Source: Haliotis rufescens | Lineage: Eukaryota | NCBI RefSeq assembly: GCF_023055435.1 | Contig: NW_025964223.1 | Location: 18,042,001-18,106,000, forward strand | Reading direction: 5' to 3' | DNA length: 64,000 bases | In this document: piece by piece, positions 1 through 64,000 of the stretch | Layout of the letters: the number at the start of each line of letters is the position of its first letter | Numbering within the stretch: the stretch's first letter is position 1 | Notes under the pieces: model-generated | Databases searched by the model: none | What the model was told of the DNA's origin: nothing | Seen by the model: the letters and a program-made list of their open reading frames with translations, nothing else | Program-made: the position numbers and the translations under genes

Positions 1-199
1 GAAGAAGTTTTGTAATCTGGATTATGGATGGATCATAATCAGATATATCAAAGACATGGGAAGATACATGAGATGTCTCAAAAGTATTTAACTCGCGTAG
101 GTTGAACACTGCCAGGTGGATGTCAATCTCCAACATGACAGCTGTGCTTTGTAACAACATACGTCATCAGGTCTCTTGTGGATCCTATATCAACAATTA

Positions 200-733
200 G
201 ATGAAAGACTAAATGAAACAGACAAGGACTGAGTGAGTTGTGTTTAATGCCGCTTTGAACAGAATGTCAGTTATATCGCGGTGTATGAGCTTGACGTTGG
301 AGGAAAGGCCGAAGTGATGCAGGTCTCTGATATTTCGACGCTGATGAAATACGGGCATTGTATTGGTAAATCAGAATCAGTATAATAGCTTGGTTATGAA
401 CCAACCACCATAGGATTTTGGCAGGTCAAATGGATGCAACTCTTCTGCAATATAAGCACAGCAAGGAGATCTTGATCATGAACTTGTCACTATGCTTTTA
501 TAGTTACAATGTATAGTTATTATGTTTTTATGGTACAAAGTTTTACACTGTAATTTTATATATCAAGTGTTCATAAAAGTTGAAAACCAAGCACACAGCT
601 CTATTCATGTATTTGTTAAAACTATATCATTCATTGTGATAAATAATTTTTTAAAAATTGCAATTTCTAGTTACATGTTGCTCTGTCCATATACCAATTT
701 GTAACTGTTGCTTTTACCACAATCACTATGCGA
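200..733 (+). repeat. Dispersed ~530 bp duplication; partner at ~5155-5737
   Basis: Collinear similarity from atgaaaca..aaggactgagtgagtt through accacaatcactatgcga in both places; includes a decayed SINE. Confidence 0.8.
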
Positions 734-884
734 GGTCGAGCTAGGAAGTATAGAAGATGCTTTCGATGTTTTCGCAACCCACAATAGTGTCTGCATTTTC
801 GTTTTGGAGACGTGAAGATCCGGCTAGAGAATAGGTCTTCAGCAACCCATGCTTGCCGTTAGAGGCGACTCTCGGGATCGGACA

Positions 885-1321
885 GCAGAAACGTACCTAT
901 ATCTATTACTGCTGGCTCAGACAGGGTATCGATATCCGCATCAGTGGCCACAGCAACTCCTGGCGGGGACCAGACCTTGAACAATCATCAAGACCTGAAC
1001 ACAGAGAACATAGGCACTTCGTCAACAGAACATGCATCTCAAGAAGAGAATGGAGTCTTCGACCAGGTCAGGGTTGCAGGCATCAAGCAAGTAAACTGCA
1101 GTTCCAGGGAAGCAGATATAATTCCATCAAGTCAACACATCTTTTGTCCGGAACAGTGTGCCCCTTCACAGCTGACAGAGGTGGAAGTCACTTCAGGAAA
1201 TGCAGCACCTGCATCTTCAACTCTTACATTTGCCACCGCTGTCTACCCCCACTATGATGATAGGGTAAAACAACTAAGCACCTAAGAACCATTTATACCA
1301 ATGAAGTTCTTTGTTAAAGCG
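885..1321 (+). pseudogene. IAP pseudogene relic (inter-BIR linker and start of BIR2)
   Basis: ORF 944-1285 ends LTFATAVYPHYDDRVKQLST*, matching [21 protein letters not shown] and LRFDNAIYPNYCDISTRLSSF at the start of BIR2 in the two long IAPs. Out-of-frame PKNH..FVKA follows. Bounded 5' by a SINE fragment (809-882). Confidence 0.65.
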
Positions 1322-1567
1322 AGTGACCTGTTATGTTGTGTTTTAGGTATCCCACACAAAGCTTAATATGAACCCATCTTTGTGGGTTTGAAATAGGGTA
1401 ATGGGCTTCTCCAATTGTAAGGTAATGTGGATACGTCTTTTGACAGTTATGAATCTGTTTCTGCACAATATTTAAATTATGGACAAAAGACAATTTTATC
1501 TTCTTTACTACTTCAGCTATTTCCCGCTGTGTGTTGCGAGTGAGGAACTGAGTATGGTTTCACACCA

Positions 1568-1746
1568 CTGTGTCTGAGTGTCTGAGTTGGGTTTTCATGT
1601 TAAACTGCGGCATGGTATATCAGTGGGCTAGCGCTGTAAATCGGCATCAGACTAGTACAAGCAGCCGCACACACACTATGCACGTCGCTATATAAGTGCA
1701 GTAATCTTGACCGCGACGTTATACCCCATTTCACCTCACCTCACCT
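1568..1746 (+). mobile_element. 3' fragment of Meta-type SINE
   Basis: Matches the 3' part of the 14603-14950 element, including the (CACCT)n tail. Confidence 0.75.
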
Positions 1747-2383
1747 GTGTGCTGATATACTAAGCTGCACTATGATCAGCACTGTTCAATAGTTACTGGT
1801 TTGTTCAGGCGGTTCCTAACTGACTCATATTGGCATTATCCTAATACTAGACATATTAGACATTGGACTAATAAAAGCTTAAACGGAACTTTGAAAGTTT
1901 GTGATTTGTAAAGTATTTGTATATCTATATATTGTGTAAGCAAGTATCAACACAACCTATATAAATCTCACTTGTTGGTAAAGTATGTGTTTTGTAATTC
2001 ATCGTAGTTCATGATGTTGTCACTGACATCAAGTTAGTGAGTGTGGGTGTGTTAATTTTGCCTTTTGCCTTCAGCACAGTGGAATCTGTGTCGTCGGATA
2101 ATCGAGACCGGTTATTCTCTGGCGTTGATATATATAACACCGGTTAGGAATATTCCAGTTGTATGATGATGACTTGTAAATAGTCATGTCTGGACAAGTC
2201 AATCAGTTGGGGCTCGAAGACATGCAATCAGTCAAGTCACACATACCCATTATACATTTTCCGTTTGTGGGCTCTTACGACAAGTAAGGGATACCTGGCA
2301 CCTATTCCTCCCATGACTCCCCTAAGCGGCAGCAATATTCCGTCAGGTCCCGTTAATCCGACCTGGATGCTTGCATATATATA

Positions 2384-3466
2384 TCAGTGTAGAATACGGC
2401 AATTGTACTGACTGTCCACAGCTTCAGGGTAGAATACGGCAATTGTACTGACTGTCTATAGCTTCAGGGTAGAATACGGCAATCCTACTGACTCTCTGTA
2501 GCTTCAGTGTAGAATACGGCAATCGCACTGACTGTCTATAGCTTCAGTGTAGAATACGGCAATTGTACTGACTGTCCACAGCTTCAGTTTACAATACGGC
2601 AATCGTACTGACTGTCCACAGCTTCAGTGTAGAATACGGCAATTGTACTGACTGTCCACAGCTACAGTTTACAATACGGCAATCGTACTGACTGTCCACA
2701 GCTTCAGTGTAGAATACGGCAATTGTACTGACTGTCCACAGCTTCAGGGTAGAATACGGCAATTGTACTGACTGTCTGTAGCTTCAGGGTAGAATACGGC
2801 AATCCTACTGACTCTCTGTAGCTTCAGTGTAGAATACGGCAATCGCACTGACTGTCTATAGCTTCAGTGTAGAATACGGCAATTGTACTGACTGTCCAAA
2901 GCTTCAGTTTACAATACGGCAATCGTACTGACTGTCCACAGCTTCAGTGTAGAATACGGCAATCGTACTGACTGTCCACAGTTTCAGTGTAGAATACAGC
3001 AATCGTACTGACTGTCCACAGCTTCAGTGTAGAATACGGCAATCGTACTGACTGTCCACAGCTTCAGTGTAGAATACGGCAATCGCACTGACTGTCTATA
3101 GCTTCAGTGTAGAATACGGCAATCGTACTGACTGTCCACAGCTTCAGTGTAGAATACGGCAATTGTACTGACTGTCCACAGCTACAGTTTACAACACGGC
3201 AATCGTACTGACTGTCCACAGCTTCAGTTTACAATACGGCAATCGCACTGACTGTCCACAGCTTCAGTTTACAATACGGCAATTGTACTGACTGCCCACA
3301 GCTTCAGTTTACAATACGGCAATCGTACTGACTGTCCACAGCTTCAGTTTACAATACGGCAATTGTACTGACTGCCCACAGCTTCAGTTTACAATACGGC
3401 AATCGCACTGACTGTCCACAGCTTCAGGGTAGAATACGACAATCGTACTGACTGCCCATAGCTTCA
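2384..3466. repeat. Minisatellite, 40-bp unit, ~27 copies
   Basis: Unit tcagtgtagaatacggcaatcgtactgactgtccacagct repeated in register. Confidence 0.97.
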
Positions 3467-3929
3467 ATACTCAATACTCAAAACCTAAAATACCAGTTTC
3501 TTCAGATGTTAGTCAGACGTTTGAAAACATAAGACCTTAAATTATTCGGTCTGCGTTAAGGAAAATCGAAATTATTTTATTCGATTATTCCAAGTTTCAG
3601 ACAGCAATTGTCACATGTCAATCGAAAAAACCCGCGGGCAGCAATCACGTCAAGTGTTAGCGAAATGTTAAAGGAAACGAGAGGCAGAGGGAAAAAGTAG
3701 TGGTGAACACTATGTACCGCTAACGTCAATAACGCTGTAATAGAACTGGCAACAACACAAACACAATGTGACAGGAATCAAAACGTGACAAAGAATGCAC
3801 CAGCTAGCTTATCTGAAAAATTCCTGATGAAGCTTGTTTTTCGCGCCTTGCGAGAGGCAGACGCCGTTCAATTGGACCACGCGCTAGCTTCATGCGCGAG
3901 AGTCTCGTATATCGCCATACATGGTCTAA

Positions 3930-3940
3930 GGGAATTCCCC
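3930..3940. promoter_or_regulatory. NF-kB site upstream of the 4671 IAP fragment
   Basis: Palindromic GGGAATTCCC(C). A likely non-coding first-exon donor (GTGAGT at 4166) and an acceptor (TTTCAG ending 4518) lie downstream. Confidence 0.55.
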
Positions 3941-4670
3941 GCATACGCATTTAACTGCATAGCCATTCATATCGACGAGGCTGAAGGGGCTGAAATAATA
4001 GTGTGCAGCGCTGTGTGTTGTATTGACAGGACATGTCCGGTTACATGTGAGTTTATTCATGTTTATTGATATCGTAGGGCAAAGAACGCCGCGGGCCTAT
4101 TTCAAAGGCAAAGCTAGATGGATCTCGTAATCTAGAAGAGACGCATTGAATTGATTTGGAAGATTGTGAGTAGGGGTGGGGGGCTGATTCTGTTATTTAT
4201 TTATTTATGTTCTGGGGTGGGTCTAACCCTAGCATGTCCTAGTTGCCTTGGGACTGCTGTTTAATAGTAATCAGGAACTGCTGTACGTGTAGCGTCAGGC
4301 GACAAGCAGATTGCCTTCATGCAGATTGTGCAGAAGGGGGTGCTACCTGTGGGGCAGGATATGCTTGCCTTTTTCGTGAACACCTGGTGTCATCACTGAT
4401 TTTCAGTGATCTATTCATATTACTTTTAACGCTATGTTGCCTTTTGGAATCTGTTTCGTCGGACAGTCGAGGCTGGTTATTTTCTGATGTTGACGTTATA
4501 TATATTTCAATATTTCAGATATGGGAATCTGAGATTGGAATTTTGGAGAGGATTGATTCAAACAGGTAGATTGGAGAGTATTGATCCTAACACCTAGATA
4601 CGGACACGCCTCTCTGTGCTCTGGGCATATAGTTTGTAATGAACTTATAAAGTTAACATAAGCAAGAACT

Positions 4671-5081
4671 ATGTCTTCAATTAGTTTGCGTGGTGACTTT
4701 GAAGCTTTGGTGAGAAGACAAGGAGTACCAATCCAGCGCGCAATGCGTTTAGAGGCAATGCGTTTGAAGTCCTTTAGCAGATCAAATGTTCAAATGTCAG
4801 CCATAGTTCTTTCTGGAGAAGGCTTCTATGCTACAGGAGATGGGGACGAGACAAGATGCTTCAGCTGCGGCATCAGGCACAGTAACTGGAGACGAGGGGA
4901 TAGACCTGTTCATATTCATCTTCGAGGTTGTAGACAGAAACACAGAATAGATCCCAGCAATGTCCGATTTTCACGCAACCCATTGCCTTCTTTGACAGAC
5001 ATACTGCAGCAATGTCAGTGTACCCTCGATGTCGCGAGTGATTACCACATACACCCTCCGCACAAGATAAGGTCAGAGTGA
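4671..5081 (+). pseudogene. Truncated IAP with a single atypical BIR1; paralogue of the short IAP
   Basis: [39 protein letters not shown] aligns with the 20479/26468 gene up to DYHIHP, then stops. No BIR2, UBA or RING exons found downstream. Could alternatively be an expressed 136-aa BIR-only protein. Confidence 0.7.
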
Positions 5082-5869
5082 AGATACACAGTCATTGTAT
5101 ATTCCAAGTATCCAGGCAATGTGTACACATCTTATGTATTTGTCTTAAGTTGGAAGAAAGACTAAATTAATGAAACAAACAAGGATTGGGTGAGTTGGGG
5201 TTTAACGCTTCTTTGAACATAATATCAGTTATATCGCGTGTATGAGCTTGACGTTGGGGGAAAGGCTGAAGTGATGCACGTCTTTGATATTTCGATACTG
5301 ATGAAATACGGGCATTGTATTGCTACAGAATCAGCATTATAACTTGGTTATGAACCAACCATCATTGGATTTTGGCAGGTCTAAAGGATGCAAATCTCCA
5401 CAACGAGTTGTGGGGCCTCAAATTACTGGGTCACTCATGCACGATAACCACATCAAGGAGATCTTGAACTTCGAACTATGCTTTTATAGTTACAATCTAT
5501 AGCTATTATGTTTTTACTTTACAATGTTTAACACTGTTGTTTCATAAAAAGTGTTCATAAAGTTTTAAAGGCAATTTAATTAATATTCAAACACACAACT
5601 CCGTGTATTTTAATGAGGGCTATCGTCTCGTTGTTAATTCTATATAATTAATTATGGTTGATAATATATTATGTATTTTCAAATTTCTGTATAAATATCA
5701 ATTTGTAATTGTTACTTCGACCACAATCACTATGCGATCATCGGATGTCGGTCAGGTTTGGTATTTTGGTTGGTTGTTATAGTACCCAGACGACTTCGGA
5801 CGATTTTACAATGTCAACTGCTGGTTTGCTAGCCCAAACTTCGTGTACAACATAAGGAGGGATTGATGT

Positions 5870-7146
5870 CTTTATGCTCTGTCTACTCTATTCATGCTTC
5901 GTGCAAGGCGGTTGTGTTCCATTAGTTATGAGGCATATTGTAAACCACAGGCTAATCAGTTACGGGGAAAACCAGCCTTAAAATAGCAATGACGTGTGAC
6001 AGAATATGAAATGAATTTTCCTGTACATCTAAACCAGACTTTATGTTACTGCAGTTTGAGGAAATACTGTTGTGGATGTCTGTTTGATTCGTGTGAGGTG
6101 GGTTGTCTGATTCAAACTATGAACGTGTCGTAAGGATTGTTTGTGACATGGATCTATTTTTAGAGTAGTCGTTTTGAAAATGTTCACAGTTGTGCCTGTG
6201 GTTACAATGACATCAAATACAGCTTTGAATTGCTACCGTTTTAGAATGTGAATATGTATTGATATAATCCTCAAGCCTGACTTATTACCCACTCTTTTTA
6301 TCACTAAAAGACGTTGTGTTTATCGATTATAAAAGTCATATATGAATGTTCAATAATCCATCTTATTAATCTACTCGATAATCAACTTTACTTGTAAAGG
6401 ACAACCACAGAATTCATACATTATCATTAATACGGTATAAATGAGACTATAACACCCGTGATGGGACTGAACCTCCAGCGAGTAGACATTTTTATTGAAT
6501 GAATATTTTCACTATTTGTGACATTCCACATTGTGATGGTATAACCTTAGGATATTTATAACCATATATCGGTCACAAAATACAAACCGCGTTCAGTATG
6601 TGGTAGACAGTTTTGGAATGAATCTAAATAATAGTATCGTGTCAGATCAATTAGCTCCCTCCAACTCAGGCGGGAGTTTCCCTCAGTTTTCACTGATATT
6701 GATTATGACGTATTGCAATACTTCCTGTGTAAAACTACACAGAATCAACACCAAAGGCCTCCTTCAACCCGATGTACAAGCCTACCCAAGAGAATGAGTA
6801 ATATATTACACAATGAGGGATTGCGGTCACTATGCTCTTTCTTCTTTACTAATGCCTCGTGCAAGGTTATTATGTCACACTTATTCTAAATATCTAAACA
6901 GCAACATATTTGAACCAGTTGGGAAACCAGTCTTAAAATAGCCATGAGTTGTGACCGAAGGTGGTATTAAATGTAACCTGTACTGCGACAAGTAGACTCT
7001 GTGTTGAAGAGTCTGAATCTGAGGAAATACATCAGATCTGGATGTCTGTTTAATTCGTGTAAGGTTGGTGGTTTGTTTCATACAAAGAATGTGTGGTGAG
7101 GTTTGTGACATTTTAGAATAGTCATTTAGAAATATTCACTGTTGTG
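5870..7146 (+). repeat. Local ~320 bp duplication (5870-6195 vs 6830-7146) flanking a kB site at 6672-6682
   Basis: Shared tatgctct..tcgtgcaagg..gggaaa(a)ccag..ttaaaatagc..gaggaaatac..ggatgtctgtt..ttgtgacat. GGGAGTTTCCC lies between the copies. Confidence 0.65.
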
Positions 7147-8327
7147 AGCCAGTTCAACCATATGTTACAATACATAATTACGACAGATGTCTGTGTTGTT
7201 AGCTGTAGTACCTCGTGTTACTTCCCTGTCTATATATTCTGAATCGATGGTTATGTTGATTTGCAACCCTCGGTATTACTCGCCTGAGACATATCTATAA
7301 TAATTGCTCTGTTTATAATGTACGTGAGATTGGACATTTTATCAATACAGTATAGTTACGAAAAGTTGTAATTAACTGAGACCTGATTTGAGAGCGAAAC
7401 CTGTCGACTCCGTTGGAAACATTACAGTAAATATATATATATATATATTTGTTCATACAAACTCAGACTAAGACATGTTACTGATTAAATCACACTATTA
7501 TTGGGAACAGATGTTCGAATCTCTCAGGGTTACGCTGTACGTACACAAACTAGTTGCTCAAAGCGGCGTAAATCCTTATTCACACATTCGGAGTGTAATG
7601 ATAGAGATTCCAAAAGATGCTAATGCTAACATATTATATACCTATGTTTGCTGGGTGTTTTCATATAAAAACAAACATACACACGACTATTAATATAAAC
7701 TTAAACTTAACGTGTATAAAGGTGCAATATATGTTTGGATCGTATGATGTCTCTTATGTTGGGGTTCTGTATCAATAGTGTTGGTGAGTTGGGTTTAACG
7801 CCGCTTTGAACGTATTCAAGATATATCACGGCGTGTTACTTTAATGCGTGTGGAAAGCCCGAAGTGTTGCAGGTCTTCGACGTTTACCACTTTGGCGAAA
7901 GGCACACGGACGGGCATCGTGCTGAGAAAACTAGAAACATAACTGGGTTTTATATCAACAGGGATATACAGTAATGGATATATACGTGCTGCTCATGAAT
8001 GAGAACGTGGTATTTTTCCTTCTCGACCTCTGGATGAGGAGTACGCATGGTGTTATCAATGTTTAGGGAATCTTCAATACATGTCAGCAGTGTTTGTTAC
8101 CACCTTTATCCAAATTCCCCTGCAGTCTGGTACTACGAAACGTCCATTTCAAGTGCCACGATTTTAGAATGTGAACTAGGTACAGATACAAATAGTCAGA
8201 GACAATATGAAATTTCATTTAATAAAAATATTTATTAATTATGTAATATTTTCTAGTTGACAGTTTCACCATTGAAGTATCGTTCTGAGCAGAGTTGGGC
8301 ACCTCCAAGCAAGCTTAATCAACTAAA

Positions 8328-11300
8328 ATGACGATCATCAGCCACAGTGCAGGCAATAACTTGTCAATGTCATGTTTGAACCCACAATTGCAAGAATCAT
8401 CACAGAACACAATAATAAATGAATATGACTCCATCATGATCAGTGCCAGATATTCATTCATAAATATAGATGTTAAGACCATTGAATATGGCGGATGGGA
8501 TTCAAACCATCAAAAAACATCGATCCATCATGGAAGAAAGAAAAGTGACGCAACATGGCACAGAGGATGTACAGCTCCTCATCACTGTCAACACAAAAGA
8601 ACTGATGAGTTGTTAAACAACCAGATCACAACCAAGAAGTACGTTGGCAGTACTGCCATATATTACAATGCTCCTATGTATAAGATGGATTCCGAACCAG
8701 AAGGGTGTAACATCAAGGAGGAAGAACAAACCAACTACACAACAATAGCTTATGTTGAGGACAAATGTGATACACAAACCCCTATCACTGGTAATGAAAC
8801 TGATACACAATGGGAACTATCGAAGCAGTGTTCACAAGAAGGAAGACATTCCGATATAGAACGCAGTGAATTTCGTAATGGATGGCATGTTTCAAAATCT
8901 TTAGTCCGACTGCATTTTAATGATATTGTTATGTGTTCTTATACATCGCTGCTCTTTGAATCATTATGCAGTCGAGCAGAATCTGAACAGCATTTTGAAA
9001 GCGGTTTCGGGGATAATCAGTTTGTGAATGATTGGAAAAGAAAGACTCATGTGGCAAAAGAAAAGGAAAATTTCTATACATGTTGGAAGCAGTGTCCAGA
9101 AGGTATGATGAACGATAGACGAGTGAGCTCACACAAGCAAACATTATTCCCTGACATGGAATTTGAAGCGATCAAAGGATTGACTGGTTCTCATACCCCA
9201 TATCCAAAGGAAAGAAAACATAGCCATCCCTCAGACAGTCGAAGGGCGTCTAGTGGATTGGTAGCTGATACTGGACGGGCACTTGTTGCAAAGGAACGTG
9301 GAGCAACGCCACTTGAATGTGATATAAAAGAGACTTCACGCATAATTAGTGAATTGTGCGCTCTATACAATGTCAGTGATTGTGACTTCCAACAAACACA
9401 CGAAGAGTATGGCGGTACATGTACAACTCAAAATGAAATAAATAAGTACCTGGACCACCATGGCAGTACTTTTCCAGACAAAGACGAGGAATCAGTCGAG
9501 TCTAAACTCCCTTCCAAAGACATTTTTCGTCATATTGATATGAACAGCTATATTCAATCCCTCCAAACACTTACTGTTGCACCTTTTCTTTCTTTACAAG
9601 GTTACTTTGTAAAGATCGCTAATCATGAACATGTTTCAAATGATGAAAAGATGGCATATGAGGGCTTGAGGCTTAGTTCGTTTTCGGGTATCAATGTAAA
9701 CGCATCTTGCATTCGTCTAGCAGCCGCAGGATTCTACGCTACGGGCGATAGGGATGAGACCAGATGTTTCAGTTGCGGAATCAGACACAGGGGCTGGCAA
9801 CAGGGGGACAACATCTTCATCATCCACAAACAGATTTCCCCAACCTGTCTTCATGCCATGGGAACTGACCAAATAACTGTGCCGATTAACCCTCCTCCCA
9901 TAGCCGACACTACATCACCACCAGTCGCGTTGGCTAATTCATCAGATGATGCTAGTTTGACACTTGTCATGCACAAAGATCCAAACATAATAACCACTGC
10001 GGATGATACTCTGTCAAGCTTGGAGGCCGATTCAACAAGTGGCGCTGGTATCGAATCAGCAACAAGAAGTGCTCGGGAAAATCCTAACTTACACGTAGTT
10101 ACATACAACAAATACAAATCATCAGCTGAATCGGTTAAAGATGATGCCACAGTAGCATTTCCGTCTGTTTCTGATGAAGGTGTACACAGTTCACGAATCC
10201 ATACAAACCATGAATCTGTCACAGATGACAACATTATAACTGTTCTGCCTGCCTCAAGGGAAGGAGCAGTTAGCGCACAATTACAAAGAAGGGAGTCTAC
10301 TGTACAATCTGATTCAGCAACCGGGACACGATATAACTCAGGGCTTCATAAAAAGATATCTCTGAGGTTTGACAATGCCATCTACCCCAACTACTGTGAC
10401 ATCTCAACTAGACTTTCATCCTTCCTACTGTGGCCCAAAGAACATTGCAAGAAACCAGAAGAACTTGTTCAAGTTGGTTTCTTCTATGCAGGTAAAAACA
10501 ATGCTTTGATCCACATGGAGGTTGTTACCTTATATGGTCAGAATTTAAACCTGGAATTCAGATTTATAAAATGCTGAATTTCAGTAAGAAAAAATTCATT
10601 TAATAATAATAAGACAAGGGTTATGCTAATGTGAATGAAATGATACCATTTTATGATTATAAATACCACAGGTTTAGTTAACTATTAAACAAATTAATTC
10701 TCCCCCACAGGCCTCCCTGACTGTGTGCGATGTTTCGTGTGCGGTATTGGTCTGAAGACGTGGGAGAAGGGAGACAACCCTTGGGTGGAACATGTGCGTT
10801 GGAGGGCGTCTTGTGCCTATGTGAGAGCCATCAAAGGAGAAGCATTTATTACACAGACACTTGCGGAGGAAGGGGAGAGAAGCAGGGTATGTCAGATTAC
10901 CTATTAAGCTCAACAGGCACATATCTGTCGATATGCACAATAATATTGTTCGGGGTGGGGGTGAAGGATGGGGGACTGGTACATGGTGGTTGTGAGTGTC
11001 ACAACAATGGTATGTGTCTCAGACCTACATGAAGCTGACACGACCTGATATAGCAGACATACTGTTCAAAGCGGTGTTAACTGATTCATTCATTCACTCC
11101 ATATTCTATGTCTACTTTCAGGAACGTGACATACCAGAAATCAGAAATCAAGCTGGAAATACGAATGGTAAATTAAAGCGGTTACATATGTATTGTCCTA
11201 AACGTTCGAAATACGTGAGTCCATATGTAGCAACGGTATAATGTTGTATTCACACACTACGTGGTACTGTTGACCACTATTGCAGACACTATTATAAACA

Positions 11301-13397
11301 CAGACATACATTGTTGCACTATAGCGTGATGACGTCGCCGAAGTTATGATTTCACGTAACGTTATTGTTATCATCTTCTCACGGTTTTCAAAATGGAAGA
11401 AACCATTTTTCATTTTGAATTAAAAATATGAAGATGGACGTATTACACTTAAGTCTACATCATATTGATTTTACTGTGAAGACATTCGTGTATTTAATCA
11501 CACAGAACACAATTTTCGTAAAAGTGATTGATAATCTCTAACCGCTGTCATATCGCTGGAATATTGCATGGATAGTTCCATATCTCCCTTTAACTGACTC
11601 GTATGGTTATCATCTCAACGCACAATGCCTTAAATAATTAATGAAGATGTATATTTAACATCCACTGTATGCATTTTAATGCCCATTGAATCATTTCTTC
11701 ATCAGACGCTGGTGATGTCCTTGAACGGGAGGCGTGTCACCGCGCCCTGGAGATGGGCTACAGCAGAGACTGTGTCAGCCAACATGCTCTGGCCATTCTC
11801 AGGAACCAGAGTAAATATAATGTTCTTGTTTCATTCACCATTCGGAGCATATAGACACTCATATAAAATTTCCTTCAAATATGTTATGGTAAAACATATT
11901 ATAAAGTTTGTTTCGAATGCATGTTTATATCGAGGGAAAGCTTTAAGCAGGGAAGGTACCGAAAAATGTCTAAGATATTAGTTTTCCGAACATGTATCAA
12001 TGAAGACATATCATTGAAACATAAGTTGGAAGGTTCTACAGCACTGTTTATACTGCTTCCTCACAGGCCATGTCTCATTGACACTGGATGTCCTGCTCGG
12101 GCAGATCATGGCAGAGGAGGACCTGGAGATGGCTGCTTCTGCGGAAGGCGACTACGATGAGCAACCTGCAGCTGCTGGATCGGGGGCAGAGACGACCTCC
12201 AGCTCAGGAACAGAACTGCAAGGGAATAATGAATTAGTGACAATTGATAATGGATATACACAGGACCCAACCCAAACCATCAAAGCTGCAGCTGCAGGAT
12301 CGACTCCGACAATCTCAATCCTAGGTGCAGAACATCAACAAGAACAGAACCAACAAGTCAAACAGAAACATCTTCAAGCTGGTGCAGCGAAAGCAAGAAT
12401 ACCAATGGGACATGCTGATGAAACTGTCTCATGGCAGAGACCCAGCAGACAAGCATCTGAGCACACAGTGTCAGACGATGAGGATGAGGGGTATGAGGGG
12501 TCCTCCGCGTCGAAGGGAAATACGTTTCAAAGCTTGCCAGTGATGCCATCCGGAAATATAGCCATTACCAAGCAAAAAAAGTCATCCGCTAGGAGAAGTG
12601 AGTATGAACATTACCTGGATTAAGTTGTACACTAACTGTTTTCTGAAACGAAGCTTTCAAATGGAAATGGGAAAGCGAGTTGGATTTTAGACCACTTTTA
12701 GCATCATTATAAGCATTATCCCGGCCATCACACAATGTACATGTGTGGGGAATGTAAAACTGGTTCTTTGGCGTGATGAGCAAAAGGTTAACCACTGCGG
12801 TCCCCACTGCCCCTCCCATATCAAATAAAAAACAATACTGGTATATGTCAATGCATCTTAAAATTGCGGTCAGTACGTATGCTCTGGTTGTACTTGTTTT
12901 CACCTGAAATTAAGAGACTTTCAGTAATAAGATTTAATATAACTACATTTCGGTACTTGTCGGTACCTAATATTAAATAAGAGTATATCCTTTTCGAATG
13001 TTTATTTATGAAACATATTTTATTGTCCAAAAAGACAAAGGATTTGGGTACAAGTGTTAACTTATTACCGCCTTCTCCCTCAATGTTTATGTTTCTGGTA
13101 AATACCAAATTCATCTGATGAGACATGGCCTAACAGTGAGGTGATATATGTGTTTTTTTTGCAGAAAGCACAAAGGAACAATTGAAGGCCACAGAGGAAG
13201 AGACACAGCAGCTGAAAGAGTCGAACTTGTGTAAGATATGTCTGGAGGACCCTGCCAACATCGTTTTCCTCCCTTGTGGGCATCTGGTGGCATGTGCGAT
13301 GTGCGCCCCAGCTCTAGAACGTTGCCCAGTCTGTAGAACACACATCCGGGGATCTGTCCGTGTCCATCTGGCGGCACATCTCAAGGACAAGACTTGA
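8328..13397 (+). CDS. Long IAP (BIR-BIR-UBA-RING), ~1084 aa; exons 8328-10491, 10711-10886, 11122-11167, 11706-11810, 12067-12597, 13165-13397
   Basis: Two C-x2-C-x16-H-x6-C BIRs, with BIR2 split by a phase-1 intron at GFFYA/G. UBA-like ALEMGYS motif. C3HC4 [40 protein letters not shown]. All introns GT-AG, phases consistent, CDS 3255 nt. Confidence 0.92.
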
Positions 13398-14602
13398 CAG
13401 TCTCAGTATCATGCAGTCTCAACGCGGAGCATGGCTAGTTTGACAATGTTCAGACAATCTTCATATAGTGAGAAAGTGTATTCTATTTGATAAATCATGC
13501 TGGAGAATGGATTATTCAACTCACGGACACGATTGGCTGCATTTGACATGTTCTGTTGACAGCATGAATTACCCGTAAGTTACAAGTTATTCGGAAAAGC
13601 TTTAGGTTGGAATAGGTTGCAACTGGAAAATCAACTGTTAGTTTTGTAGGATATATCAGCATTCGATTCATGGTTAGTATGAATGCAAGATTCCACCAGT
13701 CTTATCAGACACACACGATGATAACACATAACTATCCCAAAGGGGTTATAATTTCCCCAAAGGAGAATGTTTTACAAAGTGGAAGTCAAGTATTTTCTCG
13801 TATGTTTAAATTGTGAAATTTACACATTAAAAACTAATGTCACTTATCATGAATGTTGCGACTCTTGTAGAATTCAGAAAAATGTATTCCTGATTCCTTA
13901 TACTTCATAATTCGTCCATTGTGACAAAGACATGCAGTGTGTATATGACTACGGTACTGGAACTGTTCATCTCTGTAGTTACACAATGAGTCACAATCAA
14001 ATATAGAAAGAAAGTATCTATCATTGATCATACGACTACAATTTGAGCTTTTTTGTACGTGCCTGAAAGAAATAGTCCACTTTAGCACATACATATAGCT
14101 TATCCTTACTCATTCGTCTCATACCACATCGCTCACTCGTTTGCTCCATTTTTTATGAACATGAACATGTACATGGGGAAAGGATTTTGTCACTTTTACG
14201 TTAAAAAAGGTGAATAGTGGGTAATATGTATTCCATCTTCCCGAGGAAAAGGCGTTAACTGACAATAAAAGTCCAGAAGCATGTATGTATTCAGATCATA
14301 AGGCTTATGGCGTTAAAATACTGATGTCAAGGAAAGCCACGAATTCCAATGCAACATGGTTATAAAATGTAACTGGAACTCATGATGAGTTATCAAACTT
14401 CAAACAAGAAAAAGATGTAGTGTTAGAAAATAGATTATAGATATGCCTCGAATTGTATGTATATATTTACTAAAGTAGACCATCTATTTCAGAAACCGGC
14501 ACATAGCTAAAATAGTATTTGCACGACCAATTGTAGATAGTTCCTTCACATTCCTGACGGAGACTCAGTGTGCATATATAATAACGATAGTTCTTTCAAA
14601 TA

Positions 14603-14950
14603 GACCGCCTTCGTGGTCTTGTGGTAGAGCGTCCGCCCGAAGAGCGGAAGGTACGGAGTTCGATCCACGGCCGCGTCATACAAAAAGACGTTAAAAGTTA
14701 GTACTTGTTGTTACCCTGTCTGGCGCTCGGCATAAAGGGGCTAAAACAAGGACTGGTCGGTTCGGAGTCAGTATACTGTGTCTGAGTGGGGTATTCATGT
14801 TAAACTGCGGCATGGTATCTCAGTGAGCTAACACTATAAATCGGCATTAATCCGGACTAGTACAAACAGTCACACACACACGTACATGCAGGTCGCTATA
14901 TAAGTGCAATAATCTTGGACGCGACGTTGAACCCAATTTCACCTCACCTC
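14603..14950 (+). mobile_element. Full-length tRNA-derived SINE with Meta-like central domain
   Basis: A box (gtggtcttgtggtagagc), B box (gttcgatcc), gtcatacaaaaagacgttaaaagttagtacttgttg core and (CACCT)n tail. Other copies at 43025-43340 (minus), 1568-1746 and 54424-54493. Confidence 0.85.
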
Positions 14951-17530
14951 TTTCAAATACCTGAAAGTACCTCAATTTACATCCATATAATCAATGATGG
15001 ATTTTAGCCCGCATATACCGGAAAACCGTCGTTTTGTGTCTAATAAATGATGATTTGATCCTTGAGAGTGACAATGACTTGACAATGATAGCATATTCAT
15101 TAAAATGCCTTAATGTGCCTCATATCATGTATATTAGATGAATGATAGATAGGTCCTTCGAATGTCCCTTAAACTATATAAATATAAAATCACTGATAGA
15201 TTCATTTGTTTCAATGAATGTTCCTGAAATTGTATATATATAGAGAATATACAGTAATCAATGACAGATTCTAAGTTGTGTGTATATAAATATATGTTCA
15301 ACAATGAATTATGATTTCAAATACTGATGTTGCCTCATAGATCTTTGTATATTGTTAGAAGTACAACATTGTTTATATTGTTAGTATATATGGCCAGTAT
15401 ATTTCAAATGACTAATTTATACTTACCAAAATATTGATTCACTGATTTTTCTTATTCGGGGTATCAATTGTCACGTGTATGTGTATCATGAATATTTGTC
15501 ACAAATGTATCATTAGTTACATACGTCACTCACGAACTTCAGCTACAATGCTCTGGAGAACGAAATGTAGATAAGTATTTATATGACTGTATTTTCAGTA
15601 TCATTTGTGAGAAAGAACTATCATTGTCTATTTTACATTGATTTGATGGACAAGTTTGAATGCAGTTTGTATTTTCTTGTTGTGACAGTTTGACAGTGAC
15701 CAAGCATGGAAACAAGTCGAATTGTAAGACTCATTTCTCATTTTGGTCTGATATTATTTCTCATGTTTCTAATGAAACATGCAATGAGTTTAGTAACATC
15801 TTGTCAACAACATCTCCTTTAAATCGTCTTACACAAGTTGAAGACATCTGGGCCCTGTTTCACAAATCTATCTTAGCGCTAATGCTGTCATTACATCCAG
15901 CAATTGGTCATGTCTTTATTCATAATATATTCCTACATAAGCTAATGTCGACAAATGGACAACATTGTTTAGTAATATATTTTATGATGCCAATACTGTC
16001 TTTAAATGTATCATTATAACTATCTGATTATGTATATGTTTAAATATGTTCTATTTGAATTCAAAATATGCATACATGATGTTTTCTAAAGATGTGTGTA
16101 CACATTATCATTTGTACCATTGGTACACAATATTAACTTGGTAACACAAACATACTGTGTAATAACTTTTCCTTTGTCTGGGATTAGAATTGGCTTGCCA
16201 ATGTTTTAGGATTTTTGTCATATCTACTAGTATATCTATTACAACCAGTCACTGGGTATTTGTATTTCAAGCGCAAACTTATCAACACTGTTTTGTTCTA
16301 ACCAGTCTTACAGTCTGTGTATGACATGAAACGATGTGATTGAAGATATTGTTTCAATAACCTATTAATGTTCCCTTTTCAGTTCATTTTTATAAGAAGT
16401 TAATGTGATTTTTCTGAATGCACCAACCTTTGGTCCACTGAGAGATAAAGTGTCATTGATGAACCATATGCTCATACACAGGTGTGGGACACACTATGAA
16501 ACTTAGTATTTAAAGATCCAGACAATGATTAAAATGTATCAGATTCTTTTTCCTTGATAGGATATATACAAATCGGTTATTATGTAAACAAAATAATTCA
16601 CTATCAACGTTTGCCTTTATAGTTCATATACTTCTGGTGGGTACTGATAATACTATATGATCCTTTTATACATATAGATGTTTTATATATACATGGAAAT
16701 GATCGTGTTGTTTGTTGTGTCAAAATAGAGTGTTGTTGTGTCAATTTCTTGCATCTGTCAGGATATATTCCTTGCAGGATATATGGTGTGTATGAAATTG
16801 TACTCACTGAAGGAATATATAATTTCTTCGTTGATTTGTAACACATTGTGATAGCTTCATCTCACAATAAAATATTTGCAGATCAAATATGTGTAATTAT
16901 GTTGTTTTTCTGGTCACGTGTCCTTCATTTAAAACATATTGACCGAATGCACATGTTTCTTTCAAATGTCACTACACACGAACAAAACAAATATGAAAAC
17001 ACATCATCAACAGGGATCAAATTGTTACTTTGAAAAGTAACCGATAAACAAATGTTTGTGGGTATATAAACGAAACCAAGATTCGTACTTGCTCTTTTAT
17101 CCGTAATTTAATCAGAAAGGGTAACGAAATCTTTGAGACGAATATGGGCAGATCTAATGCCCGATTTTGAAATAGGAATATATATGGAGTGAATATTATT
17201 ACATTATATTAATATTTGACCCAATTGGCAAATTACCACATTTACACCATATTCGATTCACCAGACGTTTGTAATTATGTCTACTGAATGAAGATAGATG
17301 ATAGATGATCTATTGATATGAAATAAGTATACAATGAAATCTTAACGCGAATTGCTTGGAACATCCAAATATACGCTTAATTACAACGGTCCGGTATAAT
17401 CAGCATTCGACAAGCAACTGAACTAGTATTATCATATATAATAGGTACATAAAAACTATTACCACATTTCATATAACTTCAAATGTCTACCAAAACATTT
17501 CAAATGCCATGTCCACGGCCCTAGAATACT

Positions 17531-18530
17531 TCGACTCAACGAGGTAATGCTGCTATTTGTGTTGCTGTTTCGACTCAGCGAGGTAGTGCTGCTATTTGTG
17601 TTGCTGTTTCGACTCAGCGAGGAAATGCTGCTATTTATGTTGCTGTTTCGACTCAGTGAGGTAAAGCTACTATTTATGTTGCTGTTTCGACTCAGTGAGG
17701 TAAGGCTACTATTTATGTTGCTGTATCGACTCAGCGAGGTAAAGCTACTATTCATGTTGCTGTTTCGACTCAGCGAGGTAAAGCTGCTATTTGTGTTGCT
17801 GTTTCGACTCAGCGAGGTAAAGCTGCTATTTGTGTTGCTGTATCGACTCAGTGAGGTAAAGCTACTATTTATGTTGCTGTTTCGACTCAGTGAGGTAAAG
17901 CTGCTATTTGTGTTGCTGTATCGACTCAGCGAGGTAAAGCTGCTATTTGTGTTGCTGTTTCGACTCAGTGAGGTAAAGCTACTATTTGTGTTGCTGTTTC
18001 GACTCAGTGAGGTAAAGCTACTATTCATGTTGCTGTTTCGACTCAGCGAGGTAAAGCTTCTATTCATGTTGCTGTTTTGACTCAGTGAGGTAAAGCTGCT
18101 ATTTGTGTTGCTGTTTCGACTCAGCGAGGAAATGCTGCTATTTATGTTGCTGTTTCGACTCAGTGAGGTAAAGCTACTATTTATGTTGCTGTTTCGACTC
18201 AGTGAGGTAAGGCTACTATTTATGTTGCTGTATCGACTCAGCGAGGTAAAGCTACTATTCATGCTGCTGTTTCGACTCAGTGAGGTTAAGCTGCTATTTG
18301 TGTTGCTGTATCGACTCAGCGAGGTACAGCTGCTATTTGTGTTGCTGTATCGACTCAGCGAGGTAAAGCTGCTATTCATGTTGATGTTTTGATTCAGTGA
18401 GGTAATGCTATTATGTGTGTTGCTGTTTCGACTCAGCGAGGTAAAGCTGCTATTTATGTTGCTGTTTTGACTCAGAGTGGTAATGCTATTATTTGTGTTG
18501 CTCTTTCGACTCATCGAGGTAAAGCTGCTA
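17531..18530. repeat. Minisatellite, 39-bp unit, ~25 copies
   Basis: Unit tcgactcagcgaggtaaagctgctatttgtgttgctgtt; accounts for the repetitive ORFs on both strands. Confidence 0.97.
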
Positions 18531-18974
18531 TACATGATAACGTTGTGACACAGTGAGATCACTGTGTAGAAGGAATGGATATATATGTGAGGAGATTTCT
18601 TTGAAAATAATCATGATTAGAAAAGCCACGACACATACATTGCTTTTAATACTTTTAATATCTTACCTTTTAGCAAGAACAAGCACCTTGTTATAAGGTT
18701 GCTTTTATGACAAGGCAGGAGAAACTCTTGAAAATATGTATCACGTCTGTGAAAAAATAACAGATTCAACCTAAACAAAATCCAGTTAAAAATGTAAATA
18801 GAAACATGCATATACAAAATGACGCATATTTTTTAGATATTGGCTATATTTTTTTATATTTTCTTTGTTATAGTGATAAACTAATGTTATAAGGGGCAAT
18901 GAGTCATGATTACCGGACTCCACCTTCTCTACAATTCCTGTAGCGTGTTTGAGTCTTTCATATGTAACTTCAGT

Positions 18975-19124
18975 TATTTATAAACACACGTTGTTCGTGA
19001 TTGGCCCGATGCGGACCTGAAATACATCTGACGTGGAATGATGGCTGTCGCATGCACAACGATATTGATCATTTGACTGCTCTCGCTGCACGCTTCATTT
19101 TACAAAGACCATATCCAAGTGAGT
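18975..19124 (+). promoter_or_regulatory. Probable TATA and non-coding exon 1 of short IAP copy 1
   Basis: TTTTATAAA near 18976. Donor accatatccaa|gtgagttgtttg (19119) is homologous to accatatcc|gtaagttgtttg (25685). Downstream acceptor ttcag ends at 20455. Confidence 0.5.
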
Positions 19125-20478
19125 TGTTTGTCTCCTACCACTTTCTCCGTGGTTGTGATAATGCCACCGATCTAAATAACCAGATTAAATAACGTGAGAT
19201 AAATATTCACCCTCGTAAACTTGTAAATTCGAGTGACTCGAGTAGCGGATACCATATCTAAAAATAGTTTGTCAACATGACTTAATACGGAGGTGTGTTG
19301 TTTATATCCAAGCACATACAGATATAGTCAGAGTCTGCTCAGTTTTCAAAACATGGGCTGTAGGTAGTTGTTTTCAATATCGCGTAGCTGTGACAATCAT
19401 CTGCATAGAAATAGATCATTATAGAAAGAGTTGTCAGCGTGAACGTGTAGAATTAGGAAATAAACCTCCTGTATTTCAAATCAAATATTTTTGTCTTGGT
19501 TACAACATGTACAAGTGCGCAAATCAAAAAGACGCATTTCAGTCAAATTTATCAGTAATCTGAATTTTTAATCGCGTATTAAATGGAGTCACGGGAGAAT
19601 GAATGTTTGCTTGCCCTTGGATTGAAGTGACTGGAAGTGCTCATATGTCGGCGGTGATAATAGCTTTGCCTCTATTCATATAGAGCTGTACACAATAGCC
19701 TGTCGCAACCGGTCCATACAGTCATAAGGAAGTAAATCTAACACAACGACGTTCGTGTTGTGGGCTGGTAACACCCATTAAATCATTTGATGTATGTTGA
19801 AATCGTAACATGTATGCCATATTGATTCATTATAATGACACATGGCCTTACGTTTTGGTAACTGGCATGTTTATCTCTTCAAATGTATATGTTCATGAAT
19901 GATGCAGAAACGAGTGAAAATGTCAAAATTATCAGGTCATAACTTCACGTATTTCCTACTTATTGTCATACCCTGACACCTGGTGTCATCAATGATTTTC
20001 GGTGATCCATTCATATAATGAACATCACTTGTTTGCCTTTACGCCATGTTATAACTTTGTTCATTTTGCCTCATAGCTATAATATCAACAACAACAGTTT
20101 CCCTTGACATGCTAGATACTAGTATCCTTATCGTGGTCTGATATAAAAATAATAATGTTCGGCTCTGCCTGTCAGAGAAAAGGTTATACTGACCTAAGAA
20201 AAAGTCTATCTCTATATCTCTAACACATATAGAATATTAAACTTCGACGCCTTATATTGATACATCCGTCACTTTGTGAATTGGGGCAGTGGGGTAGCCC
20301 GACGTGAGTGTTGGAATATTGCTAAAAGCGACTTAAACCCTTACTCACGTACGTTTTGAATTATATAGTGTCTGTTGAAAAGTATTAAAATGCATCAGTT
20401 CGATGTCTCCTAAATTCTCGTTCTCGCATCTTCACCATGATTATTTGAACTTCAGAGGAAAGACTGGTTTTGACAACA

Positions 20479-23167
20479 ATGAAGCCGAAGCAATTCCTGT
20501 ACTCCTTCAAGTTATGGCATGACATGATTAGAGTGGATGTTATGGACAAGTGCTTGCATGTGAAGTCAGTGTTCCTCATGCCTTTCCCGAACTTCGTGAA
20601 GGATACCAAGACCTTGCATGATTCCAAAGATTCTTTTGAATAATCTAAATATGAGTTTCCATTCTCAAGAATCCATGTCTTTCCGTCTATTTGTCTCAGG
20701 GGAAACTTCGAGGCATTGGTTAGTAGAGGAGGGGAACCTCTCCAGGACATCATGCGGCTTGAGGCTTTAAGGCTGCGATCCTTTAATGGGGTGAATATTG
20801 AAGCGCCAGCCTTAGTCCTTGCTAGAGAAGGGTTGTATGCTACAGGAGATGGTGACGAGACTAGATGTTTCAGCTGCGGCATCAGGCACAGGAACTGGAG
20901 ACGAAGGGACAGGCCTGCCGATGTCCATCTTGAAGATTGTTGTAGGCATAATTCAAGAAATATACGATTTGCCAACAACCCCTTGCCTTCGGGGAATCAG
21001 CCTGTCCGAACTCACCTTGCGCTGCAAGATCATGACGTACACCCAGTCAGGATCTCCAGAAATCCTGTTATCATCCCCGGTAGCAGTAGAGGAAACCGTG
21101 CACACATGCTCCAGCCAACAGGTGATTACAGTACATTCACAGAACGTCTCTCTACATATCGAAACTGGCCACATGGAAGAGATGTTGCTTTGCCAGCCGC
21201 CATTGCCAGAGCTGGTTTCTTCTACGAAGGTAAGACGTTATATAATATCTATATTTTGTGTCTCTCATGTCTTATCTCATGTCTTATGTCATGTCTTGTC
21301 TCATGTCTTGCCTAATGTCTTGTCTCTCGTTTTGTGTCATGTCTTGTGGACCCGTGAAGATCCGGGGTAGAATAGATCTTCAGCAACCCATGCTTGCCGT
21401 GAAAGGCGACTATGCTTGTCGTAAAAGGCGACTAACGGGATCGGGTGATCAGGCTCGCTTACTTGGTTGATGCATGCCATCGATCCCAATTGTGTGGATC
21501 GATGCTCATGATATTAATCACTGGATTGTCTGGTCCAGACTCGATTATTTACAGACCGCCGTCATATAGCTGGAATATTGCTGAGTGCGGCGTTAAACAA
21601 CAAACCAACCAACCAAATCATGTCTTCTGTTATGTCTTGCCTCATGTCTTGTCTCTCGTTTTGTATCATGTCTTGTATCATGTCTCATCTCATGGGTTGT
21701 CTCATGTTTTGTCTCATTATTCGTCACATGGTTTTTCTCATAACAATATCTTGTACCAAATCGCTAAATGTTTAAAAACATTATCAATAACGATGGAATG
21801 CTTACATTGGAACTACAAAAATCATTCCTTTCAAATAATGTCAATGCATTTTTTTTTTTTTTATTTCTTGGAGGTTTCGCTGATACTGTCCGGTGTTTCG
21901 CATGTTTGACTGCCTTGCGAGACTGGGAACCAGGAGACGATCCCTGGATAGAGCACGTAAGATGGAGGCCAAGGTGTGATTACATAGAATTTGTGAGAGG
22001 TCAAAGACACAGACGGGCGGTTGTCACCAGCATGGCCCAGGTATTGTATTATTATTGATTTTTGAAAACATAAGATTCACAATTTGGTTATTCGGCACCT
22101 TTCTCCATAGCATTATGATTAAACAAGTCTTTATGTCACATGCAGAAAACAGTCCTATTACATTTACCGGTTGTATTTTAAACAGGCACGTCGTGGATGC
22201 GGCCGTGATCCTCCATATGGACAAAGGGAAAATTGTAAGTTTCCTTACCTGTACACTGGATGAACGGTACATATGCATGTAAATTCCCCATGCTTAATTA
22301 TTGCAGCATTCTTCATGATAGTCCAAATTAGAATAAACAATAAATTAGTGACTGAGTGAGTTGGATTTTATGCCGCTTTTAACAATGTCCCAAGGTCACG
22401 GCAGATTTAACTAAGGATACGAACAAGAAGTCGTGTTCAAAGTTCCTTATGAATAATCACTGTCATGTTATATTGTATGTTTTGTTAATTATTATCAGTA
22501 ATTACGTGTTGAGTTTGTATCTCTGATTTGGCGCTGCAGATCCTTTGGGACTTTGTCTCGAGATGGGCTACAGCCAGCACGATATCTTGGAGGCTGCACG
22601 TATTATCGAGAGAGGTAGCGAAGTGTTTATTTGTCATTAAAACATGTATGAAGGCGTTGAACTAAGGTTGTTCGGGTTTGGTTCCATGTAAAGAACTGTA
22701 ATTATTTCACAGTTCATTATCATACAAGAAGTGATATATGTATCATGCCGTCAGTCAGACAGGTACGAATTATACACATTCAGTGTAACAGCATTACTGG
22801 CTGAGAACGTTGAAACTCACAATGACATGCACTGATGTCAGAGACCGAGAGATAACGTCATGTACCTTTTGGCAACCAATCCGAAACTTAACTTTGAATA
22901 ACGAGACTTCGTTGTCATCTTTCAGATAGAGCTGTACTTTCGCTTGAACTGCTTCTCGACAAGTTGATGGTACTAGCAGATGGCACCTCGGTAGATTACA
23001 GCTCACAAGCGCGTGGGGGGAATTGTATTGGTTGTGGGATTCAGCCAATTGCAATAAGGTTTATTCCGTGTGACCACCGTGTATTCTGCAACAGATGCGC
23101 TGAAGACTTCAGTAGGTGCCCCCTCAGAGAGTGTGGACGAGCTATTCAGGGCGTCGAATGGATGTAG
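20479..23167 (+). pseudogene. Short IAP copy 1 (BIR-BIR-UBA-RING) with premature TAA at 20641; exons 20479-21229, 21874-22040, 22186-22234, 22540-22614, 22926-23167
   Basis: Same exon structure as copy 2, with TAT->TAA at codon 55. Reinitiation at ATG 20752 (MRLEALRL) would keep all domains, so it may still function. AATAAA at 23216. Confidence 0.75.
21349..21616 (+). mobile_element. Deu/Nin-domain SINE in intron, inserted in a (TCATGTCTTG)-type simple repeat
   Basis: cttgtcgtaaaaggcgactaacgggatcggg...cactggattgtctggtccagactcgattatttacagaccgcc core and (AACC)n tail. Confidence 0.85.
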
Positions 23168-23424
23168 AACATAAGCCGGCACACTACCAGCTTGACGAAA
23201 ATACGCACATTTCATAATAAATGCATGTTCACTCTTCCTTAGTTGTTGTTTTGGATATCGAATTCTAAGACTGTTTGACTCAGGTAGAAAAAATATTTTC
23301 TTAATGATACTATCTCAGAAAGAAAATATGAAATGTATACAAAACAGACAATATTAACGCGAATTTCAATCTATCCAAGACTTTTGTCCTGGAGATATGT
23401 TTAAATCAATCCCTTTACTGTTGC

Positions 23425-23572
23425 CCCCGTGAAGATCCGGGTTACAATTGGTCTTCAGCAACCCATGCGTGTCGTAAAACTAACGGGACCGGGTTAGACT
23501 CGCTGATTCGGTTGATGCACGTAATGGTATCCCAATTGCGTAGATCGATGCCCATGATGTCATTCACTGGAT
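23425..23572 (+). mobile_element. Truncated Deu/Nin-domain SINE (duplicate at ~29418-29565)
   Basis: cccgtgaagatccggg..ttcagcaacccatg..cactggatt similarity to the 21349 element. Confidence 0.75.
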
Positions 23573-24217
23573 TTTATATGGATATGTCAGGCAATTAGAG
23601 CTGTAAATATGTTTCTTAAAAAAATTCGATATCTGTATATAAATATTTTCTTCAACGAATGGCATTCCACTTTGCCGGGTAGTTCACGTTACGATATTTA
23701 CTTAACTTTCAAGCAAGATCTTTCTTCAATCAGAAATTTATTTATCAGTACTTGCAACGGAAAGCTTCAAAAAACATTTAATTAATTATCCACTTGGTGT
23801 ATTCGACCTATTTGTAAATGAAAGAAGAAAATTGTTCATTGAAATATCGGAAAAAAATTGTCCATTATGTTATATAGAGATAGAAAATGAAATCCATTTT
23901 GTGTTTGTCTATTTATTATGCATGTATCTGATACTGATTCGTGAGCAAAATTATATATTCACATTAATACAAGCAATTAACAAAGATAAATGAAATTCCC
24001 AACACTATAATAATAAAGTAACCAAGGATTCCACTTCATTCATTCGCATGAATACCAACGCATGTCATTTCAAATGCATCACACTACATATTTGAATCTA
24101 TGGTGGAAATGGATCAAAATAAATAAAAGGAAAACTAGCATTTGTCATTATAAAAAAACAAGATGCCCATGTATATGTATATGCAATATTATTAAAATTA
24201 ATATTCATATTGGTGTC

Positions 24218-24370
24218 GGGGCGGTCGGGTAGCCTAGTGGTTAAAGCGTTCGCTTGTCACGCCGAAGACCTGAGTTCGATTCCCGACATCGGTACAATGT
24301 GTGAAGCCCCGCCGGGATATTGCTGGAATATTGCTAAAAGCGGAGTAAAACCAGATTCAGTCAGTCAGTC
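24218..24370 (+). mobile_element. Short tRNA-derived SINE (duplicate at ~30214-30366)
   Basis: ggtagcctagtggttaaagcg A box, gttcgattccc B box, gctggaatattgctaaaagcgg tail. Confidence 0.85.
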
Positions 24371-25423
24371 ATACTGGTGTCAGGAAGACAATGTAGGTGC
24401 GGGACGTTTTTGGATAAGACAATTCACAGTCTGTATATACAACAATACCAAATAGCTTAACGTAATAGAAGTATACAGAACACCTTTATAACTATAACGT
24501 TTCATAAAACAAGAAACACGCACACGTTGCTCATTCGAATTCAGTACGTACATTTGAGAGAAACTGCATCCTTCCCGGAGAAAGGAATCATGTAAATACT
24601 TAGTGTTTATTATTCTCATTTTGTTATTCTATGTTCGATTGCGTATGAAATGAAAATGTACACTCAACATTGTCAAGAAAGAAAGTGTTTATCATATTGT
24701 TTAATTTGATGATAAGTAATCGAAAGATTACAGCAATGTTCGGTTCAGCAGCATACATCGTATCGTTAATGTTAAAAAAAGATGGCTGAAAATTTATATA
24801 ATTACCATCGTTTTTGCTACAGCATCAAATACTGTCCACATTACAACTATTCTCTATGCCTCAGGGACAACCACACAACGTATATATGTGTCCAGTGTCT
24901 GCCTGTATGCCACGCTTCTCCCGTACAGGTTACACACAACCAAATGTTTTTTCCATAGACTTCTATAGTAACGTTATATTTTTTTTTAAAATAACTAAGC
25001 ATTCAATAGCTATTACCTGTACGTGTGTGCACAGTTTGGCCTTAGAGCAGCAATAAAAATATAAAAAAAACTAGCTTAGTCAGCTCCTTTTCCGAGTACC
25101 GGAAGCTAAACACAACACCCCCAGTTTCGCACCAAATGTCACCTACTTGAAAATAGCTGTGGTCACATTCAGCATAAGTCATCATGTTGAAAAAGACAGT
25201 ACTAATATAGAAAAACATGGTCAGTTTTACTAACTGGATGGATGTACATTTGAAAGACATAAAAATCTTACAGAATATCCTCCAATCACAGCCTGCAGAT
25301 ATCTCTCGACCTGCACTGAAGGCTCCCTACGAAAACCGCACTGTCCAAACTGGTACTGATTTGGTGTAGTAGAACCTGTAGCGCGGTTCACAGGTCACGT
25401 TGACCTGGGCGACGACCGATTAC

Positions 25424-25690
25424 TGAGTCAGAAATAGCACTTGGGATATCCCAGTCAGGAGTAAAACTAGAATCGACGTGTCCCTGCCTTATAAATAGAC
25501 TTGCATTCTTTGTGTGCGAGCTGCGGGTTAGATTATTTATGTTGCATACACGACTTGCAAAGGGACGCAACCGAACTAACCGGCAGAATTACTGGTCTGA
25601 ATGACGCACGGCTGTAACATGACTTCCTTTTCTGATCGGAATGATTGAGTCACAGCCAGCCGACGCCATGTTACCACCATATCCGTAAGT
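25424..25690 (+). promoter_or_regulatory. Duplicated promoter and exon 1 of the long IAP, now upstream of short IAP copy 2
   Basis: AP-1 TGAGTCA at 25424 and 25646, kB-like GGGATATCCC at 25443, TATAAATA at 25490, donor cc|gtaagt at 25685, acceptor cccag ending 26161. Confidence 0.65.
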
Positions 25691-26467
25691 TGTTTGAGTC
25701 CACACTTGATCCTAAAACATCTATATGGCGTTGTTGTTACATGCAGACCTTGCTGATCTGTGTCACTATTGATCTCTTACAGTATTAATGAATATCTGTT
25801 TACCGTAACTCACAGTGAATGTAAAAACCTGGCTATCTAGCGTCACAACATTATGGTCGTTAGTTGATAATATATTATGCGTATATTGCTAATGTATAAC
25901 TCCATATTCTATACATGTAGGTGTCACCAAATGTAGAGCTACCATGTACAGTGAATGTATCATAGCGTCTTCCTCCAAGCGTCTCTCATCTTACATGACA
26001 TCAGCACATTATAACCAGCCACAGTATCAATGATCATCTGTGTAACATACCGATATAACAAGTGTCATATTTAATAAGAAGTACTTGTGGTCTAACAGTG
26101 CTTGAATGCTTATTCTTTGTGACGCAATGTTAAACATGTTAACAACTTCCTGTATCCCCAGGCAGGCACATCAAGTTGTGTAAAGACCCGGCAGCTCTCT
26201 TCGATAACTACAGGGTTACAAAGTACACTGTGTCAAGTGCAATGGCTCCACAACCAGCCGAGGAAGATATCTGAAAGAAGCGATTCAACGTATATACATT
26301 TGGAATATTGCTAAAAGCGACTTAAACCCTTACTCACATACGTTTTGAATTATATAGTGTCTGTTGAAAAGTATTAAAATGCATCAGTTCGATGTCTCCT
26401 AAATTCTCATTCTCGCATCTTCACCATGATTATTTGAACTTCAGAGGAAAGACTGGTTTTGACAACA

Positions 26468-29160
26468 ATGAAGCCGAAGCAATTCCTGTACTCCATCAAG
26501 TTATGGCATGGCATGATTAGAGTGGATGTTATGGACAAGTGCTTGCATGTGAAGTCAGTGTTCCTCATGCCTTTCCCGAACTCCGTGAAGGATACCAAGA
26601 CCTTGCATGATTCCAAAGATTCTTTTGAATATTCTAAATATGAGTTTCCATTCTCAAGAATCCATGTCTTTCCGTCTATTTGTCTCAGGGGAAACTTCGA
26701 GGCATTGGTTAGTAGAGGAGGGGAACCTCTCCAGGACAGCATGCGGCTTGAGGCTTTAAGGCTGCGATCCTTTAATGGGGTGAATATTGAAGCGCCAGCC
26801 TTAGTCCTTGCTAGAGAAGGGTTGTATGCTACAGGAGATGGGGACGAGACTAGATGTTTCAGCTGCGGCATCAGGCACAGGAACTGGAGACGAAGGGACA
26901 GGCCTGCCGATGTCCATCTTGAAGATTGTTGTAGGCATAATTCAAGAAATATACGATTTGCCAACAACCCCTTGCCTTCGGGGAATCAGCCTGTCCGAAC
27001 TCACCTTGCGCTGCAAGATCATGACGTACACCCAGTCAGGAACTCCAGAGATCCTGTTATCATCCCCGGTAGCAGTAGAGGAAACCGTGCACACATGCTC
27101 CAGCCAACAGGTGATTACAGTACATTCACAGAACGTCTCTCTACATATCGAAACTGGCCACATGGAAGAGATGTTGCTTTGCTAGCCGCCATTGCCAGAG
27201 CTGGTTTCTTCTACGAAGGTAAGACGTAAATATATAATATCTATATTTTGTGTCTCTCATGTCTTATCTCATGTCTTATGTCATGTCTTGTCTCATGTCT
27301 TGCCTAATGTCTTGTCTCTCGTTTTGTGTCATGTCTTGTGGACCCGTGAAGATCCGGGGTAGAATAGATCTTCAGCAACCCATGCTTGCTGTGAAAGGCG
27401 ACTATGCTTGTCGTAAAAGGCGACTAACGGGATCGGGTGATCAGGCTCGCTTACTTGGTTGATGCATGCCATCGATCCCAATTGTGTGGATCGATGCTCA
27501 TGATATTAATCACTGGATTGTCTGGTCCAGACTCGATTATTTACAGACCGCCGTCATATAGCTGGAATATTGCTGAGTGCGGCGTTAAACAACAAACCAA
27601 CCAACCAAATCATGTCTTGTGTTATGTCTTGCCTCATGTCTTGTCTCTCGTTTTGTATCATGTCTTGTATCATGTCTCATCTCATGGGTTGTCTCATGTT
27701 TTGTCTCATTATTCGTCACATGGTTTTTCTCATAACAATATCTTGTACCAAATCGCTAAATGTTTAAAAACATTATCAATAACGATGGAATGCTTACATT
27801 GGAACTACAAAAATCATTCCTTTCAAATAATGTCAATGCATTTTATTTTTTTTTATTTCTTGGAGGTTACGCTGATACTGTCCGGTGTTTCGCATGTTTG
27901 ACTGCCTTGCGAGACTGGGAACCAGGAGACGATCCCTGGATAGAGCACGTAAGATGGAGGCCAAGGTGTGATTACATAGAATTTGTGAGAGGTCAAAGAC
28001 ACAGACGGGCGGTTGTCACCAGCATGGCCCAGGTATTGTATTATTATTGATTTTTGAAAACATAAGATTTCACAATTTGGTTATTCGGCACCTCTCTCCA
28101 TATCATCATGATTAAACAAGTCTTTATGTCACATGCAGAAAACAGTCCTATTACATTTACCGGTTGTATTTTGAACAGGCACATCGTGGATGCGGCCATG
28201 ATCCTCCATATGGACAAAGGGAAAATGGTAAGTTTCCTTACCTGTACACTGGATGAACGGTACATATGCATGTAAATTCCCCATGCTTAATTATTGCAGC
28301 ATTCTTCATGATAGTCCAAATTAGAATAAACAATGAATTAGTGACTGAGTGAGTTGGATTTTATGCCGCTTTTAACAATGTCCCAAGGTCACGGCAGATT
28401 TAACTAAGGATACGAACAAGAAGTCGTGTTCAAAGTTCCTTATGAATTATCACTGTCATGTTATATTGTATGTTTTGTTAATTATTATCAGTAATTACGT
28501 GTTGAGTTTTTATCTCTGATTTGGCGCTGCAGATCCTTTGGGGCTTTGTCTCGAGATGGGCTACAGCCAGCACGATATCTTGGAGGCTGCACGTATTATC
28601 GAGAGAGGTAGCGAAGTGTTTATTTGTCATTAAAACATGTATGAAGGCGTTGAACTAAGGTTGTTCGGGTTTGGTTCCATGTAAAGAACTGTAATTATTT
28701 CACAGTTCATTATCATACAAGAAGTGATATATGTATCATGCCGTCAGTCAGACAGGTACGAATTATACACATTCAGTGTAACAGCATTACTGGCTGAGAA
28801 CGTTGAAACTCACAATGACATGCACTGATGTCAGAGACCGAGAGATAACGTCATGTACCTTTTGGCAACCAATCCGAAACTTAACTTTGAATAACGAGAC
28901 TTCGTTGTCATCTTTCAGATAGAGCTGTACTTTCGCTTGAACTGCTTCTCGACAAGTTGATGGTACTAGCAGATGGCACCTCGGTAGATTACAGCTCACA
29001 AGCGCGTGGGGGGAATTGTATTGGTTGTGGGATTCAGCCAATTGCAATAAGGTTTATTCCGTGTGACCACCGTGTATTCTGCAACAGATGCGCTGAAGAC
29101 TTCAGTAGGTGCCCCCTCAGAGAGTGTGGACGAGCTATTCAGGGCGTCGAATGGATGTAG
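26468..29160 (+). CDS. Short IAP copy 2 (BIR-BIR-UBA-RING), ~427 aa; exons 26468-27218, 27866-28032, 28179-28227, 28533-28607, 28919-29160
   Basis: Atypical BIR1, canonical BIR2 (CFACLTALRDWEPGDDPWIEHVRWRPRC), UBA-like CLEMGYS and variant RING CIGC..PCDHRVFCNRC..CPLREC. Phases consistent, CDS 1284 nt. The acceptor before exon 2 is GAG. Confidence 0.88.
27341..27608 (+). mobile_element. Deu/Nin-domain SINE (duplicate of 21349-21616)
   Basis: Near-identical to the copy in duplicon 1. Confidence 0.85.
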
Positions 29161-31437
29161 AACATAAGCCGGCACACTACCAGCTTGACGAAAATACGCA
29201 CATTTCATAATAAATGCATGTTCACTCTTCCTTAGTTGTTGTTTTGGATATCGAATTCTAAGACTGTTTGACTCAGGTAGAAAAAATATTTTCTTAATGA
29301 TACTATCTCAGAAAGAAAATATGAAATGTATACAAAACAGACAATATTAACGCGAATTTCAATCTATCCAAGACTTTTGTCCTGGAGATATGTTTAAATC
29401 AATCCCTTTACTGTTGCCCCCGTGAAGATCCGGGTTACAATTGGTCTTCAGCAACCCATGCGTGTCGTAAAACTAACGGGACCGGGTTAGACTCGCTGAT
29501 TCGGTTGATGCACGTAATGGTATCCCAATTGCGTAGATCGATGCCCATGATGTCATTCACTGGATTTTATATGGATATGTCAGGCAATTAGAGCTGTAAA
29601 TATGTTTCTTAAAAAAATTCGATATCGGTATATAAATATTTTCTTCAACGAATGGCATTCCACTTTGCCGGGTAGTTCACGTTACGATATTTACTTAACT
29701 TTCAAGCAAGATCTTTCTTCAATCAGAAATTTATTTATCAGTACTTGCAACGGAAAGCTTCAAAAAACATTTAATTAATTATCCACTTGGTGTATTCGAC
29801 CTATTTGTAAATGAAAGAAGAAAATTGTTCATTGAAATATCGGAAAAAAATTGTCCATTATGTTATATAGAGATAGAAAATGAAATCCATTTTGTGTTTG
29901 TCTATTTATTATGCATGTATCTGATACTGATTCGTGAGCAAAATTATATATTCACATTAATACAAGCAATTAACAAAGATAAATGAAATTCCCAACACTA
30001 TAATAATAAAGTAACCAAGGATTCCACTTCATTCATTCGCATGAATACCAACGCATGTCATTTCAAATGCATCACACTACATATTTGAATCTATGGTGGA
30101 AATGGATCAAAATAAATAAAAGGAAAACTAGCATTTGTCATTATAAAAAAACAAGATGCCCATGTATATGTATATGCAATTATAGTATTAAAATTAATAT
30201 TCATATTGGTGTCGGGGCGGTCGGGTAGCCTAGTGGTTAAAGCGTTCGCTTGTCACGCCGAAGACCTGAGTTCGATTCCCGACATCGGTACAATGTGTGA
30301 AGCCCCGCCGGGATATTGCTGGAATATTGCTAAAAGCGGAGTAAAACCAGATTCAGTCAGTCAGTCATACTGGTGTCAGGAAGACAATGTAGGTGCGGGA
30401 CGTTTTTGGATAAGAAAATTCACAGTCTGTATATACAACAATACCAAATAGCTTAACGTAATAGAAGTATACAGAACACCTTTATAACTATAACGTTTCA
30501 TAAAACAAGAAACACGCACACGTTGCTCATTCGAATTCAGTACGTACATTTGAGAGAAACTGCATCCTTCCCGGAGAAAGGAATCATGTAAATACTTAGT
30601 GTTTATTATTCTCATTTTGTTATTCTATATTCGATTGCGTATGAAATGAAAATGTACACTCAACATTGTCAAGAAAGAAAGTGTTTATCATATTGTTTAA
30701 TTTGATGATAATTAATCGAAAAATTACAGCAATGTTCGGTTCAGCAGCATACATCGTATCGTTAATGTTAAAAAAAGAGAGCTGAAAATTTATATAATTA
30801 CCATCGTTTTTGCTACAGCATCAAATACTGTCCACATTAAAACTATTCTCTATGCCTCAGGGACAAAGGCCCGATATAACAACCACACAACGTATATATG
30901 TGTCCAGTGTCTGCCTGTATGCCACGATTCTCCCGTACAGGTTACACACAACCAAATGTTTTTCCATAGACTTCTATAGTAACGTTATATTTTTTTTTAA
31001 AATAACTAAGCATTCAACAGCTATTACCTGTACGTGTGTGCACAGTTTGGCCTTAGAGCAGCAATAAAAATATAAAAAAAAGACTAGCTTAGTCAGCTCC
31101 TTTTCCGAGTACCGGAAGCTAAACACAACACCCCCAGTTTCGCACCAAATGTCACCTACTTGAAAATAGCTGTGGTCACATTCAGCATAAGTCATCATGT
31201 TGAAAAAGACAGTACTAAATATAGAAAAACATGGCCAGTTTTACTAACTGGATGGATGTACATTTGAAAGACATAAAAATCTTACAGAATATCCTCCAAT
31301 CACAGCCTGCAGATATCTCTCGATCTGCACTGAAGGCTCCCTACGAAAACCGCACTCTCCAAACTGGTACTGATTTGGTGTAGTAGAACCTGTAGCGCGG
31401 TTCACAGGTCACGTTGACCTGGGCGACGACCGATTAC

Positions 31438-31704
31438 TGAGTCAGAAATAGCACTTGGGAAATACCAGTCAGGAGTAAAACTAGAATTGACGTGTCCCTG
31501 CCTTATAAATAGACTTGCATTCTTTGTGTGCGAGCTGCGGGTTAGATTATTTATGTTGCATACACGACTTGCAAAGGGACGCAACCGAACTAACCGGCAG
31601 AATTACTAGTCTGAATGACGCACGGCTGTAACATGACTTCCTTTTCTGATCGGAATGATTGAGTCACAGCCAGCCGACGCCATGTTACCACCATATCCGT
31701 AAGT
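31438..31704 (+). promoter_or_regulatory. Promoter and exon 1 of long IAP 32355-37607
   Basis: TGAGTCA at 31438, kB-like GGGAAATACC at 31457, TATAAATA at 31504, donor cc|gtaagt at 31699, acceptor cccag ending 32173. Confidence 0.65.
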
Positions 31705-32354
31705 TGTTTAAGTCCACACTTGATCCTAAAACATCTATATGGCGTTGTTGTTACATGCAGACCTTGCTGATCTGTGTCACTATTGATCTCTTACAGTATT
31801 AATGAATATCTGTTTACCGTAACTCACAGTGAATGTAAAAACCTGGCTATCTAGCGTCACAACATTATGGTCGTTAGTTGATAATATATTATGCGTATAT
31901 TGCTAATGTATAACTCCATATTCGATACATGTAGGTGTCACCAAATGTAGAGCTACCATGTACAGTGAATGTATTAGCGTCTTCCTCCAAGCGTCTCTCA
32001 TCTTACATGACATCAGCACATTATAACCAACCACAGTATCAATGATCATCTGTGTAACATACCCATATAACAAGTGTCATATTTAATAAGAAGTACTTGT
32101 GGTCTAACAGTGCTTGAATGCTTTTTCTTTGTGACGCAATGTGAAACATGTTAACAACTTCCTGTATCCCCAGGCAGGCACATCAAGTTGTGTAAAGACC
32201 CGGCAGCTCTCTTCGATAACTACAGGGTTACAAAGTACACTGTGTCAAGTGTAAAGGCTCCACAACCAGCCTAGGAAGATATCTGAAAGAAGCGATTCAA
32301 CGTATCTACATTTTATTGCTGTTGGAAACAGTATCTCGGTACGAGGCATATTTC

Positions 32355-35300
32355 ATGATACGGTCTGATAACTACCGCATTGTATTGACGAGTCGAGATA
32401 TCATACATGAAGCAGCGAGGATGGGTGGTGTGAAAATGATATTGATTCTATGGCTCCCTCCAATTGCATGTAGATATAGGACGGAAATATCAAGCGATGT
32501 TGTTCCCCGACCAACATTTAGTCATCAATTGATCGATACAGATGTCCTACATTCTCTGCTGATCAACCACAAATCCCCTGCTGATATACTGAGTCCGCCC
32601 TTGAATGACATGACCACAGATTCAACATTTGTAAATGTGTCTGAAGCAGGAGGATATATTTACCCCACTCTGAAAGATCTCTGGTCTGTTGTGACTCTTA
32701 CACAATGTGACCTGGCTAGTAAATGCAACCTGTCTCAGTCAAAATCAGGATCTTTTCAGGACTGCAGTGTTGTCGATGCAAATAATCCATTGTTACAACG
32801 TAGCAATACAGTAGGTGAAATGGAATCATGTGTCAGCACGTCTCATGTTGCCATGATGTATGTACATAAAATGTGTATATTGCTGGTGTCAGAGGAAGTC
32901 TGGCAAAAAGCCAGTGCACTTGTAGGTAGCTTTATCGTTCTAGATGTATGCAGCAGAAATAGAAATGGCGGTGACCATATCAATGACAAAACAACTCATA
33001 CATCATTTATTGAGAGCAATATTTTCAAGCTGGTCTGTTCATATACGCGCCCAGTGTTTAGTTGTGTGTTAAACATGGACTGGAACACAATACAACGTCA
33101 TATATTCAGGACTTGGCACTTGCGAGAATTGAATCTAGGACTATCTGACTTTGTAAATCTTGGAGAAACTCATTATGGCACTCATGTTCTCCAATGGATA
33201 TTGGAATGTAGTCAAAACACACAAACATTGAACACACAGGAATATGAATATGGTTTGAACGTCCATGTGTCTGAAATACCAGCTGATGCATGTGAAGTTC
33301 AACCTCGTGGAGATTTGCATCATCTGATACCTACACCTTCGCACATTACAAACGTATCACATATGATGCAAATTAGTGAAGATAATATTTTGCAAAAACA
33401 GATTACTGGCGAAAGCATATCATACAATGATGATATATGTAATGATGATGATACAGAGAAGCATAATAGGCGTCTGTCTACAGCAGATAGGAGGGAACAC
33501 AAACTTGTTTTACATACGGTGGATCAACTGAGTTCCTTGCATATTTATAGTGAGAATAGTCATGATTTGTCTGTAACACTGGAAGAGGACTTACCTTCCA
33601 TTTTTGACAAAAGAGAGGCGTTTAACCTTTTTCAAAAAATGACTGACAAAAGATCCCAGTATACTTGCCCATCATTTCAGCAGAAATCAGAGGAAGAGTT
33701 GAAACACATTGATAAAGATGCATTGTACGGAGATGGATTTACAAGATATATAAACACATGGCAAGAAGTAACAGTTGCACCCTTCTATTCCCTACGACAA
33801 TACTTCAGAAAATTGGAAACCGGGGAGGATTTCCTTCAAGATGAAAAGATGATATATGAAGCATTGCGACTGGGATCATTCTGTGGTATTAACATAAATG
33901 CATTTTGCATCCATCTGGCTGCAGCGGGGTTCTACGCCACAGGAGACGGGGATGAAACCAGATGCTTTAGTTGCGGCATCAGGCACAGGGGCTGGCAACA
34001 GAAGGACAATCCGTTCTTCCTCCATAGACAGATCGCTCCCTCATGTGCCCATATCACTGGAGCTGACGGGAGGAATGTCCCTATCAACCCAAACTCTGAG
34101 TCACATCCATCTTCGTGTTCAGTCCAATCGGCTGAAGCTCCCCATGTTGCTGGAGGTGACGGAGGGTTTGCATTTGGTGCTAACACCGACGAGGTCATGA
34201 ATGGCCCGTCACAAATATCAGAAAGATACGAAACCATGTCAACAGTCGGTCAGGTAAGCTGTGATGGTGGGAGTAAGGGAGCATCATCATCACCAGTCTC
34301 CCTCAGCCATCCCGACAGGGTGGATGCAGATGCAGATGCAGGACACACAAGACAGTATCGCGCAGCATGCATCCTGAGGTTCGATGATGCCGTTTATCCA
34401 CACTACAGCGACAATAAGGTCCGGATGACATCTTTCCAGATGTGGCCTGAACATCATTGCATGAAGCCCGAAGAGCTTGTCCCGGTCGGTTTCTTTTATG
34501 CAGGCAAGTAAAACTTTTATTATGTGTCCTAGATGTTGTGCAAACGTACAGGTTCTACTACACCAAATCAGAACCAGTTAGGACAGTGCCTTCAGTGCAG
34601 ATCGAGAGATGAGGCTGTGATTGGAGGATATTCTGTAATATTTTTATGTCTTTTAAATGTAAATCCATGTTTTTCTATATTTAGTGCCTTTCATGTAGGT
34701 GATATTTGGTGCGAAACTGGGGGTGGTGTGTTTATAATTAGCTTCTTGTACTCGGAAAAGGAGCTGGCTAAGCTAGTAATTTTTTATGTTTTTATTGCTG
34801 CTCTAAGGCCAAACTGTGCACACACGTACAGGTAATAGCCGTTGAATGCTTAGTTATTTTTGCAAAAAATATAACGTTTCTATAGAAGTCTATGGGAAAA
34901 CATTTGGTTGTGTGTAACCTACAGACTTCAAATAATGGATCATATAGCTATACGAGTGGGACGTTAAAACAAATAACCAAATAAAGGTCGTATTCTGTCA
35001 AATGTGTACATACCTCTATTTCTTACATGATATTGGAAAAAGTGATAGATAGGGACGGTACAGGTTGTGTTGCAGGAAATAACAAAGGTGGAATAGGTGT
35101 TGATTGGTTGGTGTGACATAAACATTAATAACGAATGACACCTGAACAGGTTACGCCGACTGTGTTCGCTGTTTTGTCTGCGGTGTTGGTCTGAAGACGT
35201 GGGAAGAGGGGGATGACCCCTGGGTGGAGCACGTGCGCTGGAGGTCATCTTGTGCATACGTGAAGGCCATCAAGGGGGATGAGTTTATTGCACAGACACT

Positions 35301-37607
35301 GGCAGGTGTTGGGCAGAAATTACAGGTATGTTTGAGTATGTAATCGGCCCAAATTGCTGTAAAAATGAAACCGTGAAATAAACTGTCACAAATACAAAGG
35401 GCAATGAAGGTATGGGTTGGCAAATAATAACATATGACTTCACAATTGAAAAGAGAGGACACCAATAGTTCCAATAAAGCTAGCGACTGTGATCGTGCAA
35501 ATGACTATTTTACATTACATCATTTCAGACTGAGCGGACGGGAGCCAATATTCCAGCTACAGGTGCCGAGGGTGTGGTTAGGAATGGTGAGCATCTTCAT
35601 ATAATTTTTATGTCATACAAAAAAGAAACCCGTTCTTGTTAGAACAATATGTTTCAGCAATTGTGTGATCTAAGGAGAATGGTAGTTAACTCCAAAGCGT
35701 CATTTGCCAGCATCAACCTCACAATACGTTTTCGCTGCGCCAGGTGTAAATGATATATAAAAACGACAAAATTCTTTCCACAGTCATGTCTTCTTTTTAA
35801 AATGTCGTTCCGTACAAATGTGTCAGTGCATTGTGCATGTAACTGATGCCTTGTGTGTCTGATACAGTCCTGACGAACTTATATCACATTCCAATATATA
35901 TGCAAAAACATAGCATACAGTAGATAGTATCCTTTGCTGCAAATGTAAGATTACATTACTGATCGTTCAGGCGTAAGGTTGTAATAGATATACAATTCAT
36001 TATCACGAATATATTAAAAATGAAACAGTGTCATGCCTCAGAAGCATTTGTACAGAGACGTGTAAGGTATACAAGTAAGAAAAACAATGGTATAGCTGTT
36101 TTAATTTATAATAAATCATTTCTTTATCAGACGCTGGTGATGTCCTTGAACGGGAGGCGTGTCAGCGCGCCCTGGAGATGGGCTACAGCAGAGACTGTGT
36201 CAGACAAAATGCTCTGGACATTCTCAGGAACCAGGGTACAGTCTCCCGAAATAGTATATTGGTATTTTGCATTACAGACATGGGTGATGTCATTTCATCT
36301 TTGACAAATGTAGTATACATCATAGAAATAAACCACAAACGAATGATACTGATCAGTCTCGATTATCTACAGGGCGTAAAAGGCAAACTAGTAGTGAAAT
36401 ATATATGAATGGATCACTGAAATGACACCATATGTTCACGAAAAGGTTAAGCATGGCCTGCCCAGCCAGCAGCAAGAACGGAAACATTACATATTCAGAC
36501 GAGCATATAAATATTCGATCTTAAGATGATGAATGGCAGCGAAACACTTTGTGGACGTAACCGAACACTGAATAGCAGTAAAGTGTGGGTAAAATGTTTT
36601 TAATAGTTTATTACTCTCTCACTCACCGACTGACTGATCGCTTCGTCAGGCTCTGTGATTTGTTTGATTATACGCTGATGGCGTCGGACGTTGCTTATAC
36701 TAGTACTTCACGAATAAGACATTGTATTCCTGACAGGCAATGATTCCTTGAAGTTACATGTCCTGGTAGAACGGATCTTACAAGAAGATCTGGAGATATC
36801 AGAAGCAGCGTCTGCAACAACAACGCAGACCTCATCAGCGGGACTGCCACATACAAAGTCACACAGCCTACTAGCACCTGGAGAGCAACATGGCAGATCA
36901 GCAGGACTACTACAAGGAGATACATACACGGGTATCCTATTTGGACAGCAGCCCGTATTGGGTCAGATAGTGTCGGATGGGGAAGACGAAGGATACGGGG
37001 ATACGGATGAGCCAACATCGCTTTCAGACAGGAACAGCATTCACAGATCAAGGATGCCAAAGGTTAAAGCCAAAAGTGAGTTCTTGTAGGATTAAAGTTT
37101 CTGCTCTGTGCTTTGCCTTTATAATGTACCATTATGTATGAGTAGTGGTTTAATACTTCCTTTAGTAAAACTTCGCAACATGTTGCATTCTGTTATGCCT
37201 CCTCATCAAACTTATGTTCAGTCTACCAATATTCTGTAGCCAAGAGGGTACTCCGACAGTCGTCTCAGACATAGGCAAATGCTGATCCCCCTTCTTAATT
37301 TATCCCTGATAAAAAAATACATCAATGTAATAAAATCGTTTTCGTTTTTGATTCCTTTTGTATCTTTACAGATAAAGCCAAGGAAGAATTAGAAGCCACA
37401 GAGGAAGAGACACAACAGCTACGAGAGTCAAGTGCATGTAAGATCTGTCTGGAGGACCCTGCCAACATCGTCTTTCTACCCTGTGGGCATCTGGTGGCTT
37501 GTGCCGTGTGCGCCCCAGCCCTGGAACGTTGCCCAGTCTGCAGGACACACATCCGGGGATCTGTTCGTGTTCACCTTGCTGACATGGCTTCAGTATCCTC
37601 GCCGTAA
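32355..37607 (+). CDS. Long IAP (BIR-BIR-UBA-RING), ~1020 aa; exons 32355-34503, 35150-35325, 35529-35586, 36131-36235, 36737-37075, 37372-37607
   Basis: Same architecture and exon sizes (176, 105 nt) as the 8328 gene. First coding intron is GC-AG (CAG|GCAAGT). CDS 3063 nt. Start codon uncertain (first in-frame ATG used). Confidence 0.9.
34547..34920 (-). repeat. Inverted copy of 30939-31394 (and 24927-25380) inside an intron
   Basis: tacaggttctactacaccaaatcag..atttggtgcgaaactggggg..tgtgtaacct is the reverse complement of the segment just upstream of the promoter. Confidence 0.85.
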
Positions 37608-40600
37608 CATACCTCACATTGCAGTTTAACCGCTGTTCTTTGTTTGGTGTGACAGAGTGGTTCAGCATGTGTGAATCTGTTGAGAGTAAGTATGTTAAAT
37701 GCGATATTTGACATGTTCATCCTGTAACTATCAATGAGTAAGTAAGTGAGTGATTAGGGTTTTCCGCTGCTTTTAGCACATTCATGTTCCAGATATATCA
37801 CCAGGAACACTGCAAATGGGCTTCAGATGTTGTCTTACACCACACAACTGACCCACGATTCATCCATATATCTGTGGGAATTTGAGCGTAAATTTATTTG
37901 TTCATAACTTGTTTTCTTTTCAGAACTGCAAATTGGTAGCCACCTCATGTATGTTAACTCACAAACGGAAAATATCTTATATTAACTAATGAATTATTCA
38001 GGTTTACCTCATTGTCAAAGCCAAACTAAGATAATCTATGTTTGTTCTCAGCAAAACTAACTATTTCTCTCATCATGTCCAAAGATAATGTTTGTCATAA
38101 GATGTTTCTATATCCATATTAATCCCATAAAGGAAGATACTGGAGCATGTATTGGAAAGAGAGTTATGTTTTAACTTTCAGTTGTAAGGAGGTATATCTG
38201 TAATCGAGACAATATAATTTCATTTGTAATTCCTGCATTCCAGTTAGCTGAATTGGTCACGTACTATTGCATTCATTTCCCAAACATTTACAACTCTATA
38301 AATGTCACTATAATAATGAGTTTATTGTCTCCATGTTAGTCATCACGTCGTGATTTAAGTGCACCGCTAATATAAGACCCAAATCACTCACTCAAACCAA
38401 ATTTAATGAACGAAAAAACAAACCAACCCAAAAACAACAAGAAATGAATCCACGAACGAACTGTTTGCGGGCGGGCGAACGAACAAACGATTAAAAGTGT
38501 TATAAACTCTTTTACCTAGCTCCTGGATTCAGGTAATCATATAATATATGTAGTTGCACATTTGAAATGTTAGAAAATATGAATTCACAAAATTTAGATA
38601 AATATTTGAATGGGTAATTGTGTGGTTAAAATGATCAACATGAGGTGAAGGACGCAAACTTATACAAGGCTCTAGTCATCTGATTAACCTCTTCTATGCC
38701 TAACCTATTGAGCATCAGTATATAAGCAATACTGATTCTAATAAGGGCACGGGTGTCAGTTTTGTAATTCAACAAATCAAATGTATCTCTTCATGACTGT
38801 ACGATCCAAGGTAGTGGTGGTCAAGCTGTCTCCCACTCTGATAACCTACTTGTCAGACATGTCACATTGACATGCAAATAGATGAGTAAAAGATCAGAAG
38901 CTGCACCGATCACTTGTATATATTATTCGTTTTTTTATGAACTACTGCATGTGCGATGTGTATGAAATATACCCACATAATTGCGAATATAGAAAATGTT
39001 TGCAATGTTTTTTAAATCAATGATAATGAATCGAAAGCCTAACATTAAAACAAAGCTTGGTTCAGGAACATGCATGTCATCATTAATGCTTTTAAAACCA
39101 GCTGATAATATACAGATGAATTTGTTATCGTTATTGCTACAGTATCAAATACCGTCCACGCTACAAATATTCTCTTTGGCAAAGGAAAGAAGGTCCGATA
39201 TGTCAATCACACAAGTTATATATCATAATTAAGTCTGCTGTCTGCCTGTACTCCACGCTTCTCCCTGTAAAGTGTGGTTTACAGGTTACCGTGACCTGAT
39301 AGATACCGATTTAGTGACATATATTGAAATCTGGGAGAATTGCAATCATATCTAAAAATGGAAGCGAAAATAGACATGTGAACACATTTCCATTGTATGT
39401 GTACGTGCTAGGTTATATGGTCCATGTAGGATAGTAATCACAAAACGAAACTAGCTGTGGCAGAAAATACCCGGACAGGTAGATTATATATAGCAATGAC
39501 GGAATAACGTGGATACAATCTGCGCAGTCAACCCGTAAAGCCAGCATCCTTTGTATGGGCTTATAAAATAAGTAATATTTGTGGATGGACACCAACCTGA
39601 ACATAATCCGAAACCAACTAGGACATATGCCAATCAGTTGACAGTAAGTATCTTGACTGCGTTATTAGACAGGTTCATCTATGTATCTATAAGTGAGTGA
39701 GTGATTTGTGTTTCACACCTCTCTCACCAATATTCCAGCCTTTCACCACGGACACTGAAAATGGGCTTCAAACGTTGTACCCACGCCGGGAATCAAACCA
39801 CGTATTTTTTACTGCCTATCTAATCTCTCGGCACTTCGGTACACTCATGTGTAAACTAATATGTTAACTATAATATGTCCCATGGGTAAACGAAAATACT
39901 ACCAAATAGCATGGAAAGGTAACAAAAAAGACAGAAATGTTAAGAGGAAGGTGGTTTATTAAAATCAACATATTTGTAGTGGTAAAATGGGGATAATAAA
40001 TTACTGACTGTTTCATATATATGATATATGTATTGGTTGCTATATTGGACAATATGTCACATGTCTCAGAAAGAAAGCCTCACTGTCTATGCGTACGTCA
40101 GTCAACTACTACATGAGCTATTATTATATATCCAACAATTAGTTTTTTGTTATATATACTGGTACAAATGTTTGCTTAAAGACGATAGGTGGTGATGTGG
40201 AAGAAGATATTCAGAACCACCCAAAAAAGCAACAGCAAAAAAATCAATTATGATAAATGCAATAATAAAAACGATAATTTAAAAAATATAATAACAGCAT
40301 ACAATAAGAAAAAAACAGAAACTTTTAAAAAGTTCCTGTATTATATTTTATCCTTAATTCTGTTAATAATTATATGAAAAACATTTTCTTGTCATGTTTT
40401 CTTCTGAAATGTATTTGTTGCATTCCGAATGTATGTTTAAGACGAGAAGTTGCAATGTAAAAATATTATCCACCAATCCACCCGAAAGGGAATAAATATA
40501 GATAATACACTAAACTAAACTAAATGATAATTAAAAGAATTGGCTGTTGTTCGCTAAAACGAAGAAAATATTAAAAAGTTCCTTCATAATACTTTATCTT

Positions 40601-40787
40601 CAGTTATTTTAGTAGTTATGGGTTATTTTTTTTCATTTTGTTTATGATATCTACAGTTGCCACTTAGAAATGATTCAGCGTCTAGGAAATGTTTAATTAT
40701 ATGAATTCACAAAATGTAAATATATGGACTATTTGAATGCATACTTGTATGATATTGAACCCTAATATAGTAGCAACATTAACCTGT

Positions 40788-41972
40788 GACCCGTGAAGAT
40801 CCAGGGTAGAATAGGTCTTCAGCAACCCAAGCTTGCCGTAAAAGGCAACTATGCTTGTCGTAAAAGGCGACCAACGGGATCGATTGGTCTGTCTTTGTGA
40901 CTTGGCTGATGTCATCTTACCTCGCTAATGTGAATCGATTGATCAGGTTTTGTGACTTGGCTGATGCCATCTTACCTCGCTAATGTGGATCGATGAATCA
41001 GGCTTTGTGACTTGGCTGATGTCATCTTACCTCGCTAATGTGGATCGATTGATCAGGCTTTGTGACTTGGCTGATGTCATCTTACCTCGCTAATGTGGAT
41101 CGATTGATCAGGCTTTGTGACTTGGCTGATGCCATCTTACCTCGCTAATGTGAATCGATTGATCAGGCTTTGTGACTTGGCTGATGCCATCTTACCTCGC
41201 TAATGTGGATCGATGGATCAGGCTTTGTGACTTGGCTGATGCCATCTTTCCTCGCTGATGTGGATCGATGGATCAGGCTTTGTGACTTGGCTGATGCCAT
41301 CTTACCTCGCTAATGTGGATCGATTGATCAGGCTTTGTGACCTGGTTGATGCCATCTTACCTCGCTAATGTGGATCGATGGATCAGGCTTTGTGACTTGG
41401 CTGATGCCCTCTTACCTCGCTAATGTGGATCGATGGATCAGGCTTTGTGACTTGGCTGATGCCCTCTTACCTCGCTAATGTGGATCGATGGATCAGGCTT
41501 TGTGACTTGGCTGATGCCATCTTACCTCGCTAATGTGGATCGATTGATCAGGCTTTGTGACTTGGTTGATGCCATCTTACCTCGCTAATGTGGATCGATG
41601 GATCAGGCTTTGTGACTTGGCTGATGCCATCTTACCTCGCTAATGTGGATCGATGGATCAGGCTTTGTGACTTGGCTGATGCCATCTTACCTCGCCAATG
41701 TGGATCGATGGATCAGGCTTTGTGACTTGGCTGATGCCATCTTACCTCGCTAATGTGGATCGATGGATCAGGCTTTGTGACTTGGCTGATGCCATCTTAC
41801 CTCGCTAATGTGGATCGATGGATCAGGCTTTGTGACTTGGCTGATGCCCTCTTACCTCGCTTATGTGGATCGATTGGCGTGGATCGTTGGTCATGCTTTG
41901 AATCACTGGTTTGCTTGGTCGAAACTCGATTATTTGTATCCCGCCGGTATTTAGCTGGAATATTGCTGACAG
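40788..41972 (+). mobile_element. Deu/Nin-domain SINE with internal tandem expansion
   Basis: SINE 5' part (40788-40890) and 3' part (41880-41972) flank the 55-bp array. Confidence 0.85.
40891..41875. repeat. Minisatellite, 55-bp unit, ~18 copies, derived from SINE core
   Basis: Unit ggctttgtgacttggctgatgccatcttacctcgctaatgtggatcgatggatca. Confidence 0.97.
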
Positions 41973-43024
41973 AGGACAACATGCCAATACTCAGTCAGTC
42001 ATGTCACTCACCCATGTGACTATTGCTGAGACGGCCGTATGCACCATCATTATAAGATTGCAATCGTCTATAATGTGATTGTTGTGCCGTGGTAAACATT
42101 AGCACCCTAACACACACAGTTTCCGTTGCCATACTTAATGATTGATATAAACACTATAAACATACCTTGGCTGTGGTATTTTTAATGTCAGATTTTGTTC
42201 ATAGTTACAATTAATAGATGTTGAGGTATTCTCACATAAAAAGTTCAAACATATCATCTGATATTTATGTTAGCAGTGTTTTGATATTTAAGATAATTAA
42301 ACTGTAGAATAATGATACTTTTTTTTGACAATAAATATTTACATCATTTATTGCATTGTGTGTCTTAAATCGTAGTGTTCTTTCAACAAACCGTTCAGAA
42401 ATGAAAGCTTGTACTTTAAAATGGCGACAGATGTGTTTCACATGTCTCTCAGGACTACGTAAAATGTGTATTCATCAAGGAAGACGGGTCCACAAGCAGC
42501 GAAATACTTCATTTTGCGATTAAGACGGACTGGGATGAAAATCCCCGGATTAATTTATGATAGACAGTGCATGTCGTCGTGGCAATATTGGAGCTGGAAG
42601 AATTAACACAACACCAAAAAGACAATACACAGATGATCAAAGCAGAAGAATCTATTCACGGTATCGTATCGTGTTCCCCGCCGTGCAATTGCGGTAATAT
42701 TGCCCAAAGCGGCGTAAAAATATATTCACTCACTCATGAGAGAGTGTGTAATGCGACGCGGACTAGCAATATACAGCTTTCAAAGTCACTATTTACGTGG
42801 ATATGAAACGCATGATACGAAGATGATATATGATTGAGTTCTACTATCACCAGCAAGAATCCATGAACTCCTAAAACATTTGTTTCAAATGTCTTGTGTT
42901 CACGATTTGACTATATATTTCAATTGGATCTTATTCGCATAACCACTGAGGAAGAACGCGGCAGATTTGCAGATTATATCATGCGCTTTAGCCTGAAGCA
43001 TATGTGTCATGTCATGTATGAGGT

Positions 43025-43340
43025 TGTGAGGTGACGTTGGGTATACCGTCGCGTTTTAGATTACTGCACTTTTGAAACGACGTGCCTGCACGTGTGTGTG
43101 GCTGCTTGTACTAGGTAGGATTAATGCCGACGCGAGCCCATTGAGATCCCATGCGGCAATACTACATGGATTCTACGCTCAGACACAGCATACTGACACC
43201 GAGCCGACCAGTCCTTTTTTATTCCCTGAATGCCGAGCATCAGGCAGGGTAACAACAAGTACCATCTTTTAACGTCTTTAGGTATCTTTCGGCCAGTGAT
43301 CTAACAGCCGACCCCCGCTCTCTGGACGGACGCCCTATCC
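43025..43340 (-). mobile_element. Decayed Meta-type SINE
   Basis: Reverse complement of the 14603-14950 family. Confidence 0.75.
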
Positions 43341-43629
43341 ACCGGATCACTGAAGCGGTCTGTAATGTATGGTATTACATATATACATTAACCATGTCCA
43401 TGCAGTCATGTTACAAATTAGGGGATATTCGTTTTCTGAATTGATATTCCTCTTGCACCACATGAAGTGATTGAAGTCATGGGGTTTGAACCCACGATCA
43501 GGAAACCATGAAAACTAGGAAAGGCATAGCGAAATAGATAAGGAGTAACAGTTACTACTGGAAAACTAGAGAAATAAAAGAAGAGTGTTGAAGAGAGAAC
43601 ACCATTAAATGTAAAAAAGGTTTATTTTT

Positions 43630-46600
43630 TTATGAAGACTCCGACACACCTCTTCTTCTAGCGCTTTTGTTAACGTTCCCCTGAAACAGACCACGGAGTG
43701 TCATAAACAAATGATACATGACACATGCAGATGTTTCAGGGTATAAATTATATATTCATTAACCATGTATGTTCAGTATAGCAGGTTTCATACTTTATAA
43801 TGTGATCATTTTCTGGTTATTATTCAAGTGATTTAGTATGGCACCCTACATACAATTTCAAGTGCCTAACATACCTAAATATGGTCATCAACAATCTATA
43901 TAAGGATATTAAGTCGTTTCAATCGTTATATCGTATGAGGTTTGAGGGATATTTTGATAATAGCATGTGAACGTACAAGAGGGCCTCTCCAAAGATCCAC
44001 GCCTCTCTTGATGATCGGACACTTTGGTTGCAGTTCCTCATGCCGGAGATAAGGATCATCAGTAGAGTCCCAGTCCAAAGCCTGGCATCCGCAGTGATAG
44101 CAAGTCAGACCGGTCCCCTTACCTGGTGGGAAGGACACATGGGAAAACTACAGATAAAAGCAAACAGATGAGTCCGACCTCAGTACCTGGAGTGGAAGGA
44201 AGCATGAGAACACTGCGGACAGAAGCAAGCAGATGAGACCAGCCTCTGCACGTGGAGTGGGAGAAAGCATGAGAACACTGCGGACAGAAGCAAGGAGATG
44301 AGACCGGCCTTCGTACCTGGAGTGGAAGGAAGCATGAGAACACTGCGGACAGAAGTAAGCAGATGACACCCTCCTCCGTACCTGGAGTGGAAGGAAGCAT
44401 GAGAACAATACAGACAGAAGCAAGTAGGTGAGACCAGCCTGTGCACGTGGAGTGGGAGGAAGCATGAGAACACTGCGGACAAGAGCAAGCAGATGAGACC
44501 GGCCTCCGTACCTGGAGTGGAAGGAAGCATGAGAACATTACAGACAGAAGCAAGCAGATGAGACCCGCCTCTGCACGTGGAGTGGAAGGAAGCATGAGAA
44601 CACTGAGGACAAGAGCAAGCAGATGAGACCGGCCTTCGTACCTGGAGTGGAAGGAAGCATGAGAACACTGCGGACAGAAGTAAGCAGATGACACCCTCCT
44701 CCGTACCTGGAGTGGAAGGGAGCATGAGAACACTGCGGACAGAAGTAAGCAGATGAGACCCGCCTCTGCACGTGGAGCGGGAGGAAGCATGAGAACACTG
44801 CGGACAAGAGCAAGCAGATGAGACTGGCCTCCGTATCTCGAGTGGAAGGAAGCATGAGAACAATGCAGACAGAAGTAAGCAGATGACACCCTCCTCCGTA
44901 CCTGGAGTGGAAGGAAGCATGAGAACAATACAGACAGAAGCAAGCAGATGAGACCGGCCTTCGTACCTGGAGTGGAAGGGAGCATGAGAACACTGCGGAC
45001 AGAAGTAAGCAGATGAGACCGGCCTCCGTACCTGGAGTGGAAGGAAGCATGAGAACAATACAGACAGAAGCAAGCAGATGAGACCGGCCTCCGTACCTGG
45101 AGTGGAAGGAAGCATGAGAACAATGCAGACAGAAGCCAACAGATGAGACCGGCCTCCGTACCTGGAGTGGAAGGAAGCATGAGAACACTGCGGACAGAAG
45201 TAAGCAGATGGCACCCTCCTCCGTACCTGGAGTGGAAGGAAGCATGAGAACAATACAGACAGAAGCAGGCAGTTGAGACCGGCCTCCGTACCTGGAGTGG
45301 AAGGAAGCATGAGAACAATACAGACAGAAGCAAGTAGGTGAGACCAGCCTCTGCACGTGGAGTGGGAGGAAGCATGAGAACACTGCGGATAAGAGCAAGC
45401 AGATGAGACCGGCCTCCGTATCTCGAGTGGAAGGAAGCATGAGAACAATACAGACAGAAGCAAGTAGGTGAGACCAGCCTGTGCACGTGGAGTGGGAGGA
45501 AGCATGAGAACACTGCGGACAAGAGCAAGCAGATGAGACCGGCCTCCGTACCTGGAGTGGAAGGAAGCATGAGAACATTACAGACAGAAGCAAGCAGATG
45601 AGACCCGCCTCTGCACGTGGAGTGGAAGGAAGCATGAGAACACTGAGGACAAGAGCAAGCAGATGAGACCGGCCTTCGTACCTGGAGTGGAAGGAAGCAT
45701 GAGAACACTGCGGACAGAAGTAAGCAGATGACACCCTCCTCCGTACCTGGAGTGGAAGGGAGCATGAGAACACTGCGGACAGAAGTAAGCAGATGAGACC
45801 CGCCTCTGCACGTGGAGCGGGAGGAAGCATGAGAACACTGCGGACAAGAGCAAGCAGATGAGACTGGCCTCCGTATCTCGAGTGGAAGGAAGCATGAGAA
45901 CAATGCAGACAGAAGTAAGCAGATGACACCCTCCTCCGTACCTGGAGTGGAAGGAAGCATGAGAACAATACAGACAGAAGCAAGCAGATGAGACCGGCCT
46001 TCGTACCTGGAGTGGAAGGGAGCATGAGAACACTGCGGACAGAAGTAAGCAGATGAGACCGGCCTCCGTACCTGGAGTGGAAGGAAGCATGAGAACAATA
46101 CAGACAGAAGCAAGCAGATGAGACCGGCCTCCGTACCTAGAGTGGAAGGAAGCATGAGAACAATGCAGACAGAAGCCAACAGATGAGACCGGCCTCCGTA
46201 CCTGGAGTGGAAGGAAGCATGAGAACACTGCGGACAGAAGTAAGCAGATGACACCCTCCTCCGTACCTGGAGTGGAAGGAAGCATGAGAACAATACAGAC
46301 AGAAGCAGGCAGTTGAGACCGGCCTCCGTACCTGGAGTGGAAGGAAGCATGAGAACAATACAGACAGAAGCAAGTAGGTGAGACCAGCCTCTGCACGTGG
46401 AGTGGGAGGAAGCATGAGAACACTGCGGACAAGAGCAAGCAGATGAGACCGGCCTCCGTATCTCGAGTGGAAGGAAGCATGAGAACAATGCAGACAGAAG
46501 CCAACAGATGAGACCGGCCTTCGTACCTGGAGTGGGAGGAAACATGAGAAGAATGCAGACAGCGCGCAGCGCAGACCTGGTATGGATGAACACTTAATGG

Positions 46601-47055
46601 ATAGTTAATTTGGAAACATATATGCGATCACATGCACTGTCAATAGGCAACTCTCCTTTATACTTTATATATCAGAAAAAATAGTATCAGTGTGTGTGAA
46701 TTAGGCTTTTCACCCAGGCTTATAGTCTAACACATCAGCTACTGATGTTACCTGTATGGTAGAACCCTGCCGCGGCTATAGTCTCTAGCCTACTAGATGT
46801 CATGTCCGAGATTTCTTCACCAGCCTCCAGCAAGGTTTCGATTCGCTCTCTCAGGGTCATCCAAACACGAGGGTACCTGGAGGGACGCTGGGATATCAGT
46901 GCCACCATCTCCTGTAGGTTCATCTGGTGACTCGGTCTCATCCCCGCCAAGACTTGGGAGATGATCTCACGCCAATCACGAGTGAAGGCGCGAGGAATTG
47001 AGCGTAAGTCACTGTCCAGAAGGTAGGGGTATTTTCCGCGGAAATTAGGACGCAT
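43630..47055 (-). CDS. BIR-only protein, ~166 aa; exons 47055-46752, 44122-43977, 43680-43630
   Basis: RERIETL..IAAAGFYHT/G joins in phase 1 to KGTGLTCYHCGCQALDWDSTDDPYLRHEELQPKCP (C-x2-C-x16-H-x6-C). Terminal exon GNVNKSARRRGVSESS* is followed directly by AATAAA (plus-strand 43621-43626). CDS 501 nt. Confidence 0.85.
44125..46560. repeat. Intronic minisatellite, 65-bp unit, ~37 copies, with a 1040-bp (16-unit) higher-order duplication
   Basis: Unit agcatgagaacactgcggacagaagcaagcagatgagaccggcctccgtacctggagtggaagga. The variant order at ~44400-45440 recurs at +1040. Confidence 0.97.
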
Positions 47056-48042
47056 TTGGCTGAAATCACACATAAGAAAAACACATTAATCAAAATATTA
47101 ATCAGAAATAGCAATGGTCCAAGGCGCTTCCTCGTGTCAAGTCAAGTATCAAAGTATCTTCTCAAACTATGTGTCAGGAGAGAGAGAAAACATATCATTT
47201 TAGCATGTAACATATTATTTAGTATTTACTTATTCTGATTTGGGCAGAGATTTCTTGTTAGTATGGACAAGGGTTAGTCGCTTCTACATGTTTAAATGAC
47301 ATGAGGCATGACCCCATGCGTTTAATCCATTGTAAAGGCAAATATCTAGGATATATCGCACAGCCACGTAGCGCTATTTTCATTTACAGAAGCAATTACA
47401 AATTCCAGTTTGACCGCTGCGCATGTCATTTCAAGCATGTGTACAGATGAGGCGTTTTTTGAAAGTTCTCTTTTTTAATGCTATTTTAGTTATAGTATAC
47501 AACTTGGTATATTGATTGATAAATATATTGTTTGATATTTTGTCTGCAAAACTATACCAGGCACTGTTTGAAAATGAGTAAGTTTTGATATCGCTTACCT
47601 CAATGCTTCTGCGGGTAAATACCGTTTGAAGAACGAGCATGGTATGGATTTCTTTATCCGGCCGGTGAGCTGTGTATAATAATAGAATTGACGTGTCGTT
47701 GTCACACTATCACATGCAGGTATTGTAAGCGTGATGCATGACACACTTATATCTTCTCACCCAACTATTGATGTGGTCGACCTATTTCTAGGTGTTATAT
47801 TTCAAGAATTTCTAAGACGTTTAACCTTTGAATAGCATTGTTTAATCATAACAAGACATGTAATTTACCTTTTCCCTGAGCGTGTCTATATTTGTAACTA
47901 ACATTTGTTAAATCTTCTGGGCAGTTGTGATATTTTTGTTTAAATGAGTCGAATTCAAAGGATATTCTATATATAGGTAATGTAAGAGTGCATGTATGAG
48001 TCGCACGACTCTCCCACGACATAACTGACGCTATTGCCATTA

Positions 48043-48790
48043 GTGACGGCAGTGTAAAGAAGGCGACTAAGGGTAGTGACAGGCGTAGGAAGAGTACGAC
48101 TAGGAGTAATGACGACCGTGGGCCTGGGAGGAGTGACGGCCATAGCAAGAAGGCGACTAAGGGTAGTGACAGGCGTAGGAAGAGTACGACTAGGAGTAAT
48201 GGCGACCGTGGGCCTGGGAGGAGTGACGGCAGTATAAAGAAGGCGACTGGGGGTAGTGACAGGCGTAGGAAGAGTACGACTAGAAGTAATGGCGACCGTG
48301 GGCCTGGGAGGAGTGACGGCAGTATAAAGAAGGCGACTGGGGGTAGTGACAGGCGTAGGAAGAGTACGACTAGAAGTAATGGCGACCGTGGGCCTGGGAG
48401 GAGTGACGGCTATATGAAGAAGGCGACTGAGAGTAGTGACGCGTAGGAAGAGTAAGACTAGGAGTAATGACGACCGTGTGCCTGGGAGGAGTGACGGCCA
48501 TAAGGAGAAGGCGACTGAGAGTAGTGACAGGCGTAGGAAGAGTACGACTAGGAGTAATGACGACCGTGGGTCTGGTTGGAGTGACGGCCATAGGAAGAAG
48601 GCGACTGAGGCTAGTGACGGGCGTAGGAAGAGTACGACTAGGAGTAATGACGACCGTGGGCCTCGGAGGAGTGACGGCAGTGTAAAGAAGGCGACTGAGG
48701 GTAGTGACACCCGTAGGAAGAGTACGACTAGGAGTAACGACGACCGTGGGCCTGGGAGGAGTGACGGCTATATGAAGAAGACGACTTAGT
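48043..48790. repeat. Minisatellite, 90-bp unit, ~8 copies
   Basis: gtgacggc recurs at 48043, 48133, 48223, 48313, 48403, 48491 and onward. Confidence 0.95.
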
Positions 48791-48890
48791 GACTGATAAA
48801 AGTTTTGAATGTTACACATTGTACCCCTGTGGGTAATCGAACCCGCGTATTTGGCGTGACGAGCGAACACTTTAACCACTAGGCTACCCC
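48787..48890 (-). mobile_element. Short tRNA-derived SINE fragment
   Basis: cattgtaccc..aatcgaaccc..ttggcgtgacgagcgaac..taaccactaggctaccc. Confidence 0.75.
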
Positions 48891-49417
48891 ATCCCCCCTT
48901 TAAATGTAGGATTAACTCTGGTTGTTACACTGGTTTGTTTTATGGGTATGGTATGCTCCCATAATGTTGAGGTTTTCATCATTAAAACGTCAATATCTTC
49001 GGGGTATTCATTTTTTTCTATTTTAAACTCATACACCCATGAAACGTCGTACACATATAATAATGAAAACATGTGTTAAGGAAACGTTGCAGAAAAACCT
49101 CTTCACGAAAATCAAGGTCATTATAGATACGTCACCTGAATTCATAAAGGAAATGAATTTACAACAGTTGAAAATAGAAGGTAGGGGTAATGAAAAGTGC
49201 AAATCATCTGAGTGAGAAAATATTGATTTCATGCCTTTTCTATTAAACTTTAATCAGCAACTATACAACGTGGCTACTCTTCCATTACTCTAAGAGATGA
49301 TTTACATAATACTTAGATAAATGATGAGCTGCGGGACACACATTCCAGTATCACTTTGTAAATATATGTATACATCCGTTAAAATCTGTTATCTCATTGT
49401 GCCTGCTCGGCGGGTTG

Positions 49418-49578
49418 TATAAATATATCGCCACGACATGTACAGTTATAGTGTTGGGGTTAAATACACACGTCAGACACAAACAAACTGGGGAAGTTTT
49501 GTTGCCTGCTGTGTATAACAACATCCTGCATACTATAAGCTAAGCAAATACATGCTTAACCCCAGCCTACAGGTAAGG
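49418..49578 (+). promoter_or_regulatory. Probable TATA and non-coding exon 1 of the plus-strand BIR-only gene
   Basis: TATAAATA at 49418, strong donor cag|gtaagg at 49573, acceptor ccacag ending 51203 before ATG 51231. Confidence 0.55.
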
Positions 49579-49607
49579 ACTGTGCTCTTTTATTTGTATA
49601 TGATACA

Positions 49608-49870
49608 GACCCTTGAAGATGTTGGGTAGAATAGGTCTTAAACAACCCATACTTGTCATAAAAGGCGACTGTGCTTGTCGTAAGAGGCGACTAACGGGAT
49701 GGGGTGGTCAGGCTCGCTGACTTGGTCGATGCATGTCATCGTATCCCAATGCGTGGTTCTATGCTCATGATATCAGTCACTGGATTGTCTGGTCCTCGAT
49801 TATTTACAGACCACCGATATATAGCTGGACTATTGTTGAGTGGTGTGTTAAACAACAAACAAACAAACAA
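49608..49870 (+). mobile_element. Deu/Nin-domain SINE
   Basis: cttgtcgtaagaggcgactaacgggatggggtggtcaggctcgctgacttgg core and (AAAC)n tail. Confidence 0.85.
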
Positions 49871-50459
49871 ATACATATAATACTGCATTGTACACATGTT
49901 ATTTAAAGTTGAGACGCGGTTATGACGTCACTCTATTGTTGCAACTGAAGATTATCTGTAACGAAGTTACAGTGTACTAACCTACAACATGCAATAATTT
50001 TAAGCATGTGAATTACGAGTGTTCTTGCTACAACGACCAATTGACACAAAATACACATGCAGTACGAATATACGGGCGAGTTCAAATGAAGCACGGGTAT
50101 CCAAACCTAATGTTTAAAGATTCTCGTTTAATTTTTCATTATTCATTGATATATATTAATTTTCATGCTGTATGTTGAATTTGATTACGCAGTATTTTGT
50201 TATTTGATGCCGTATTTTAAGTCAAATAACATACGCGTAACTGAACATTCTTTACAAATAACGATCGCTGGTTCGTACATGTTTTGAAACGGATGTCCAG
50301 TTATTTGTGGGTAATCCTTATCCATACCGAAACGACACACAAGGGTTGACAAATATAAATACCTTTCCGAGAAGCTCGAAATAGTCTGAAGACTTCGTCT
50401 GATCTATTATATCTGATCTGATGTGATATGCCTAATGGTCTCAGCAGTTGGAGAATTAA

Positions 50460-50690
50460 GAGTGAGCGAGTGAGTGAGTTGGGTTGGAAAGCCCGAAGTG
50501 ATGCAGGTCTCAGACGTTTAACCACTTCGGTGAAACCCACGAACACGTGTATGGTGCTGACAAACCTAGAAACATCATCGGGGCACACCGGGATTCGAAC
50601 CCACAATCATAGGTTTCTGGCGTACCAAAGGGATGCAACTCTGCACAGCGAATCCCGGCGCCTTAGACGACTGGGCCACCCGTGCCCCCG
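50460..50690 (-). mobile_element. tRNA-derived SINE with long A-B box spacing
   Basis: Minus strand reads gggtggcccagtcgtctaaggcgcc...gtgggttcgaatccc. Second copy at 54497-54766; decayed copies near 230, 5190 and 7785. Confidence 0.8.
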
Positions 50691-51230
50691 GGAGAACTAA
50701 GAGACGTACATGATTTGTTACTGTTGTGAGCGGGATTGCTCCACGGCATTTTGTTTGTTGTCAGGGCTAGGTCAAGACGCTGTAGTCATGCCCTGTCTGA
50801 AACTGAGACCCTTTATGTATTTAATTAAGGAAATCATTTACTGTGAGCATAAGTTACAATGTGCAATTTCAGCTGAGAAACGAAGGGTTGATTCAAAGTT
50901 GCAGTGTCTTTCCAATGTTCCTGCAGTAAAATGATACGGTCTGATGCTGTTCAGAAAGGGATGCACGAGTGAACATGACTGTGACCTGTTTCACTTGTGA
51001 TACGAGATAGACGAAACAATGTAAATACTTGTGAAATGAAATACAAACACGTTACACATAATGAAAGCCACCGATTTATAATATTTATATATAACATTAC
51101 ACCTAGTCCCTCTTTAAACAGATTAGGATCATATATTCTTCTTTAGTCGTTCAGCAAATCTGAAACCAGTAATTCCAGCAAGAGTATTGTCTTGTGTCCA
51201 CAGAAAATCGTAAGGTTTCGTGATTCAACA

Positions 51231-52928
51231 ATGAACAGATCCACTGGCAGACATCAGAGTTATGAATGCGAAGATGTTGGAGGGATTCTCAGCGATTTTA
51301 TGAACGCAAAACTGCAGGAACCGTACGCCCACTGCAACGTGGAATGCATCGGATTGACGCTGAGACAGAAGATGCTGCTGTTATACCAACCACCAACATC
51401 CAAACCGCAACATCGTCGTCTGTGGAATACAGAGGACAGACTCGACACACTGATGGCAGCTACAGACAATATTGCTGACATTCCTGCTGCTGGACTCGCT
51501 ACCATTGCTCAAGCAGGCTTCTTCCACTCAGGTAGAGTTTAAAACCTGTGCATACAACATTGTTGAGATATATTAGTACATACTTTTGTTATGTAAATGT
51601 CATCCTCTATGAAGACAGCCGCCGTGATATTGCTGGAATATTGCTAAAAGCGGCATAAAACCATACTCACTTTTAAGATAACATTATATCCCAAATAATT
51701 CTATCATAATAGATACCATGGACTTATGCTTCACCACAGCTTCGGTTAGAGTCCGATTCAAATGTCACATGCTTAATAACCGTCCAATCCAATTACACTC
51801 ATGTTATGTCGGATCTTAATGATCTGAGAAATGAAGATGTTACGTCAACTCATATACAACTGGCACATGTTCCGATTTAAGGATGCGCAAATAGAATATT
51901 GGGAGATATTCCTATTCAGGTTTTCTATCCGCAGGGACTGATAACACCTTGACGTGTTTCTCCTGTGGCTGCCACGCCCACGGTTGGAGTGTTGACGATG
52001 ATCCCTGGAGGCGACATGCGGAGCTGCAGATGACGTGCCCGGTGTTGTGCAGGAACGTCTACACACAAATCAAGGAAGGGGTAAATGACTATGAGTGAGT
52101 GAGTGAGTATGCTTTTACGCCGCCTTTAGCAATATTCCAGCAATATCACGGCGAGGGACACCTGAAATGACTATGAAATATGCCGTCTCCATATCGTACC
52201 GAATCTACATTAGACCATTATGAACACGTTTCAAACCTCTAAGCTGAACACCGTCGTTGGTTTACCTCCTATGTATATATTATGCTTTAGCTGATGACCG
52301 TGTATCCCTTATTGAAAGATTCGTACTGAACAACTACAGCATGTTGGATAGAAAAAGCCGTCGAACAATTTCTAAAATGTGTTTTGTATAAATAAGTGAC
52401 ACAGACCCGATTTAGCGTTTCTCACCATCATACTGACAAATGCAGTATTAACATTAGACTAGCATTCAGTCTTAAAATCGTATATTACACAATATCCTTC
52501 TTGACTCTAAAAATATAAAAATAAAAATTTCCCTATGCTGATTTCATAGAGAGCTAGCTATATCTGGCTAGACTTGCTTTTGTATGCGTTTCTAGATTAT
52601 TATTTTTTCATAAAATAAATATATTCAACAATCATGGTGCAGGGCTATATTTACATCAACACAAACCTTCTGTTCATTGTGTGTTTGGCGAAGTTAGTAT
52701 CTGCGCTCAAAACCTTAAGTTAGAAAGGGTTTTTTTAATCAGTGTGGTTAAACATTAAATGGCATGTAAGAAGAGGGGATACTTCTGCAAACGTTTATCA
52801 GCCTGTGCCAATATTCCTCATCAGGTGACCTCATGTTGCAGAGCATCGCCTACAGGCCCAGGACACGCCATTTCTCGGATAGTGGCGCAAGTCCACCACC
52901 TGCCAGCTATACCAGAACTCTTCACTAG
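51231..52928 (+). CDS. BIR-only protein, paralogue of the 43630-47055 gene; exons 51231-51531, 51935-52080, terminal exon uncertain (52842-52928, 52825-53088 or 53159-53221)
   Basis: EDRLDTL..IAQAGFFHS/G joins TDNTLTCFSCGCHAHGWSVDDDPWRRHAELQMTCP. Exon sizes 301/146 nt mirror 304/146 nt in the minus-strand paralogue. Confidence 0.8.
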
Positions 52929-54165
52929 TCAACATCTGGAATATCATAACCAACAATTGCATATAACCTTCTTTATTCTGGTTATGTTTCTTCAAAACTT
53001 GATCAAGATCACATTTCTCACAAAATTATATACACAACAATCCTATTCAGTACAAAACACCTGTACTTTCTTATGTCATCAATGCTGATGAAAATGTTTG
53101 AATTATTGTGATCGTTTATATATTGATTTCTGTCAAAATACTAACTCCTATTTCTCAGGCGTTCATTTATGAGGATTGTTCATGTCAATGTACATGTTGT
53201 ATGTGTAGGGGATATCAGTGATATGTGTGGAGACAGAGGTCTGCAAAGAGTCATCTGAATACTGAATGAAATCTAATACAAGTGAGCAAACTAATGTATA
53301 TGTACATGACCTGTATTCAAACTCGAATGCATATTGCCACTGGTTCCACACATATTTGTGTGATGACTTAATTTATGAACACGATACACCCCCACATATT
53401 TCGTGTACAATGCTTTAGGGAATGACGACCAACATAGGTAGTCCAGAAGCTGGTATCTAACATGACCATTTTAAGGTGAATACACATTTCAGTAGTCTTG
53501 AGAGAGAGAAATTTTCATGCTGTCGCGTCAAACCACATTCATTCATTTATTGCAATTCTACAAAAATACTTTTGAGATACAGAATGGATGCAAGAACATA
53601 TGAATATTTGGATTTTTAATGCACAAACAGTATATATAGTGAAATGCATCTATTCCTAAAAAATAGACTGAACGGTAGGGACATGTTTTTTACCAGGTTT
53701 TGATGAGATGTTACCCGGTTGGTCCGATCCTTGAGATGAACGAAGATCATTCTAGGTGACATTTTAATGCCTGAATGGAAAACACATTTCTATCATTATT
53801 TGTGATGCAAAACAACGAAACCCGACATTTTAAGAATAACTCACTGACTGTGACAGTTTATATAATTTCATATATATTTTTTATTCATTAATAAAACTGA
53901 ACAAATTTTAAACTTTGAAGTGAAATTGGTTCCTTGTTAATAAAATATTGTACTTATAGCAAAATATGTTGACAAATACGAAACTCACTTTACAGAAATT
54001 GAAGAAATAAAACAAATTTGTAATTGAATAAGTGGATTTACGGGTTACAATTGACAAATGAATCACTATGAATCTAATTAAATTTCTAAAACAATTTCGG
54101 AATAAATGATATATTGCAGCTTGTGTCCTCGTTTCCTTCTATGACAATTGTTACCGAAACATCCG

Positions 54166-54270
54166 TGACGTCAGATTCTATATTTAGTACATACGTGTTC
54201 ACGGAAAATAGATAGATTCCATGTTGGTGAGAGACGTGACGTGGATCCATGTACACCTGCGTATAACATA
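54166..54270 (+). promoter_or_regulatory. Candidate promoter of RING-only gene 1
   Basis: Full CRE TGACGTCA at 54166, gacgtgacgt at ~54233, TATA-like TATAACATA at 54262. Confidence 0.45.
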
Positions 54271-54319
54271 GTGGTAGTGTGTGGGAGCATCACATCCACC
54301 AAACACTCACGTCGTCAAG

Positions 54320-56801
54320 ATGCTGTCCGCACTGTTGCTGGTTGTTCTCGGGCTGTACACAGGTGAGGATCTTGTATAACAGTTACATACATACTGTTGC
54401 ATAACGTCTTGTCACATTCACTGTCTCCGTGGTCTTGTGGTAGTGCGTCCGCCCGTAGAGCGGAAGGTCCGGGGTTCGATCCCCGGCCGCGTATAGAGTG
54501 TGAGTGAGTTGGGTTTAACGCCGCTTTAAACAGTATTCCAGTTATATCACGGCGTGTCAGCTTAATGTGGGAGGAAAGCCCGAGGTGATGCAGGTCTCAG
54601 ACGGTTACTTCTTCGGTGAAACCCACGAGCACGGGTATGGTGCTGACATATAGTTGGGGCGAACCGGAATTCGAACCCACAATCATAGGTTTCTGCCGTG
54701 CCCAAGGGACGCAACTCTGCACAGCAAATCGCGGCGCCCTAGACGACTGGGTCACCCGTGCCCCCGACTGAATATAGACACTGGCCGTAACACAGATACT
54801 CGAAGGAAAAGTATGTAAAATAATGTATCTGTATGGGTTAACCTAGTGATTAGATTAACAGTGATTTTGATTATATAGACTATATTCATTCCCACGGGAG
54901 TCAACCGTCTATATGTGTGATTACACATTATATACCGGGTGATTGTTTCTGCTTCAATGCCAATTTGGAGTTACAAAGGTATTCAACATTCTCTTTGAAA
55001 CAACTATAAAGGGGAATGTAATAACCAGACACATTAGCTTATTTACATGTTACCTCCATGAAATATCCGAAACCCGAGTTGAGAGTCGAACCACCCTATC
55101 CAAAGGACCTGAGGTTGGTCCCGTCAGCAAGGTACATGTGTGTAACACCATCTTGAGGACAAATGTGGATGGTACTGCTACGTAAAATAATATTTTTTTC
55201 GAAATCTACTTGATCGATTGATTGGATATTCTGTGTATATTTATGCATTATACATACAGTCAAACGCACACGCACACGCACACGCACACGCACACGCACA
55301 CGCACATGCACATGCACAACCACGCACACACACAAACTCTTGCACATTGCAAAAGGCTATAAGCTAGATGTAGTATTTCCTGACTGAAAACGGACAAACA
55401 CATTCGATTATACAATGTAAGATATAACAAACTGAGGTTCTCATTGAATTCAAGCACTTCTAACGTCATGCATTGCAACATGAGGTGTAATTCTTAGATC
55501 ACGCTAAGGTGAGTGAATATGGTTTTACACCGCTTTTAGCAATAGTCAAGTAATATCACAGGGGGGGACACCATAAAATCACTGAGGATCGGTGAGGTGG
55601 CCTAGTGGTTAATGAGCTCGCTCGTCGCGCCGAAACCTCGGTTTCGGCTCCCCACATAGGTACAATGTGTGAAGACCATTTCTGGTGTCCCCCGCCGTGA
55701 TATTGTTGGAATATTGCTAAAAACCACATTCACTCACTCACTCACTCACTCACTCGATCGCATGAGAATGAGTGAATAACATCATTTCAGGCTTATTAAG
55801 ACGGCGAACATTAGAAATGGGCATCACCTATTGTTCGGCTTGAGTCACCGATTTGACCACTAGGCTACCCCCTTCTACCTTGATTACGAAAGAAAATTGT
55901 AAGACAGGTGACGGTTGTTTTAAAATTTGACTTCGAAATTAAGGTTATATTTGGGTTGGGCAGTAGAAGGCTTATTCTTTCAAATTTTACATTGACAATG
56001 CACACATTTGTGCCAAAAGACATTCACCTGAGCAAATCGCGCATATTCACATTTAAACAAGGACATGTTTCTAAGTGCGTAACGTTTCGTGGACGTGGTT
56101 ACCGTGTGGTTCAAGCTTTTGCCAAGACTCCACTCATGGGTACAATGTGTAAAGCCCACATCTGATATTTTCTGTTGGCGATATTACTGTATGTACAACA
56201 CTGATCCATAGATATGGAGATTACCAAATCACTCCCCACCCCCTCCATCCACCCTTCCAACACCCCAACACCCACCATCCTACATCAAATGGGGGCGTGG
56301 GGCTGGTGAGGCAGTTGTCAAAGGCTAAAATATTTACCGTGGAGAAATGTTCGAATCCCGGTTCGCTCGGATTTCTTTTCCAGCTTTGTCATCACAACTA
56401 ATTAAGCCCGACATCACTTAGGGCTTTCCTTCCATATTGGGAGCCTTAACCATTTACTTTTATGTGAAAATAGAAGTAAAGAAAGTAAATCATATGTAAG
56501 TAATGTGTTGGCAGGCGTATCATCGGTTTACTTGTAGTATTGCCTTACTGTCGCAGGTGTAGGAGAGGATGGGTCCACACAAAAAGCAGCCGGCCACAAA
56601 CCCAAAGGGGGATCACAGAGATCACACTCCCGGAAGTGGGGAAAGTGTAGGCGGTGCAAGGTGCGCAATGTCAACACAGTGTTCCTGCCGTGCGGTCACG
56701 TGGTGTGTTGTGCTGAGTGCAGCGTCGTCTCCAGGACGTGTGACGTATGCCATGCACGAATCAGAGGCAGTCTCAGAACCAGCCCATTACATGGGGATTA
56801 A
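54320..56801 (+). CDS. Hydrophobic-leader + IAP-type RING microprotein, ~95 aa; exons 54320-54362 and 56557-56801
   Basis: Exon 1 MLSALLLVVLGLYT/G (donor ag|gtgagg, phase 1) joins in frame to VGEDGSTQK..RKWGKCRRCKVRNVNTVFLPCGHVVCCAECSVVSRTCDVCHARIRGSLRTSPLHGD*. The RING exon is solid, though missed by the ORF track in this frame; the exon 1 join is inferred. Confidence 0.65.
54497..54766 (-). mobile_element. tRNA-derived SINE abutting a truncated Meta-SINE head (54424-54493, plus)
   Basis: Same family as 50460-50690. Confidence 0.8.
55263..55335. repeat. (GCACAC)n microsatellite
   Basis: Directly visible. Confidence 0.9.
55588..55755 (+). mobile_element. Short tRNA-derived SINE
   Basis: ggtggcctagtggttaa..ggtacaatgtgtgaag..ggaatattgctaaaa..(CACT)n. 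Confidence 0.8.
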
Positions 56802-57380
56802 TATGTCATTTAAAATATGATATGTATGGTGCTACAATTGAACAGTCTAGTATTTACTCTGGTTTCCTTTCGAAATAATATACATTCATACAAATCCAAA
56901 ATGTATGCATTGAATGCAGATGTGAGATGTATTTAAACATTTTTAATGTTTAGTGTATTCATTATATTAAGTTGATATATTGATTGAGAAAATATATGTT
57001 ATGGTTACTTAACTGTAGATAATAAAATACTGTACAGATTAACTAATTCCTGTGTTTTGTTTTGTGTTGAAAGTTAATATACCGCACCATGCATAGATTC
57101 AATGCAGGTAACATAGATGCATGTATTATGGAAATGTTCCGTTTTATTTGTATTGGTCTGCATTGAATAATTACAAGAGAGGATTTTAACAAGATAAATA
57201 ACACAACAGTAGTGGAATGTCGCATTTATGTGTACAAACGAAAAACGCTATTTTTAATACCTAATTGCAAATGCCAAAAGAAACTTTACCATAGTTTTAA
57301 ATCACTCTTTAAAAAACACAAAAGATAGATGCATGAAGTAAAATTGGTTGAAAGTTCAAAATCTCAACATAAACAATTAA

Positions 57381-57549
57381 GAGTGAGTGAGTGAGAATGG
57401 TTTTACGCCGCTTTTAGCAATATTCCAGCAACATGATGGCGGGGGACACCAGAAATGGGCTTCCAACATTGTACCCATGTCGGGAATCGAACCCGGGTCT
57501 TTGGCGTGACGAGCGAACGCACTAACCACTAGGCTACCCGACCGCCCCC
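57381..57549 (-). mobile_element. Short tRNA-derived SINE, full length, with apparent target-site duplication
   Basis: Complete head and tail; flanked on both sides by aacaattaaga (57372-57382 and 57550-57560). Confidence 0.88.
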
Positions 57550-57859
57550 AACAATTAAGATGACAGCTTTAACAGCATTTGATATTGGCATGACAGTTGC
57601 CCGAATTGAGGTGGGGTAACAAACAAAACATATTTTCAACGTAGTGGACAAAGGGCACGCACGTCTAAAAATCACTCACGTTCAATGACTCGTCACATTC
57701 ATAATGTGTCTGACCACCTCCTGCTACAAGACACGCAAAACCTCTCCGGTCCAAAGAAAAAGTCAGTCGTCTGATGACGTCACTTGGGACAACTCGACAT
57801 TCTTCTTGGAGGGTGATCTATGACATCCCAGGGGTGTTCTGTGGTGGACGTGTCTGGGG

Positions 57860-58440
57860 AACGTGCAGGCCAATGCAATATGTTGCGTTGTTCCACGTGG
57901 CAGCTGTTGTAGTAATGGTAGGGCAATCGGACAAAGCATCTCATCCACGAAAAGCTGAGTTAAATGTTCGTTAACGATGACAAGCGGTGTTCTCTCCTTC
58001 TCACAAATTCGTCCCCACATCATAACACATCATCCACCATACGGTACGACCTCTTGAACGCAACACGCCGCCGTTCCTTCTCCCGTTCGGCGGTAAACAC
58101 ACTTTCTGTCACGTCGCTGCCAACGGCGAACAGTCCGGGTCCATCTCAATGTCTGAAGACGATGTTGCGCTGTCAATAACTGTCCTCTGTTAGGTTTGTA
58201 AGCCCTAATGTCTTGAGCTCGGAGTCGCCTGGCCACTGTCAGTCGACTAACCATATGCCCTAAGGCATTCGTCGCTGATGACGTCACTTTCAGGGATCGA
58301 TCCCGGAGATGCAATGTACGCAAGTACCGGTCTTCATTAGGCGTAGTTACCCTGGGTCTCCCTGTTCGCGGTCTGTCTGATGTATGCCCGGTCTGTCTGT
58401 AACGTTGCAACAGGTTAGTTACAGCTACATGGAAGCAACC
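57860..58440 (-). mobile_element. Degenerate Tc1/mariner transposase
   Basis: RPRTGRPRVTT..EDRYLR..VSRLTVARRLR HTH region followed by VYRR..GG*CVMMWG..RTPLVIV. Stop codon and deletions present. Confidence 0.88.
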
Positions 58441-58449
58441 AACAGTCAG

Positions 58450-58672
58450 ACGTACATGTGTGTTCACTATCTTCACCCGTCCACTCAGTCAGAAGTACAT
58501 GTGTGTTCACTATCTTCACTCGTCCACTCAGTCAGAAGTACATATGTGTTTATTATCTTCACCCGTCCACTCAGTCATAAGAACATATGTGTTCATTATC
58601 TTCACCCGTCCACTCAGTCATAAGAACATATGTGTTTATTATCTTCTCCCGTCCACTCAGTCATAAGAACAC
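58450..58672. repeat. Short tandem array, ~43-bp unit, ~5 copies
   Basis: acatgtgtgttcactatcttcacccgtccactcagtcagaagt repeated. Confidence 0.9.
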
Positions 58673-59887
58673 GATTTTCCTCCGGTCAATCAGTCGGAAA
58701 TACTCGTGTGTTCATTATCTGAGAAAATATAATTCGGTTTTCATTATATACCCTATACCATTTATACAAAAAACAACCAGTGTTCCATAATGCCAATTAC
58801 ACATCTGCTACTACAAACGGACATTTTGTTAAACACACTTTTATAGAAATATTATGTAACACTTGCATGATTGAGGGTAAGCGTCTTCCACATGTTGTAA
58901 TTCTTTATTTGCGTTCGTCACCACTCGACCCTTTCCGTAACCTGCAAGAAGACTCGTTCGTTCCCCTATTGATGAATGTTATGTGCGAAAATACGACAAA
59001 CCAATCAGAATGCGCGTATGATTTCAAGTTCTTCGTCAAAGAATCCCTCAGAAATAATTTCTGATTTTACATATATCTTGCATCTAAAAATATACCAAAG
59101 ACACAGTTAAATGTGTTCAATCATACTGTATAATTCCGCACGTCCCGATGTGCTTTAAATTGCATCTGAAATATACATAATATATGGGGAAAATGTGTGA
59201 ACCATTACGTAACGAGTTGACAATTATATTAGGTATGCCCGTTTGCGCCAAGACGGAATTCGGTTGCAAAATAGCCATGAGAAGGGCACGAGTCGCTATT
59301 CGGCTTGTCCCGGAATAACACGAGTTGGTCACGAATGTCCTTATTTAGTATCCATTGCGGTCTTAGGTTAAGACAAGAATTCGGAGTGAGAACGTGTGCA
59401 ATCAGGAATGGTTGAAAAACGTTGGGATTGGATCCTTTAAACCGTCTGTTATGAATAATTGTCTTGATGAGTACTTATGTATAATCACATTTGTTTTTTA
59501 AGTGTCATTTGTCTCTGGACAATGAACACAACATTACTATGTAATACATGAATCAATATGTATCAGAACAACTCTGACGAAGTTGTCTATGAAGAGAAAG
59601 AGTTAATGATCATCACTGATCATTTATGGGCGGAAACATCTGAACGCATAATGTATTATTTCATCACAACTTTCATAATATTTCTTTAGATAGATACAGA
59701 AAACAAGTTGCGGAATGTAAGGTTTTCAGAATGATCGAAGAACCGTTGAACTATTGATTATGGTCAATGATCTATAACTTTCTAATGACCTTTTTACAAA
59801 CGAATGGACTCATTCTCACACACGATGCATGAGTATCGGATGTATGTGTAACTATTAGTATCAGAGGGATTAATCACTCATTAGCAA

Positions 59888-60055
59888 GGGAAAACCACAG
59901 TGCGTAAATATACTGATGACGTTGGGCTATAAATACCGACAAGTGACTGTTGACTAACCCACTGTGAGGTTAGTCCCTCATAACAGTCACACATCTCGGG
60001 CGGCGTGCAACGTGTGGAGGTACAGTTAACGACGAGTTAACTCCCTTAGGTAAGC
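59888..60055 (+). promoter_or_regulatory. Promoter and non-coding exon 1 of RING-only gene 2
   Basis: kB-like GGGAAAACCA at 59888, TGACGT at 59917, TATAAATA at 59928. ATG-free exon ends at donor tag|gtaagc (60050); acceptor ccag ends at 60266. Confidence 0.65.
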
Positions 60056-60280
60056 ACAAGCTGCAGTACAACCTCAGTGTTATGTGAATGTACTTCCAAT
60101 AGTAGACTGATGCCTATGAAACCATGGCCATCACTCACTTTCATAGAACATTTCAAAATCTAACACTATTGTGCTGAATACGTGTAAAATGATGTTATAT
60201 AATGTGTATGGTATGCATTGTGCACACAGAGATGCATGATCATGCACTTGTGTTGTCTGACGCCAGGTGCACATCGGAGG

Positions 60281-60493
60281 ATGTCAGCTGACTCTGTCAA
60301 ATCTGGTTACGGTAAAAGACCCCGTACTTCATCTCACCGGAAGCATGGGAAGTGTCGGTCATGTCGGCAGAAAGACGTGTGTCTTGTGTTTCTACCCTGT
60401 GGTCACGTGGTGTGTTGTGATGACTGCGGCGCGTCCCTCAACACGTGTGTGGTGTGTGACCGACCCATCAGGGGCAGTATCAGAACCTATTGA
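60281..60493 (+). CDS. IAP-type RING-only microprotein, 70 aa
   Basis: MSADSVKSGYGKRPRTSSHRKHGKCRSCRQKDVCLVFLPCGHVVCCDDCGASLNTCVVCDRPIRGSIRTY*. Intact C3HC4 with IAP-like tail; AATAAA near 60714. Confidence 0.82.
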   Translation: MSADSVKSGYGKRPRTSSHRKHGKCRSCRQKDVCLVFLPCGHVVCCDDCGASLNTCVVCDRPIRGSIRTY

Positions 60494-61194
60494 TGTCACA
60501 GACCCCCATACACAGTGAAAGCTCTGTGATGCCACCAGGAACTGCAGCAGAACTTTGTATGAGTTAGTCTCTCTTTGTGTCATTAAATGAAGTCTTTGAT
60601 AGACATTTAAAAGTTGCAAGAACATGCCCACATAACATTTTATAATGGATAATATTGTACACTTTATTCTTTGTTCCGAAATGTTATGTATTTATAACAA
60701 AATTATATAATTCAATAAATATGTAAATTTCGTCATTTCACTATTATTGTTTCAGAGACATATATTTAGGTTTATAGCGAGTTTCTTGCCGCGCGTTTGC
60801 TCTTCTTTAAATACGGAGGAGCACTATCCAGTGTATCACGATTGTATGCTTCAATAATTCATACATTCAAATCAACTGGGGTTCAAGTGTTATAAGCTTT
60901 GTCAGATTTGGTACTTAATTCTAATGAAATACCAAATTATAACTCCAGCATTAAATATATTGTTTTTTTATAAGTGAAGTCTTATTAAGCCTTTTTCAAT
61001 AACACCCATGTTTTCTGTATTGTAACAGGAACCATGGCAGATAACATGTACTATCTGACATTCTTGGAATTTGATGTATGTATTTGACATATAACATTAC
61101 TTTACAACAATCGCATCTGCAGTTCTCTCCTGCATTCATGCCACCTGTGAGGCAGTATACGCTCACCTGGTATCATCACTATTTCACGGTGATT

Positions 61195-61315
61195 TGCGTG
61201 GATCGAGGCTCATGATGTCAATCACTGGATTGTCTGGTCCAGACTCGATTATTTTACAGACCGCCGTCATACAGCTGGAATATTGCGGCGTGCGTTACAC
61301 AACACACCAACCAAA
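61195..61315 (+). mobile_element. 3' fragment of Deu/Nin-domain SINE
   Basis: aatcactggattgtctggtccagactcgattattttacagaccgcc. Confidence 0.8.
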
Positions 61316-62452
61316 AAATCATAAACCCATGCTCATAATATACTCGGAGTCGTTCACTCTATCCTGCTTTCGGCATCGATATCTTACAAAATTAAATATG
61401 GAAAGGATTTTGTCGATTTTATTTACTGTTCACCAGGTAATTACGACTTTGGACATACCACCAGATATCACATGTCACTGATAAAAAGGTGAGTTTGAGT
61501 CATGATCAAATACCCCAAGCAATCCATCTGTTTGTGACAAGCACATCCATACCAGCACTATGCATGTATGTACGTCTTCTTTATCATGGAACATATTTCA
61601 GCTGTTTCATCTTTTACAGTCTTCTTTTTACAAACAAATTTCGCATCTAACAACCTTCCCTAGAATTGTGTTTCTTTCCACCTTTTTAAATCATTGCTAA
61701 AGATGACCACACCTTGTTTGGATCAAAGATGCGAATCAAATATGCGAAGAGGATAAGGAAAAATGTGTTGATAAATGTCAGGGCAATCCAAATTGATCAT
61801 ACACTGATACATAACGTATGCCGTATATTTAGCCATACCCACTGTGAGATCCACGTCATGTACGTACTTATCACTGGTGCTGATCGATGTCAGAGTCGTA
61901 TATAGAACACTCAGCCAAGATTACTAGGGAGAGTGTGTACTCTCCATATAAAGGACAGTTCACACAGGCCTCTACCGGAGTTACAGAATTATACCACGAC
62001 AACAGACAGGTAAGCTGTTCAATAAATTTATCACTATGTACATATATGTATAAGCAACTACATCGATAACCAGTGACTGCATTGACAGATTATTAATATT
62101 ATAATGAAGGTCACATTTGTCACAGCAAGAATAACCCAATCACAAAGGCATGGCGGTTAAAATACTAGCGGGGTATGTCGGTTACAAACATTGTGGTTCA
62201 AATGGTGTAACCTTTCATTGCACAAGGAAGTAAGGACGTGTATGAGTTGGAATTTGAATAGTGTGAATTTTATGCTGTGTTTGTGTACATATAGTGGAAC
62301 TGTCATTCTTTCAGTCACTGGATGGCATCGACAAACTATATTATGAAACAAACAAACTTAGAATATAGACTAAGAGTAGTGGAAGTTTTCTTCAATTTAA
62401 GCTATTCAAGTAACTTGTACTTGATTAATTGTTTGACGATTCTACTAAATGG

Positions 62453-62466
62453 TCTCTTTCTCTGTC

Positions 62467-62497
<31 letters not shown>

Positions 62498-62601
62498 CTC
62501 CCCTTTCTCTCTCTCCCCTTTCTCTCTCTCCCCTTTCTCTCTCCGTATCTCTGTCTGTCTGTCTGTCTCCCTCTCTCTCTCTCTCTCTCTCTCTATATTA
62601 T

Positions 62602-62635
<34 letters not shown>

Positions 62636-62653
62636 GAGGGGGGGGGGGGGGGG
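62453..62653. repeat. Compound microsatellite (CT)n/(AT)n/(GT)n/poly-G
   Basis: Directly visible. Confidence 0.92.
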
Positions 62654-63005
62654 TTGGTGTATCAATGGTGCAATCTATTGATTCTAAAGTTAGTAATATT
62701 GTCACATTTGTAATATGTGAAAAATACTAAAAGAATTACTAACATGTAACTTACTTCATGTTAGCATCATATGTATTTAGTTTTATTCGCAAGTCTGCAT
62801 GATAATACACTGTTGGCGCTATAAATATCATCGTTGGGTTTCCAGGTGTAATCGTTCATTTGTGGATCTAAAAATAGATTGGGGCAACCTGCATTGTTGG
62901 TCATCTCAGATGAGGTGGAGACACTTTCGCGACTGATGTCGCCGCTTGTATATGAGTGTATTTATACTTCCAGCTCACACCTGACGTTCAGAGCCGTGCC
63001 GATAC

Positions 63006-63257
63006 ATAATATAATAATAATAATATAGTTTATTACAGTGTCATGTGTTACAAAGCAATACAACATTTAGCACATACTTAAAATACAAACACCAGGCCTC
63101 AGTGGGCCGAAATGACACTTTAAGGTATTACAAATATTAAAATACAATTAGATATAAAAAGTAACCATGCACATTCTTAATATCTACATAAACACATATT
63201 CACTAACACAATCACATAATGCCTTCATGCATACACACATATATACATACGCACTCA

Positions 63258-63293
<36 letters not shown>

Positions 63294-64000
63294 CACAATC
63301 AATCATTCTAATATTCTCCCGCACATACTAAACAGACACGCAAACACATTCAGATATCTCCCACCCCGTCACTCGAGACATACACGCACGCACACATACA
63401 CACACACACACACACTCAACCTCACTCACAAATACACCCATACCCAAATTCATGCATCTACACACACTCCATATCCTTTCTTCTGACCGTACCAACATTC
63501 ATATCCCCTCCCCACACACACCCATAACCCATAACCTCACACACTCAATTACACTTTTCATATAAAATTCATATTCAATAGTTAAGTTATTGTACACCTT
63601 GCAGCCTTTTGTGATACATTTTCTGAACACATCTCGCCAATTCTAGCTGGATACGTTCAGTGTTCATCAACCACTTATATTTATCTAACGTGGACAGTTC
63701 ACAGAAACTACTGAACTGATTATTGCATGTATCAAATAAACATTTCCTTAAAACATTGTAGAATTTGCACACCACAACAAAGTGAACTTCATCTTCGATT
63801 AACTGTTCCTGACATAGTTGACAAAGTCTATTTACCAAGGGAGTCACAGGCTTGGTATTCCTGCCACTTTCTATAGCCAGGGGAATGTTTCCACAATGTA
63901 ATGAGGCTAATATACTTCTTTGTTGTCTGGGTAGAGACATTTTCACATAGTGAGAAGTTTGGATAGTTTCTTTATATTTCCTATATGTTCGTAATTTATT
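63006..64000 (-). mobile_element. 3' end of a non-LTR retrotransposon (CR1/L2-group-like ORF2 C-terminus, 3' UTR and (TTA)n tail)
   Basis: KLRTYRKYK..LAIESGR..RLCQLC..IEDEVHFVVVCKFYNVLR is the typical CCHC-type C-terminus. ORF stops at 63587, followed by a microsatellite-rich UTR and an (ATA)n run at ~63006-63026. Confidence 0.85.

What the first reader, a model, noticed from the sequence alone, without database searches (positions are those of the whole stretch)
25380..29160. Promoter capture by tandem duplication creates a chimeric IAP transcription unit
Seen: the duplicon starts inside intron 1 of the short IAP (so excludes its promoter near 19.0 kb) and ends inside exon 2 of the long IAP, just before its ORF. 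Short copy 2 therefore lacks its native promoter and lies behind a copy of the long IAP's AP-1/kB/TATA promoter and exon 1, with acceptors at 26161 and 26444. The copy with the native promoter carries the premature stop, while the rewired copy is intact. The kB-like site also differs between promoter copies (GGGATATCCC vs GGGAAATACC). Inference: a regulatory swap caught in progress.
Basis: partly seen in the sequence, partly recalled or inferred. Interest (0 to 1): 0.78.

Follow-up and report, generated by a model that had tools for sequence, protein, structure and literature searches.

The report
Abalone IAP gene borrows neighbour's promoter
In red abalone a young 6-kb tandem duplication placed a full copy of a small apoptosis-inhibitor gene behind a copy of its neighbour's promoter and first exon, and RNA assemblies show the fused transcript is made; it is a clear example of a known way of making new genes.

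Summary
Window 20311-26301 and 26300-32313 are a head-to-tail duplication (98.6% identical) in a Haliotis rufescens IAP cluster.

- **Content of each unit:** the whole coding part of a short BIR-BIR-RING IAP, plus the promoter, exon 1, intron 1 and first 139 nt of exon 2 of the downstream long IAP.
- **Not a mis-assembly:** contigs cross the junction in 3 of 3 red-abalone runs laid, one DNA and two RNA. The DNA run's contig depths fit two copies.
- **Fused transcript:** both RNA runs hold contigs that join exon 1 (ending at 25684) to 26162. The contigs then run unbroken through the junction into the short IAP's coding exon.
- **State of the copies:** the downstream copy (RefSeq XP_046370898.2, 427 aa) is intact. 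The upstream copy has TAA at codon 55 and is modelled from Met92.

Not shown:
- the native promoter near 19.0 kb
- use of the 26445 acceptor
- any function of the kB-like site
- expression of the upstream copy
- any selective value

This is the chimeric-gene-by-partial-tandem-duplication mechanism known from Drosophila, so a new member of a known kind. The scan noted a similar case elsewhere in this genome (s1-812744).

The parts
20311..26301 (+). Duplicon copy 1: the short IAP from the tail of its presumed intron 1 to its 3' end, the intergenic DNA, then the long-IAP promoter, exon 1, intron 1 and first 139 nt of exon 2
26300..32313 (+). Duplicon copy 2, 98.6% identical to copy 1
26300..26301 (+). 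Duplication junction with TT microhomology: long-IAP exon 2 sequence on the left, short-IAP intron-1 tail on the right. The full junction stretch occurs once in the genome.
   Evidence: Bridged by X1 record 4, X15 record 19 and X17 record 27.
25424..25497 (+). Promoter copy upstream of short IAP copy 2: TGAGTCA 25424-30, kB-like GGGATATCCC 25443-52, TATAAATA 25490-97. These are consensus matches only.
   Evidence: The 25380-25700 stretch occurs exactly twice in the genome.
25592..25684 (+). Untranslated exon 1 of the chimeric unit, the part seen in RNA contigs. The donor GTAAGT follows 25684 and the true start lies further upstream.
   Evidence: first 78 letters of X15 record 19 and first 93 of X17 record 26, placed by bin-depth arithmetic
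26162..27218 (+). Exon 2 of the chimeric unit. The 5' UTR runs 26162-26467, made of long-IAP exon 2 sequence, the junction and the exonised former intron tail. The CDS starts at ATG 26468 and covers the N-terminal region, BIR1 and the first half of BIR2.
   Evidence: records 19, 26, 27
26445..26445 (+). Candidate ancestral exon-2 start (acceptor AG at 26443-26444). Its use was not seen in the pieces listed.
27866..28032 (+). Exon 3 (second half of BIR2)
   Evidence: RNA contigs X15 record 22 and X17 record 30
28179..28227 (+). Exon 4
28533..28607 (+). Exon 5, skipped in RefSeq isoform X2 of copy 1
28919..29218 (+). Exon 6: RING, stop TAG at 29158-29160, short 3' UTR with AATAAA at 29210-29215
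   Evidence: X17 record 32 reaches 29218
20456..23167 (+). Short IAP copy 1 (exons 20456-21229, 21874-22040, 22186-22234, 22540-22614, 22926-23167). RefSeq models it from Met92 (ATG 20752) as P0007 and P0008.
20641..20643 (+). TAA at codon 55 of copy 1 (TAT in copy 2; Tyr in the H. cracherodii orthologue)
18901..19118 (+). Candidate native promoter and exon 1 of short IAP copy 1 (TGAGTCA at 18901, donor GTGAGT after 19118). It lies outside the duplicon. Inferred, with no RNA evidence.
31438..31698 (+). Second promoter copy and exon 1, still upstream of the long IAP. The kB-like site reads GGGAAATACC at 31457-31466.
32174..34511 (+). Long IAP exon 2, with its ORF from ATG 32355. It holds a BIR domain and a long N-terminal extension.

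Best explanation
A recent partial tandem duplication of 5,990 bp lies in the red abalone IAP cluster. It spans from just upstream of the first coding exon of a short BIR-BIR-RING IAP to 140 nt into exon 2 of the next gene, a long IAP. In the head-to-tail product, the first copy of the long IAP's promoter, untranslated exon 1, intron 1 and start of exon 2 sits directly upstream of the second, promoterless copy of the short IAP.

Transcription starts at that promoter copy, upstream of 25592. Exon 1 is spliced from 25684 to 26162, and the exon then runs across the junction. It turns 144 nt of former intron into 5' UTR and continues into the complete short-IAP reading frame (ATG 26468, 427 aa).

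Both parental arrangements survive at the flanks. One is short copy 1 behind whatever drives it natively. The other is the long IAP behind the second promoter copy.

Shown: the duplication, the junction in independent data, the spliced junction-crossing RNA, the intact ORF of copy 2 and the stop in copy 1. Inferred: the position of the start site, that the promoter copy (rather than something further upstream) drives the transcript, that the mRNA is translated, and that expression differs from copy 1.
For: **Duplication and breakpoints.**

**The junction is unique.** The full junction stretch is found once in the 1.33-Gb assembly. The long-IAP promoter is found exactly twice and the native upstream region once.

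**The junction is real.**
- X1 (DNA) record 4 is laid whole on 26264-26732 with 1 other letter, with at least 31 letters on each side of the junction.
- Junction-bridging contigs occur in 3 of 3 organism-A runs laid.
- The mean depths of X1's six listed unique-sequence contigs (records 3-8) track the share of their 31-mers common to both copies (r = 0.96). They imply a steady single-copy depth of 15.0-16.8.

**Chimeric RNA, X15.**
- Letters 79-1137 of record 19 (1137 nt) lie on 26162-27220 with 2 other letters.
- Its first 78 letters are placed at 25607-25684, because the two bins there read 5.14 and 9.54.
- Those figures equal 34 x 29.8/197 and (44 x 29.8 + 158 x 3.6)/197.

**Chimeric RNA, X17.**
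- Letters 94-225 of record 26 lie on 26162-26293 with 0 other letters.
- That range holds three letters diagnostic of this promoter copy.
- The bins read 3.80 and 3.42, which places the first 93 letters at 25592-25684.
- Record 27 covers 26264-27216 (the arithmetic is mine).

**The runs behave as RNA.** Six of 30 bins, intronic or intergenic, are empty in each RNA run, against 0 of 30 in the DNA runs.

**Gene models.** RefSeq protein XP_046370898.2/899.2/900.2 (P0001, 427 aa) is 100% identical to copy 2's first coding exon. P0007 and P0008 fit copy 1 from Met92. BIR x2 and RING are found by Pfam.
Against: - All runs laid are Logan contigs. They give no start site, strand, expression level or absence. 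They also pop variants, so copy-specific expression cannot be read.
- The 25684>26162 joint row was not printed (993 joint rows were cut). It is deduced from contig offsets and bin depths.
- Exon 1 is identical in both promoter copies over 25595-25695. It is therefore assigned to the upstream copy by position and by the diagnostic letters of the adjoining exon.
- Run identities are coded. X1 could share a source with the assembly, although it differs from it at several places.
- The observed 5' UTR of at least 399 nt holds 8 upstream ATGs. One of them opens a 42-codon uORF that overlaps the main ATG, so translation may be poor.
- X17's junction contig carries 8 other letters, at least 3 of them copy-1-like. 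It is either a different haplotype or a merged path.
Confidence: 0.85

Rival explanations
1. False duplication: two haplotypes of one heterozygous locus were assembled head to tail, so there is only one short IAP and no chimeric unit.
For: The copies differ by only about 1%, which I recall is in the range of allelic divergence for a heterozygous marine mollusc. Several 'diagnostic' letters are not fixed: 26495 and 27183 read copy-1-like in all 4 runs laid, and 28227 and 28543 do so in X1.
Against: The junction sequence exists in contigs of 3 of 3 organism-A runs laid, from three studies (P1, P6, P7), including spliced RNA. X1's contig depths fit two copies. At 26293/26294 the contigs of X1 and X17 end or begin, as expected if both continuations exist (the junction and the long IAP).
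Confidence: 0.03
2. The duplication is real, but the junction-crossing RNA is read-through or pre-mRNA noise. In this reading copy 2 is driven by an element inside the duplicon (20311-20455 / 26301-26444) that both copies share, so nothing has been rewired.
For: Contigs cannot show starts. Intron 2 is well represented in both RNA runs, so unspliced RNA is present. The sequence at 26350-26360 contains a TATA-like run.
Against: The RNA is spliced from 25684 to 26162, so it is processed and starts at or above exon 1. RNA depth is 0 in the unique intergenic bins downstream of the short IAP (29581-29777, 29975-30171, 30369-30565, 30763-30950) and in 25838-26034, so there is no read-through from copy 1. 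In X15 one contig at depth 29.8 carries exon 1, the junction and the CDS, and no other contig lies on 26429-26822.
Confidence: 0.07
3. The chimeric unit exists and is transcribed, but it is a neutral, possibly polymorphic structural variant and not a swap in progress. Copy 1 still works from Met92, and both copies drift.
For: There are 12 nonsynonymous changes (including the stop and one split codon) against 2 synonymous between the copies. Coding divergence (14 of 1284 nt) is no lower than non-coding divergence (39 of about 4700 nt). The 9-to-3 excess of derived changes in copy 1 is not significant (P = 0.15). RefSeq models copy 1 as coding, with both BIRs and the RING intact. The chimeric 5' UTR holds eight upstream ATGs.
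Against: The stop removes part of an N-terminal region of about 91 aa that is conserved in paralogues of three other abalone sources. In X15 the only contig on the first coding exon is copy-2-like at 7 of 9 diagnostic places and reads Tyr, not stop.
Confidence: 0.45

Closest known systems
Chimeric genes and regulatory shuffling created by partial tandem duplications in Drosophila (Rogers, Shao & Thornton 2017, PMC5460883; abstract read)
   Same: The duplication spans the 3' part of one gene and the 5' part of its neighbour. The junction fuses the neighbour's promoter and 5' end to the other gene's body, and both parental genes survive at the flanks. An expression change is expected from shuffled regulatory elements and not from dosage.
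   Different: Here the borrowed part is entirely untranslated and the recipient keeps its complete CDS, so the protein is unchanged and only the promoter and 5' UTR are swapped. It lies in a mollusc immune/stress gene family. The older copy carries a stop codon.
Tandem expansion of mollusc IAP genes (Witkop et al. 2022, PMC8917759, passages read; MBE 2026, PMC13159474, passages read)
   Same: A BIR/RING IAP cluster growing by local tandem duplication, with lineage-specific young copies.
   Different: Those surveys count whole genes and domain architectures. 'Promoter' occurs 0 times in both texts and 'chimeric' 0 and 1 times. The 2026 paper states that dispersed duplicates are more likely than tandem ones to change regulatory context. 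This locus is a tandem case that does change it.
RefSeq gene models of Haliotis rufescens (XP_046370898.2/899.2/900.2; XP_046370890.2, XP_048239992.1, XP_048239993.1)
   Same: Both copies are already annotated as separate genes. Copy 2 is full length and copy 1 starts at the internal Met.
   Different: The names alone say nothing about the duplication, the junction or the borrowed first exon. I could not see the mRNA records.

Membership tests
Chimeric gene formed by partial tandem duplication | Two head-to-tail copies of one segment with a single novel junction | tested here: met
   The full junction stretch is found once in the genome.
Chimeric gene formed by partial tandem duplication | The segment begins inside gene A and ends inside neighbouring gene B on the same strand | tested here: met
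   The right end lies inside long-IAP exon 2, whose start at 26162 is seen in RNA. The left end lies 145 nt upstream of short-IAP coding exon 2. That this is intron 1, and not a promoter-proximal region, is inferred.
Chimeric gene formed by partial tandem duplication | The junction exists in independent DNA and is not an assembly artefact | tested here: met
   X1 record 4 bridges 26300. The depth model gives r = 0.96. The independence of X1 from the assembly sample is not known.
Chimeric gene formed by partial tandem duplication | A transcript crosses the junction and joins exons of B to exons of A | tested here: met
   X15 record 19 and X17 records 26 and 27. These are contigs, not reads.
Chimeric gene formed by partial tandem duplication | Changed expression relative to the parental copy | not testable with these tools
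   Contigs give no levels. Read laying allowed one call and the raw-read RNA runs offered were miRNA libraries.
IAP (BIR-containing, RING E3) family | At least one BIR domain above Pfam's threshold | tested here: met
   PF00653: 105.4 bits with 2 stretches in P0001, 104.1 bits in P0007, and 64 bits in the long IAP exon-2 ORF. The cut-off is 22.9.
IAP (BIR-containing, RING E3) family | C-terminal RING finger | tested here: met
   PF13920: 31.9 and 32.4 bits against a cut-off of 27.
IAP (BIR-containing, RING E3) family | Caspase binding or anti-apoptotic activity | not testable with these tools
   No assay was possible.
NF-kB / AP-1 responsive promoter | Consensus sites upstream of a TATA box | tested here: inconclusive
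   The sites are present. GGGRNWYYCC gives 8 matches in the window against 2.26 expected, and 1 of 100 shuffles reaches 8. A match is not a function. The consensus strings are recalled.
False (haplotypic) duplication in an assembly | The junction is absent from data outside the assembly | tested here: not met
   The junction is present in 3 of 3 organism-A runs laid.

The most novel reading that the evidence does not exclude
Partial tandem duplications that hand a neighbour's stress- or immune-type promoter to a complete coding copy may be a recurrent way in which abalone diversify the regulation, and not the proteins, of expanded defence families. At this locus the rewired copy would be replacing the original: copy 1 has lost its conserved N-terminus while copy 2 is the form seen in RNA. 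The two promoter copies would already be diverging at a kB-like site (a perfect palindromic consensus in the copy driving the short IAP, one mismatch in the copy driving the long IAP). A second, independent case was noted elsewhere in this genome (s1-812744; not tested here).
Probability: 0.2. Interest if true: 0.6.

Novelty: new member of a known kind. Interest (0 to 1): 0.42.

Why it matters
Surveys of the large mollusc IAP families count genes and domains. How the new copies acquire different regulation is largely unaddressed. This locus shows one concrete route with sequence-level resolution:
- the breakpoints are known to 2 nt
- both parental arrangements are preserved
- a spliced fusion transcript is seen in two RNA data sets
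- the older copy carries a stop codon

The event is young: the copies differ by about 1%, and only one orthologue is annotated in black abalone. It could therefore be followed in populations and sister species. It also warns annotators that about 1%-divergent tandem copies in this assembly can be real. The mechanism itself is well known, so the value is as a clean example, not a new principle.

Tried and rejected
- **Paralogy of the two promoters.** blastn with word size 7 on 25200-26300 against the window found only the duplicate and an inverted repeat fragment. A local alignment of 18850-19200 against 25380-25720 scored 17, against 10.1 +/- 1.4 in 200 shuffles (largest 18), and covered only the donor flank. 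The promoters are therefore not alignable. Only the exon-1 donor flank is shared.
- **Other genomic copies or an unduplicated allele in the assembly.** None was found.
- **The black abalone locus.** The only evidence is that its 90% protein cluster lists a single accession.
- **Organism B (X14) as outgroup.** Its contig stops matching exactly at 26300 and runs on for 301 unlike letters, as a native flank would. No B piece is listed on 25382-26299, and its depths do not follow the two-copy model (r = -0.18). This suggests, but does not show, that B lacks the junction, because the piece list was cut (192,746 pieces not shown).
- **Polarising the kB-like difference.** This was not possible because no outgroup covers it.
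- **Copy 1 expression.** It cannot be read from contigs. In X15 no contig carries the stop letter. In X17, 5 of the 8 other letters of record 27 were not printed.
- **Long IAP model.** The protein search returned only one Logan protein and no RefSeq model, so the long IAP's annotated start could not be checked against RefSeq.
- **Literature.** Four searches found no paper on this locus or on abalone IAP duplication. For the 6 papers I saw listings only. Supplements were not opened and might list abalone IAPs.
- **Joined model.** All coding comparisons were made exon by exon.
Full report
**What is there.** The window is G000:C445:18042001-18106000 of a 1.33-Gb assembly. Protein names returned for its products identify it as Haliotis rufescens, red abalone. 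It holds a cluster of IAP genes on the + strand. tblastn with P0001 finds BIR or RING matches at 4.7, 9.5-13.3, 20.5-23.2, 26.5-29.2, 33.6-37.5 kb and beyond.

Within the cluster, 20311-26301 and 26300-32313 are a perfect-register tandem duplication. They are 98.64% identical over 6017 columns, with 53 mismatches and 9 gap openings, or 62 difference events. The repeat finder saw the same pairs at spacings of 5989-6014. The window has no N.

**Breakpoints.** Reading side by side gives the junction. It is '...ACATTT' from long-IAP exon 2 followed by 'GGAATATTGC...' from upstream of the short IAP's first coding exon. Two T's (26300-26301) are shared by both parents, so this is a 2-nt microhomology and not recombination between long repeats.

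The first 40 nt or so to the right of the junction are a fragment of a dispersed element, with 21 other genomic places at 85-97% identity. The right-hand parent sequence at 32313 is unique. The full junction stretch (26100-26500) occurs once in the assembly. The long-IAP promoter stretch (25380-25700) occurs exactly twice, and the region around 19.0 kb once.

**Genes.** The first coding exon of copy 2 (ATG 26468 to 27218) is 100% identical to RefSeq 'putative inhibitor of apoptosis' XP_046370898.2/899.2/900.2 (P0001, 427 aa). Exon-by-exon mapping and splice-site inspection give these exons, with stop at 29158-29160:

| Exon | Copy 2 coordinates |
|---|---|
| 2 (CDS part) | 26468-27218 |
| 3 | 27866-28032 |
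| 4 | 28179-28227 |
| 5 | 28533-28607 |
| 6 | 28919-29160 |

. AATAAA lies at 29210-29215. Pfam finds two BIR stretches and a RING.

Copy 1 has the same exons 5989-5993 nt upstream, but reads TAA at 20641-20643 (codon 55) where copy 2 reads TAT. RefSeq models copy 1 from the next Met (ATG 20752) as P0007 (336 aa) and P0008 (311 aa, lacking exon 5).

The 91 residues lost are not junk. They are present in the black abalone orthologue P0006. They are also recognisably conserved in paralogues from H. cracherodii, H. asinina and an unnamed Logan source.

The long IAP's exon 2 starts at 32174. Its first in-frame ATG is at 32355, where the 94%-identical Logan protein P0009 also begins.

**Is the duplication real?** I laid contigs of four runs on 25050-30950.

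- In the DNA run X1 (organism A, study P1), record 4 is laid whole on 26264-26732 with one other letter. That puts 37 letters to the left and 432 to the right of the junction.
- Record 3 ends at 26293 and record 4 starts at 26264. This is the 30-letter overlap expected at a branch caused by the A/C difference at 26294/32306. Both continuations therefore exist in that animal.
- As a second check, I compared the mean word depth of X1's six listed unique-sequence contigs (records 3-8) with the share of their 31-mers present in both copies of the reference. The correlation is r = 0.96, and the implied single-copy depth is a steady 15.0-16.8. One collapsed copy would give flat depths. The tool warns that contig depth is no copy number, so I treat this as consistency only.
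- Junction-bridging contigs also occur in both RNA runs, so 3 of 3 organism-A runs laid hold the junction.

**Is there a chimeric transcript?** X15 and X17 are labelled 'RNA?' as a guess, but they behave as RNA. Their contig sets are of transcriptome size (68 and 78 million letters). Six of 30 bins, all intronic or intergenic, are empty, against 0 of 30 in the DNA runs. Their contigs skip introns.

*X15.*
- Record 19 is 1137 nt at depth 29.8. Its letters 79-1137 lie on 26162-27220 with only two other letters (26495 and 27183).
- It therefore starts exactly at the predicted acceptor and carries this promoter copy's letters at 26240, 26243, 26260 and 26294.
- It crosses the junction and continues through the whole first coding exon.
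- The joint table was cut (993 rows not shown), so I located the contig's first 78 letters from the depth table.
- Bins 25444-25640 and 25641-25837 read 5.14 and 9.54. These equal 34 x 29.8/197 and (44 x 29.8 + 158 x 3.6)/197, where the second term is record 18.
- A 78-letter piece with 34 letters in the first bin and 44 in the second is 25607-25684. It ends at the GTAAGT donor.

*X17.*
- Letters 94-225 of record 26 (225 nt, depth 15.3) lie on 26162-26293 with no other letter.
- The bins read 3.80 and 3.42, equal to 49 and 44 x 15.3/197. This places the first 93 letters at 25592-25684.
- Record 27 then covers 26264-27216 across the junction.

Two RNA data sets from two studies thus show exon 1 > 26162 > junction > short-IAP CDS. 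The 144 nt of former intron (26301-26444) are part of the 5' UTR in this isoform.

I saw no listed piece using the 26445 acceptor. RefSeq's three transcripts for one protein may include it, but I could not see the mRNA records.

Read-through from copy 1 is unlikely. RNA depth is 0 in the unique intergenic bins after the short IAP and in 25838-26034.

**Limits of that evidence.**
- Contigs show presence only. They give no start site, strand or level.
- Exon 1 is identical in the two promoter copies between 25595 and 25695. Its assignment rests on position and on the diagnostic letters of the adjoining exon.
- The observed 5' UTR pieces (25592-25684 and 26162-26467) each hold four ATGs. The one at 26392 opens a 42-codon frame running past the main ATG, so translation efficiency is an open question.

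**Swap in progress?** Between the copies, whole codons differ at 13 places: 11 nonsynonymous (including the stop) and 2 synonymous. A split codon at the end of exon 4 adds one more (22234 T against 28227 G, Tyr against Asp).

Coding divergence (14 of 1284 nt) is not below non-coding divergence (39 of about 4700 nt). Neither copy therefore shows purifying selection since the event.

Against the black abalone orthologue, copy 1 carries 9 derived residues and copy 2 carries 3. The binomial P is 0.15. Two of the nine are doubtful, because organism B reads the copy-1 letter at 26583 and 26739 and the paralogues have Ile at position 91.

Copy 2's derived I10 and L239 are private to the reference. 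All four runs read the other letter at 26495 and 27183.

In X15 the only contig on the first coding exon is copy-2-like at 7 of 9 diagnostic places and reads Tyr at codon 55. Popped variants mean this does not show that copy 1 is silent. The asymmetry is real but the trajectory is not established.

**Promoter motifs.** TGAGTCA, GGGATATCCC and TATAAATA lie at the stated places. The second copy reads GGGAAATACC, from differences at 25447 and 25450. GGGRNWYYCC, a consensus that I recall, gives 8 matches in the window against 2.26 expected, and 1 of 100 shuffles reaches 8. Palindromes count twice. No outgroup covers the site, so which form is ancestral is unknown. Function is untested.

**Native promoter.** Nothing I could run shows RNA from 19.0 kb. 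The candidate exon 1 ends at 19118 with CATATCCAA|GTGAGTTGTT, which resembles the long IAP's CATATCC|GTAAGTTGTT. There are 3 matches in the window against 0 expected. The local alignment scores 17 against 10.1 +/- 1.4, and the largest of 200 shuffles is 18. This hints at an old shared origin of the first exons, but otherwise the two upstream regions do not align.

**Age and relatives.** The 90% protein cluster holds two red abalone genes but one black abalone accession. Organism B, a close relative at about 98.4% identity, has a contig that stops matching exactly at 26300 and continues for 301 unlike letters, as a native flank would. No listed B piece lies on 25382-26299, and its depths do not fit the two-copy model. 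This is consistent with a duplication younger than those splits but does not prove it.

**Comparison with what is known.** The architecture is the textbook product of a partial tandem duplication spanning two neighbouring genes, as analysed in Drosophila yakuba (PMC5460883, abstract read). There, chimeric structures and shuffled regulatory elements, and not dosage, change expression.

Mollusc IAP expansions by tandem duplication are well described (PMC8917759 and PMC13159474, passages read). Those texts do not treat promoters ('promoter' occurs 0 times in each). The latter expects regulatory change mainly from dispersed duplicates.

Four literature searches found nothing on this locus. I did not test it.

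**Verdict.** The duplication is real and the chimeric transcript is real. The promoter-capture reading is well supported. Adaptive or 'in progress' claims remain open. This is a new member of a known kind.

Noticed in passing
window 27219-27865 (intron 2 of short IAP copy 2): Both RNA runs hold contigs running from exon 2 into this intron and from the intron into exon 3. In X15 these are 27191-27367 at depth 25.9 and 27581-27893 at depth 20.3, against 29.8 for the exon contig. In X17 the depths are 11.1 and 9.65 against 26.5. Other introns show depth of about 3-4 or none. Retention would end the frame after ...FFYEGKT, leaving BIR1 plus half of BIR2. The Logan protein P0003 of a paralogue looks like the same kind of product.
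   Followed up: partly
window 28544-30178 (and 22551-24185): Only 1 of the 62 differences between the copies falls in this 1634-bp stretch, against 16.8 expected (Poisson P about 9e-7). It covers the RING exon, the 3' UTR and about 1 kb of intergenic DNA. It looks like gene conversion or later homogenisation.
   Followed up: partly
window 26495, 27183, 28227, 28543: Letters that distinguish the two reference copies are not fixed. All 4 runs read the copy-1 letter at 26495 and 27183. X1 also does so at 28227 and 28543 on contigs that are otherwise copy-2-like. Diagnostic SNPs taken from the reference alone would mislead copy-specific expression counts.
   Followed up: partly
window 17413-18648: A 39-bp minisatellite of about 25-30 units at 83-95% identity lies directly upstream of the candidate native promoter of short IAP copy 1. 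Both strands give long repeat-made open frames.
   Followed up: no
window 27217-27610, 29384-29580, 30172-30368; also 26301-26341: These are very high-copy dispersed elements, with summed contig depth up to 10^6-10^7. Their translations give a '...CWNIA(E/K)(C/S)GVK...' motif. The left breakpoint of the duplication lies in a fragment of such an element.
   Followed up: partly
window 22234 against 28227: The last base of exon 4 is T in copy 1 and G in copy 2 (aaaatT|gtaagt against aaaatG|gtaagt). This changes Asp to Tyr and takes away the G that usually precedes a donor. RefSeq lists an exon-5-skipping isoform (P0008) for copy 1 only.
   Followed up: no
window 25297-26299 in organism B (X14): B's contig 11 stops matching at 25381, the start of the long-IAP promoter. 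B's depth over 25444-26231 is 2.7-11.3, against about 25 over the short IAP. The long IAP's promoter and first exon may be diverged, rearranged or absent in that relative.
   Followed up: no
window 24927-25152 against 34689-34920; 25238-25380 against 34547-34668: The sequence just upstream of the long-IAP promoter recurs inverted (90% and 80% identity) inside the long IAP, after its exon 2. It is probably a transposable element pair.
   Followed up: no
window 3930-3940, 6672-6682, 34072-34081: Further matches to the kB-like consensus lie upstream of, or inside, other IAP genes of the cluster. The surrounding sequence at 3.9 and 6.7 kb showed no obvious shared promoter architecture.
   Followed up: partly

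What the first reader, a model, noticed from the sequence alone, without database searches (positions are those of the whole stretch)
43630..60493. A 'split IAP' module: two BIR-only genes followed by two RING-only mini-genes beside full-length IAPs
Seen: two paralogous single-BIR genes without UBA or RING (one with its own terminal exon and polyA signal), then two paralogous RING-only exons. At least one RING gene has its own TATA/kB/CRE promoter and non-coding first exon. All zinc ligands are intact despite strong divergence, which argues for selection rather than decay. Established: IAP RINGs act through dimerisation using the C-terminal tail, and BIRs bind caspases or IBM-bearing antagonists. 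Inference: the cluster encodes separately regulated substrate-binding and E3 modules that could act as decoys, dominant-negatives or combinatorial partners of the full-length IAPs.
Basis: partly seen in the sequence, partly recalled or inferred. Interest (0 to 1): 0.88.

Follow-up and report, generated by a model that had tools for sequence, protein, structure and literature searches.

The report
Separate BIR-only and RING-only abalone genes
In a red abalone apoptosis-inhibitor (IAP) gene cluster, the caspase-binding BIR part and the ubiquitin-ligase RING part sit in separate small genes; this extends the domain loss already known in mollusc IAPs, and no function has been tested.

Summary
The window is Haliotis rufescens (G000:C445, 18.04-18.11 Mb).

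- **BIR-B (+, 51.2-54.1 kb):** spliced RNA contigs from three studies show a BIR-only mRNA. It has three exons here, encodes 177 aa, stops at 52926, and carries a long 3'UTR that ends about 220 bp before RING1's start codon. No listed joint reaches a RING exon.
- **BIR-A:** it lies on the minus strand, head-to-head with BIR-B, and has the same three-exon build (166-172 aa). I had no RNA data for it.
- **RING1:** it is not a lone exon. It has no in-frame ATG and needs a 14-codon hydrophobic first exon (54320-54362), giving 95 aa. A paralogue 25 Mb away and a 92-aa H. rubra RefSeq model both conserve that exon. RING1 against its paralogue gives dN/dS 0.25.
- **RING2:** a coherent 70-aa ORF, with no transcript evidence.
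- **Wider pattern:** RefSeq models of the paralogous genes are also BIR-only (161-203 aa) or RING-only (92-193 aa). A third BIR gene of this type lies just right of the window.
- **RING residues:** every RING-only RING keeps its zinc ligands. All lack the E2-contact hydrophobic residue, the CPxC proline and the linchpin arginine, which the neighbouring long IAPs keep. This fits a non-catalytic partner or decoy better than an autonomous E3.

Function is untested. I rate it a new variant of a known kind.

The parts
46752..47073 (-). BIR-A first coding exon. ATG at 47073 (alternative at 47055). It holds the N-terminal region and the first half of the BIR, and ends at a phase-1 donor CAG|GTAACA.
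   Evidence: Sequence read. Model built locally. 37% aa identity to BIR-B exon 1. No RNA data.
44107..46562 (.). 65-bp x 37.8 tandem array that fills intron 1 of BIR-A and abuts the exon-2 acceptor.
   Evidence: Tandem Repeats Finder.
43977..44122 (-). BIR-A exon 2, the zinc-binding half of the BIR. Phase-1 acceptor and phase-0 donor CTT|GTACGT.
   Evidence: (Pfam BIR, E 1.6e-7).
43621..43680 (-). BIR-A short terminal exon: 16 codons, stop at 43630-43632, AATAAA at 43626-43621.
   Evidence: The model gives a protein of 166-172 aa. No RNA data.
51204..51531 (+). BIR-B first coding exon (ATG at 51231). At least 110 nt of non-coding exon lies upstream of it, at an unknown position.
   Evidence: Spliced RNA contigs X1 record 1 and X3 record 15, and the X2 joint. 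Sequence.
51935..52080 (+). BIR-B exon 2, the zinc-binding half of the BIR. Phase-0 donor GGG|GTAAAT.
   Evidence: GT..AG joints 51528>51932 (three runs) and 52079>52841 (two runs). Pfam BIR E 5.6e-8.
52842..54103 (+). BIR-B terminal exon: 28 codons, TAG at 52926-52928, then about 1.2 kb of 3'UTR with AATAAA/ATTAAA signals at 53890-54101.
   Evidence: Contigs tile 52841-54103. Translation gives 177 aa. PolyA signals.
54320..54362 (+). RING1 coding first exon: ATG plus 14 hydrophobic codons and a phase-1 donor CAG|GTGAGG. TGACGTCA and TATA-like motifs lie 130-150 bp upstream.
   Evidence: tblastn with the N-terminus of XP_046548285.1. Sequence. The exon and donor are conserved in the paralogue. 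Single-copy in the genome. Unspliced contig X2 record 10 covers it.
56557..56801 (+). RING1 second exon: linker plus C3HC4 RING, stop at 56799-56801, AATAAA at 57021. The model gives a 95-aa protein.
   Evidence: dN/dS of 0.25 against the paralogue. Exact 125-nt RNA contig X3 record 20.
59928..60049 (+). Putative RING2 promoter (TATAAATA at 59928-59935) and an ATG-free non-coding first exon ending at TTAG|GTAAGC. This part is hypothetical.
   Evidence: Sequence only. Single-copy in the genome. No RNA data.
60267..60493 (+). RING2 coding exon: phase-1 acceptor, ATG at 60281, 70-aa RING-only ORF, TGA at 60491-60493, AATAAA at 60714.
   Evidence: zf-C3HC4_3, E 4.6e-11. Closest solved relatives are the cIAP2, cIAP1 and BIRC7 RINGs.

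Best explanation
The locus holds four separate small genes (five with the BIR gene just outside the window). They derive from IAP genes by partial duplication or gene fission.

Two are single-BIR proteins of 166-177 aa, BIR-A and BIR-B. Each has three coding exons, and the last is a short exon of its own with a polyA signal.

Two are RING-only microproteins. RING1 (95 aa) starts with a 14-residue hydrophobic segment encoded by its own first exon. RING2 (70 aa) has a basic N-terminus.

Shown: BIR-B is transcribed and spliced as a BIR-only mRNA. The exon phases do not allow BIR exon 2 to join a RING exon. Paralogues and orthologues in other abalones have the same split architecture. The coding sequences are under purifying selection.

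Inferred: the BIR-only proteins bind caspases or IBM-type antagonists without ubiquitylating them, acting as buffers or decoys. The RING-only proteins keep the zinc scaffold and the IRGSxR strand. They have lost the three residues that recruit and activate E2~ubiquitin, so they most likely act as non-catalytic RING partners or competitors of RING-bearing IAPs. RING1 may do this from a membrane.
For: **Species.** The genome is H. rufescens. Contig C445 is 63,335,689 bp long, the same length as the contig that carries RefSeq XP_046363315.2.

**BIR-B transcript.** One search shows the GT..AG joint 51528>51932 in three runs from three studies, and 52079>52841 in two. Contigs then run on to 54103. 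No listed joint leads into 56557. The model translates to 177 aa with a stop at 52926. On the X1 contig there are 2 differences in 531 coding nt, against 20 in the 317-nt piece that is mostly 3'UTR.

**Exon phases.** The donor after BIR exon 2 is phase 0 in BIR A, B, C, D and P. All four RING acceptors are phase 1, as in the long IAPs.

**RING1 first exon.** It was found by homology to the 92-aa H. rubra model. It has a consensus donor, is conserved in the paralogue and is single-copy.

**Selection.** RING1 against RING1L gives dN 0.19, dS 0.76 and ω 0.25 over 74 codons. The long-IAP RING pair gives ω 0.15. BIR exon 2 has saturated dS with dN 0.14-0.71, and ω is 0.12 for C against P.

**Database models.** The best hits of the RING profile among 1.84 billion representatives are short RING-only RefSeq models: XP_071114771.1 (134 aa), XP_046548285.1 (92 aa) and XP_046548280.1 (193 aa). 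The BIR-P isoforms and their H. cracherodii orthologue are 161-203 aa, carry a BIR only, and end in a 14-aa terminal exon.

**RING hallmark residues.** The RING-only genes read CxR/S/KC, CD/V/MxC, then H/D/G after the last Cys. The long IAPs and human cIAP and BIRC7 read CxI/VC, CPxC, then R. Of 148 relatives, 98 keep both the hydrophobic residue and an R/K linchpin, and only 13 have lost all three. PMC9910797 (BRCA1 I26 and K65) and PMC4864278 (linchpin Arg, BIRC7 F296) describe the role of these residues.
Against: - No spliced RNA joint was seen for RING1 (54362>56557). There is no RNA evidence at all for RING2 or BIR-A. My one read-laying run covered only 51150-57100, and it used assembled contigs, which drop rare isoforms.
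- The runs are labelled RNA only by a guess.
- X2 record 10 runs unbroken from BIR-B's 3'UTR through RING1's first exon, so read-through is not excluded.
- The exact 70-aa RING2 ORF and the 141-aa RING2L ORF are absent from the protein collection. RefSeq therefore either models them differently or does not model them.
- Loss of the E2 hallmark residues also occurs in some BIR-bearing IAPs. It is not specific to RING-only genes, and it does not prove inactivity.
- No binding, localisation or activity was tested. Complex prediction did not fold the pair.
Confidence: 0.6

Rival explanations
1. The RING exons, RING2 especially, are orphaned terminal exons left behind when BIR-RING genes gained early polyA sites or were rearranged. 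On this view they are untranscribed or non-functional relics whose intact cysteines reflect a recent origin.
For: No spliced RNA was seen for either RING, and only a 125-nt contig lies on RING1 exon 2. The RING2 ORF is not in the protein collection. RING1 has no ATG of its own in the RING exon. The catalytic hallmark residues are lost.
Against: ω is 0.25 over 74 codons, linker included, at dS 0.76. The first coding exon and its donor are conserved between paralogues. Orthologous RING-only RefSeq models exist in H. rubra and H. cracherodii. RING2 against RING2L has saturated dS with all ligands kept.
Confidence: 0.12
2. BIR-B and RING1 (or RING2) are still one ordinary BIR-RING IAP gene. A conditional isoform would skip the terminal exon or read through it, and the BIR-only mRNA would merely be the common short isoform.
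For: The order BIR-B > RING1 > RING2 is on one strand. Only about 220 bp separate BIR-B's polyA signals from RING1's ATG. X2 record 10 bridges that gap. BIR exon 1's phase-1 donor is phase-compatible with the RING acceptors.
Against: The exon-2 donor is phase 0 and conserved in five paralogues, while the RING acceptors are phase 1. Exon 3 carries a stop. In run X1, BIR-B contigs are present but no contig lies on either RING1 exon. All three RefSeq isoforms of paralogue BIR-P lack a RING. Joining exon 1 to a RING would delete the zinc half of the BIR.
Confidence: 0.1
3. The genes are separate, as in the best explanation, but the RING-only proteins are autonomous, active E3 ligases. These would be the first reader's 'E3 modules', finding substrates through their N-termini or through membrane location.
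For: The RING fold and ligands are intact, with an IAP-type IRGSxR strand. RING2 ends in Tyr at the position of BIRC7 F296. Some RINGs work with non-canonical linchpins. BRCA1 I26A keeps residual activity (PMC9910797).
Against: The CxΦC hydrophobic residue, the CPxC Pro and the linchpin Arg are lost together in all seven RING-only sequences examined, yet kept in the adjacent long IAPs. RING1's tail has Ser at the aromatic position.
Confidence: 0.15

Closest known systems
Mollusc single-BIR IAPs without a RING (IAP repertoire surveys: PMC13159474; oysters PMC8917759; hard clam PMC7831173)
   Same: One BIR and no RING, in tandem-duplicated clusters. [quoted passage not shown]
   Different: Those surveys select genes by the BIR, so they do not describe the complementary RING-only genes. 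I did not test which BIR subgroup these genes belong to. The N-terminal half of this BIR is atypical: Pfam matches only profile positions 33-69.
RefSeq models XP_046548285.1 (H. rubra, 92 aa), XP_071114771.1 (H. cracherodii, 134 aa), XP_046548280.1 (H. rubra, 193 aa), and XP_046363315.2 with its isoforms (H. rufescens BIR-only, 163-203 aa)
   Same: These are orthologues or paralogues of RING1, RING2 and BIR-A/B with the same split architecture. The 92-aa model has the same hydrophobic first exon.
   Different: They belong to the paralogous locus at 43.66 Mb, not to this window's genes (68% and 52% aa identity to RING1 and RING2). They are automatic annotations named by similarity, and no study of them turned up in my paper searches.
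Human cIAP1, cIAP2 and BIRC7 (ML-IAP) RING dimers (PDB 3EB5, 6HPR, 4AUQ)
   Same: These are the best solved matches to RING2 (E 2e-13 to 7e-10). They share the C3HC4 spacing, the FxPCGH core and the strand before the C-terminus.
   Different: The human RINGs sit at the end of BIR-containing proteins and have Val in CKVC, Pro in CPIC, the linchpin Arg and an RTFLS tail. RING1 and RING2 have R/S, D/V and H/D at those three positions, and tails that end ...RTS-PLHGD and ...RTY.
Catalytically weak RING partners such as BARD1 (with BRCA1) or MDMX (with MDM2). This is an analogy of mechanism only.
   Same: An intact RING scaffold that lacks E2-activating residues could act through dimerisation with an active RING. 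The residue roles come from PMC9910797 and PMC4864278. The MDMX example rests on my own knowledge.
   Different: There is no sequence relationship, and heterodimerisation was not tested here. Those partners are large multi-domain proteins, not 70-95-aa microproteins.
Ant two-BIR IAPs without a RING, formed by incomplete tandem duplication of a DIAP1-like gene (PMC13159474)
   Same: A RING-less IAP beside its parent gene, explained by partial duplication rather than decay.
   Different: No matching RING-only gene is reported there. In abalone both halves persist as genes at two loci.

Membership tests
IAP family (BIR-containing proteins) | A BIR domain with the Cx2Cx16Hx6-8C zinc site | tested here: met
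   The motif is present in BIR-A and BIR-B. Pfam PF00653 scores above its cut-off on the exon-2 translations. The full-length paralogue P0151 aligns with XIAP BIR2 and BIR3 and with NAIP BIR2. The joined A and B proteins were not sent to any search tool.
IAP family (BIR-containing proteins) | A canonical N-terminal half of the BIR (the RxxTFxxWP region) | tested here: inconclusive
   The exon-1 translations give no Pfam hit on their own. P0151 aligns over the whole domain only with XIAP BIR2 entries (query residues 62-142).
RING-bearing IAPs (XIAP, cIAP, DIAP1 or BIRC7 type) | BIR and a C-terminal RING in one polypeptide | tested here: not met
   BIR-B mRNA contigs end in their own exon and 3'UTR. 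The exon phases do not fit. The paralogue's isoforms lack a RING. This was not tested by RNA for BIR-A, RING1 or RING2.
IAP-type RING (Pfam zf-C3HC4_3) | Eight C3HC4 zinc ligands with IAP spacing | tested here: met
   Closest solved structures.
Catalytically competent dimeric IAP RING | A hydrophobic E2 contact in CxΦC, Pro in CPxC, and the linchpin Arg after the last Cys | tested here: not met
   RING1 has R, D and H at these positions. RING2 has S, V and D. The long IAPs in the window have I, P and R.
Catalytically competent dimeric IAP RING | A C-terminal tail with an aromatic residue (BIRC7 F296) that contacts donor ubiquitin across the dimer | tested here: inconclusive
   RING2 ends in Tyr at that position but lacks the two residues that follow it in human IAPs. 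RING1 has Ser there. The long abalone IAPs have His.
Non-catalytic RING partner (works-like claim only) | Heterodimerises with an active RING | not testable with these tools
   Complex prediction accepted the job but did not fold it.
Secreted or membrane-anchored protein (RING1 N-terminus) | A functional signal peptide or anchor | not tested
   The only support is a mean Kyte-Doolittle score of 1.6-2.1 over 15 residues and conservation in three sequences. No predictor was available.

The most novel reading that the evidence does not exclude
Abalones may run a two-component IAP system. Linked BIR-only and RING-only genes are kept together at two loci 25 Mb apart. Their products could reassemble, or the RING-only pseudo-ligases (one of them membrane-anchored) could tune the E3 output of the long IAPs by heterodimerising with them. 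Substrate binding and ligase control would then be regulated by separate promoters.
Probability: 0.15. Interest if true: 0.75.

Novelty: new variant of a known kind. Interest (0 to 1): 0.45.

Why it matters
Mollusc IAP families are hugely expanded and respond to stress and infection. How domain loss changes their function is still open. IAP surveys count only BIR-bearing genes, so conserved RING-only derivatives fall outside them.

Here both halves survive as selected genes, side by side, at two loci. The RING halves carry a consistent set of substitutions at the E2-activating positions. That yields a concrete, testable idea: small non-catalytic RINGs and RING-less BIRs act as modulators of the full-length IAPs.

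It also serves as an annotation warning. IAP-like names on 70-190-aa abalone proteins hide the fact that they have no BIR.

Tried and rejected
**Searches that gave nothing**
- The search for homologous proteins with the RING1 exon and with BIR-B exon 1 found nothing. The tool only sees proteins of similar size that share words, so these blanks say little.
- Exact look-ups of the 70-aa RING2 ORF and the 141-aa RING2L ORF: neither is in the collection.
- The search of earlier findings by words gave one unrelated-locus note.

- Complex prediction (long-IAP RING with RING2) was busy at first. It then accepted the job but did not fold it, for policy reasons. That result is no evidence either way.
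- PMC3880866 (Dou et al. 2012) is not held. I therefore took the residue roles from PMC4864278 and PMC9910797, and counted BIRC7 residue numbers from the 4AUQ alignment.

**Ideas I dropped**
- blastn and tblastx against the paralogous locus found only the RING exons and repeats. I first took the 54.3-54.5 kb match for a repeat. I dropped that idea once the H. rubra protein pointed to 54320-54362 and the stretch proved single-copy. The high-copy element starts only near 54420.
- I looked for a RING on the minus strand downstream of BIR-A, and for one within 20 kb to the right of BIR-C. There is none.

- The joined (spliced) proteins of BIR-A, BIR-B and RING1 were translated only inside local scripts. 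Whole-protein Pfam, structure prediction and exact look-ups for them are therefore missing.


Full report
**Where we are.** The window is G000:C445:18042001-18106000 of a 1.33-Gb genome. Contig C445 is 63,335,689 bp long. That is the same length as the contig carrying the RefSeq protein XP_046363315.2 of Haliotis rufescens, which matches a paralogous exon at 96% identity. The genome is therefore red abalone. The window is part of a large IAP cluster. A RING2 query hits 40 RING exons genome-wide at E <= 1e-6, many of them between 17.38 and 18.10 Mb of this contig.

**Checking the observation.**
- A six-frame motif scan finds long IAP genes at 4.6-13.4 kb and 32.2-37.6 kb, and a duplicated BIR exon at 21.8 and 27.8 kb.
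- Inside the finding it finds one BIR zinc motif on the minus strand (43929-44147), one on the plus strand (51895-52095), and two C3HC4 RINGs on the plus strand (56538-56798 and 60203-60490).
- Pfam confirms BIR on both exon-2 translations and zf-C3HC4_3 on both RINGs.
- The two BIR genes are paralogous in both exons, and the two RINGs are 49% identical. All eight zinc ligands are invariant across the RING-only and long-IAP RINGs.

**Gene models: BIR-B.**
- I laid contigs of four runs on 51150-57100. The tool labels these runs RNA only by a guess. Their contigs carry clean GT..AG intron removals, so they do hold RNA.
- X1 record 1 (907 nt) and X3 record 15 (809 nt) lie on 51204-51528, 51932-52079 and 52841-53157. 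X2 has the first joint as well. These are three runs from three studies.
- A further 110 nt at the 5' end of the X1 contig lie off the stretch. That means a non-coding first exon whose position I do not know.
- More contigs tile 52841-54103, where AATAAA and ATTAAA signals sit at 53890-54101.
- Translated locally, the model gives 177 aa: an N-terminal region, one BIR, and a 28-aa tail, with TAG at 52926.
- No listed joint leads from BIR-B into the RING1 exon.
- On the X1 contig only 2 of 531 coding positions differ from the genome (one synonymous, one Ser>Phe at 51962). Twenty differences fall in the 317-nt piece that is mostly 3'UTR. That contrast fits constraint on the coding sequence.

**Gene models: BIR-A.** It is on the minus strand, head-to-head with BIR-B and 4.1 kb away. 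Its build mirrors BIR-B:
- Exon 1 runs 47073>46752 and ends in a phase-1 donor.
- A 2.6-kb intron follows, filled by a 65-bp x 38 array.
- Exon 2 runs 44122>43977.
- A 16-codon terminal exon runs 43680>43630, with AATAAA at 43626.
- The protein would be 166-172 aa. I have no RNA data for this gene.

**Gene models: the RINGs.**
- Both RING exons begin at a phase-1 acceptor.
- RING1 has no in-frame ATG ahead of the RING, so it cannot stand alone.
- A profile of the four RING exons was searched against 1.84 billion representative proteins. The best hits covering the whole profile are three short RefSeq models: XP_071114771.1 (H. cracherodii, 134 aa), XP_046548285.1 (H. rubra, 92 aa) and XP_046548280.1 (H. 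rubra, 193 aa). None has a BIR.
- The 92-aa model starts with a 13-residue hydrophobic stretch. tblastn places its counterpart at 54320-54364 in the window and about 0.7 kb upstream of the paralogous RING exon.
- The window copy is ATG plus 14 codons plus one base, then CAG|GTGAGG. That phase matches the RING1 acceptor exactly.
- The exon and its donor are conserved between the paralogues while the flanks are not. The stretch is single-copy in the genome.
- The RING1 model is therefore 95 aa.
- RNA support is thin. One exact 125-nt contig lies in exon 2 (X3). One unspliced contig covers 54045-54369 (X2). X1 and X8 have nothing, although X1 holds BIR-B contigs.
- RING2 has ATG at 60281, 14 nt into its exon, and encodes 70 aa. 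Upstream lie a TATAAATA box at 59928 and an ATG-free stretch ending in TTAG|GTAAGC at 60049. That region is single-copy. The model is coherent, but no RNA data cover it.

**Could BIR and RING still be one gene?**
- The donor after BIR exon 2 sits at a homologous position and is phase 0 in all five members of this BIR subfamily: A, B, C (just right of the window), D (18.009 Mb) and P (43.668 Mb).
- All four RING acceptors are phase 1, as are those of the long IAPs' RING exons. A direct join would break the frame.
- RefSeq gives BIR-P three isoforms of 163-203 aa, and an H. cracherodii orthologue of 161 aa. All end in the same 14-aa terminal exon, and none has a RING.
- The shared phase-1 intron in front of the RING suggests that the RING-only genes descend from the terminal exon of an IAP gene that later gained a first exon of its own.

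**A second copy of the arrangement.** At C445:43.66-43.67 Mb, on one strand, lie a RING1-like exon (73% aa identity), BIR-P (67% to BIR-A exon 2) and a RING2-like 141-aa ORF. The two H. rubra RING-only models lie on one 580-kb contig, with accession numbers five apart. So BIR-only and RING-only genes are linked at two loci in this genome, and the RING-only pair is linked in at least one other species.

**Selection.**

| Pair | Codons | dN | dS | ω |
|---|---|---|---|---|
| RING1 vs RING1L | 74 | 0.19 | 0.76 | 0.25 |
| Long-IAP RING pair | 77 | 0.11 | 0.78 | 0.15 |
| RING2 vs RING2L | 68 | 0.52 | 2.70 (saturated) | 0.19 (unreliable) |
| BIR exon 2, C vs P | 47 | 0.14 | 1.11 | 0.12 |

For most other BIR exon-2 pairs dS is saturated while dN is 0.22-0.71. 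These are old duplicates that have kept open frames, splice sites and zinc ligands. That argues against decay. Short alignments make every one of these values rough.

**What the RINGs look like.** RING2's closest solved relatives are the cIAP2, cIAP1 and BIRC7 RINGs. Against those, and against the long IAPs in this window, all seven RING-only sequences differ at three positions.

| Position | Human IAPs and long abalone IAPs | RING-only sequences |
|---|---|---|
| Middle residue of the first CxxC | I or V | R, S or K |
| First residue inside CPxC | P | D, V or M |
| Residue after the last Cys | R | H, D or G |

- The first position corresponds to BRCA1 I26, which defines the E2 binding site (PMC9910797).
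- The third is the linchpin position: R286 in BIRC7, counted from the 4AUQ alignment. PMC4864278 and PMC9910797 describe the linchpin role.
- The tail aromatic that contacts ubiquitin across the dimer (BIRC7 F296, PMC4864278) is Tyr and C-terminal in RING2, and Ser in RING1.
- Among 148 relatives with a recognisable RING, 98 keep both the hydrophobic residue and an R/K linchpin. Only 13 have lost all three positions, and some of those 13 carry BIRs. The signature is therefore unusual but not unique to RING-only genes.
- I infer weak or absent autonomous E3 activity, and a role through RING-RING pairing or competition. This is inference only. The one complex prediction I sent was not folded.

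[quoted passage not shown] The BIR-only half of the finding is therefore ordinary. RING-only derivatives are invisible to BIR-based surveys. In abalones they exist only as automatically named RefSeq models, and my paper searches found no study of them.

**Verdict.** The split architecture is real and conserved. It has direct transcript proof for one gene of four. The functional reading as decoys or partners is plausible, and the residue pattern sharpens it, but it is untested.

**Limits.**
- Two word-based protein searches were blank.
- The spliced protein models were only translated locally and were not searched or folded.

Noticed in passing
L020:1282-2315 (equivalent to window coordinates of about 65.3-66.3 kb, plus strand): A third BIR gene of the same subfamily (BIR-C) lies just beyond the right end of the window. 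Its exon 2 is 67% identical to BIR-A's and has the same phase-0 donor. No RING motif occurs in the next 20 kb.
   Followed up: partly
G000:C445:43,645,001-43,705,000 (L014-L019): A paralogous trio sits on one strand: a RING1-like exon with the same hydrophobic first exon, BIR-P (RefSeq LOC124140022, BIR-only isoforms), and a RING2-like 141-aa ORF with a long Ser/Thr-rich N-terminus.
   Followed up: partly
L023, G000:C445:18,014,929-18,019,197, minus strand: Five copies of a long-IAP-type RING terminal exon lie in tandem at about 1,024-bp spacing, 23-27 kb to the left of the window. Four of them are nearly identical.
   Followed up: no
window 44107-46562: A 65-bp x 37.8 tandem array (85% matches) fills BIR-A's first intron and overlaps the exon-2 acceptor by about 15 nt. 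It gives long spurious ORFs on the minus strand.
   Followed up: partly
window 48042-48786: A 90-bp x 8.3 tandem array (91% matches) lies in the spacer between the divergent BIR-A and BIR-B genes. BIR-B's unlocated 5' non-coding exon may also lie in that spacer.
   Followed up: no
window 51548-51746, 52092-52170, 54420-54770, 55509-55750: High-copy elements, at least one with a tRNA-like GGTTCGATCCC box, show summed contig depths of 10^4-10^5 in all four runs. They break contigs next to the exons.
   Followed up: no
window 51962: RNA contigs of runs X1 and X2 carry C>T, which changes Ser to Phe in the CFSCG motif of BIR-B's zinc site region. X3 matches the genome. This may be an allele or a species difference.
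   Followed up: no
window 22898-23164 and 28891-29157: Duplicated exons encode a RING-like domain that is only about 33% identical to the IAP RINGs and lacks the standard C3HC4 pattern. They lie downstream of the duplicated BIR exons at 21.8 and 27.8 kb.
   Followed up: no
P0001: The top-scoring representative is a 1177-aa protein with 21 separate matches to the RING profile and no standard RING pattern. I did not examine it.
   Followed up: no

What the first reader, a model, noticed from the sequence alone, without database searches (positions are those of the whole stretch)
54320..56801. Signal-peptide or membrane-anchor exon fused to an IAP RING (95-aa microprotein)
Seen: about 50 nt after a TATA-like box and CRE sites, a 43-nt exon encodes MLSALLLVVLGLYT/G and ends in a strong phase-1 donor matching the phase-1 RING exon. 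Established: IAP RINGs are normally cytosolic and preceded by BIRs. Inference: a secreted or membrane-tethered, basic, Cys-rich RING peptide (organelle-anchored E3, or a RING fold co-opted extracellularly). Caveat: ATG 56569 sits in the same context (gaggATG) as the paralogue's start codon but is out of frame with the RING, so the gene may instead be frameshifted and dead, or rescued by this leader exon.
Basis: partly seen in the sequence, partly recalled or inferred. Interest (0 to 1): 0.8.

Follow-up and report, generated by a model that had tools for sequence, protein, structure and literature searches.

The report
Abalone RING microprotein with signal-like leader
A tiny abalone gene appears to place a secretion-type leader in front of a zinc-binding RING domain copied from cell-death-inhibitor genes, an unusual pairing that is kept in a second gene copy and in a related abalone species.

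Summary
A 43-nt ORF (54320-54362, MLSALLLVVLGLYT, GT donor, phase 1) lies 2.2 kb upstream of a phase-1 exon (56557-56801) encoding a basic linker plus an IAP-type RING (Pfam zf-C3HC4_3, 8.4e-10).

New evidence favours the leader-plus-RING model over the dead, frameshifted gene:
- A paralogue 25.6 Mb away on the same contig (L003) has the same architecture: a 43-nt leader (MLSRILLLLLGLYT), the same donor phase and an open RING exon.
- Between the two loci only the leader (74% identical) and the RING exon (72%) are conserved. Flanks sit at background (40-48%; unrelated pieces 43±5%).
- dN/dS in the RING frame is 0.25 (p=1e-5), and 0.26 in the 29-codon linker.
- The window's RING-frame exon has no Met, so it needs an upstream start.
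- The Haliotis rubra RefSeq protein XP_046548285/6 (92 aa) begins MIYRMLVVLLGLYTG and runs straight into the RING.

RNA contigs show that the neighbouring BIR-only gene ends in its own third exon, so the RING exon is not its terminal exon. No 54362/56557 junction was seen, but that check was swamped by SINEs and is not decisive.

Secretion is inferred only. The hydrophobic core is too short for a membrane helix, and SignalP was not available. This is a new variant of a known kind; no paper describing it was found.

The parts
54166..54173 (.). Palindromic CRE-like site TGACGTCA, 147 nt upstream of the leader ATG. Weak, possibly promoter.
   Evidence: 4 sites in the window against 1.16 expected; 2 of 100 shuffles reach 4. 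Not conserved in L003, where the upstream region is 44% identical, which is background.
54262..54267 (+). TATA-like TATAAC, 53 nt upstream of the ATG. Unverified.
   Evidence: Read. No start-site data.
54289..54319 (+). Moderately conserved 31 nt before the ATG, probably 5' UTR. Has A at -3.
   Evidence: 20 of 32 alignment columns identical with L003 (62.5%), against a background of 42.9 +/- 4.9%. blastn island 54289-54492.
54320..54362 (+). Coding part of the leader exon: MLSALLLVVLGLYT plus the first base of a Gly codon. Phase-1 donor, GT at 54363-64.
   Evidence: Homologous 43-nt exon in L003. 32 of 43 nt identical. Only 2 copies in the 1.33-Gb genome at up to 3 mismatches. Same 14-residue leader plus Gly in H. 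rubra XP_046548285/6.
54363..56556 (+). 2194-nt intron filled with SINE copies and a (CACG/CA)n microsatellite at about 55265-55335. The matching intron in L003 is about 720 nt.
   Evidence: Contig depths of 1e5 and more over 54449-54842 and 55631-55827 show high-copy repeats. Intron sequence outside the SINE head is at background identity with L003 (40-48%).
56557..56645 (+). First part of exon 2: the last two bases of the split Gly codon plus a 29-codon basic linker (VGEDGSTQKAAGHKPKGGSQRSHSRKWGK). It contains no Met.
   Evidence: Linker dN/dS 0.26, Fisher p 0.006, no indel against L003.
56569..56571 (+). Out-of-frame ATG (+1 relative to the RING frame) in the context gaggATG. Opens an 83-aa ORF unrelated to the RING.
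   Evidence: The same offset is present in L003. No indel here in the X16 contig 56197-57000: its 9 gaps are accounted for at 56252 and 56347.
56646..56750 (+). IAP-type C3HC4 RING with all eight zinc ligands present (C-x2-C ... C-x-H-x3-C-x2-C ... C-x2-C).
   Evidence: Pfam PF13920 8.4e-10. PDB cIAP2 3eb5 1.1e-10. Ligand columns invariant in 10 of 10 aligned sequences. dN/dS 0.20 against L003. AlphaFold core pLDDT about 75 and all top Foldseek hits are RINGs.
56751..56801 (+). C-terminal tail (HARIRGSLRTSPLHGD) and the TAA stop.
57021..57026 (+). First canonical AATAAA after the stop; possible poly(A) signal. Unverified.
   Evidence: Read. X3 shows no depth in 56813-57000, so the 3' end is unknown.

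Best explanation
This is a functional two-exon gene and not a frameshifted relic.

Gene model:
- Exon 1 supplies the only usable start codon and a 14-residue hydrophobic leader (MLSALLLVVLGLYT).
- It is spliced in phase 1, through a split Gly codon, to an exon that encodes a basic 29-residue linker, an IAP-derived C3HC4 RING and a short tail. The product is 95 aa.

Leader properties:
- It looks like a cleavable ER signal peptide: a short n-region, an 8-12 residue hydrophobic core, then small residues (T-G-V-G) before an acidic stretch.
- It is too short to span a membrane.

Most likely mechanism (inferred):
- The peptide enters the secretory pathway and the leader is removed.
- The RING-derived part is cationic (pI about 9.7) with 8 Cys. 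It would act in the lumen or outside the cell, not as a cytosolic E3.
- This fits the replacement of canonical E2- and ubiquitin-contact positions: C-K-I-C becomes C-R-R-C, and C-P-V-C-R becomes C-D-V-C-H.

Shown:
- the exon anatomy;
- conservation of both exons;
- purifying selection in the RING frame;
- the same architecture in a congener's gene model.

Inferred:
- splicing at this particular locus;
- ER targeting;
- leader cleavage;
- loss of E3 function.
For: 1. The paralogue L003 (G000:C445, 25.6 Mb away) has the same architecture: a 43-nt leader encoding MLSRILLLLLGLYT, the same phase-1 GTGAG donor, and a RING exon open in phase 1. There are only 2 leader copies in the genome.
2. Between the two loci only two islands align. 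The leader is 74.4% identical and the RING exon 71.9%. Upstream is 44.1%, the intron 40.4-48.1%, the 3' flank 51.9%. Unrelated pieces give 42.9 +/- 4.9%.
3. All changes in the leader's hydrophobic core are hydrophobic-for-hydrophobic, and 4.5 of the 11 nucleotide differences are synonymous.
4. dN/dS for the RING-frame exon is 0.25 with dS about 0.8 (Fisher p 1e-5). The linker gives 0.26 (p 0.006) and the RING 0.20. There is no indel in the linker.
5. The window's exon-2 peptide has 0 Met, so a constrained coding exon needs an upstream start.
6. The exhaustive HMMER search's best hit is P0001 (92 aa, E 3.4e-26). It is XP_046548285.1/XP_046548286.1 of Haliotis rubra, and its sequence starts MIYRMLVVLLGLYTG and continues directly into the linker and RING. 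It is 84% identical to L003's exon and 63% to the window's.
7. An L004-like RING-only gene (XP_046548280) lies on a scaffold of the same recorded length (579,955) and carries a nearby accession number, so the pair is probably adjacent in H. rubra too, as L003 and L004 are here.
8. The longest uncharged run in P0001 is 12 residues. No N-terminal 19-residue window reaches a membrane-helix hydropathy.
9. The exon-2 peptide has 15 K+R against 5 D+E, pI 9.75 and 8 Cys.
10. Part of the RING exon (56584-56708, 0 differences) is in run X3, which also holds spliced BIR contigs. That contig's right end is exactly the k=31 break predicted by the 35-nt identity with L003 (56679-56713), so both paralogues' exons seem to be in that run.
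11. The out-of-frame ATG is not an assembly error. X16's contig 56197-57000 has its 9 gaps elsewhere, and X3 is identical over 56584-56708.
Against: - No contig or joint linking 54362 to 56557 was seen. Only 15 of 796 joints were printed and all of them came from SINEs, so this is not decisive.
- X2 record 18 (54045-54369) runs colinearly through the leader and 7 nt past the donor. X2 record 21 (56092-56586) runs colinearly across the acceptor. Both are unspliced RNA or DNA.
- X1 shows essentially no depth on the RING exon (0.41 and 0), so expression is at best conditional.
- X3 has no depth in 56813-57000, so the transcript's 3' end is unexplained.
- All four runs are only guessed to be RNA or are of unknown kind.
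- The leader's dN/dS (0.53 over 14 codons) is not informative on its own.
- The H. rubra protein is an automatic gene model whose RNA support I could not inspect.
- No annotated protein of this architecture was found in any other species in the collection, and that word-based search is insensitive (one search missed P0001).
- No signal-peptide predictor was available.
- RING folding needs zinc and reduced cysteines, which is awkward in the ER.
- The RING-only cytosolic paralogues share the C-R-x-C and non-Arg substitutions, so these changes do not by themselves point to relocation.
- A His linchpin is compatible with weak E3 activity in yeast Doa10 (PMC12326332 passages).
Confidence: 0.6

Rival explanations
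1. The same two-exon gene, but the leader is not cleaved. It tethers the protein to an organelle membrane with the RING in the cytosol. There it acts as a weak E3, or as a non-catalytic dimer partner or decoy for the many full-length IAP RINGs encoded nearby.
For: - IAP RINGs work as dimers through the RING, a preceding helix and the C-terminal tail (PMC6349121 passages).
- Cytosolic RING-only paralogues exist next door at 60281-60493 and at L004.
- The basic linker after the hydrophobic run would favour a cytosolic C-terminus.
- The window's copy has no positive charge before the core.
- Membrane-anchored proteins with IAP-type RINGs exist (MUL1, plant SP1/GIDE; rows, listing; their topology is recalled).
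- One unrelated 117-aa database protein (P0054) has a 22-residue hydrophobic N-terminus followed by lysines and an IAP-type RING.
Against: - The uncharged run is only 12 residues in P0001 and the core is 8-11 residues. The best 19-residue hydropathy window is not at the N-terminus. This is short for a membrane helix.
- The residues directly after the core are small and then acidic (T-G-V-G-E-D), which is typical of a cleavage region.
- L003 and H. rubra carry Arg at position 4, before the core, which favours the signal-peptide orientation.
Confidence: 0.2
2. It is a dead gene. A RING-only copy lost its frame between its own ATG (56569) and the RING, and the upstream 43-nt ORF is a chance ORF.
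For: - ATG 56569 sits in the same gaggATG context as the start of the 70-aa paralogue and is +1 out of frame.
- No junction contig was seen, and X1 has no depth on the exon.
- No annotated protein for this locus is in the collection.
Against: - The same offset and the same leader occur in L003, which diverged at dS about 0.8. Yet both RING exons stay open, without indels in the linker, at dN/dS 0.25.
- The leader is conserved well above neutral flanks.
- H. rubra's model joins leader and RING.
- In the 70-aa paralogue the ATG lies 14 nt after the acceptor, against 12 nt here. The two exons therefore differ by several indels, not by one lesion (read).
Confidence: 0.07
3. The RING exon is the terminal exon of the upstream BIR gene (51231-52080), making an ordinary BIR-RING IAP. 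The leader would then be intronic noise.
For: Same strand, 4.5 kb downstream of the BIR exons. BIR exon 1 also ends in phase 1.
Against: - Spliced contigs in two runs (X1 record 1, X3 record 22) join 51204-51528 | 51932-52079 | 52841-53157.
- The third exon has a stop at 52926-28 and a 3' UTR followed to 54103 (X1 record 5).
- BIR exon 2 ends in phase 0, incompatible with the phase-1 RING exon.
- L003 has the leader but no BIR within 10 kb upstream (L025), in L003 itself, or downstream in L004 and L024. About 5.8 kb between L004 and L003 was never fetched.
Confidence: 0.03
4. The transcript starts inside the intron, as in the 70-aa paralogue. It is translated from ATG 56569 into the +1-frame 83-aa product, or from a non-AUG codon in the RING frame.
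For: - The +1 ORF is open for 83 codons here and 68 codons in L003.
- The paralogue at 60.2 kb appears to use a nearby promoter and a non-coding first exon (inference).
Against: - Selection acts on the RING frame (dN/dS 0.25), including the 29 codons upstream of the RING.
- The +1 products differ in length and end.
- There is no similarity between the 60.2-kb promoter or first exon and the region upstream of 56557.
Confidence: 0.05

Closest known systems
RING domains of IAP/BIRC proteins (cIAP1, cIAP2, XIAP, BIRC7; the full-length IAPs in this window at 13.2 and 37.4 kb)
   Same: - Pfam zf-C3HC4_3.
- The best PDB sequence matches are cIAP2 3eb5 (1.1e-10), cIAP1 6hpr, BIRC7 4auq and XIAP.
- All eight zinc ligands and the FLPCGH core are kept.
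- It is a phase-1 terminal exon lying inside an IAP gene cluster.
   Different: - No BIR domain anywhere in the model.
- An N-terminal hydrophobic leader stands in place of the BIRs.
- C-K-I-C is C-R-R-C, C-P-V-C-R is C-D-V-C-H, and the helical E/Q-rich pre-RING linker is replaced by a basic Gly/Ser-rich one.
- The tail lacks the Phe/Tyr used in trans by dimeric IAP RINGs (PMC6349121 passages). The full-length IAPs of this window lack it too.
Haliotis rubra XP_046548285.1 / XP_046548286.1, 'death-associated inhibitor of apoptosis 1-like' (92 aa, automatic RefSeq model)
   Same: The same architecture: a 14-residue hydrophobic leader ending LGLYT, then Gly, a basic linker, a C-R-R-C RING and C-D-V-C-H.
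   Different: - It is the orthologue of the paralogue L003 (84% identical), not of the window's copy (63%).
- It is two residues shorter at the junction.
- It is named as an IAP although it has no BIR.
- No paper on it was found.
RING-only IAP derivatives of abalone: the 70-aa gene at 60281-60493, L004 (141 aa), H. cracherodii XP_071114771 (88% identical to L004) and H. rubra XP_046548280
   Same: - IAP-type RING without BIR.
- A R-(K)-W/H-G-K/R-C-R-x-C motif and a non-Arg residue after the last Cys.
- They lie directly downstream of the leader-RING gene at both loci.
   Different: - They start at an in-frame ATG inside the RING exon or in a Ser/Thr-rich N-terminal region, with no hydrophobic leader.
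- No relic of the leader lies upstream of them.
Membrane-anchored E3s with a C-terminal IAP-type RING (MUL1/MAPL, plant SP1 with a GIDE domain)
   Same: zf-C3HC4_3 RING at the C-terminus of a protein with hydrophobic targeting segments (structure row 6; PMC9304225 seen in a search listing only).
   Different: - They have full-length transmembrane helices and a large intervening domain, and the RING faces the cytosol (recalled, not tested).
- Here there is one short hydrophobic run and no second membrane segment.
PA-TM-RING ligases (RNF13, RNF128, RNF43/ZNRF3)
   Same: RING proteins that begin with a cleavable signal peptide (recalled). The RNF13 RING appears among weak fold matches, labelled 'PA-TM-RING E3 ligase'.
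   Different: - Those carry a luminal PA domain and a transmembrane helix that puts a RING-H2 back in the cytosol.
- This protein has nothing between leader and RING, so a functional signal peptide would place the RING itself in the lumen.

Membership tests
IAP / BIRC family | At least one BIR domain in the protein | tested here: not met
   Neither model exon has a BIR hit. The nearest BIR exons (51231-52080) belong to a separate spliced transcript that ends in its own third exon. No BIR was found in the DNA fetched around L003, which covers 10 kb upstream and most of the downstream side.
IAP-type RING (Pfam PF13920, zf-C3HC4_3) | Profile match above the curated cut-off | tested here: met
   38.7 bits against a cut-off of 27, E 8.4e-10. 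P0001 scores 38.5 bits.
IAP-type RING (Pfam PF13920, zf-C3HC4_3) | Eight zinc ligands C-C-C-H-C-C-C-C with canonical spacing | tested here: met
   The ligand columns C30, C33, C45, H47, C51, C54, C61 and C64 are invariant in 10 of 10 aligned sequences.
IAP-type RING (Pfam PF13920, zf-C3HC4_3) | RING cross-brace fold | tested here: inconclusive
   AlphaFold mean pLDDT is 63.7 and the core is about 75. The top Foldseek PDB hits are all RINGs (IDOL, cIAP1/2, XIAP, BIRC7), but the best E is 1.7e-3 with TM about 0.48.
Catalytically competent dimeric IAP RING E3 | Hydrophobic E2-contact residue in C-x-[IV]-C and Pro in C-P-x-C (roles recalled, not read here) | tested here: not met
   The alignment to cIAP2 and cIAP1 shows R for V and D for P. 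The full-length IAPs of the window have C-K-I-C and C-P-V-C.
Catalytically competent dimeric IAP RING E3 | Linchpin Arg after the last Cys; aromatic residue in the C-terminal tail acting in trans | tested here: not met
   His stands in place of cIAP1 Arg606, and the tail is ..LRTSPLHGD without Phe/Tyr (roles from PMC6349121 passages). Caveat: the linchpin varies among active E3s (XIAP Tyr, Doa10 His; PMC12326332 passages). Activity itself was not tested.
Classical cleavable ER signal peptide | Short n-region, hydrophobic core of about 7-15 residues, small uncharged residues at -3/-1 of a cleavage site | tested here: inconclusive
   Core LLLVVLGL has mean hydropathy 3.4. The uncharged run in the natural protein P0001 is 12 residues, and no N-terminal 19-residue window reaches membrane-helix level. 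T-G-V-G / T-G-T-G / T-G-G precede an acidic stretch. No trained predictor was available, and the joined model was not analysed as a whole.
Expressed spliced gene | RNA molecules that join 54362 to 56557 | tested here: inconclusive
   no such joint among the 15 printed (781 not printed). An identical 125-nt RING-exon contig is in X3. Colinear (unspliced) contigs lie over the donor and the acceptor in X2. The kind of all four runs is guessed or unknown.

The most novel reading that the evidence does not exclude
A RING finger has been moved into the secretory pathway. Abalone would make a small, cationic, eight-cysteine peptide derived from an IAP RING that is secreted or stored in vesicles. It would work outside the ubiquitin system, for example as a zinc- or disulfide-stabilised immune effector, or as a ligand released on stress. 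It arose by joining a phase-1 signal-peptide exon to the phase-1 RING exon of a duplicated IAP. It has been kept for a long time: dS is about 0.8 between paralogues, and it is present in H. rubra.
Probability: 0.35. Interest if true: 0.8.

Novelty: new variant of a known kind. Interest (0 to 1): 0.58.

Why it matters
RING fingers are, as far as I know, cytosolic or nuclear modules that work with E2 enzymes. A RING placed directly behind a signal peptide, with no membrane segment to return it to the cytosol, would be a rare case of this fold being reused outside the ubiquitin system.

It also shows how the very large mollusc IAP expansions can spin off new small genes by exon shuffling.

Surveys that define IAPs by their BIR domain cannot see such derivatives. 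Two large IAP surveys have no occurrence of 'signal peptide', 'transmembrane', 'RING-only' or 'secreted' in their main text; their supplements were not available to me.

The case is directly testable with a tagged construct, and two paralogues plus a congener sequence are in hand.

Tried and rejected
**Terminal exon of the BIR gene.** Rejected on spliced contigs and phase.

**Assembly error at the out-of-frame ATG.** Rejected. X16, X2 and X3 contigs show no indel between 56569 and the RING where they cover it, and L003 has the same offset.

**Segmental duplication of the pair (leader-RING + RING-only) in one event.** Not supported. The RING-only pair (60.2 kb against L004) is far more diverged (dS saturated at 3.2) than the leader-RING pair (dS 0.76). 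The order of events is left open.

**Leader relic upstream of the RING-only paralogues.** None found.

**Origin of the leader exon.** DNA 54130-54420 is unique in the genome and the pattern search finds only the two copies. No donor gene was found.

**Ancestral SINE at the same intron position.** Doubtful. The SINE head is 88.6% identical between the loci, higher than the exons, so independent insertions of an abundant family are as likely.

**Word-based protein searches.**
- The 80-aa exon peptide found nothing.
- P0001 and the alignment A2 each found only P0001.
- One search missed P0001, so these blanks are weak.

**ESM Atlas.** Gave only generic small RING clusters.

**Short database proteins with a RING.**
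- I read 26 and 8.
- A few have hydrophobic N-termini (P0046, P0048, P0054, P0076), but with canonical C-K-I-C RINGs and E/Q-rich linkers.
- P0046 clusters with a 796-aa BIRC2 of a clam, so these look like fragments or other first exons, not this family.

**ARAGORN on the intron.** No tRNA gene.

**Literature.** (search listings only) and the term look-ups found no description of a signal-peptide or membrane-anchored IAP-derived RING. Supplements of those surveys are closed and could list such architectures.

**Contig ends at 56584 (X3) and 56586 (X2).** I tried to read them as splice or allele branch points. Neither the 54362/56557 junction nor an acceptor at 56587 predicts them exactly, so they are left unexplained (note).

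**Joined model.** Whole-protein statements rest on the natural database protein P0001, and each exon of the window was handled apart.
Full report
**Setting.**
- The window is G000:C445:18042001-18106000 of a 1.33-Gb genome in 615 contigs.
- It holds a cluster of IAP-type genes:
  - full-length IAP RING exons at about 13.2 and 37.4 kb;
  - a BIR-only gene on the minus strand at 43.9-47.1 kb;
  - a BIR-only gene on the plus strand at 51.2-52.1 kb;
  - the RING exon of the finding at 56.5 kb;
  - a 70-aa RING-only gene at 60.3 kb.
- The closest named database proteins are from Haliotis rubra and H. cracherodii.

**The observation.**
- ATG 54320 opens a 43-nt ORF for MLSALLLVVLGLYT, followed by the first base of a Gly codon. 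It ends at CAG|GTGAGG.
- An in-frame stop lies at 54275-77 with no earlier ATG in between.
- The acceptor ..ctgtcgcAG| lies at 56555-56. The exon is open in phase 1 from 56557 to TAA 56799-56801. Together that makes 95 codons.
- The exon-2 peptide (80 aa) matches Pfam zf-C3HC4_3 above the curated cut-off (38.7 against 27 bits). It also matches the RINGs of cIAP2, cIAP1, BIRC7 and XIAP in the PDB.
- ATG 56569 is +1 relative to the RING frame.
- The promoter remarks are weak. The window has 4 TGACGTCA sites against 1.16 expected, and 2 of 100 shuffles reach 4. The upstream region is not conserved in the paralogue.

**Is the RING exon the end of the upstream BIR gene? No.**
- I laid contigs of four runs on 51100-57000. 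X1, X2 and X3 are guessed to be RNA; X16 is of unknown kind and probably DNA.
- X1 record 1 and X3 record 22 are spliced contigs joining 51204-51528 | 51932-52079 | 52841-53157. Allowing for shared letters, these are GT-AG introns at 51532-51934 and 52081-52841.
- The third exon reads on in phase 0 to a stop at 52926-28. Its 3' UTR is followed to 54103 (X1 record 5).
- BIR exon 2 ends in phase 0, which does not fit the phase-1 RING exon.
- The BIR-only gene is thus a transcription unit of its own, ending about 200 nt before the leader ATG.

**Direct RNA evidence for the leader-RING junction: not obtained.**
- The region is full of SINEs with contig depths of 1e5 and more. All 15 printed joints are repeat artefacts, and 781 further joints were not printed.
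- X2 record 18 (54045-54369) is colinear through the leader and 7 nt beyond the donor. X2 record 21 (56092-56586) is colinear across the acceptor.
- X2 also covers intron pieces at similar depth, so it holds unspliced RNA or DNA.
- X3 holds a 125-nt contig (56584-56708) identical to the RING exon, and it has no depth in 54843-55433.
- X1 has almost none on the exon.
- The right end of the X3 contig is exactly where a k=31 graph must break, because of a 35-nt identity (56679-56713) with the paralogue L003. This suggests that both paralogues' RING exons are present in that run.
- The left end (56584), the end of X2 record 21 (56586) and the lack of depth in 56813-57000 remain unexplained.

**The frame offset is real.**
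- X16's contig 56197-57000 has 19 differences and 9 gaps. The gaps are accounted for at 56252 (1) and 56347 (8), so there is no indel between ATG 56569 and the RING.
- X3 is identical over 56584-56708, and X2 covers 56569-56586 without a further gap.

**Comparative evidence: the paralogue.**
- I searched the whole genome with the exon-2 peptide and got 46 matches (67 candidates scored). The best non-self match is 71% identical over residues 2-78, at G000:C445:43672809-43673039 (L003), 25.6 Mb away.
- Read on its coding strand, L003 has about 760 nt upstream of its RING exon:
  - an ATG-initiated 43-nt ORF for MLSRILLLLLGLYT;
  - the same split Gly codon;
  - a GTGAGA donor.
- Its RING exon follows an ..acaAG| acceptor, is open in phase 1 to a TGA, and carries the same gaggATG in the +1 frame.
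- A degenerate pattern of the leader's 3' part finds exactly these two places in the genome, and none for the reversed control.
- blastn between the loci finds only two islands, 54289-54492 and 56555-56791.
- Identity by segment:

| Segment | Identity |
|---|---|
| -150..-32 | 44.1% |
| -31..-1 | 62.5% |
| Leader | 74.4% (32 of 43) |
| Intron up to the SINE | 40.4% |
| Last 100 nt of intron | 48.1% |
| RING exon | 71.9% |
| 3' flank | 51.9% |
| Unrelated pieces (200 trials) | 42.9 +/- 4.9%, maximum 57.6% |

- The leader is therefore as conserved as the coding RING exon and stands out from neutral flanks.

**Selection.**
- Nei-Gojobori estimates between the window and L003:

| Region | Codons | dN/dS | Other |
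|---|---|---|---|
| RING-frame exon | 74 | 0.25 | dS 0.76, Fisher p 1e-5 |
| Linker | 29 | 0.26 | p 0.006, no indel |
| RING | 45 | 0.20 | |
| Leader | 14 | 0.53 | too short to test |

- The leader's core substitutions are all hydrophobic for hydrophobic.
- The window's exon-2 peptide contains no Met. A constrained exon that is read in the RING frame from its first codon must receive its start from an upstream phase-1 exon. The leader is the only conserved candidate.

**A congener.**
- I searched 1.84 billion representative proteins exhaustively with HMMER. It found 1282 hits at E<=0.001 and 11 at E<=1e-10.
- The top hit is P0001: 92 aa, E 3.4e-26, with query residues 2-75 on protein residues 15-88.
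- Its sequence begins MIYRMLVVLLGLYTGGDAS.. and continues through the linker and a C-R-R-C / C-D-V-C-H RING.
- It is XP_046548285.1 / XP_046548286.1, 'death-associated inhibitor of apoptosis 1-like [Haliotis rubra]'.
- It is 84% identical to L003's exon and 63% to the window's, so it is the orthologue of L003.
- XP_046548280 of H. rubra (P0009) is an L004-like RING-only protein. It sits on a scaffold of the same recorded length and has a nearby accession number.
- In this genome L004 lies 9 kb downstream of L003, as the 70-aa gene lies 3.7 kb downstream of the window's gene.
- An independent annotation pipeline thus joined the same kind of leader to the same kind of RING in another species. 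I could not see its RNA support.
- Nothing else of this architecture was found in the collection, but that search is insensitive.

**What the leader is.**
- The three leaders have the same length and end in LGLYT plus Gly.
- The core (LLLVVLGL, ILLLLLGL, LVVLLGL) has hydropathy of about 3.3-3.4.
- The longest uncharged run in the natural protein P0001 is 12 residues. Its best 15- and 19-residue hydropathy windows lie in the RING, not at the N-terminus.
- After the core come small residues (T-G-V-G, T-G-T-G, T-G-G) and then Asp/Glu.
- L003 and H. rubra have Arg at position 4.
- From general knowledge of signal sequences (recalled), these are the features of a cleavable ER signal peptide and not of a signal anchor.
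- No trained predictor was available. By instruction I did not analyse the joined model.

**What the RING part is.**
- All zinc ligands are invariant. The AlphaFold core is modelled at moderate confidence, and its nearest structures are RINGs of IDOL, cIAP1/2, XIAP and BIRC7 (best E 1.7e-3).
- Against cIAP1/2 and the window's own full-length IAPs, C-K-[IV]-C is C-R-R-C, C-P-[IV]-C-R is C-D-V-C-H, and the tail has no Phe/Tyr.
- In cIAP1, Arg606 after the last Cys is the linchpin and Phe616 of the tail acts in trans (PMC6349121 passages).
- The linchpin is not always Arg in active ligases (PMC12326332 passages). The roles of the Ile/Val and Pro positions are recalled, not read here.
- The RING-only neighbours share these changes, so the changes predate or are independent of the leader.
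- The mature part is strongly basic (15 K+R against 5 D+E, pI 9.75) with 8 Cys.

**Reading.**
- Most likely this is a real gene that arose when a phase-1 leader exon was joined to the phase-1 RING exon of a duplicated IAP. It is kept under selection in two paralogues and in H. rubra.
- I estimate about 0.8 that leader and RING are one coding unit. I estimate about 0.5 that the leader works as a cleaved signal peptide. That gives 0.6 for the statement as worded.
- The main rival is an uncleaved membrane tether with a cytosolic, probably non-catalytic RING that pairs with IAP RINGs.
- The dead-gene and BIR-fusion readings are unlikely.

**Known or new.**
- The RING belongs to the IAP-type RING family, but the protein is not an IAP because it has no BIR.
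- The architecture exists as an unremarked automatic model in H. rubra.
- I found no paper describing an IAP-derived RING behind a signal peptide (search listings; term look-ups). Supplements of the IAP surveys were not available.
- I class it as a new variant of a known kind.

Noticed in passing
window 51204-54103 (+): The BIR-only gene has three coding exons, shown by spliced contigs in two runs: ..51531 | 51935-52080 | 52842.., with a stop at 52926-28 and a 3' UTR of about 1.2 kb reaching at least 54103. Record positions 1-110 of X1's contig lie outside the laid stretch, so there is probably a further 5' exon.
   Followed up: partly
window 59930-60493 (+): The 70-aa RING-only gene has its ATG 60281 in frame, 14 nt after a phase-1-compatible acceptor at 60266/60267. 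Upstream lie a TATAAATA box near 59930 and a possible non-coding first exon ending at 60049 (cccttag|gtaagc). The exact protein is not in the 15-billion-protein collection.
   Followed up: partly
L003/L004 (G000:C445:43663467-43673800, minus strand): A second leader-RING gene is followed 9 kb downstream by a 141-aa Ser/Thr-rich RING-only gene, which is 88% identical to H. cracherodii XP_071114771. H. rubra has XP_046548285/6 and XP_046548280 on a scaffold of the same recorded length, which suggests the same neighbours. The RING-only pair is much more diverged (dS saturated) than the leader-RING pair (dS 0.76).
   Followed up: partly
window 56679-56713: A 35-nt stretch is identical between the window's RING exon and L003's, inside exons that are otherwise about 72-75% identical. 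This could be strong constraint on the FLPCGHVVCC core or a small gene-conversion tract. It breaks k=31 contigs at exactly 56708.
   Followed up: partly
window 54424-54842, 55480-55830, 51600-51690, 52085-52165, 56080-56400: Several copies of abundant SINE-like elements: a tRNA-like head GGTCTxGTGGTAG..GGTTCGATCCC, and a second family beginning with a (GTGA)n / (CACT)n run. Contig depths reach 1e5-1e6 in all four runs. ARAGORN calls no tRNA gene in 54300-56600. They enlarged this intron to 2.2 kb, against about 0.7 kb in L003.
   Followed up: partly
window 44119-46593 (-): A GC-rich tandem array gives artefactual ORFs of up to 824 aa. It lies between the two BIR half-exons of the minus-strand BIR-only gene (46735-47073 and 43926-44138).
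   Followed up: no
window 58030-58476 (-): A remnant of a Tc1/mariner-type transposase N-terminus (Pfam HTH_Tnp_Tc3_2, 33 bits against a cut-off of 31.5) lies between the two RING genes.
   Followed up: partly
window 56581-56587: Contigs of two different runs end within 3 nt of each other here (X3 starts at 56584, X2 ends at 56586), at an A5 run followed by AG. An in-frame alternative acceptor at 56587 or a 3-nt indel allele would be possible. Neither fits exactly.
   Followed up: partly

Follow-up and report, generated by a model that had tools for sequence, protein, structure and literature searches.

Does a short RING exon at the end of an abalone IAP cluster encode a protein in its own right, and what could a RING with no other domain do there? 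We addressed this in a 64,000-nucleotide stretch of the Haliotis rufescens genome, called the window here; coordinates refer to it and to its forward strand unless stated otherwise. The window (C445:18,042,001–18,106,000) takes in the right-hand end of an IAP cluster arranged in tandem; its BIR exons lie near 8–10, 20, 26, 32–34 and 51–52 kb and its RING exons at 13.2, 37.4, 56.6 and 60.3 kb. An earlier note, made from the sequence alone, had read the last of these as a 70-residue standalone RING under an immune- or stress-type promoter.

A standalone gene for a 70-residue RING

The acceptor of the RING exon is in phase 1, as in the last exons of IAPs, so a standalone product needed to be demonstrated. 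Exon 1 is also open in frame from 59974 and has a possible acceptor at 59986. Because of these three features, we took seriously the reading that the earlier note had named as fatal to its proposal, namely that the RING is spliced from upstream coding exons. Contigs of 6 sequencing runs, out of 24 listed, were aligned to the locus. The junction 60049|60267, which removes a 217-nt GT..AG intron (60050–60266), was present in contigs of four of the six runs (X2, X6, X10 and X12, from three studies with two species labels). All six runs covered exon 2, X1 and X8 covering that exon only, and one depth-3 contig of X6 read through the intron.

The X10 contig begins at 59965 and runs unspliced through two in-frame stops (TGA at 59965, TAG at 59971), with no differences in exon 1. 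The X2 contig is likewise unspliced back to its start at 59980. The unplaced 5′ letters of the X6 and X12 contigs are adapter-like, and we take them not to be upstream exon; X6 also carries a 1-nt deletion at 60004 in exon 1. At the other end, one contig, from X12, shows poly(A) at 60731, 12 nt past the polyadenylation signal AATAAA (60714–60719). With two upstream in-frame stops in one contig and poly(A) in another, the product is a standalone 70-residue RING. Splicing from upstream coding exons is excluded by the 5′ ends of these contigs, apart from rare isoforms that may remain.

The transcript consists of a non-coding exon 1 (59961–60049; the start at 59961 is inferred, 59965 is observed) and exon 2 (60267–60731), which comprises a 14-nt 5′ UTR, the CDS (60281–60493) and the 3′ UTR up to the poly(A) site. 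As the earlier note had claimed, no ATG occurs in exon 1; within the 554-nt spliced RNA, the earliest one is at 60281, with a purine at −3. The run records are not labelled RNA, and we infer an RNA source as the simple reading of the splice, the poly(A) and the single genomic copy, as a genome search detected no second copy of the RING gene locus. The predicted protein has a mass of 7.7 kDa and a pI of 9.3. As a standalone ORF of fewer than 100 codons that is homologous to one domain of larger proteins, it has the size of a microprotein. Pfam found no BIR in it, and the full spliced RNA encodes the RING only. The exact protein is absent from the protein collection searched, and the gene is conserved and apparently unannotated. 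We are all but certain of the gene itself and consider a function at the protein level likely.

Purifying selection acts on the RING core, which points indirectly to translation. Over 45 RING codons, comparison with each of the three nearest paralogues gave a dN/dS of 0.39, 0.19 and 0.19 (pairwise values, which include the siblings' branches), and pN equalled or exceeded pS in 1.15%, 0% and 0% of 2000 bootstraps. Across the runs, the CDS carried four substitutions, three of them synonymous and the other S52A (P = 0.054, read by hand); indels were present in both UTRs and none in the CDS, and the ORF was intact in six of six runs over the stretches covered. These values also bear on the view that the gene is a slowly decaying duplicate, of which RNA is made while the protein is untranslated or dispensable. 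Such decay would fit the lack of a database protein, the marginal variant test and the broken RING copies in the cluster. We nevertheless consider it distinctly improbable, as all zinc ligands are intact at a dS of ~1–1.5 from the siblings, dN/dS is 0.19–0.39, the ORF is preserved and the start codon is the first ATG with a purine at −3.

The RING domain and its Haliotis clade

Pfam matched 60281–60493 to zf-C3HC4_3 (E 4.6e-11) with eight of eight zinc ligands, and both the C3HC4 ligand spacing and the RING fold are those of an IAP-type RING-HC (zf-C3HC4_3). In the structure model, the RING has a pLDDT of 84–92 and residues 1–20 one of 51; a structure search with the model returned the cIAP2 RING 3eb5 as the best match (E 2e-13, rmsd 0.9 Å). 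Alignment and fold match bear out an IAP-type C3HC4 RING, and the tail stops at the aromatic residue, as had been proposed. A RING-only protein is by definition not a member of the IAP (BIRC) family, which requires at least one BIR, yet its RING is of the IAP type. Ahead of the RING, within the CDS, the model contains a disordered leader of about 22 residues (~1–22). Its basic character agrees with the earlier description; its reading as NLS-like holds weakly, with KRPR as the sole match, absent from three database siblings, in a protein of 7.7 kDa. As the predicted model has no helix in residues 1–22, the pre-RING helix of the dimer interface is absent.

Residues were numbered as in cIAP1, by alignment, and their roles taken from excerpts of PMC6349121 and PMC3172091. 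According to the former, V573 and M575 contact the E2 and R606 is the linchpin in cIAP1, while R614 and F616 work in trans from the other protomer, where Phe or Tyr suffices; cIAP1 F616H is defective, deletion of C-terminal residues abolishes cIAP1 activity, and IAP RINGs dimerise via the RING, the tail and the preceding helix. The latter identifies L585 and I590 of cIAP2 as E2-binding and V568 as a dimer residue. Within the core of the new RING (C25–C59, 60353–60457), V573 is replaced by Ser (S27), M575 by Arg (R29), P603 by Val (V57) and the linchpin R606 by Asp (D60); Asp or Glu occupies the linchpin position in 4 of 174 database RINGs. Retained are the dimer valine (cIAP2 V568) as V36, L599, I604 as Val, R614, and F616 as Tyr. 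By alignment, L53 and V58 correspond to L585 and I590 of cIAP2. S27 and R29 would disrupt the hydrophobic E2-binding core around V573 and M575; with L53 and V58 kept, the E2 face is lost only in part.

The C-terminal strand (I63–Y70, 60467–60490) keeps R68 and Y70 at the positions of cIAP1 R614 and F616. It ends at this aromatic, whereas the cIAP1 and cIAP2 chains extend two residues beyond. None of the 174 fetched database RINGs stops there, and exactly two residues follow in 114 of the 145 that have such an aromatic.

From this residue pattern, the RING alone is predicted to have little or no ligase activity. In the excerpt of PMC12326332, the RNF38 row for a linchpin Asp ends in 27.7, which we read as the fold loss of E2-Ub affinity, and the activity of XIAP Y485E was only marginally reduced. 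The protein could instead be a weak autonomous E3 working with an E2 that does not require the linchpin Arg. L53 and V58 are kept, the effects of linchpin changes in the excerpted literature range from minor loss to abolition, with XIAP active without the Arg, and all three cis residues are lost in 12 of 174 database RINGs, some of them long proteins. Given a Ser at the core hydrophobic position V573 and no domain for binding a substrate, we hold this highly unlikely.

A search of the genome (1.33 Gb) gave 54 RING matches in 66 candidates, the three closest lying at 56.6 kb in the window and at C445:43.66 Mb and C445:43.67 Mb. A protein search with the single 70-residue sequence yielded no candidate; alignment-based searches gave matches, and that with the four genomic RINGs detected three further single-RING proteins above 100 bits, in H. 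rubra and H. cracherodii, the remaining matches above 100 bits being repeat or multi-RING proteins. These seven sequences form one side of a branch with support 98/96 in a RING-core tree (35 rows, 46 columns, long-branch row L019 omitted), rising to 99/100 when the flanks are included. The resulting clade of seven BIR-less IAP-type RINGs comprises Haliotis sequences only, and none of its three database members has a BIR. The database models (XP_046548285/6 and XP_046548280 of H. rubra, XP_071114771 of H. cracherodii), whose names are automatic, share the clade (98/96) and the loss of the E2 face. Unlike the RING-only gene, they correspond to the siblings at C445:43.67 Mb, have a hydrophobic or Ser/Thr-rich leader and have no tail aromatic. 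An Atlas search with the H. rubra RefSeq protein P0003 retrieved generic RING clusters only.

At V573, every one of the seven members has a polar or basic residue; P603 and the linchpin Arg are absent throughout, and in all seven a basic stretch, R-x-(W/H/F)-G-(K/R)-C-R, takes the place of the dimer helix. The four proteins measured have a pI of 8.9–9.3. One of the seven, the 70-residue RING, has the tail aromatic, and its leader is no more than a short basic one. Three members have a Ser/Thr-rich leader and three a 14-residue hydrophobic one (window 54.3 + 56.6 kb, C445:43.67 Mb and RefSeq XP_046548285). The nearest such sibling sits 3.7 kb upstream of the RING-only gene. The coding part of its exon 1 (54320–54362) specifies the signal-peptide-like leader and has a phase-1 donor, and its RING exon (56557–56801) is 55% identical to ours and falls into the same clade. 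In both genomic copies (this one and C445:43.67 Mb, L032), the leader lies on a phase-1 exon that would be spliced to the RING exon; the same phase-compatible combination of signal-peptide-like exon and cationic RING exon is seen in P0003. If the sibling is secreted, what was a cytosolic zinc RING now serves outside the cell as a cysteine-rich peptide, and these genes raise the separate question of whether a cytosolic RING can be reused in this way. A descent of exon 1 of the RING-only gene from the sibling's signal-peptide exon was considered and dropped, as the alignment was unconvincing and neither stretch is duplicated in the genome search. We likewise do not claim that the ATG arose by frameshift from the sibling's GAGGATG, given a 3-nt difference between the exons and an ambiguous alignment of the linker.

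The six siblings are conserved though they have no tail aromatic, so the clade has another reason to persist. It may have left ubiquitin chemistry, its RING serving as a cationic zinc-finger module whose new ligand might be nucleic acid, a membrane or a different protein, with leaders that direct its location, none here and signal-peptide-like or Ser/Thr-rich in siblings. The losses at V573, P603 and the linchpin in seven of seven members, the high pI in the four proteins measured and the basic stretch in place of the dimer helix in every member all suit this reading, as does the hydrophobic leader of three members, since a secreted RING could not meet IAPs. Against it, the ligand is putative, the 70-residue RING is closer to the canonical residue set than its siblings are (V36, L53, Y70), and its gene lies inside an IAP cluster with a promoter module in common. 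We regard this reading as possible, with the odds against it.

The IAP cluster, its promoter module and a possible pairing partner

A pattern scan of 436 kb around the window, which some degenerate RINGs escape, found 18 intact RINGs. Twelve of these have His at F616, and all 12 retain V/I573, P603 and R606; five of them are tandem repeats matching one gene model, and the single-RING ones have tail extensions of 8–14 residues. The His tail occurs in H. asinina too (P0043) but is otherwise rare, at 2 of the 174 fetched database RINGs. Two His-tail RING exons found by Pfam and the scan are candidate partners of the RING-only protein: 13165–13397, of a BIR-BIR-RING IAP starting near 8.3 kb, and 37372–37607, of an IAP starting near 32.2 kb. 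The two sides have complementary losses, of the E2 face in the one and of the tail aromatic in the other.

The wider region has several further features. C445:17.78–18.08 Mb, including the RINGs at 13165 and 37372, holds an expanded IAP clade with intact E2 face, His tail and extended tail; at C445:18,015,000–18,019,200 (minus strand), an IAP has five tandem His-tail RINGs spaced by ~1,024 bp, and broken RING copies occur in the cluster. Small single-BIR genes whose first half is degenerate lie at 49418–52083, at 61950–62010 with C445:18,107,246–18,108,320, at C445:43.669 Mb and at ~44.1 kb (minus strand), and no RING was found near them. That single-BIR genes adjoin RING-only genes at both loci may point to IAPs that have been split, or to partners with a BIR only. 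A recent tandem duplication of ~6 kb (~20.4–26.1 and 26.4–32.1 kb) contains a two-BIR gene and a kB-CRE-TATA module, with 98% identity over the module. Long GC-rich tandem repeats with minus-strand open frames occupy 44119–46627 and 47967–48790, where Pfam matches look spurious. Beyond the window, a Polinton/Maverick-like element (C445 ~18,112,000–18,127,000; L036–L038) has long ORFs, one capsid-like (Pfam Capsid_N, weak), one of 1269 residues, and others ATPase-like and integrase-like by eye. Long single-exon ORFs that end in RINGs are clustered at C1:5.68–5.73 and 66.96–67.03 Mb; these RINGs have neither P603 nor the linchpin Arg and keep the helix and the canonical tail.

Upstream of the RING-only gene, a kB/Rel-like site GGGAAAACC (59888–59896), a CRE half-site TGACGT (59917–59922) and a TATA box TATAAATA (59928–59935) all lie inside 48 bp, the last ~33 nt ahead of the inferred start, with the most 5′ contig starting at 59965. 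The labels kB and CRE, like NLS above, are consensus names. The motifs thus stand within 50 bp of each other, as the earlier note had them; the kB-like site fails the strict GGGRNWYYCC. Single motifs were unremarkable (5/100 and 11/100 shuffles). In combination, GGGAAAACC followed 12–25 nt on by TGACGT, a pattern taken from the promoter of the RING-only gene alone, occurs at 4 places in the 436 kb where 0.03 would be expected, all on the IAP strand, and a reversed control gave 0. Of the other three, one is found 3.8 kb ahead of the BIR of the 13165 IAP, and two, which duplicate each other, stand 7–9 kb ahead of a further His-tail IAP. A closely similar module that includes TATA lies upstream of both the 37372 IAP and its BIR-gene duplicate. 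The modules at 5965–5995, upstream of the 8.3-kb IAP, and at 31457–31511 (kB-CRE-TATA), upstream of the 32.2-kb IAP, are putative promoter elements. Two composite patterns searched genome-wide gave one match each, both in the window, against controls of 2 and 0; the second pattern was picked after seeing the site. The kB-CRE module is real and non-random, and the gene likely shares its regulation with the cluster IAP genes. No heat-shock element core was found in 59400–59960, and a literature search on the kB-like site with Dorsal returned nothing relevant. Full CRE palindromes TGATGACGTCAC stand at 57772 and 58276, 1.7–2.2 kb upstream of the gene start. Descent of the promoter from the 31.4-kb IAP promoter was rejected: it was the best of 3639 tiles by one point only, and 320 of 1821 tiles equalled it once the motifs were masked.

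In the excerpt of PMC8459461, MDMX restores the activity of MDM2 tail mutants. The complementary losses in the 70-residue RING and its neighbours resemble those of MDMX and tail-mutant MDM2, and on this analogy we propose that the protein may act in the manner of MDMX, pairing with neighbouring His-tail IAP ligases and supplying them with its intact tail Tyr, a reading to which we assign a probability of roughly one in three. The protein would be translated, bind zinc and be unable to activate an E2 in cis, and it would be co-induced with the cluster IAPs through Rel and CREB/ATF-type factors. V36 and the tail strand would join it to a His-tail IAP RING. Within the pair, E2~Ub would sit on the IAP subunit, and its donor ubiquitin would be clamped in trans by R68 and Y70. 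Such a heterodimer would offer a single active site in place of the weak sites of a His-tail homodimer. In favour of a lent tail, R68, Y70 and V36 are kept and cis catalytic residues lost, mirrored by the His-tail neighbours. The lack of a pre-RING helix in the model and a tail two residues short argue against such pairing. Tail extensions such as the 8–14 residues of the partners may also block it, as work on MDM2 indicates. The only partial loss of the E2 face and the conservation of the six siblings without a tail aromatic count against tail lending as well.

The same residues could make the protein a dominant-negative brake, one sense in which it could tune IAP ligases as the earlier note had it, that pairs with IAP RINGs, including canonical cIAP-like ones at C445:17.4–17.5 Mb, its short tail and dead E2 face cutting activity as negative feedback. 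In favour of a brake are the missing cis catalytic residues, the tail shortened by two residues and the retained V36, and IAP RINGs are described as homo- and heterodimerising (PMC3972657, excerpt). A pure poison would not need R68 and Y70, which are kept, and its dimer interface would have the same deficits as that of a tail-lending partner, so we consider a brake quite unlikely. Lending of the tail can also be extended to the whole cluster. The IAP function of abalone would then be divided: an expanded set of BIR-bearing IAPs, naturally disabled by their Phe-to-His tail, would be activated in trans by a single very small RING-only subunit under common regulation, a natural MDM2-mutant/MDMX pair and master switch of the cluster. 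Sister genes would have fitted the RING with a signal peptide, making it a secreted cationic peptide rich in cysteine. This larger scheme we think unlikely. If tail lending itself is true, it would explain how the enlarged IAP repertoire of abalone can carry a change that cripples cIAP1, and stress and immune signalling in this farmed mollusc would have one inducible point of control.

Comparison with known systems

Expanded molluscan IAP repertoires show tandem expansion and domain loss like that seen here (excerpts of PMC8917759 and PMC13159474). The excerpts contain no RING-only class, and proteins without a BIR were pruned from the survey in PMC8917759. As such surveys rest on the BIR domain, BIR-less offshoots go uncounted. 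A full-text search of mainly open-access literature found no paper on abalone or molluscan offshoots of IAPs that have a RING only or a signal peptide.

With the RINGs of cIAP1, cIAP2 and BIRC7 (BIRC2/3/7; PDB 3eb5, 6hpr, 4auq), the 70-residue RING shares the C3HC4 spacing, the fold, the dimer valine, the tail Arg and the tail aromatic. It differs from them in having no BIR, UBA or CARD/DD and no pre-RING helix, in the replacement of V573, M575, P603 and R606, in a tail two residues shorter and in being a natural standalone gene. MDMX is multidomain and comes from a different RING subfamily, its fold matching at no better than E 1e-2, and its partner binding is shown, where ours is proposed; the 70-residue RING is not a member. 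The likeness lies in the working logic that we propose by analogy with the MDM2-MDMX heterodimer (PMC8459461, excerpt), in which a RING without activity of its own completes the site of its partner with an aromatic tail and rescues tail mutants.
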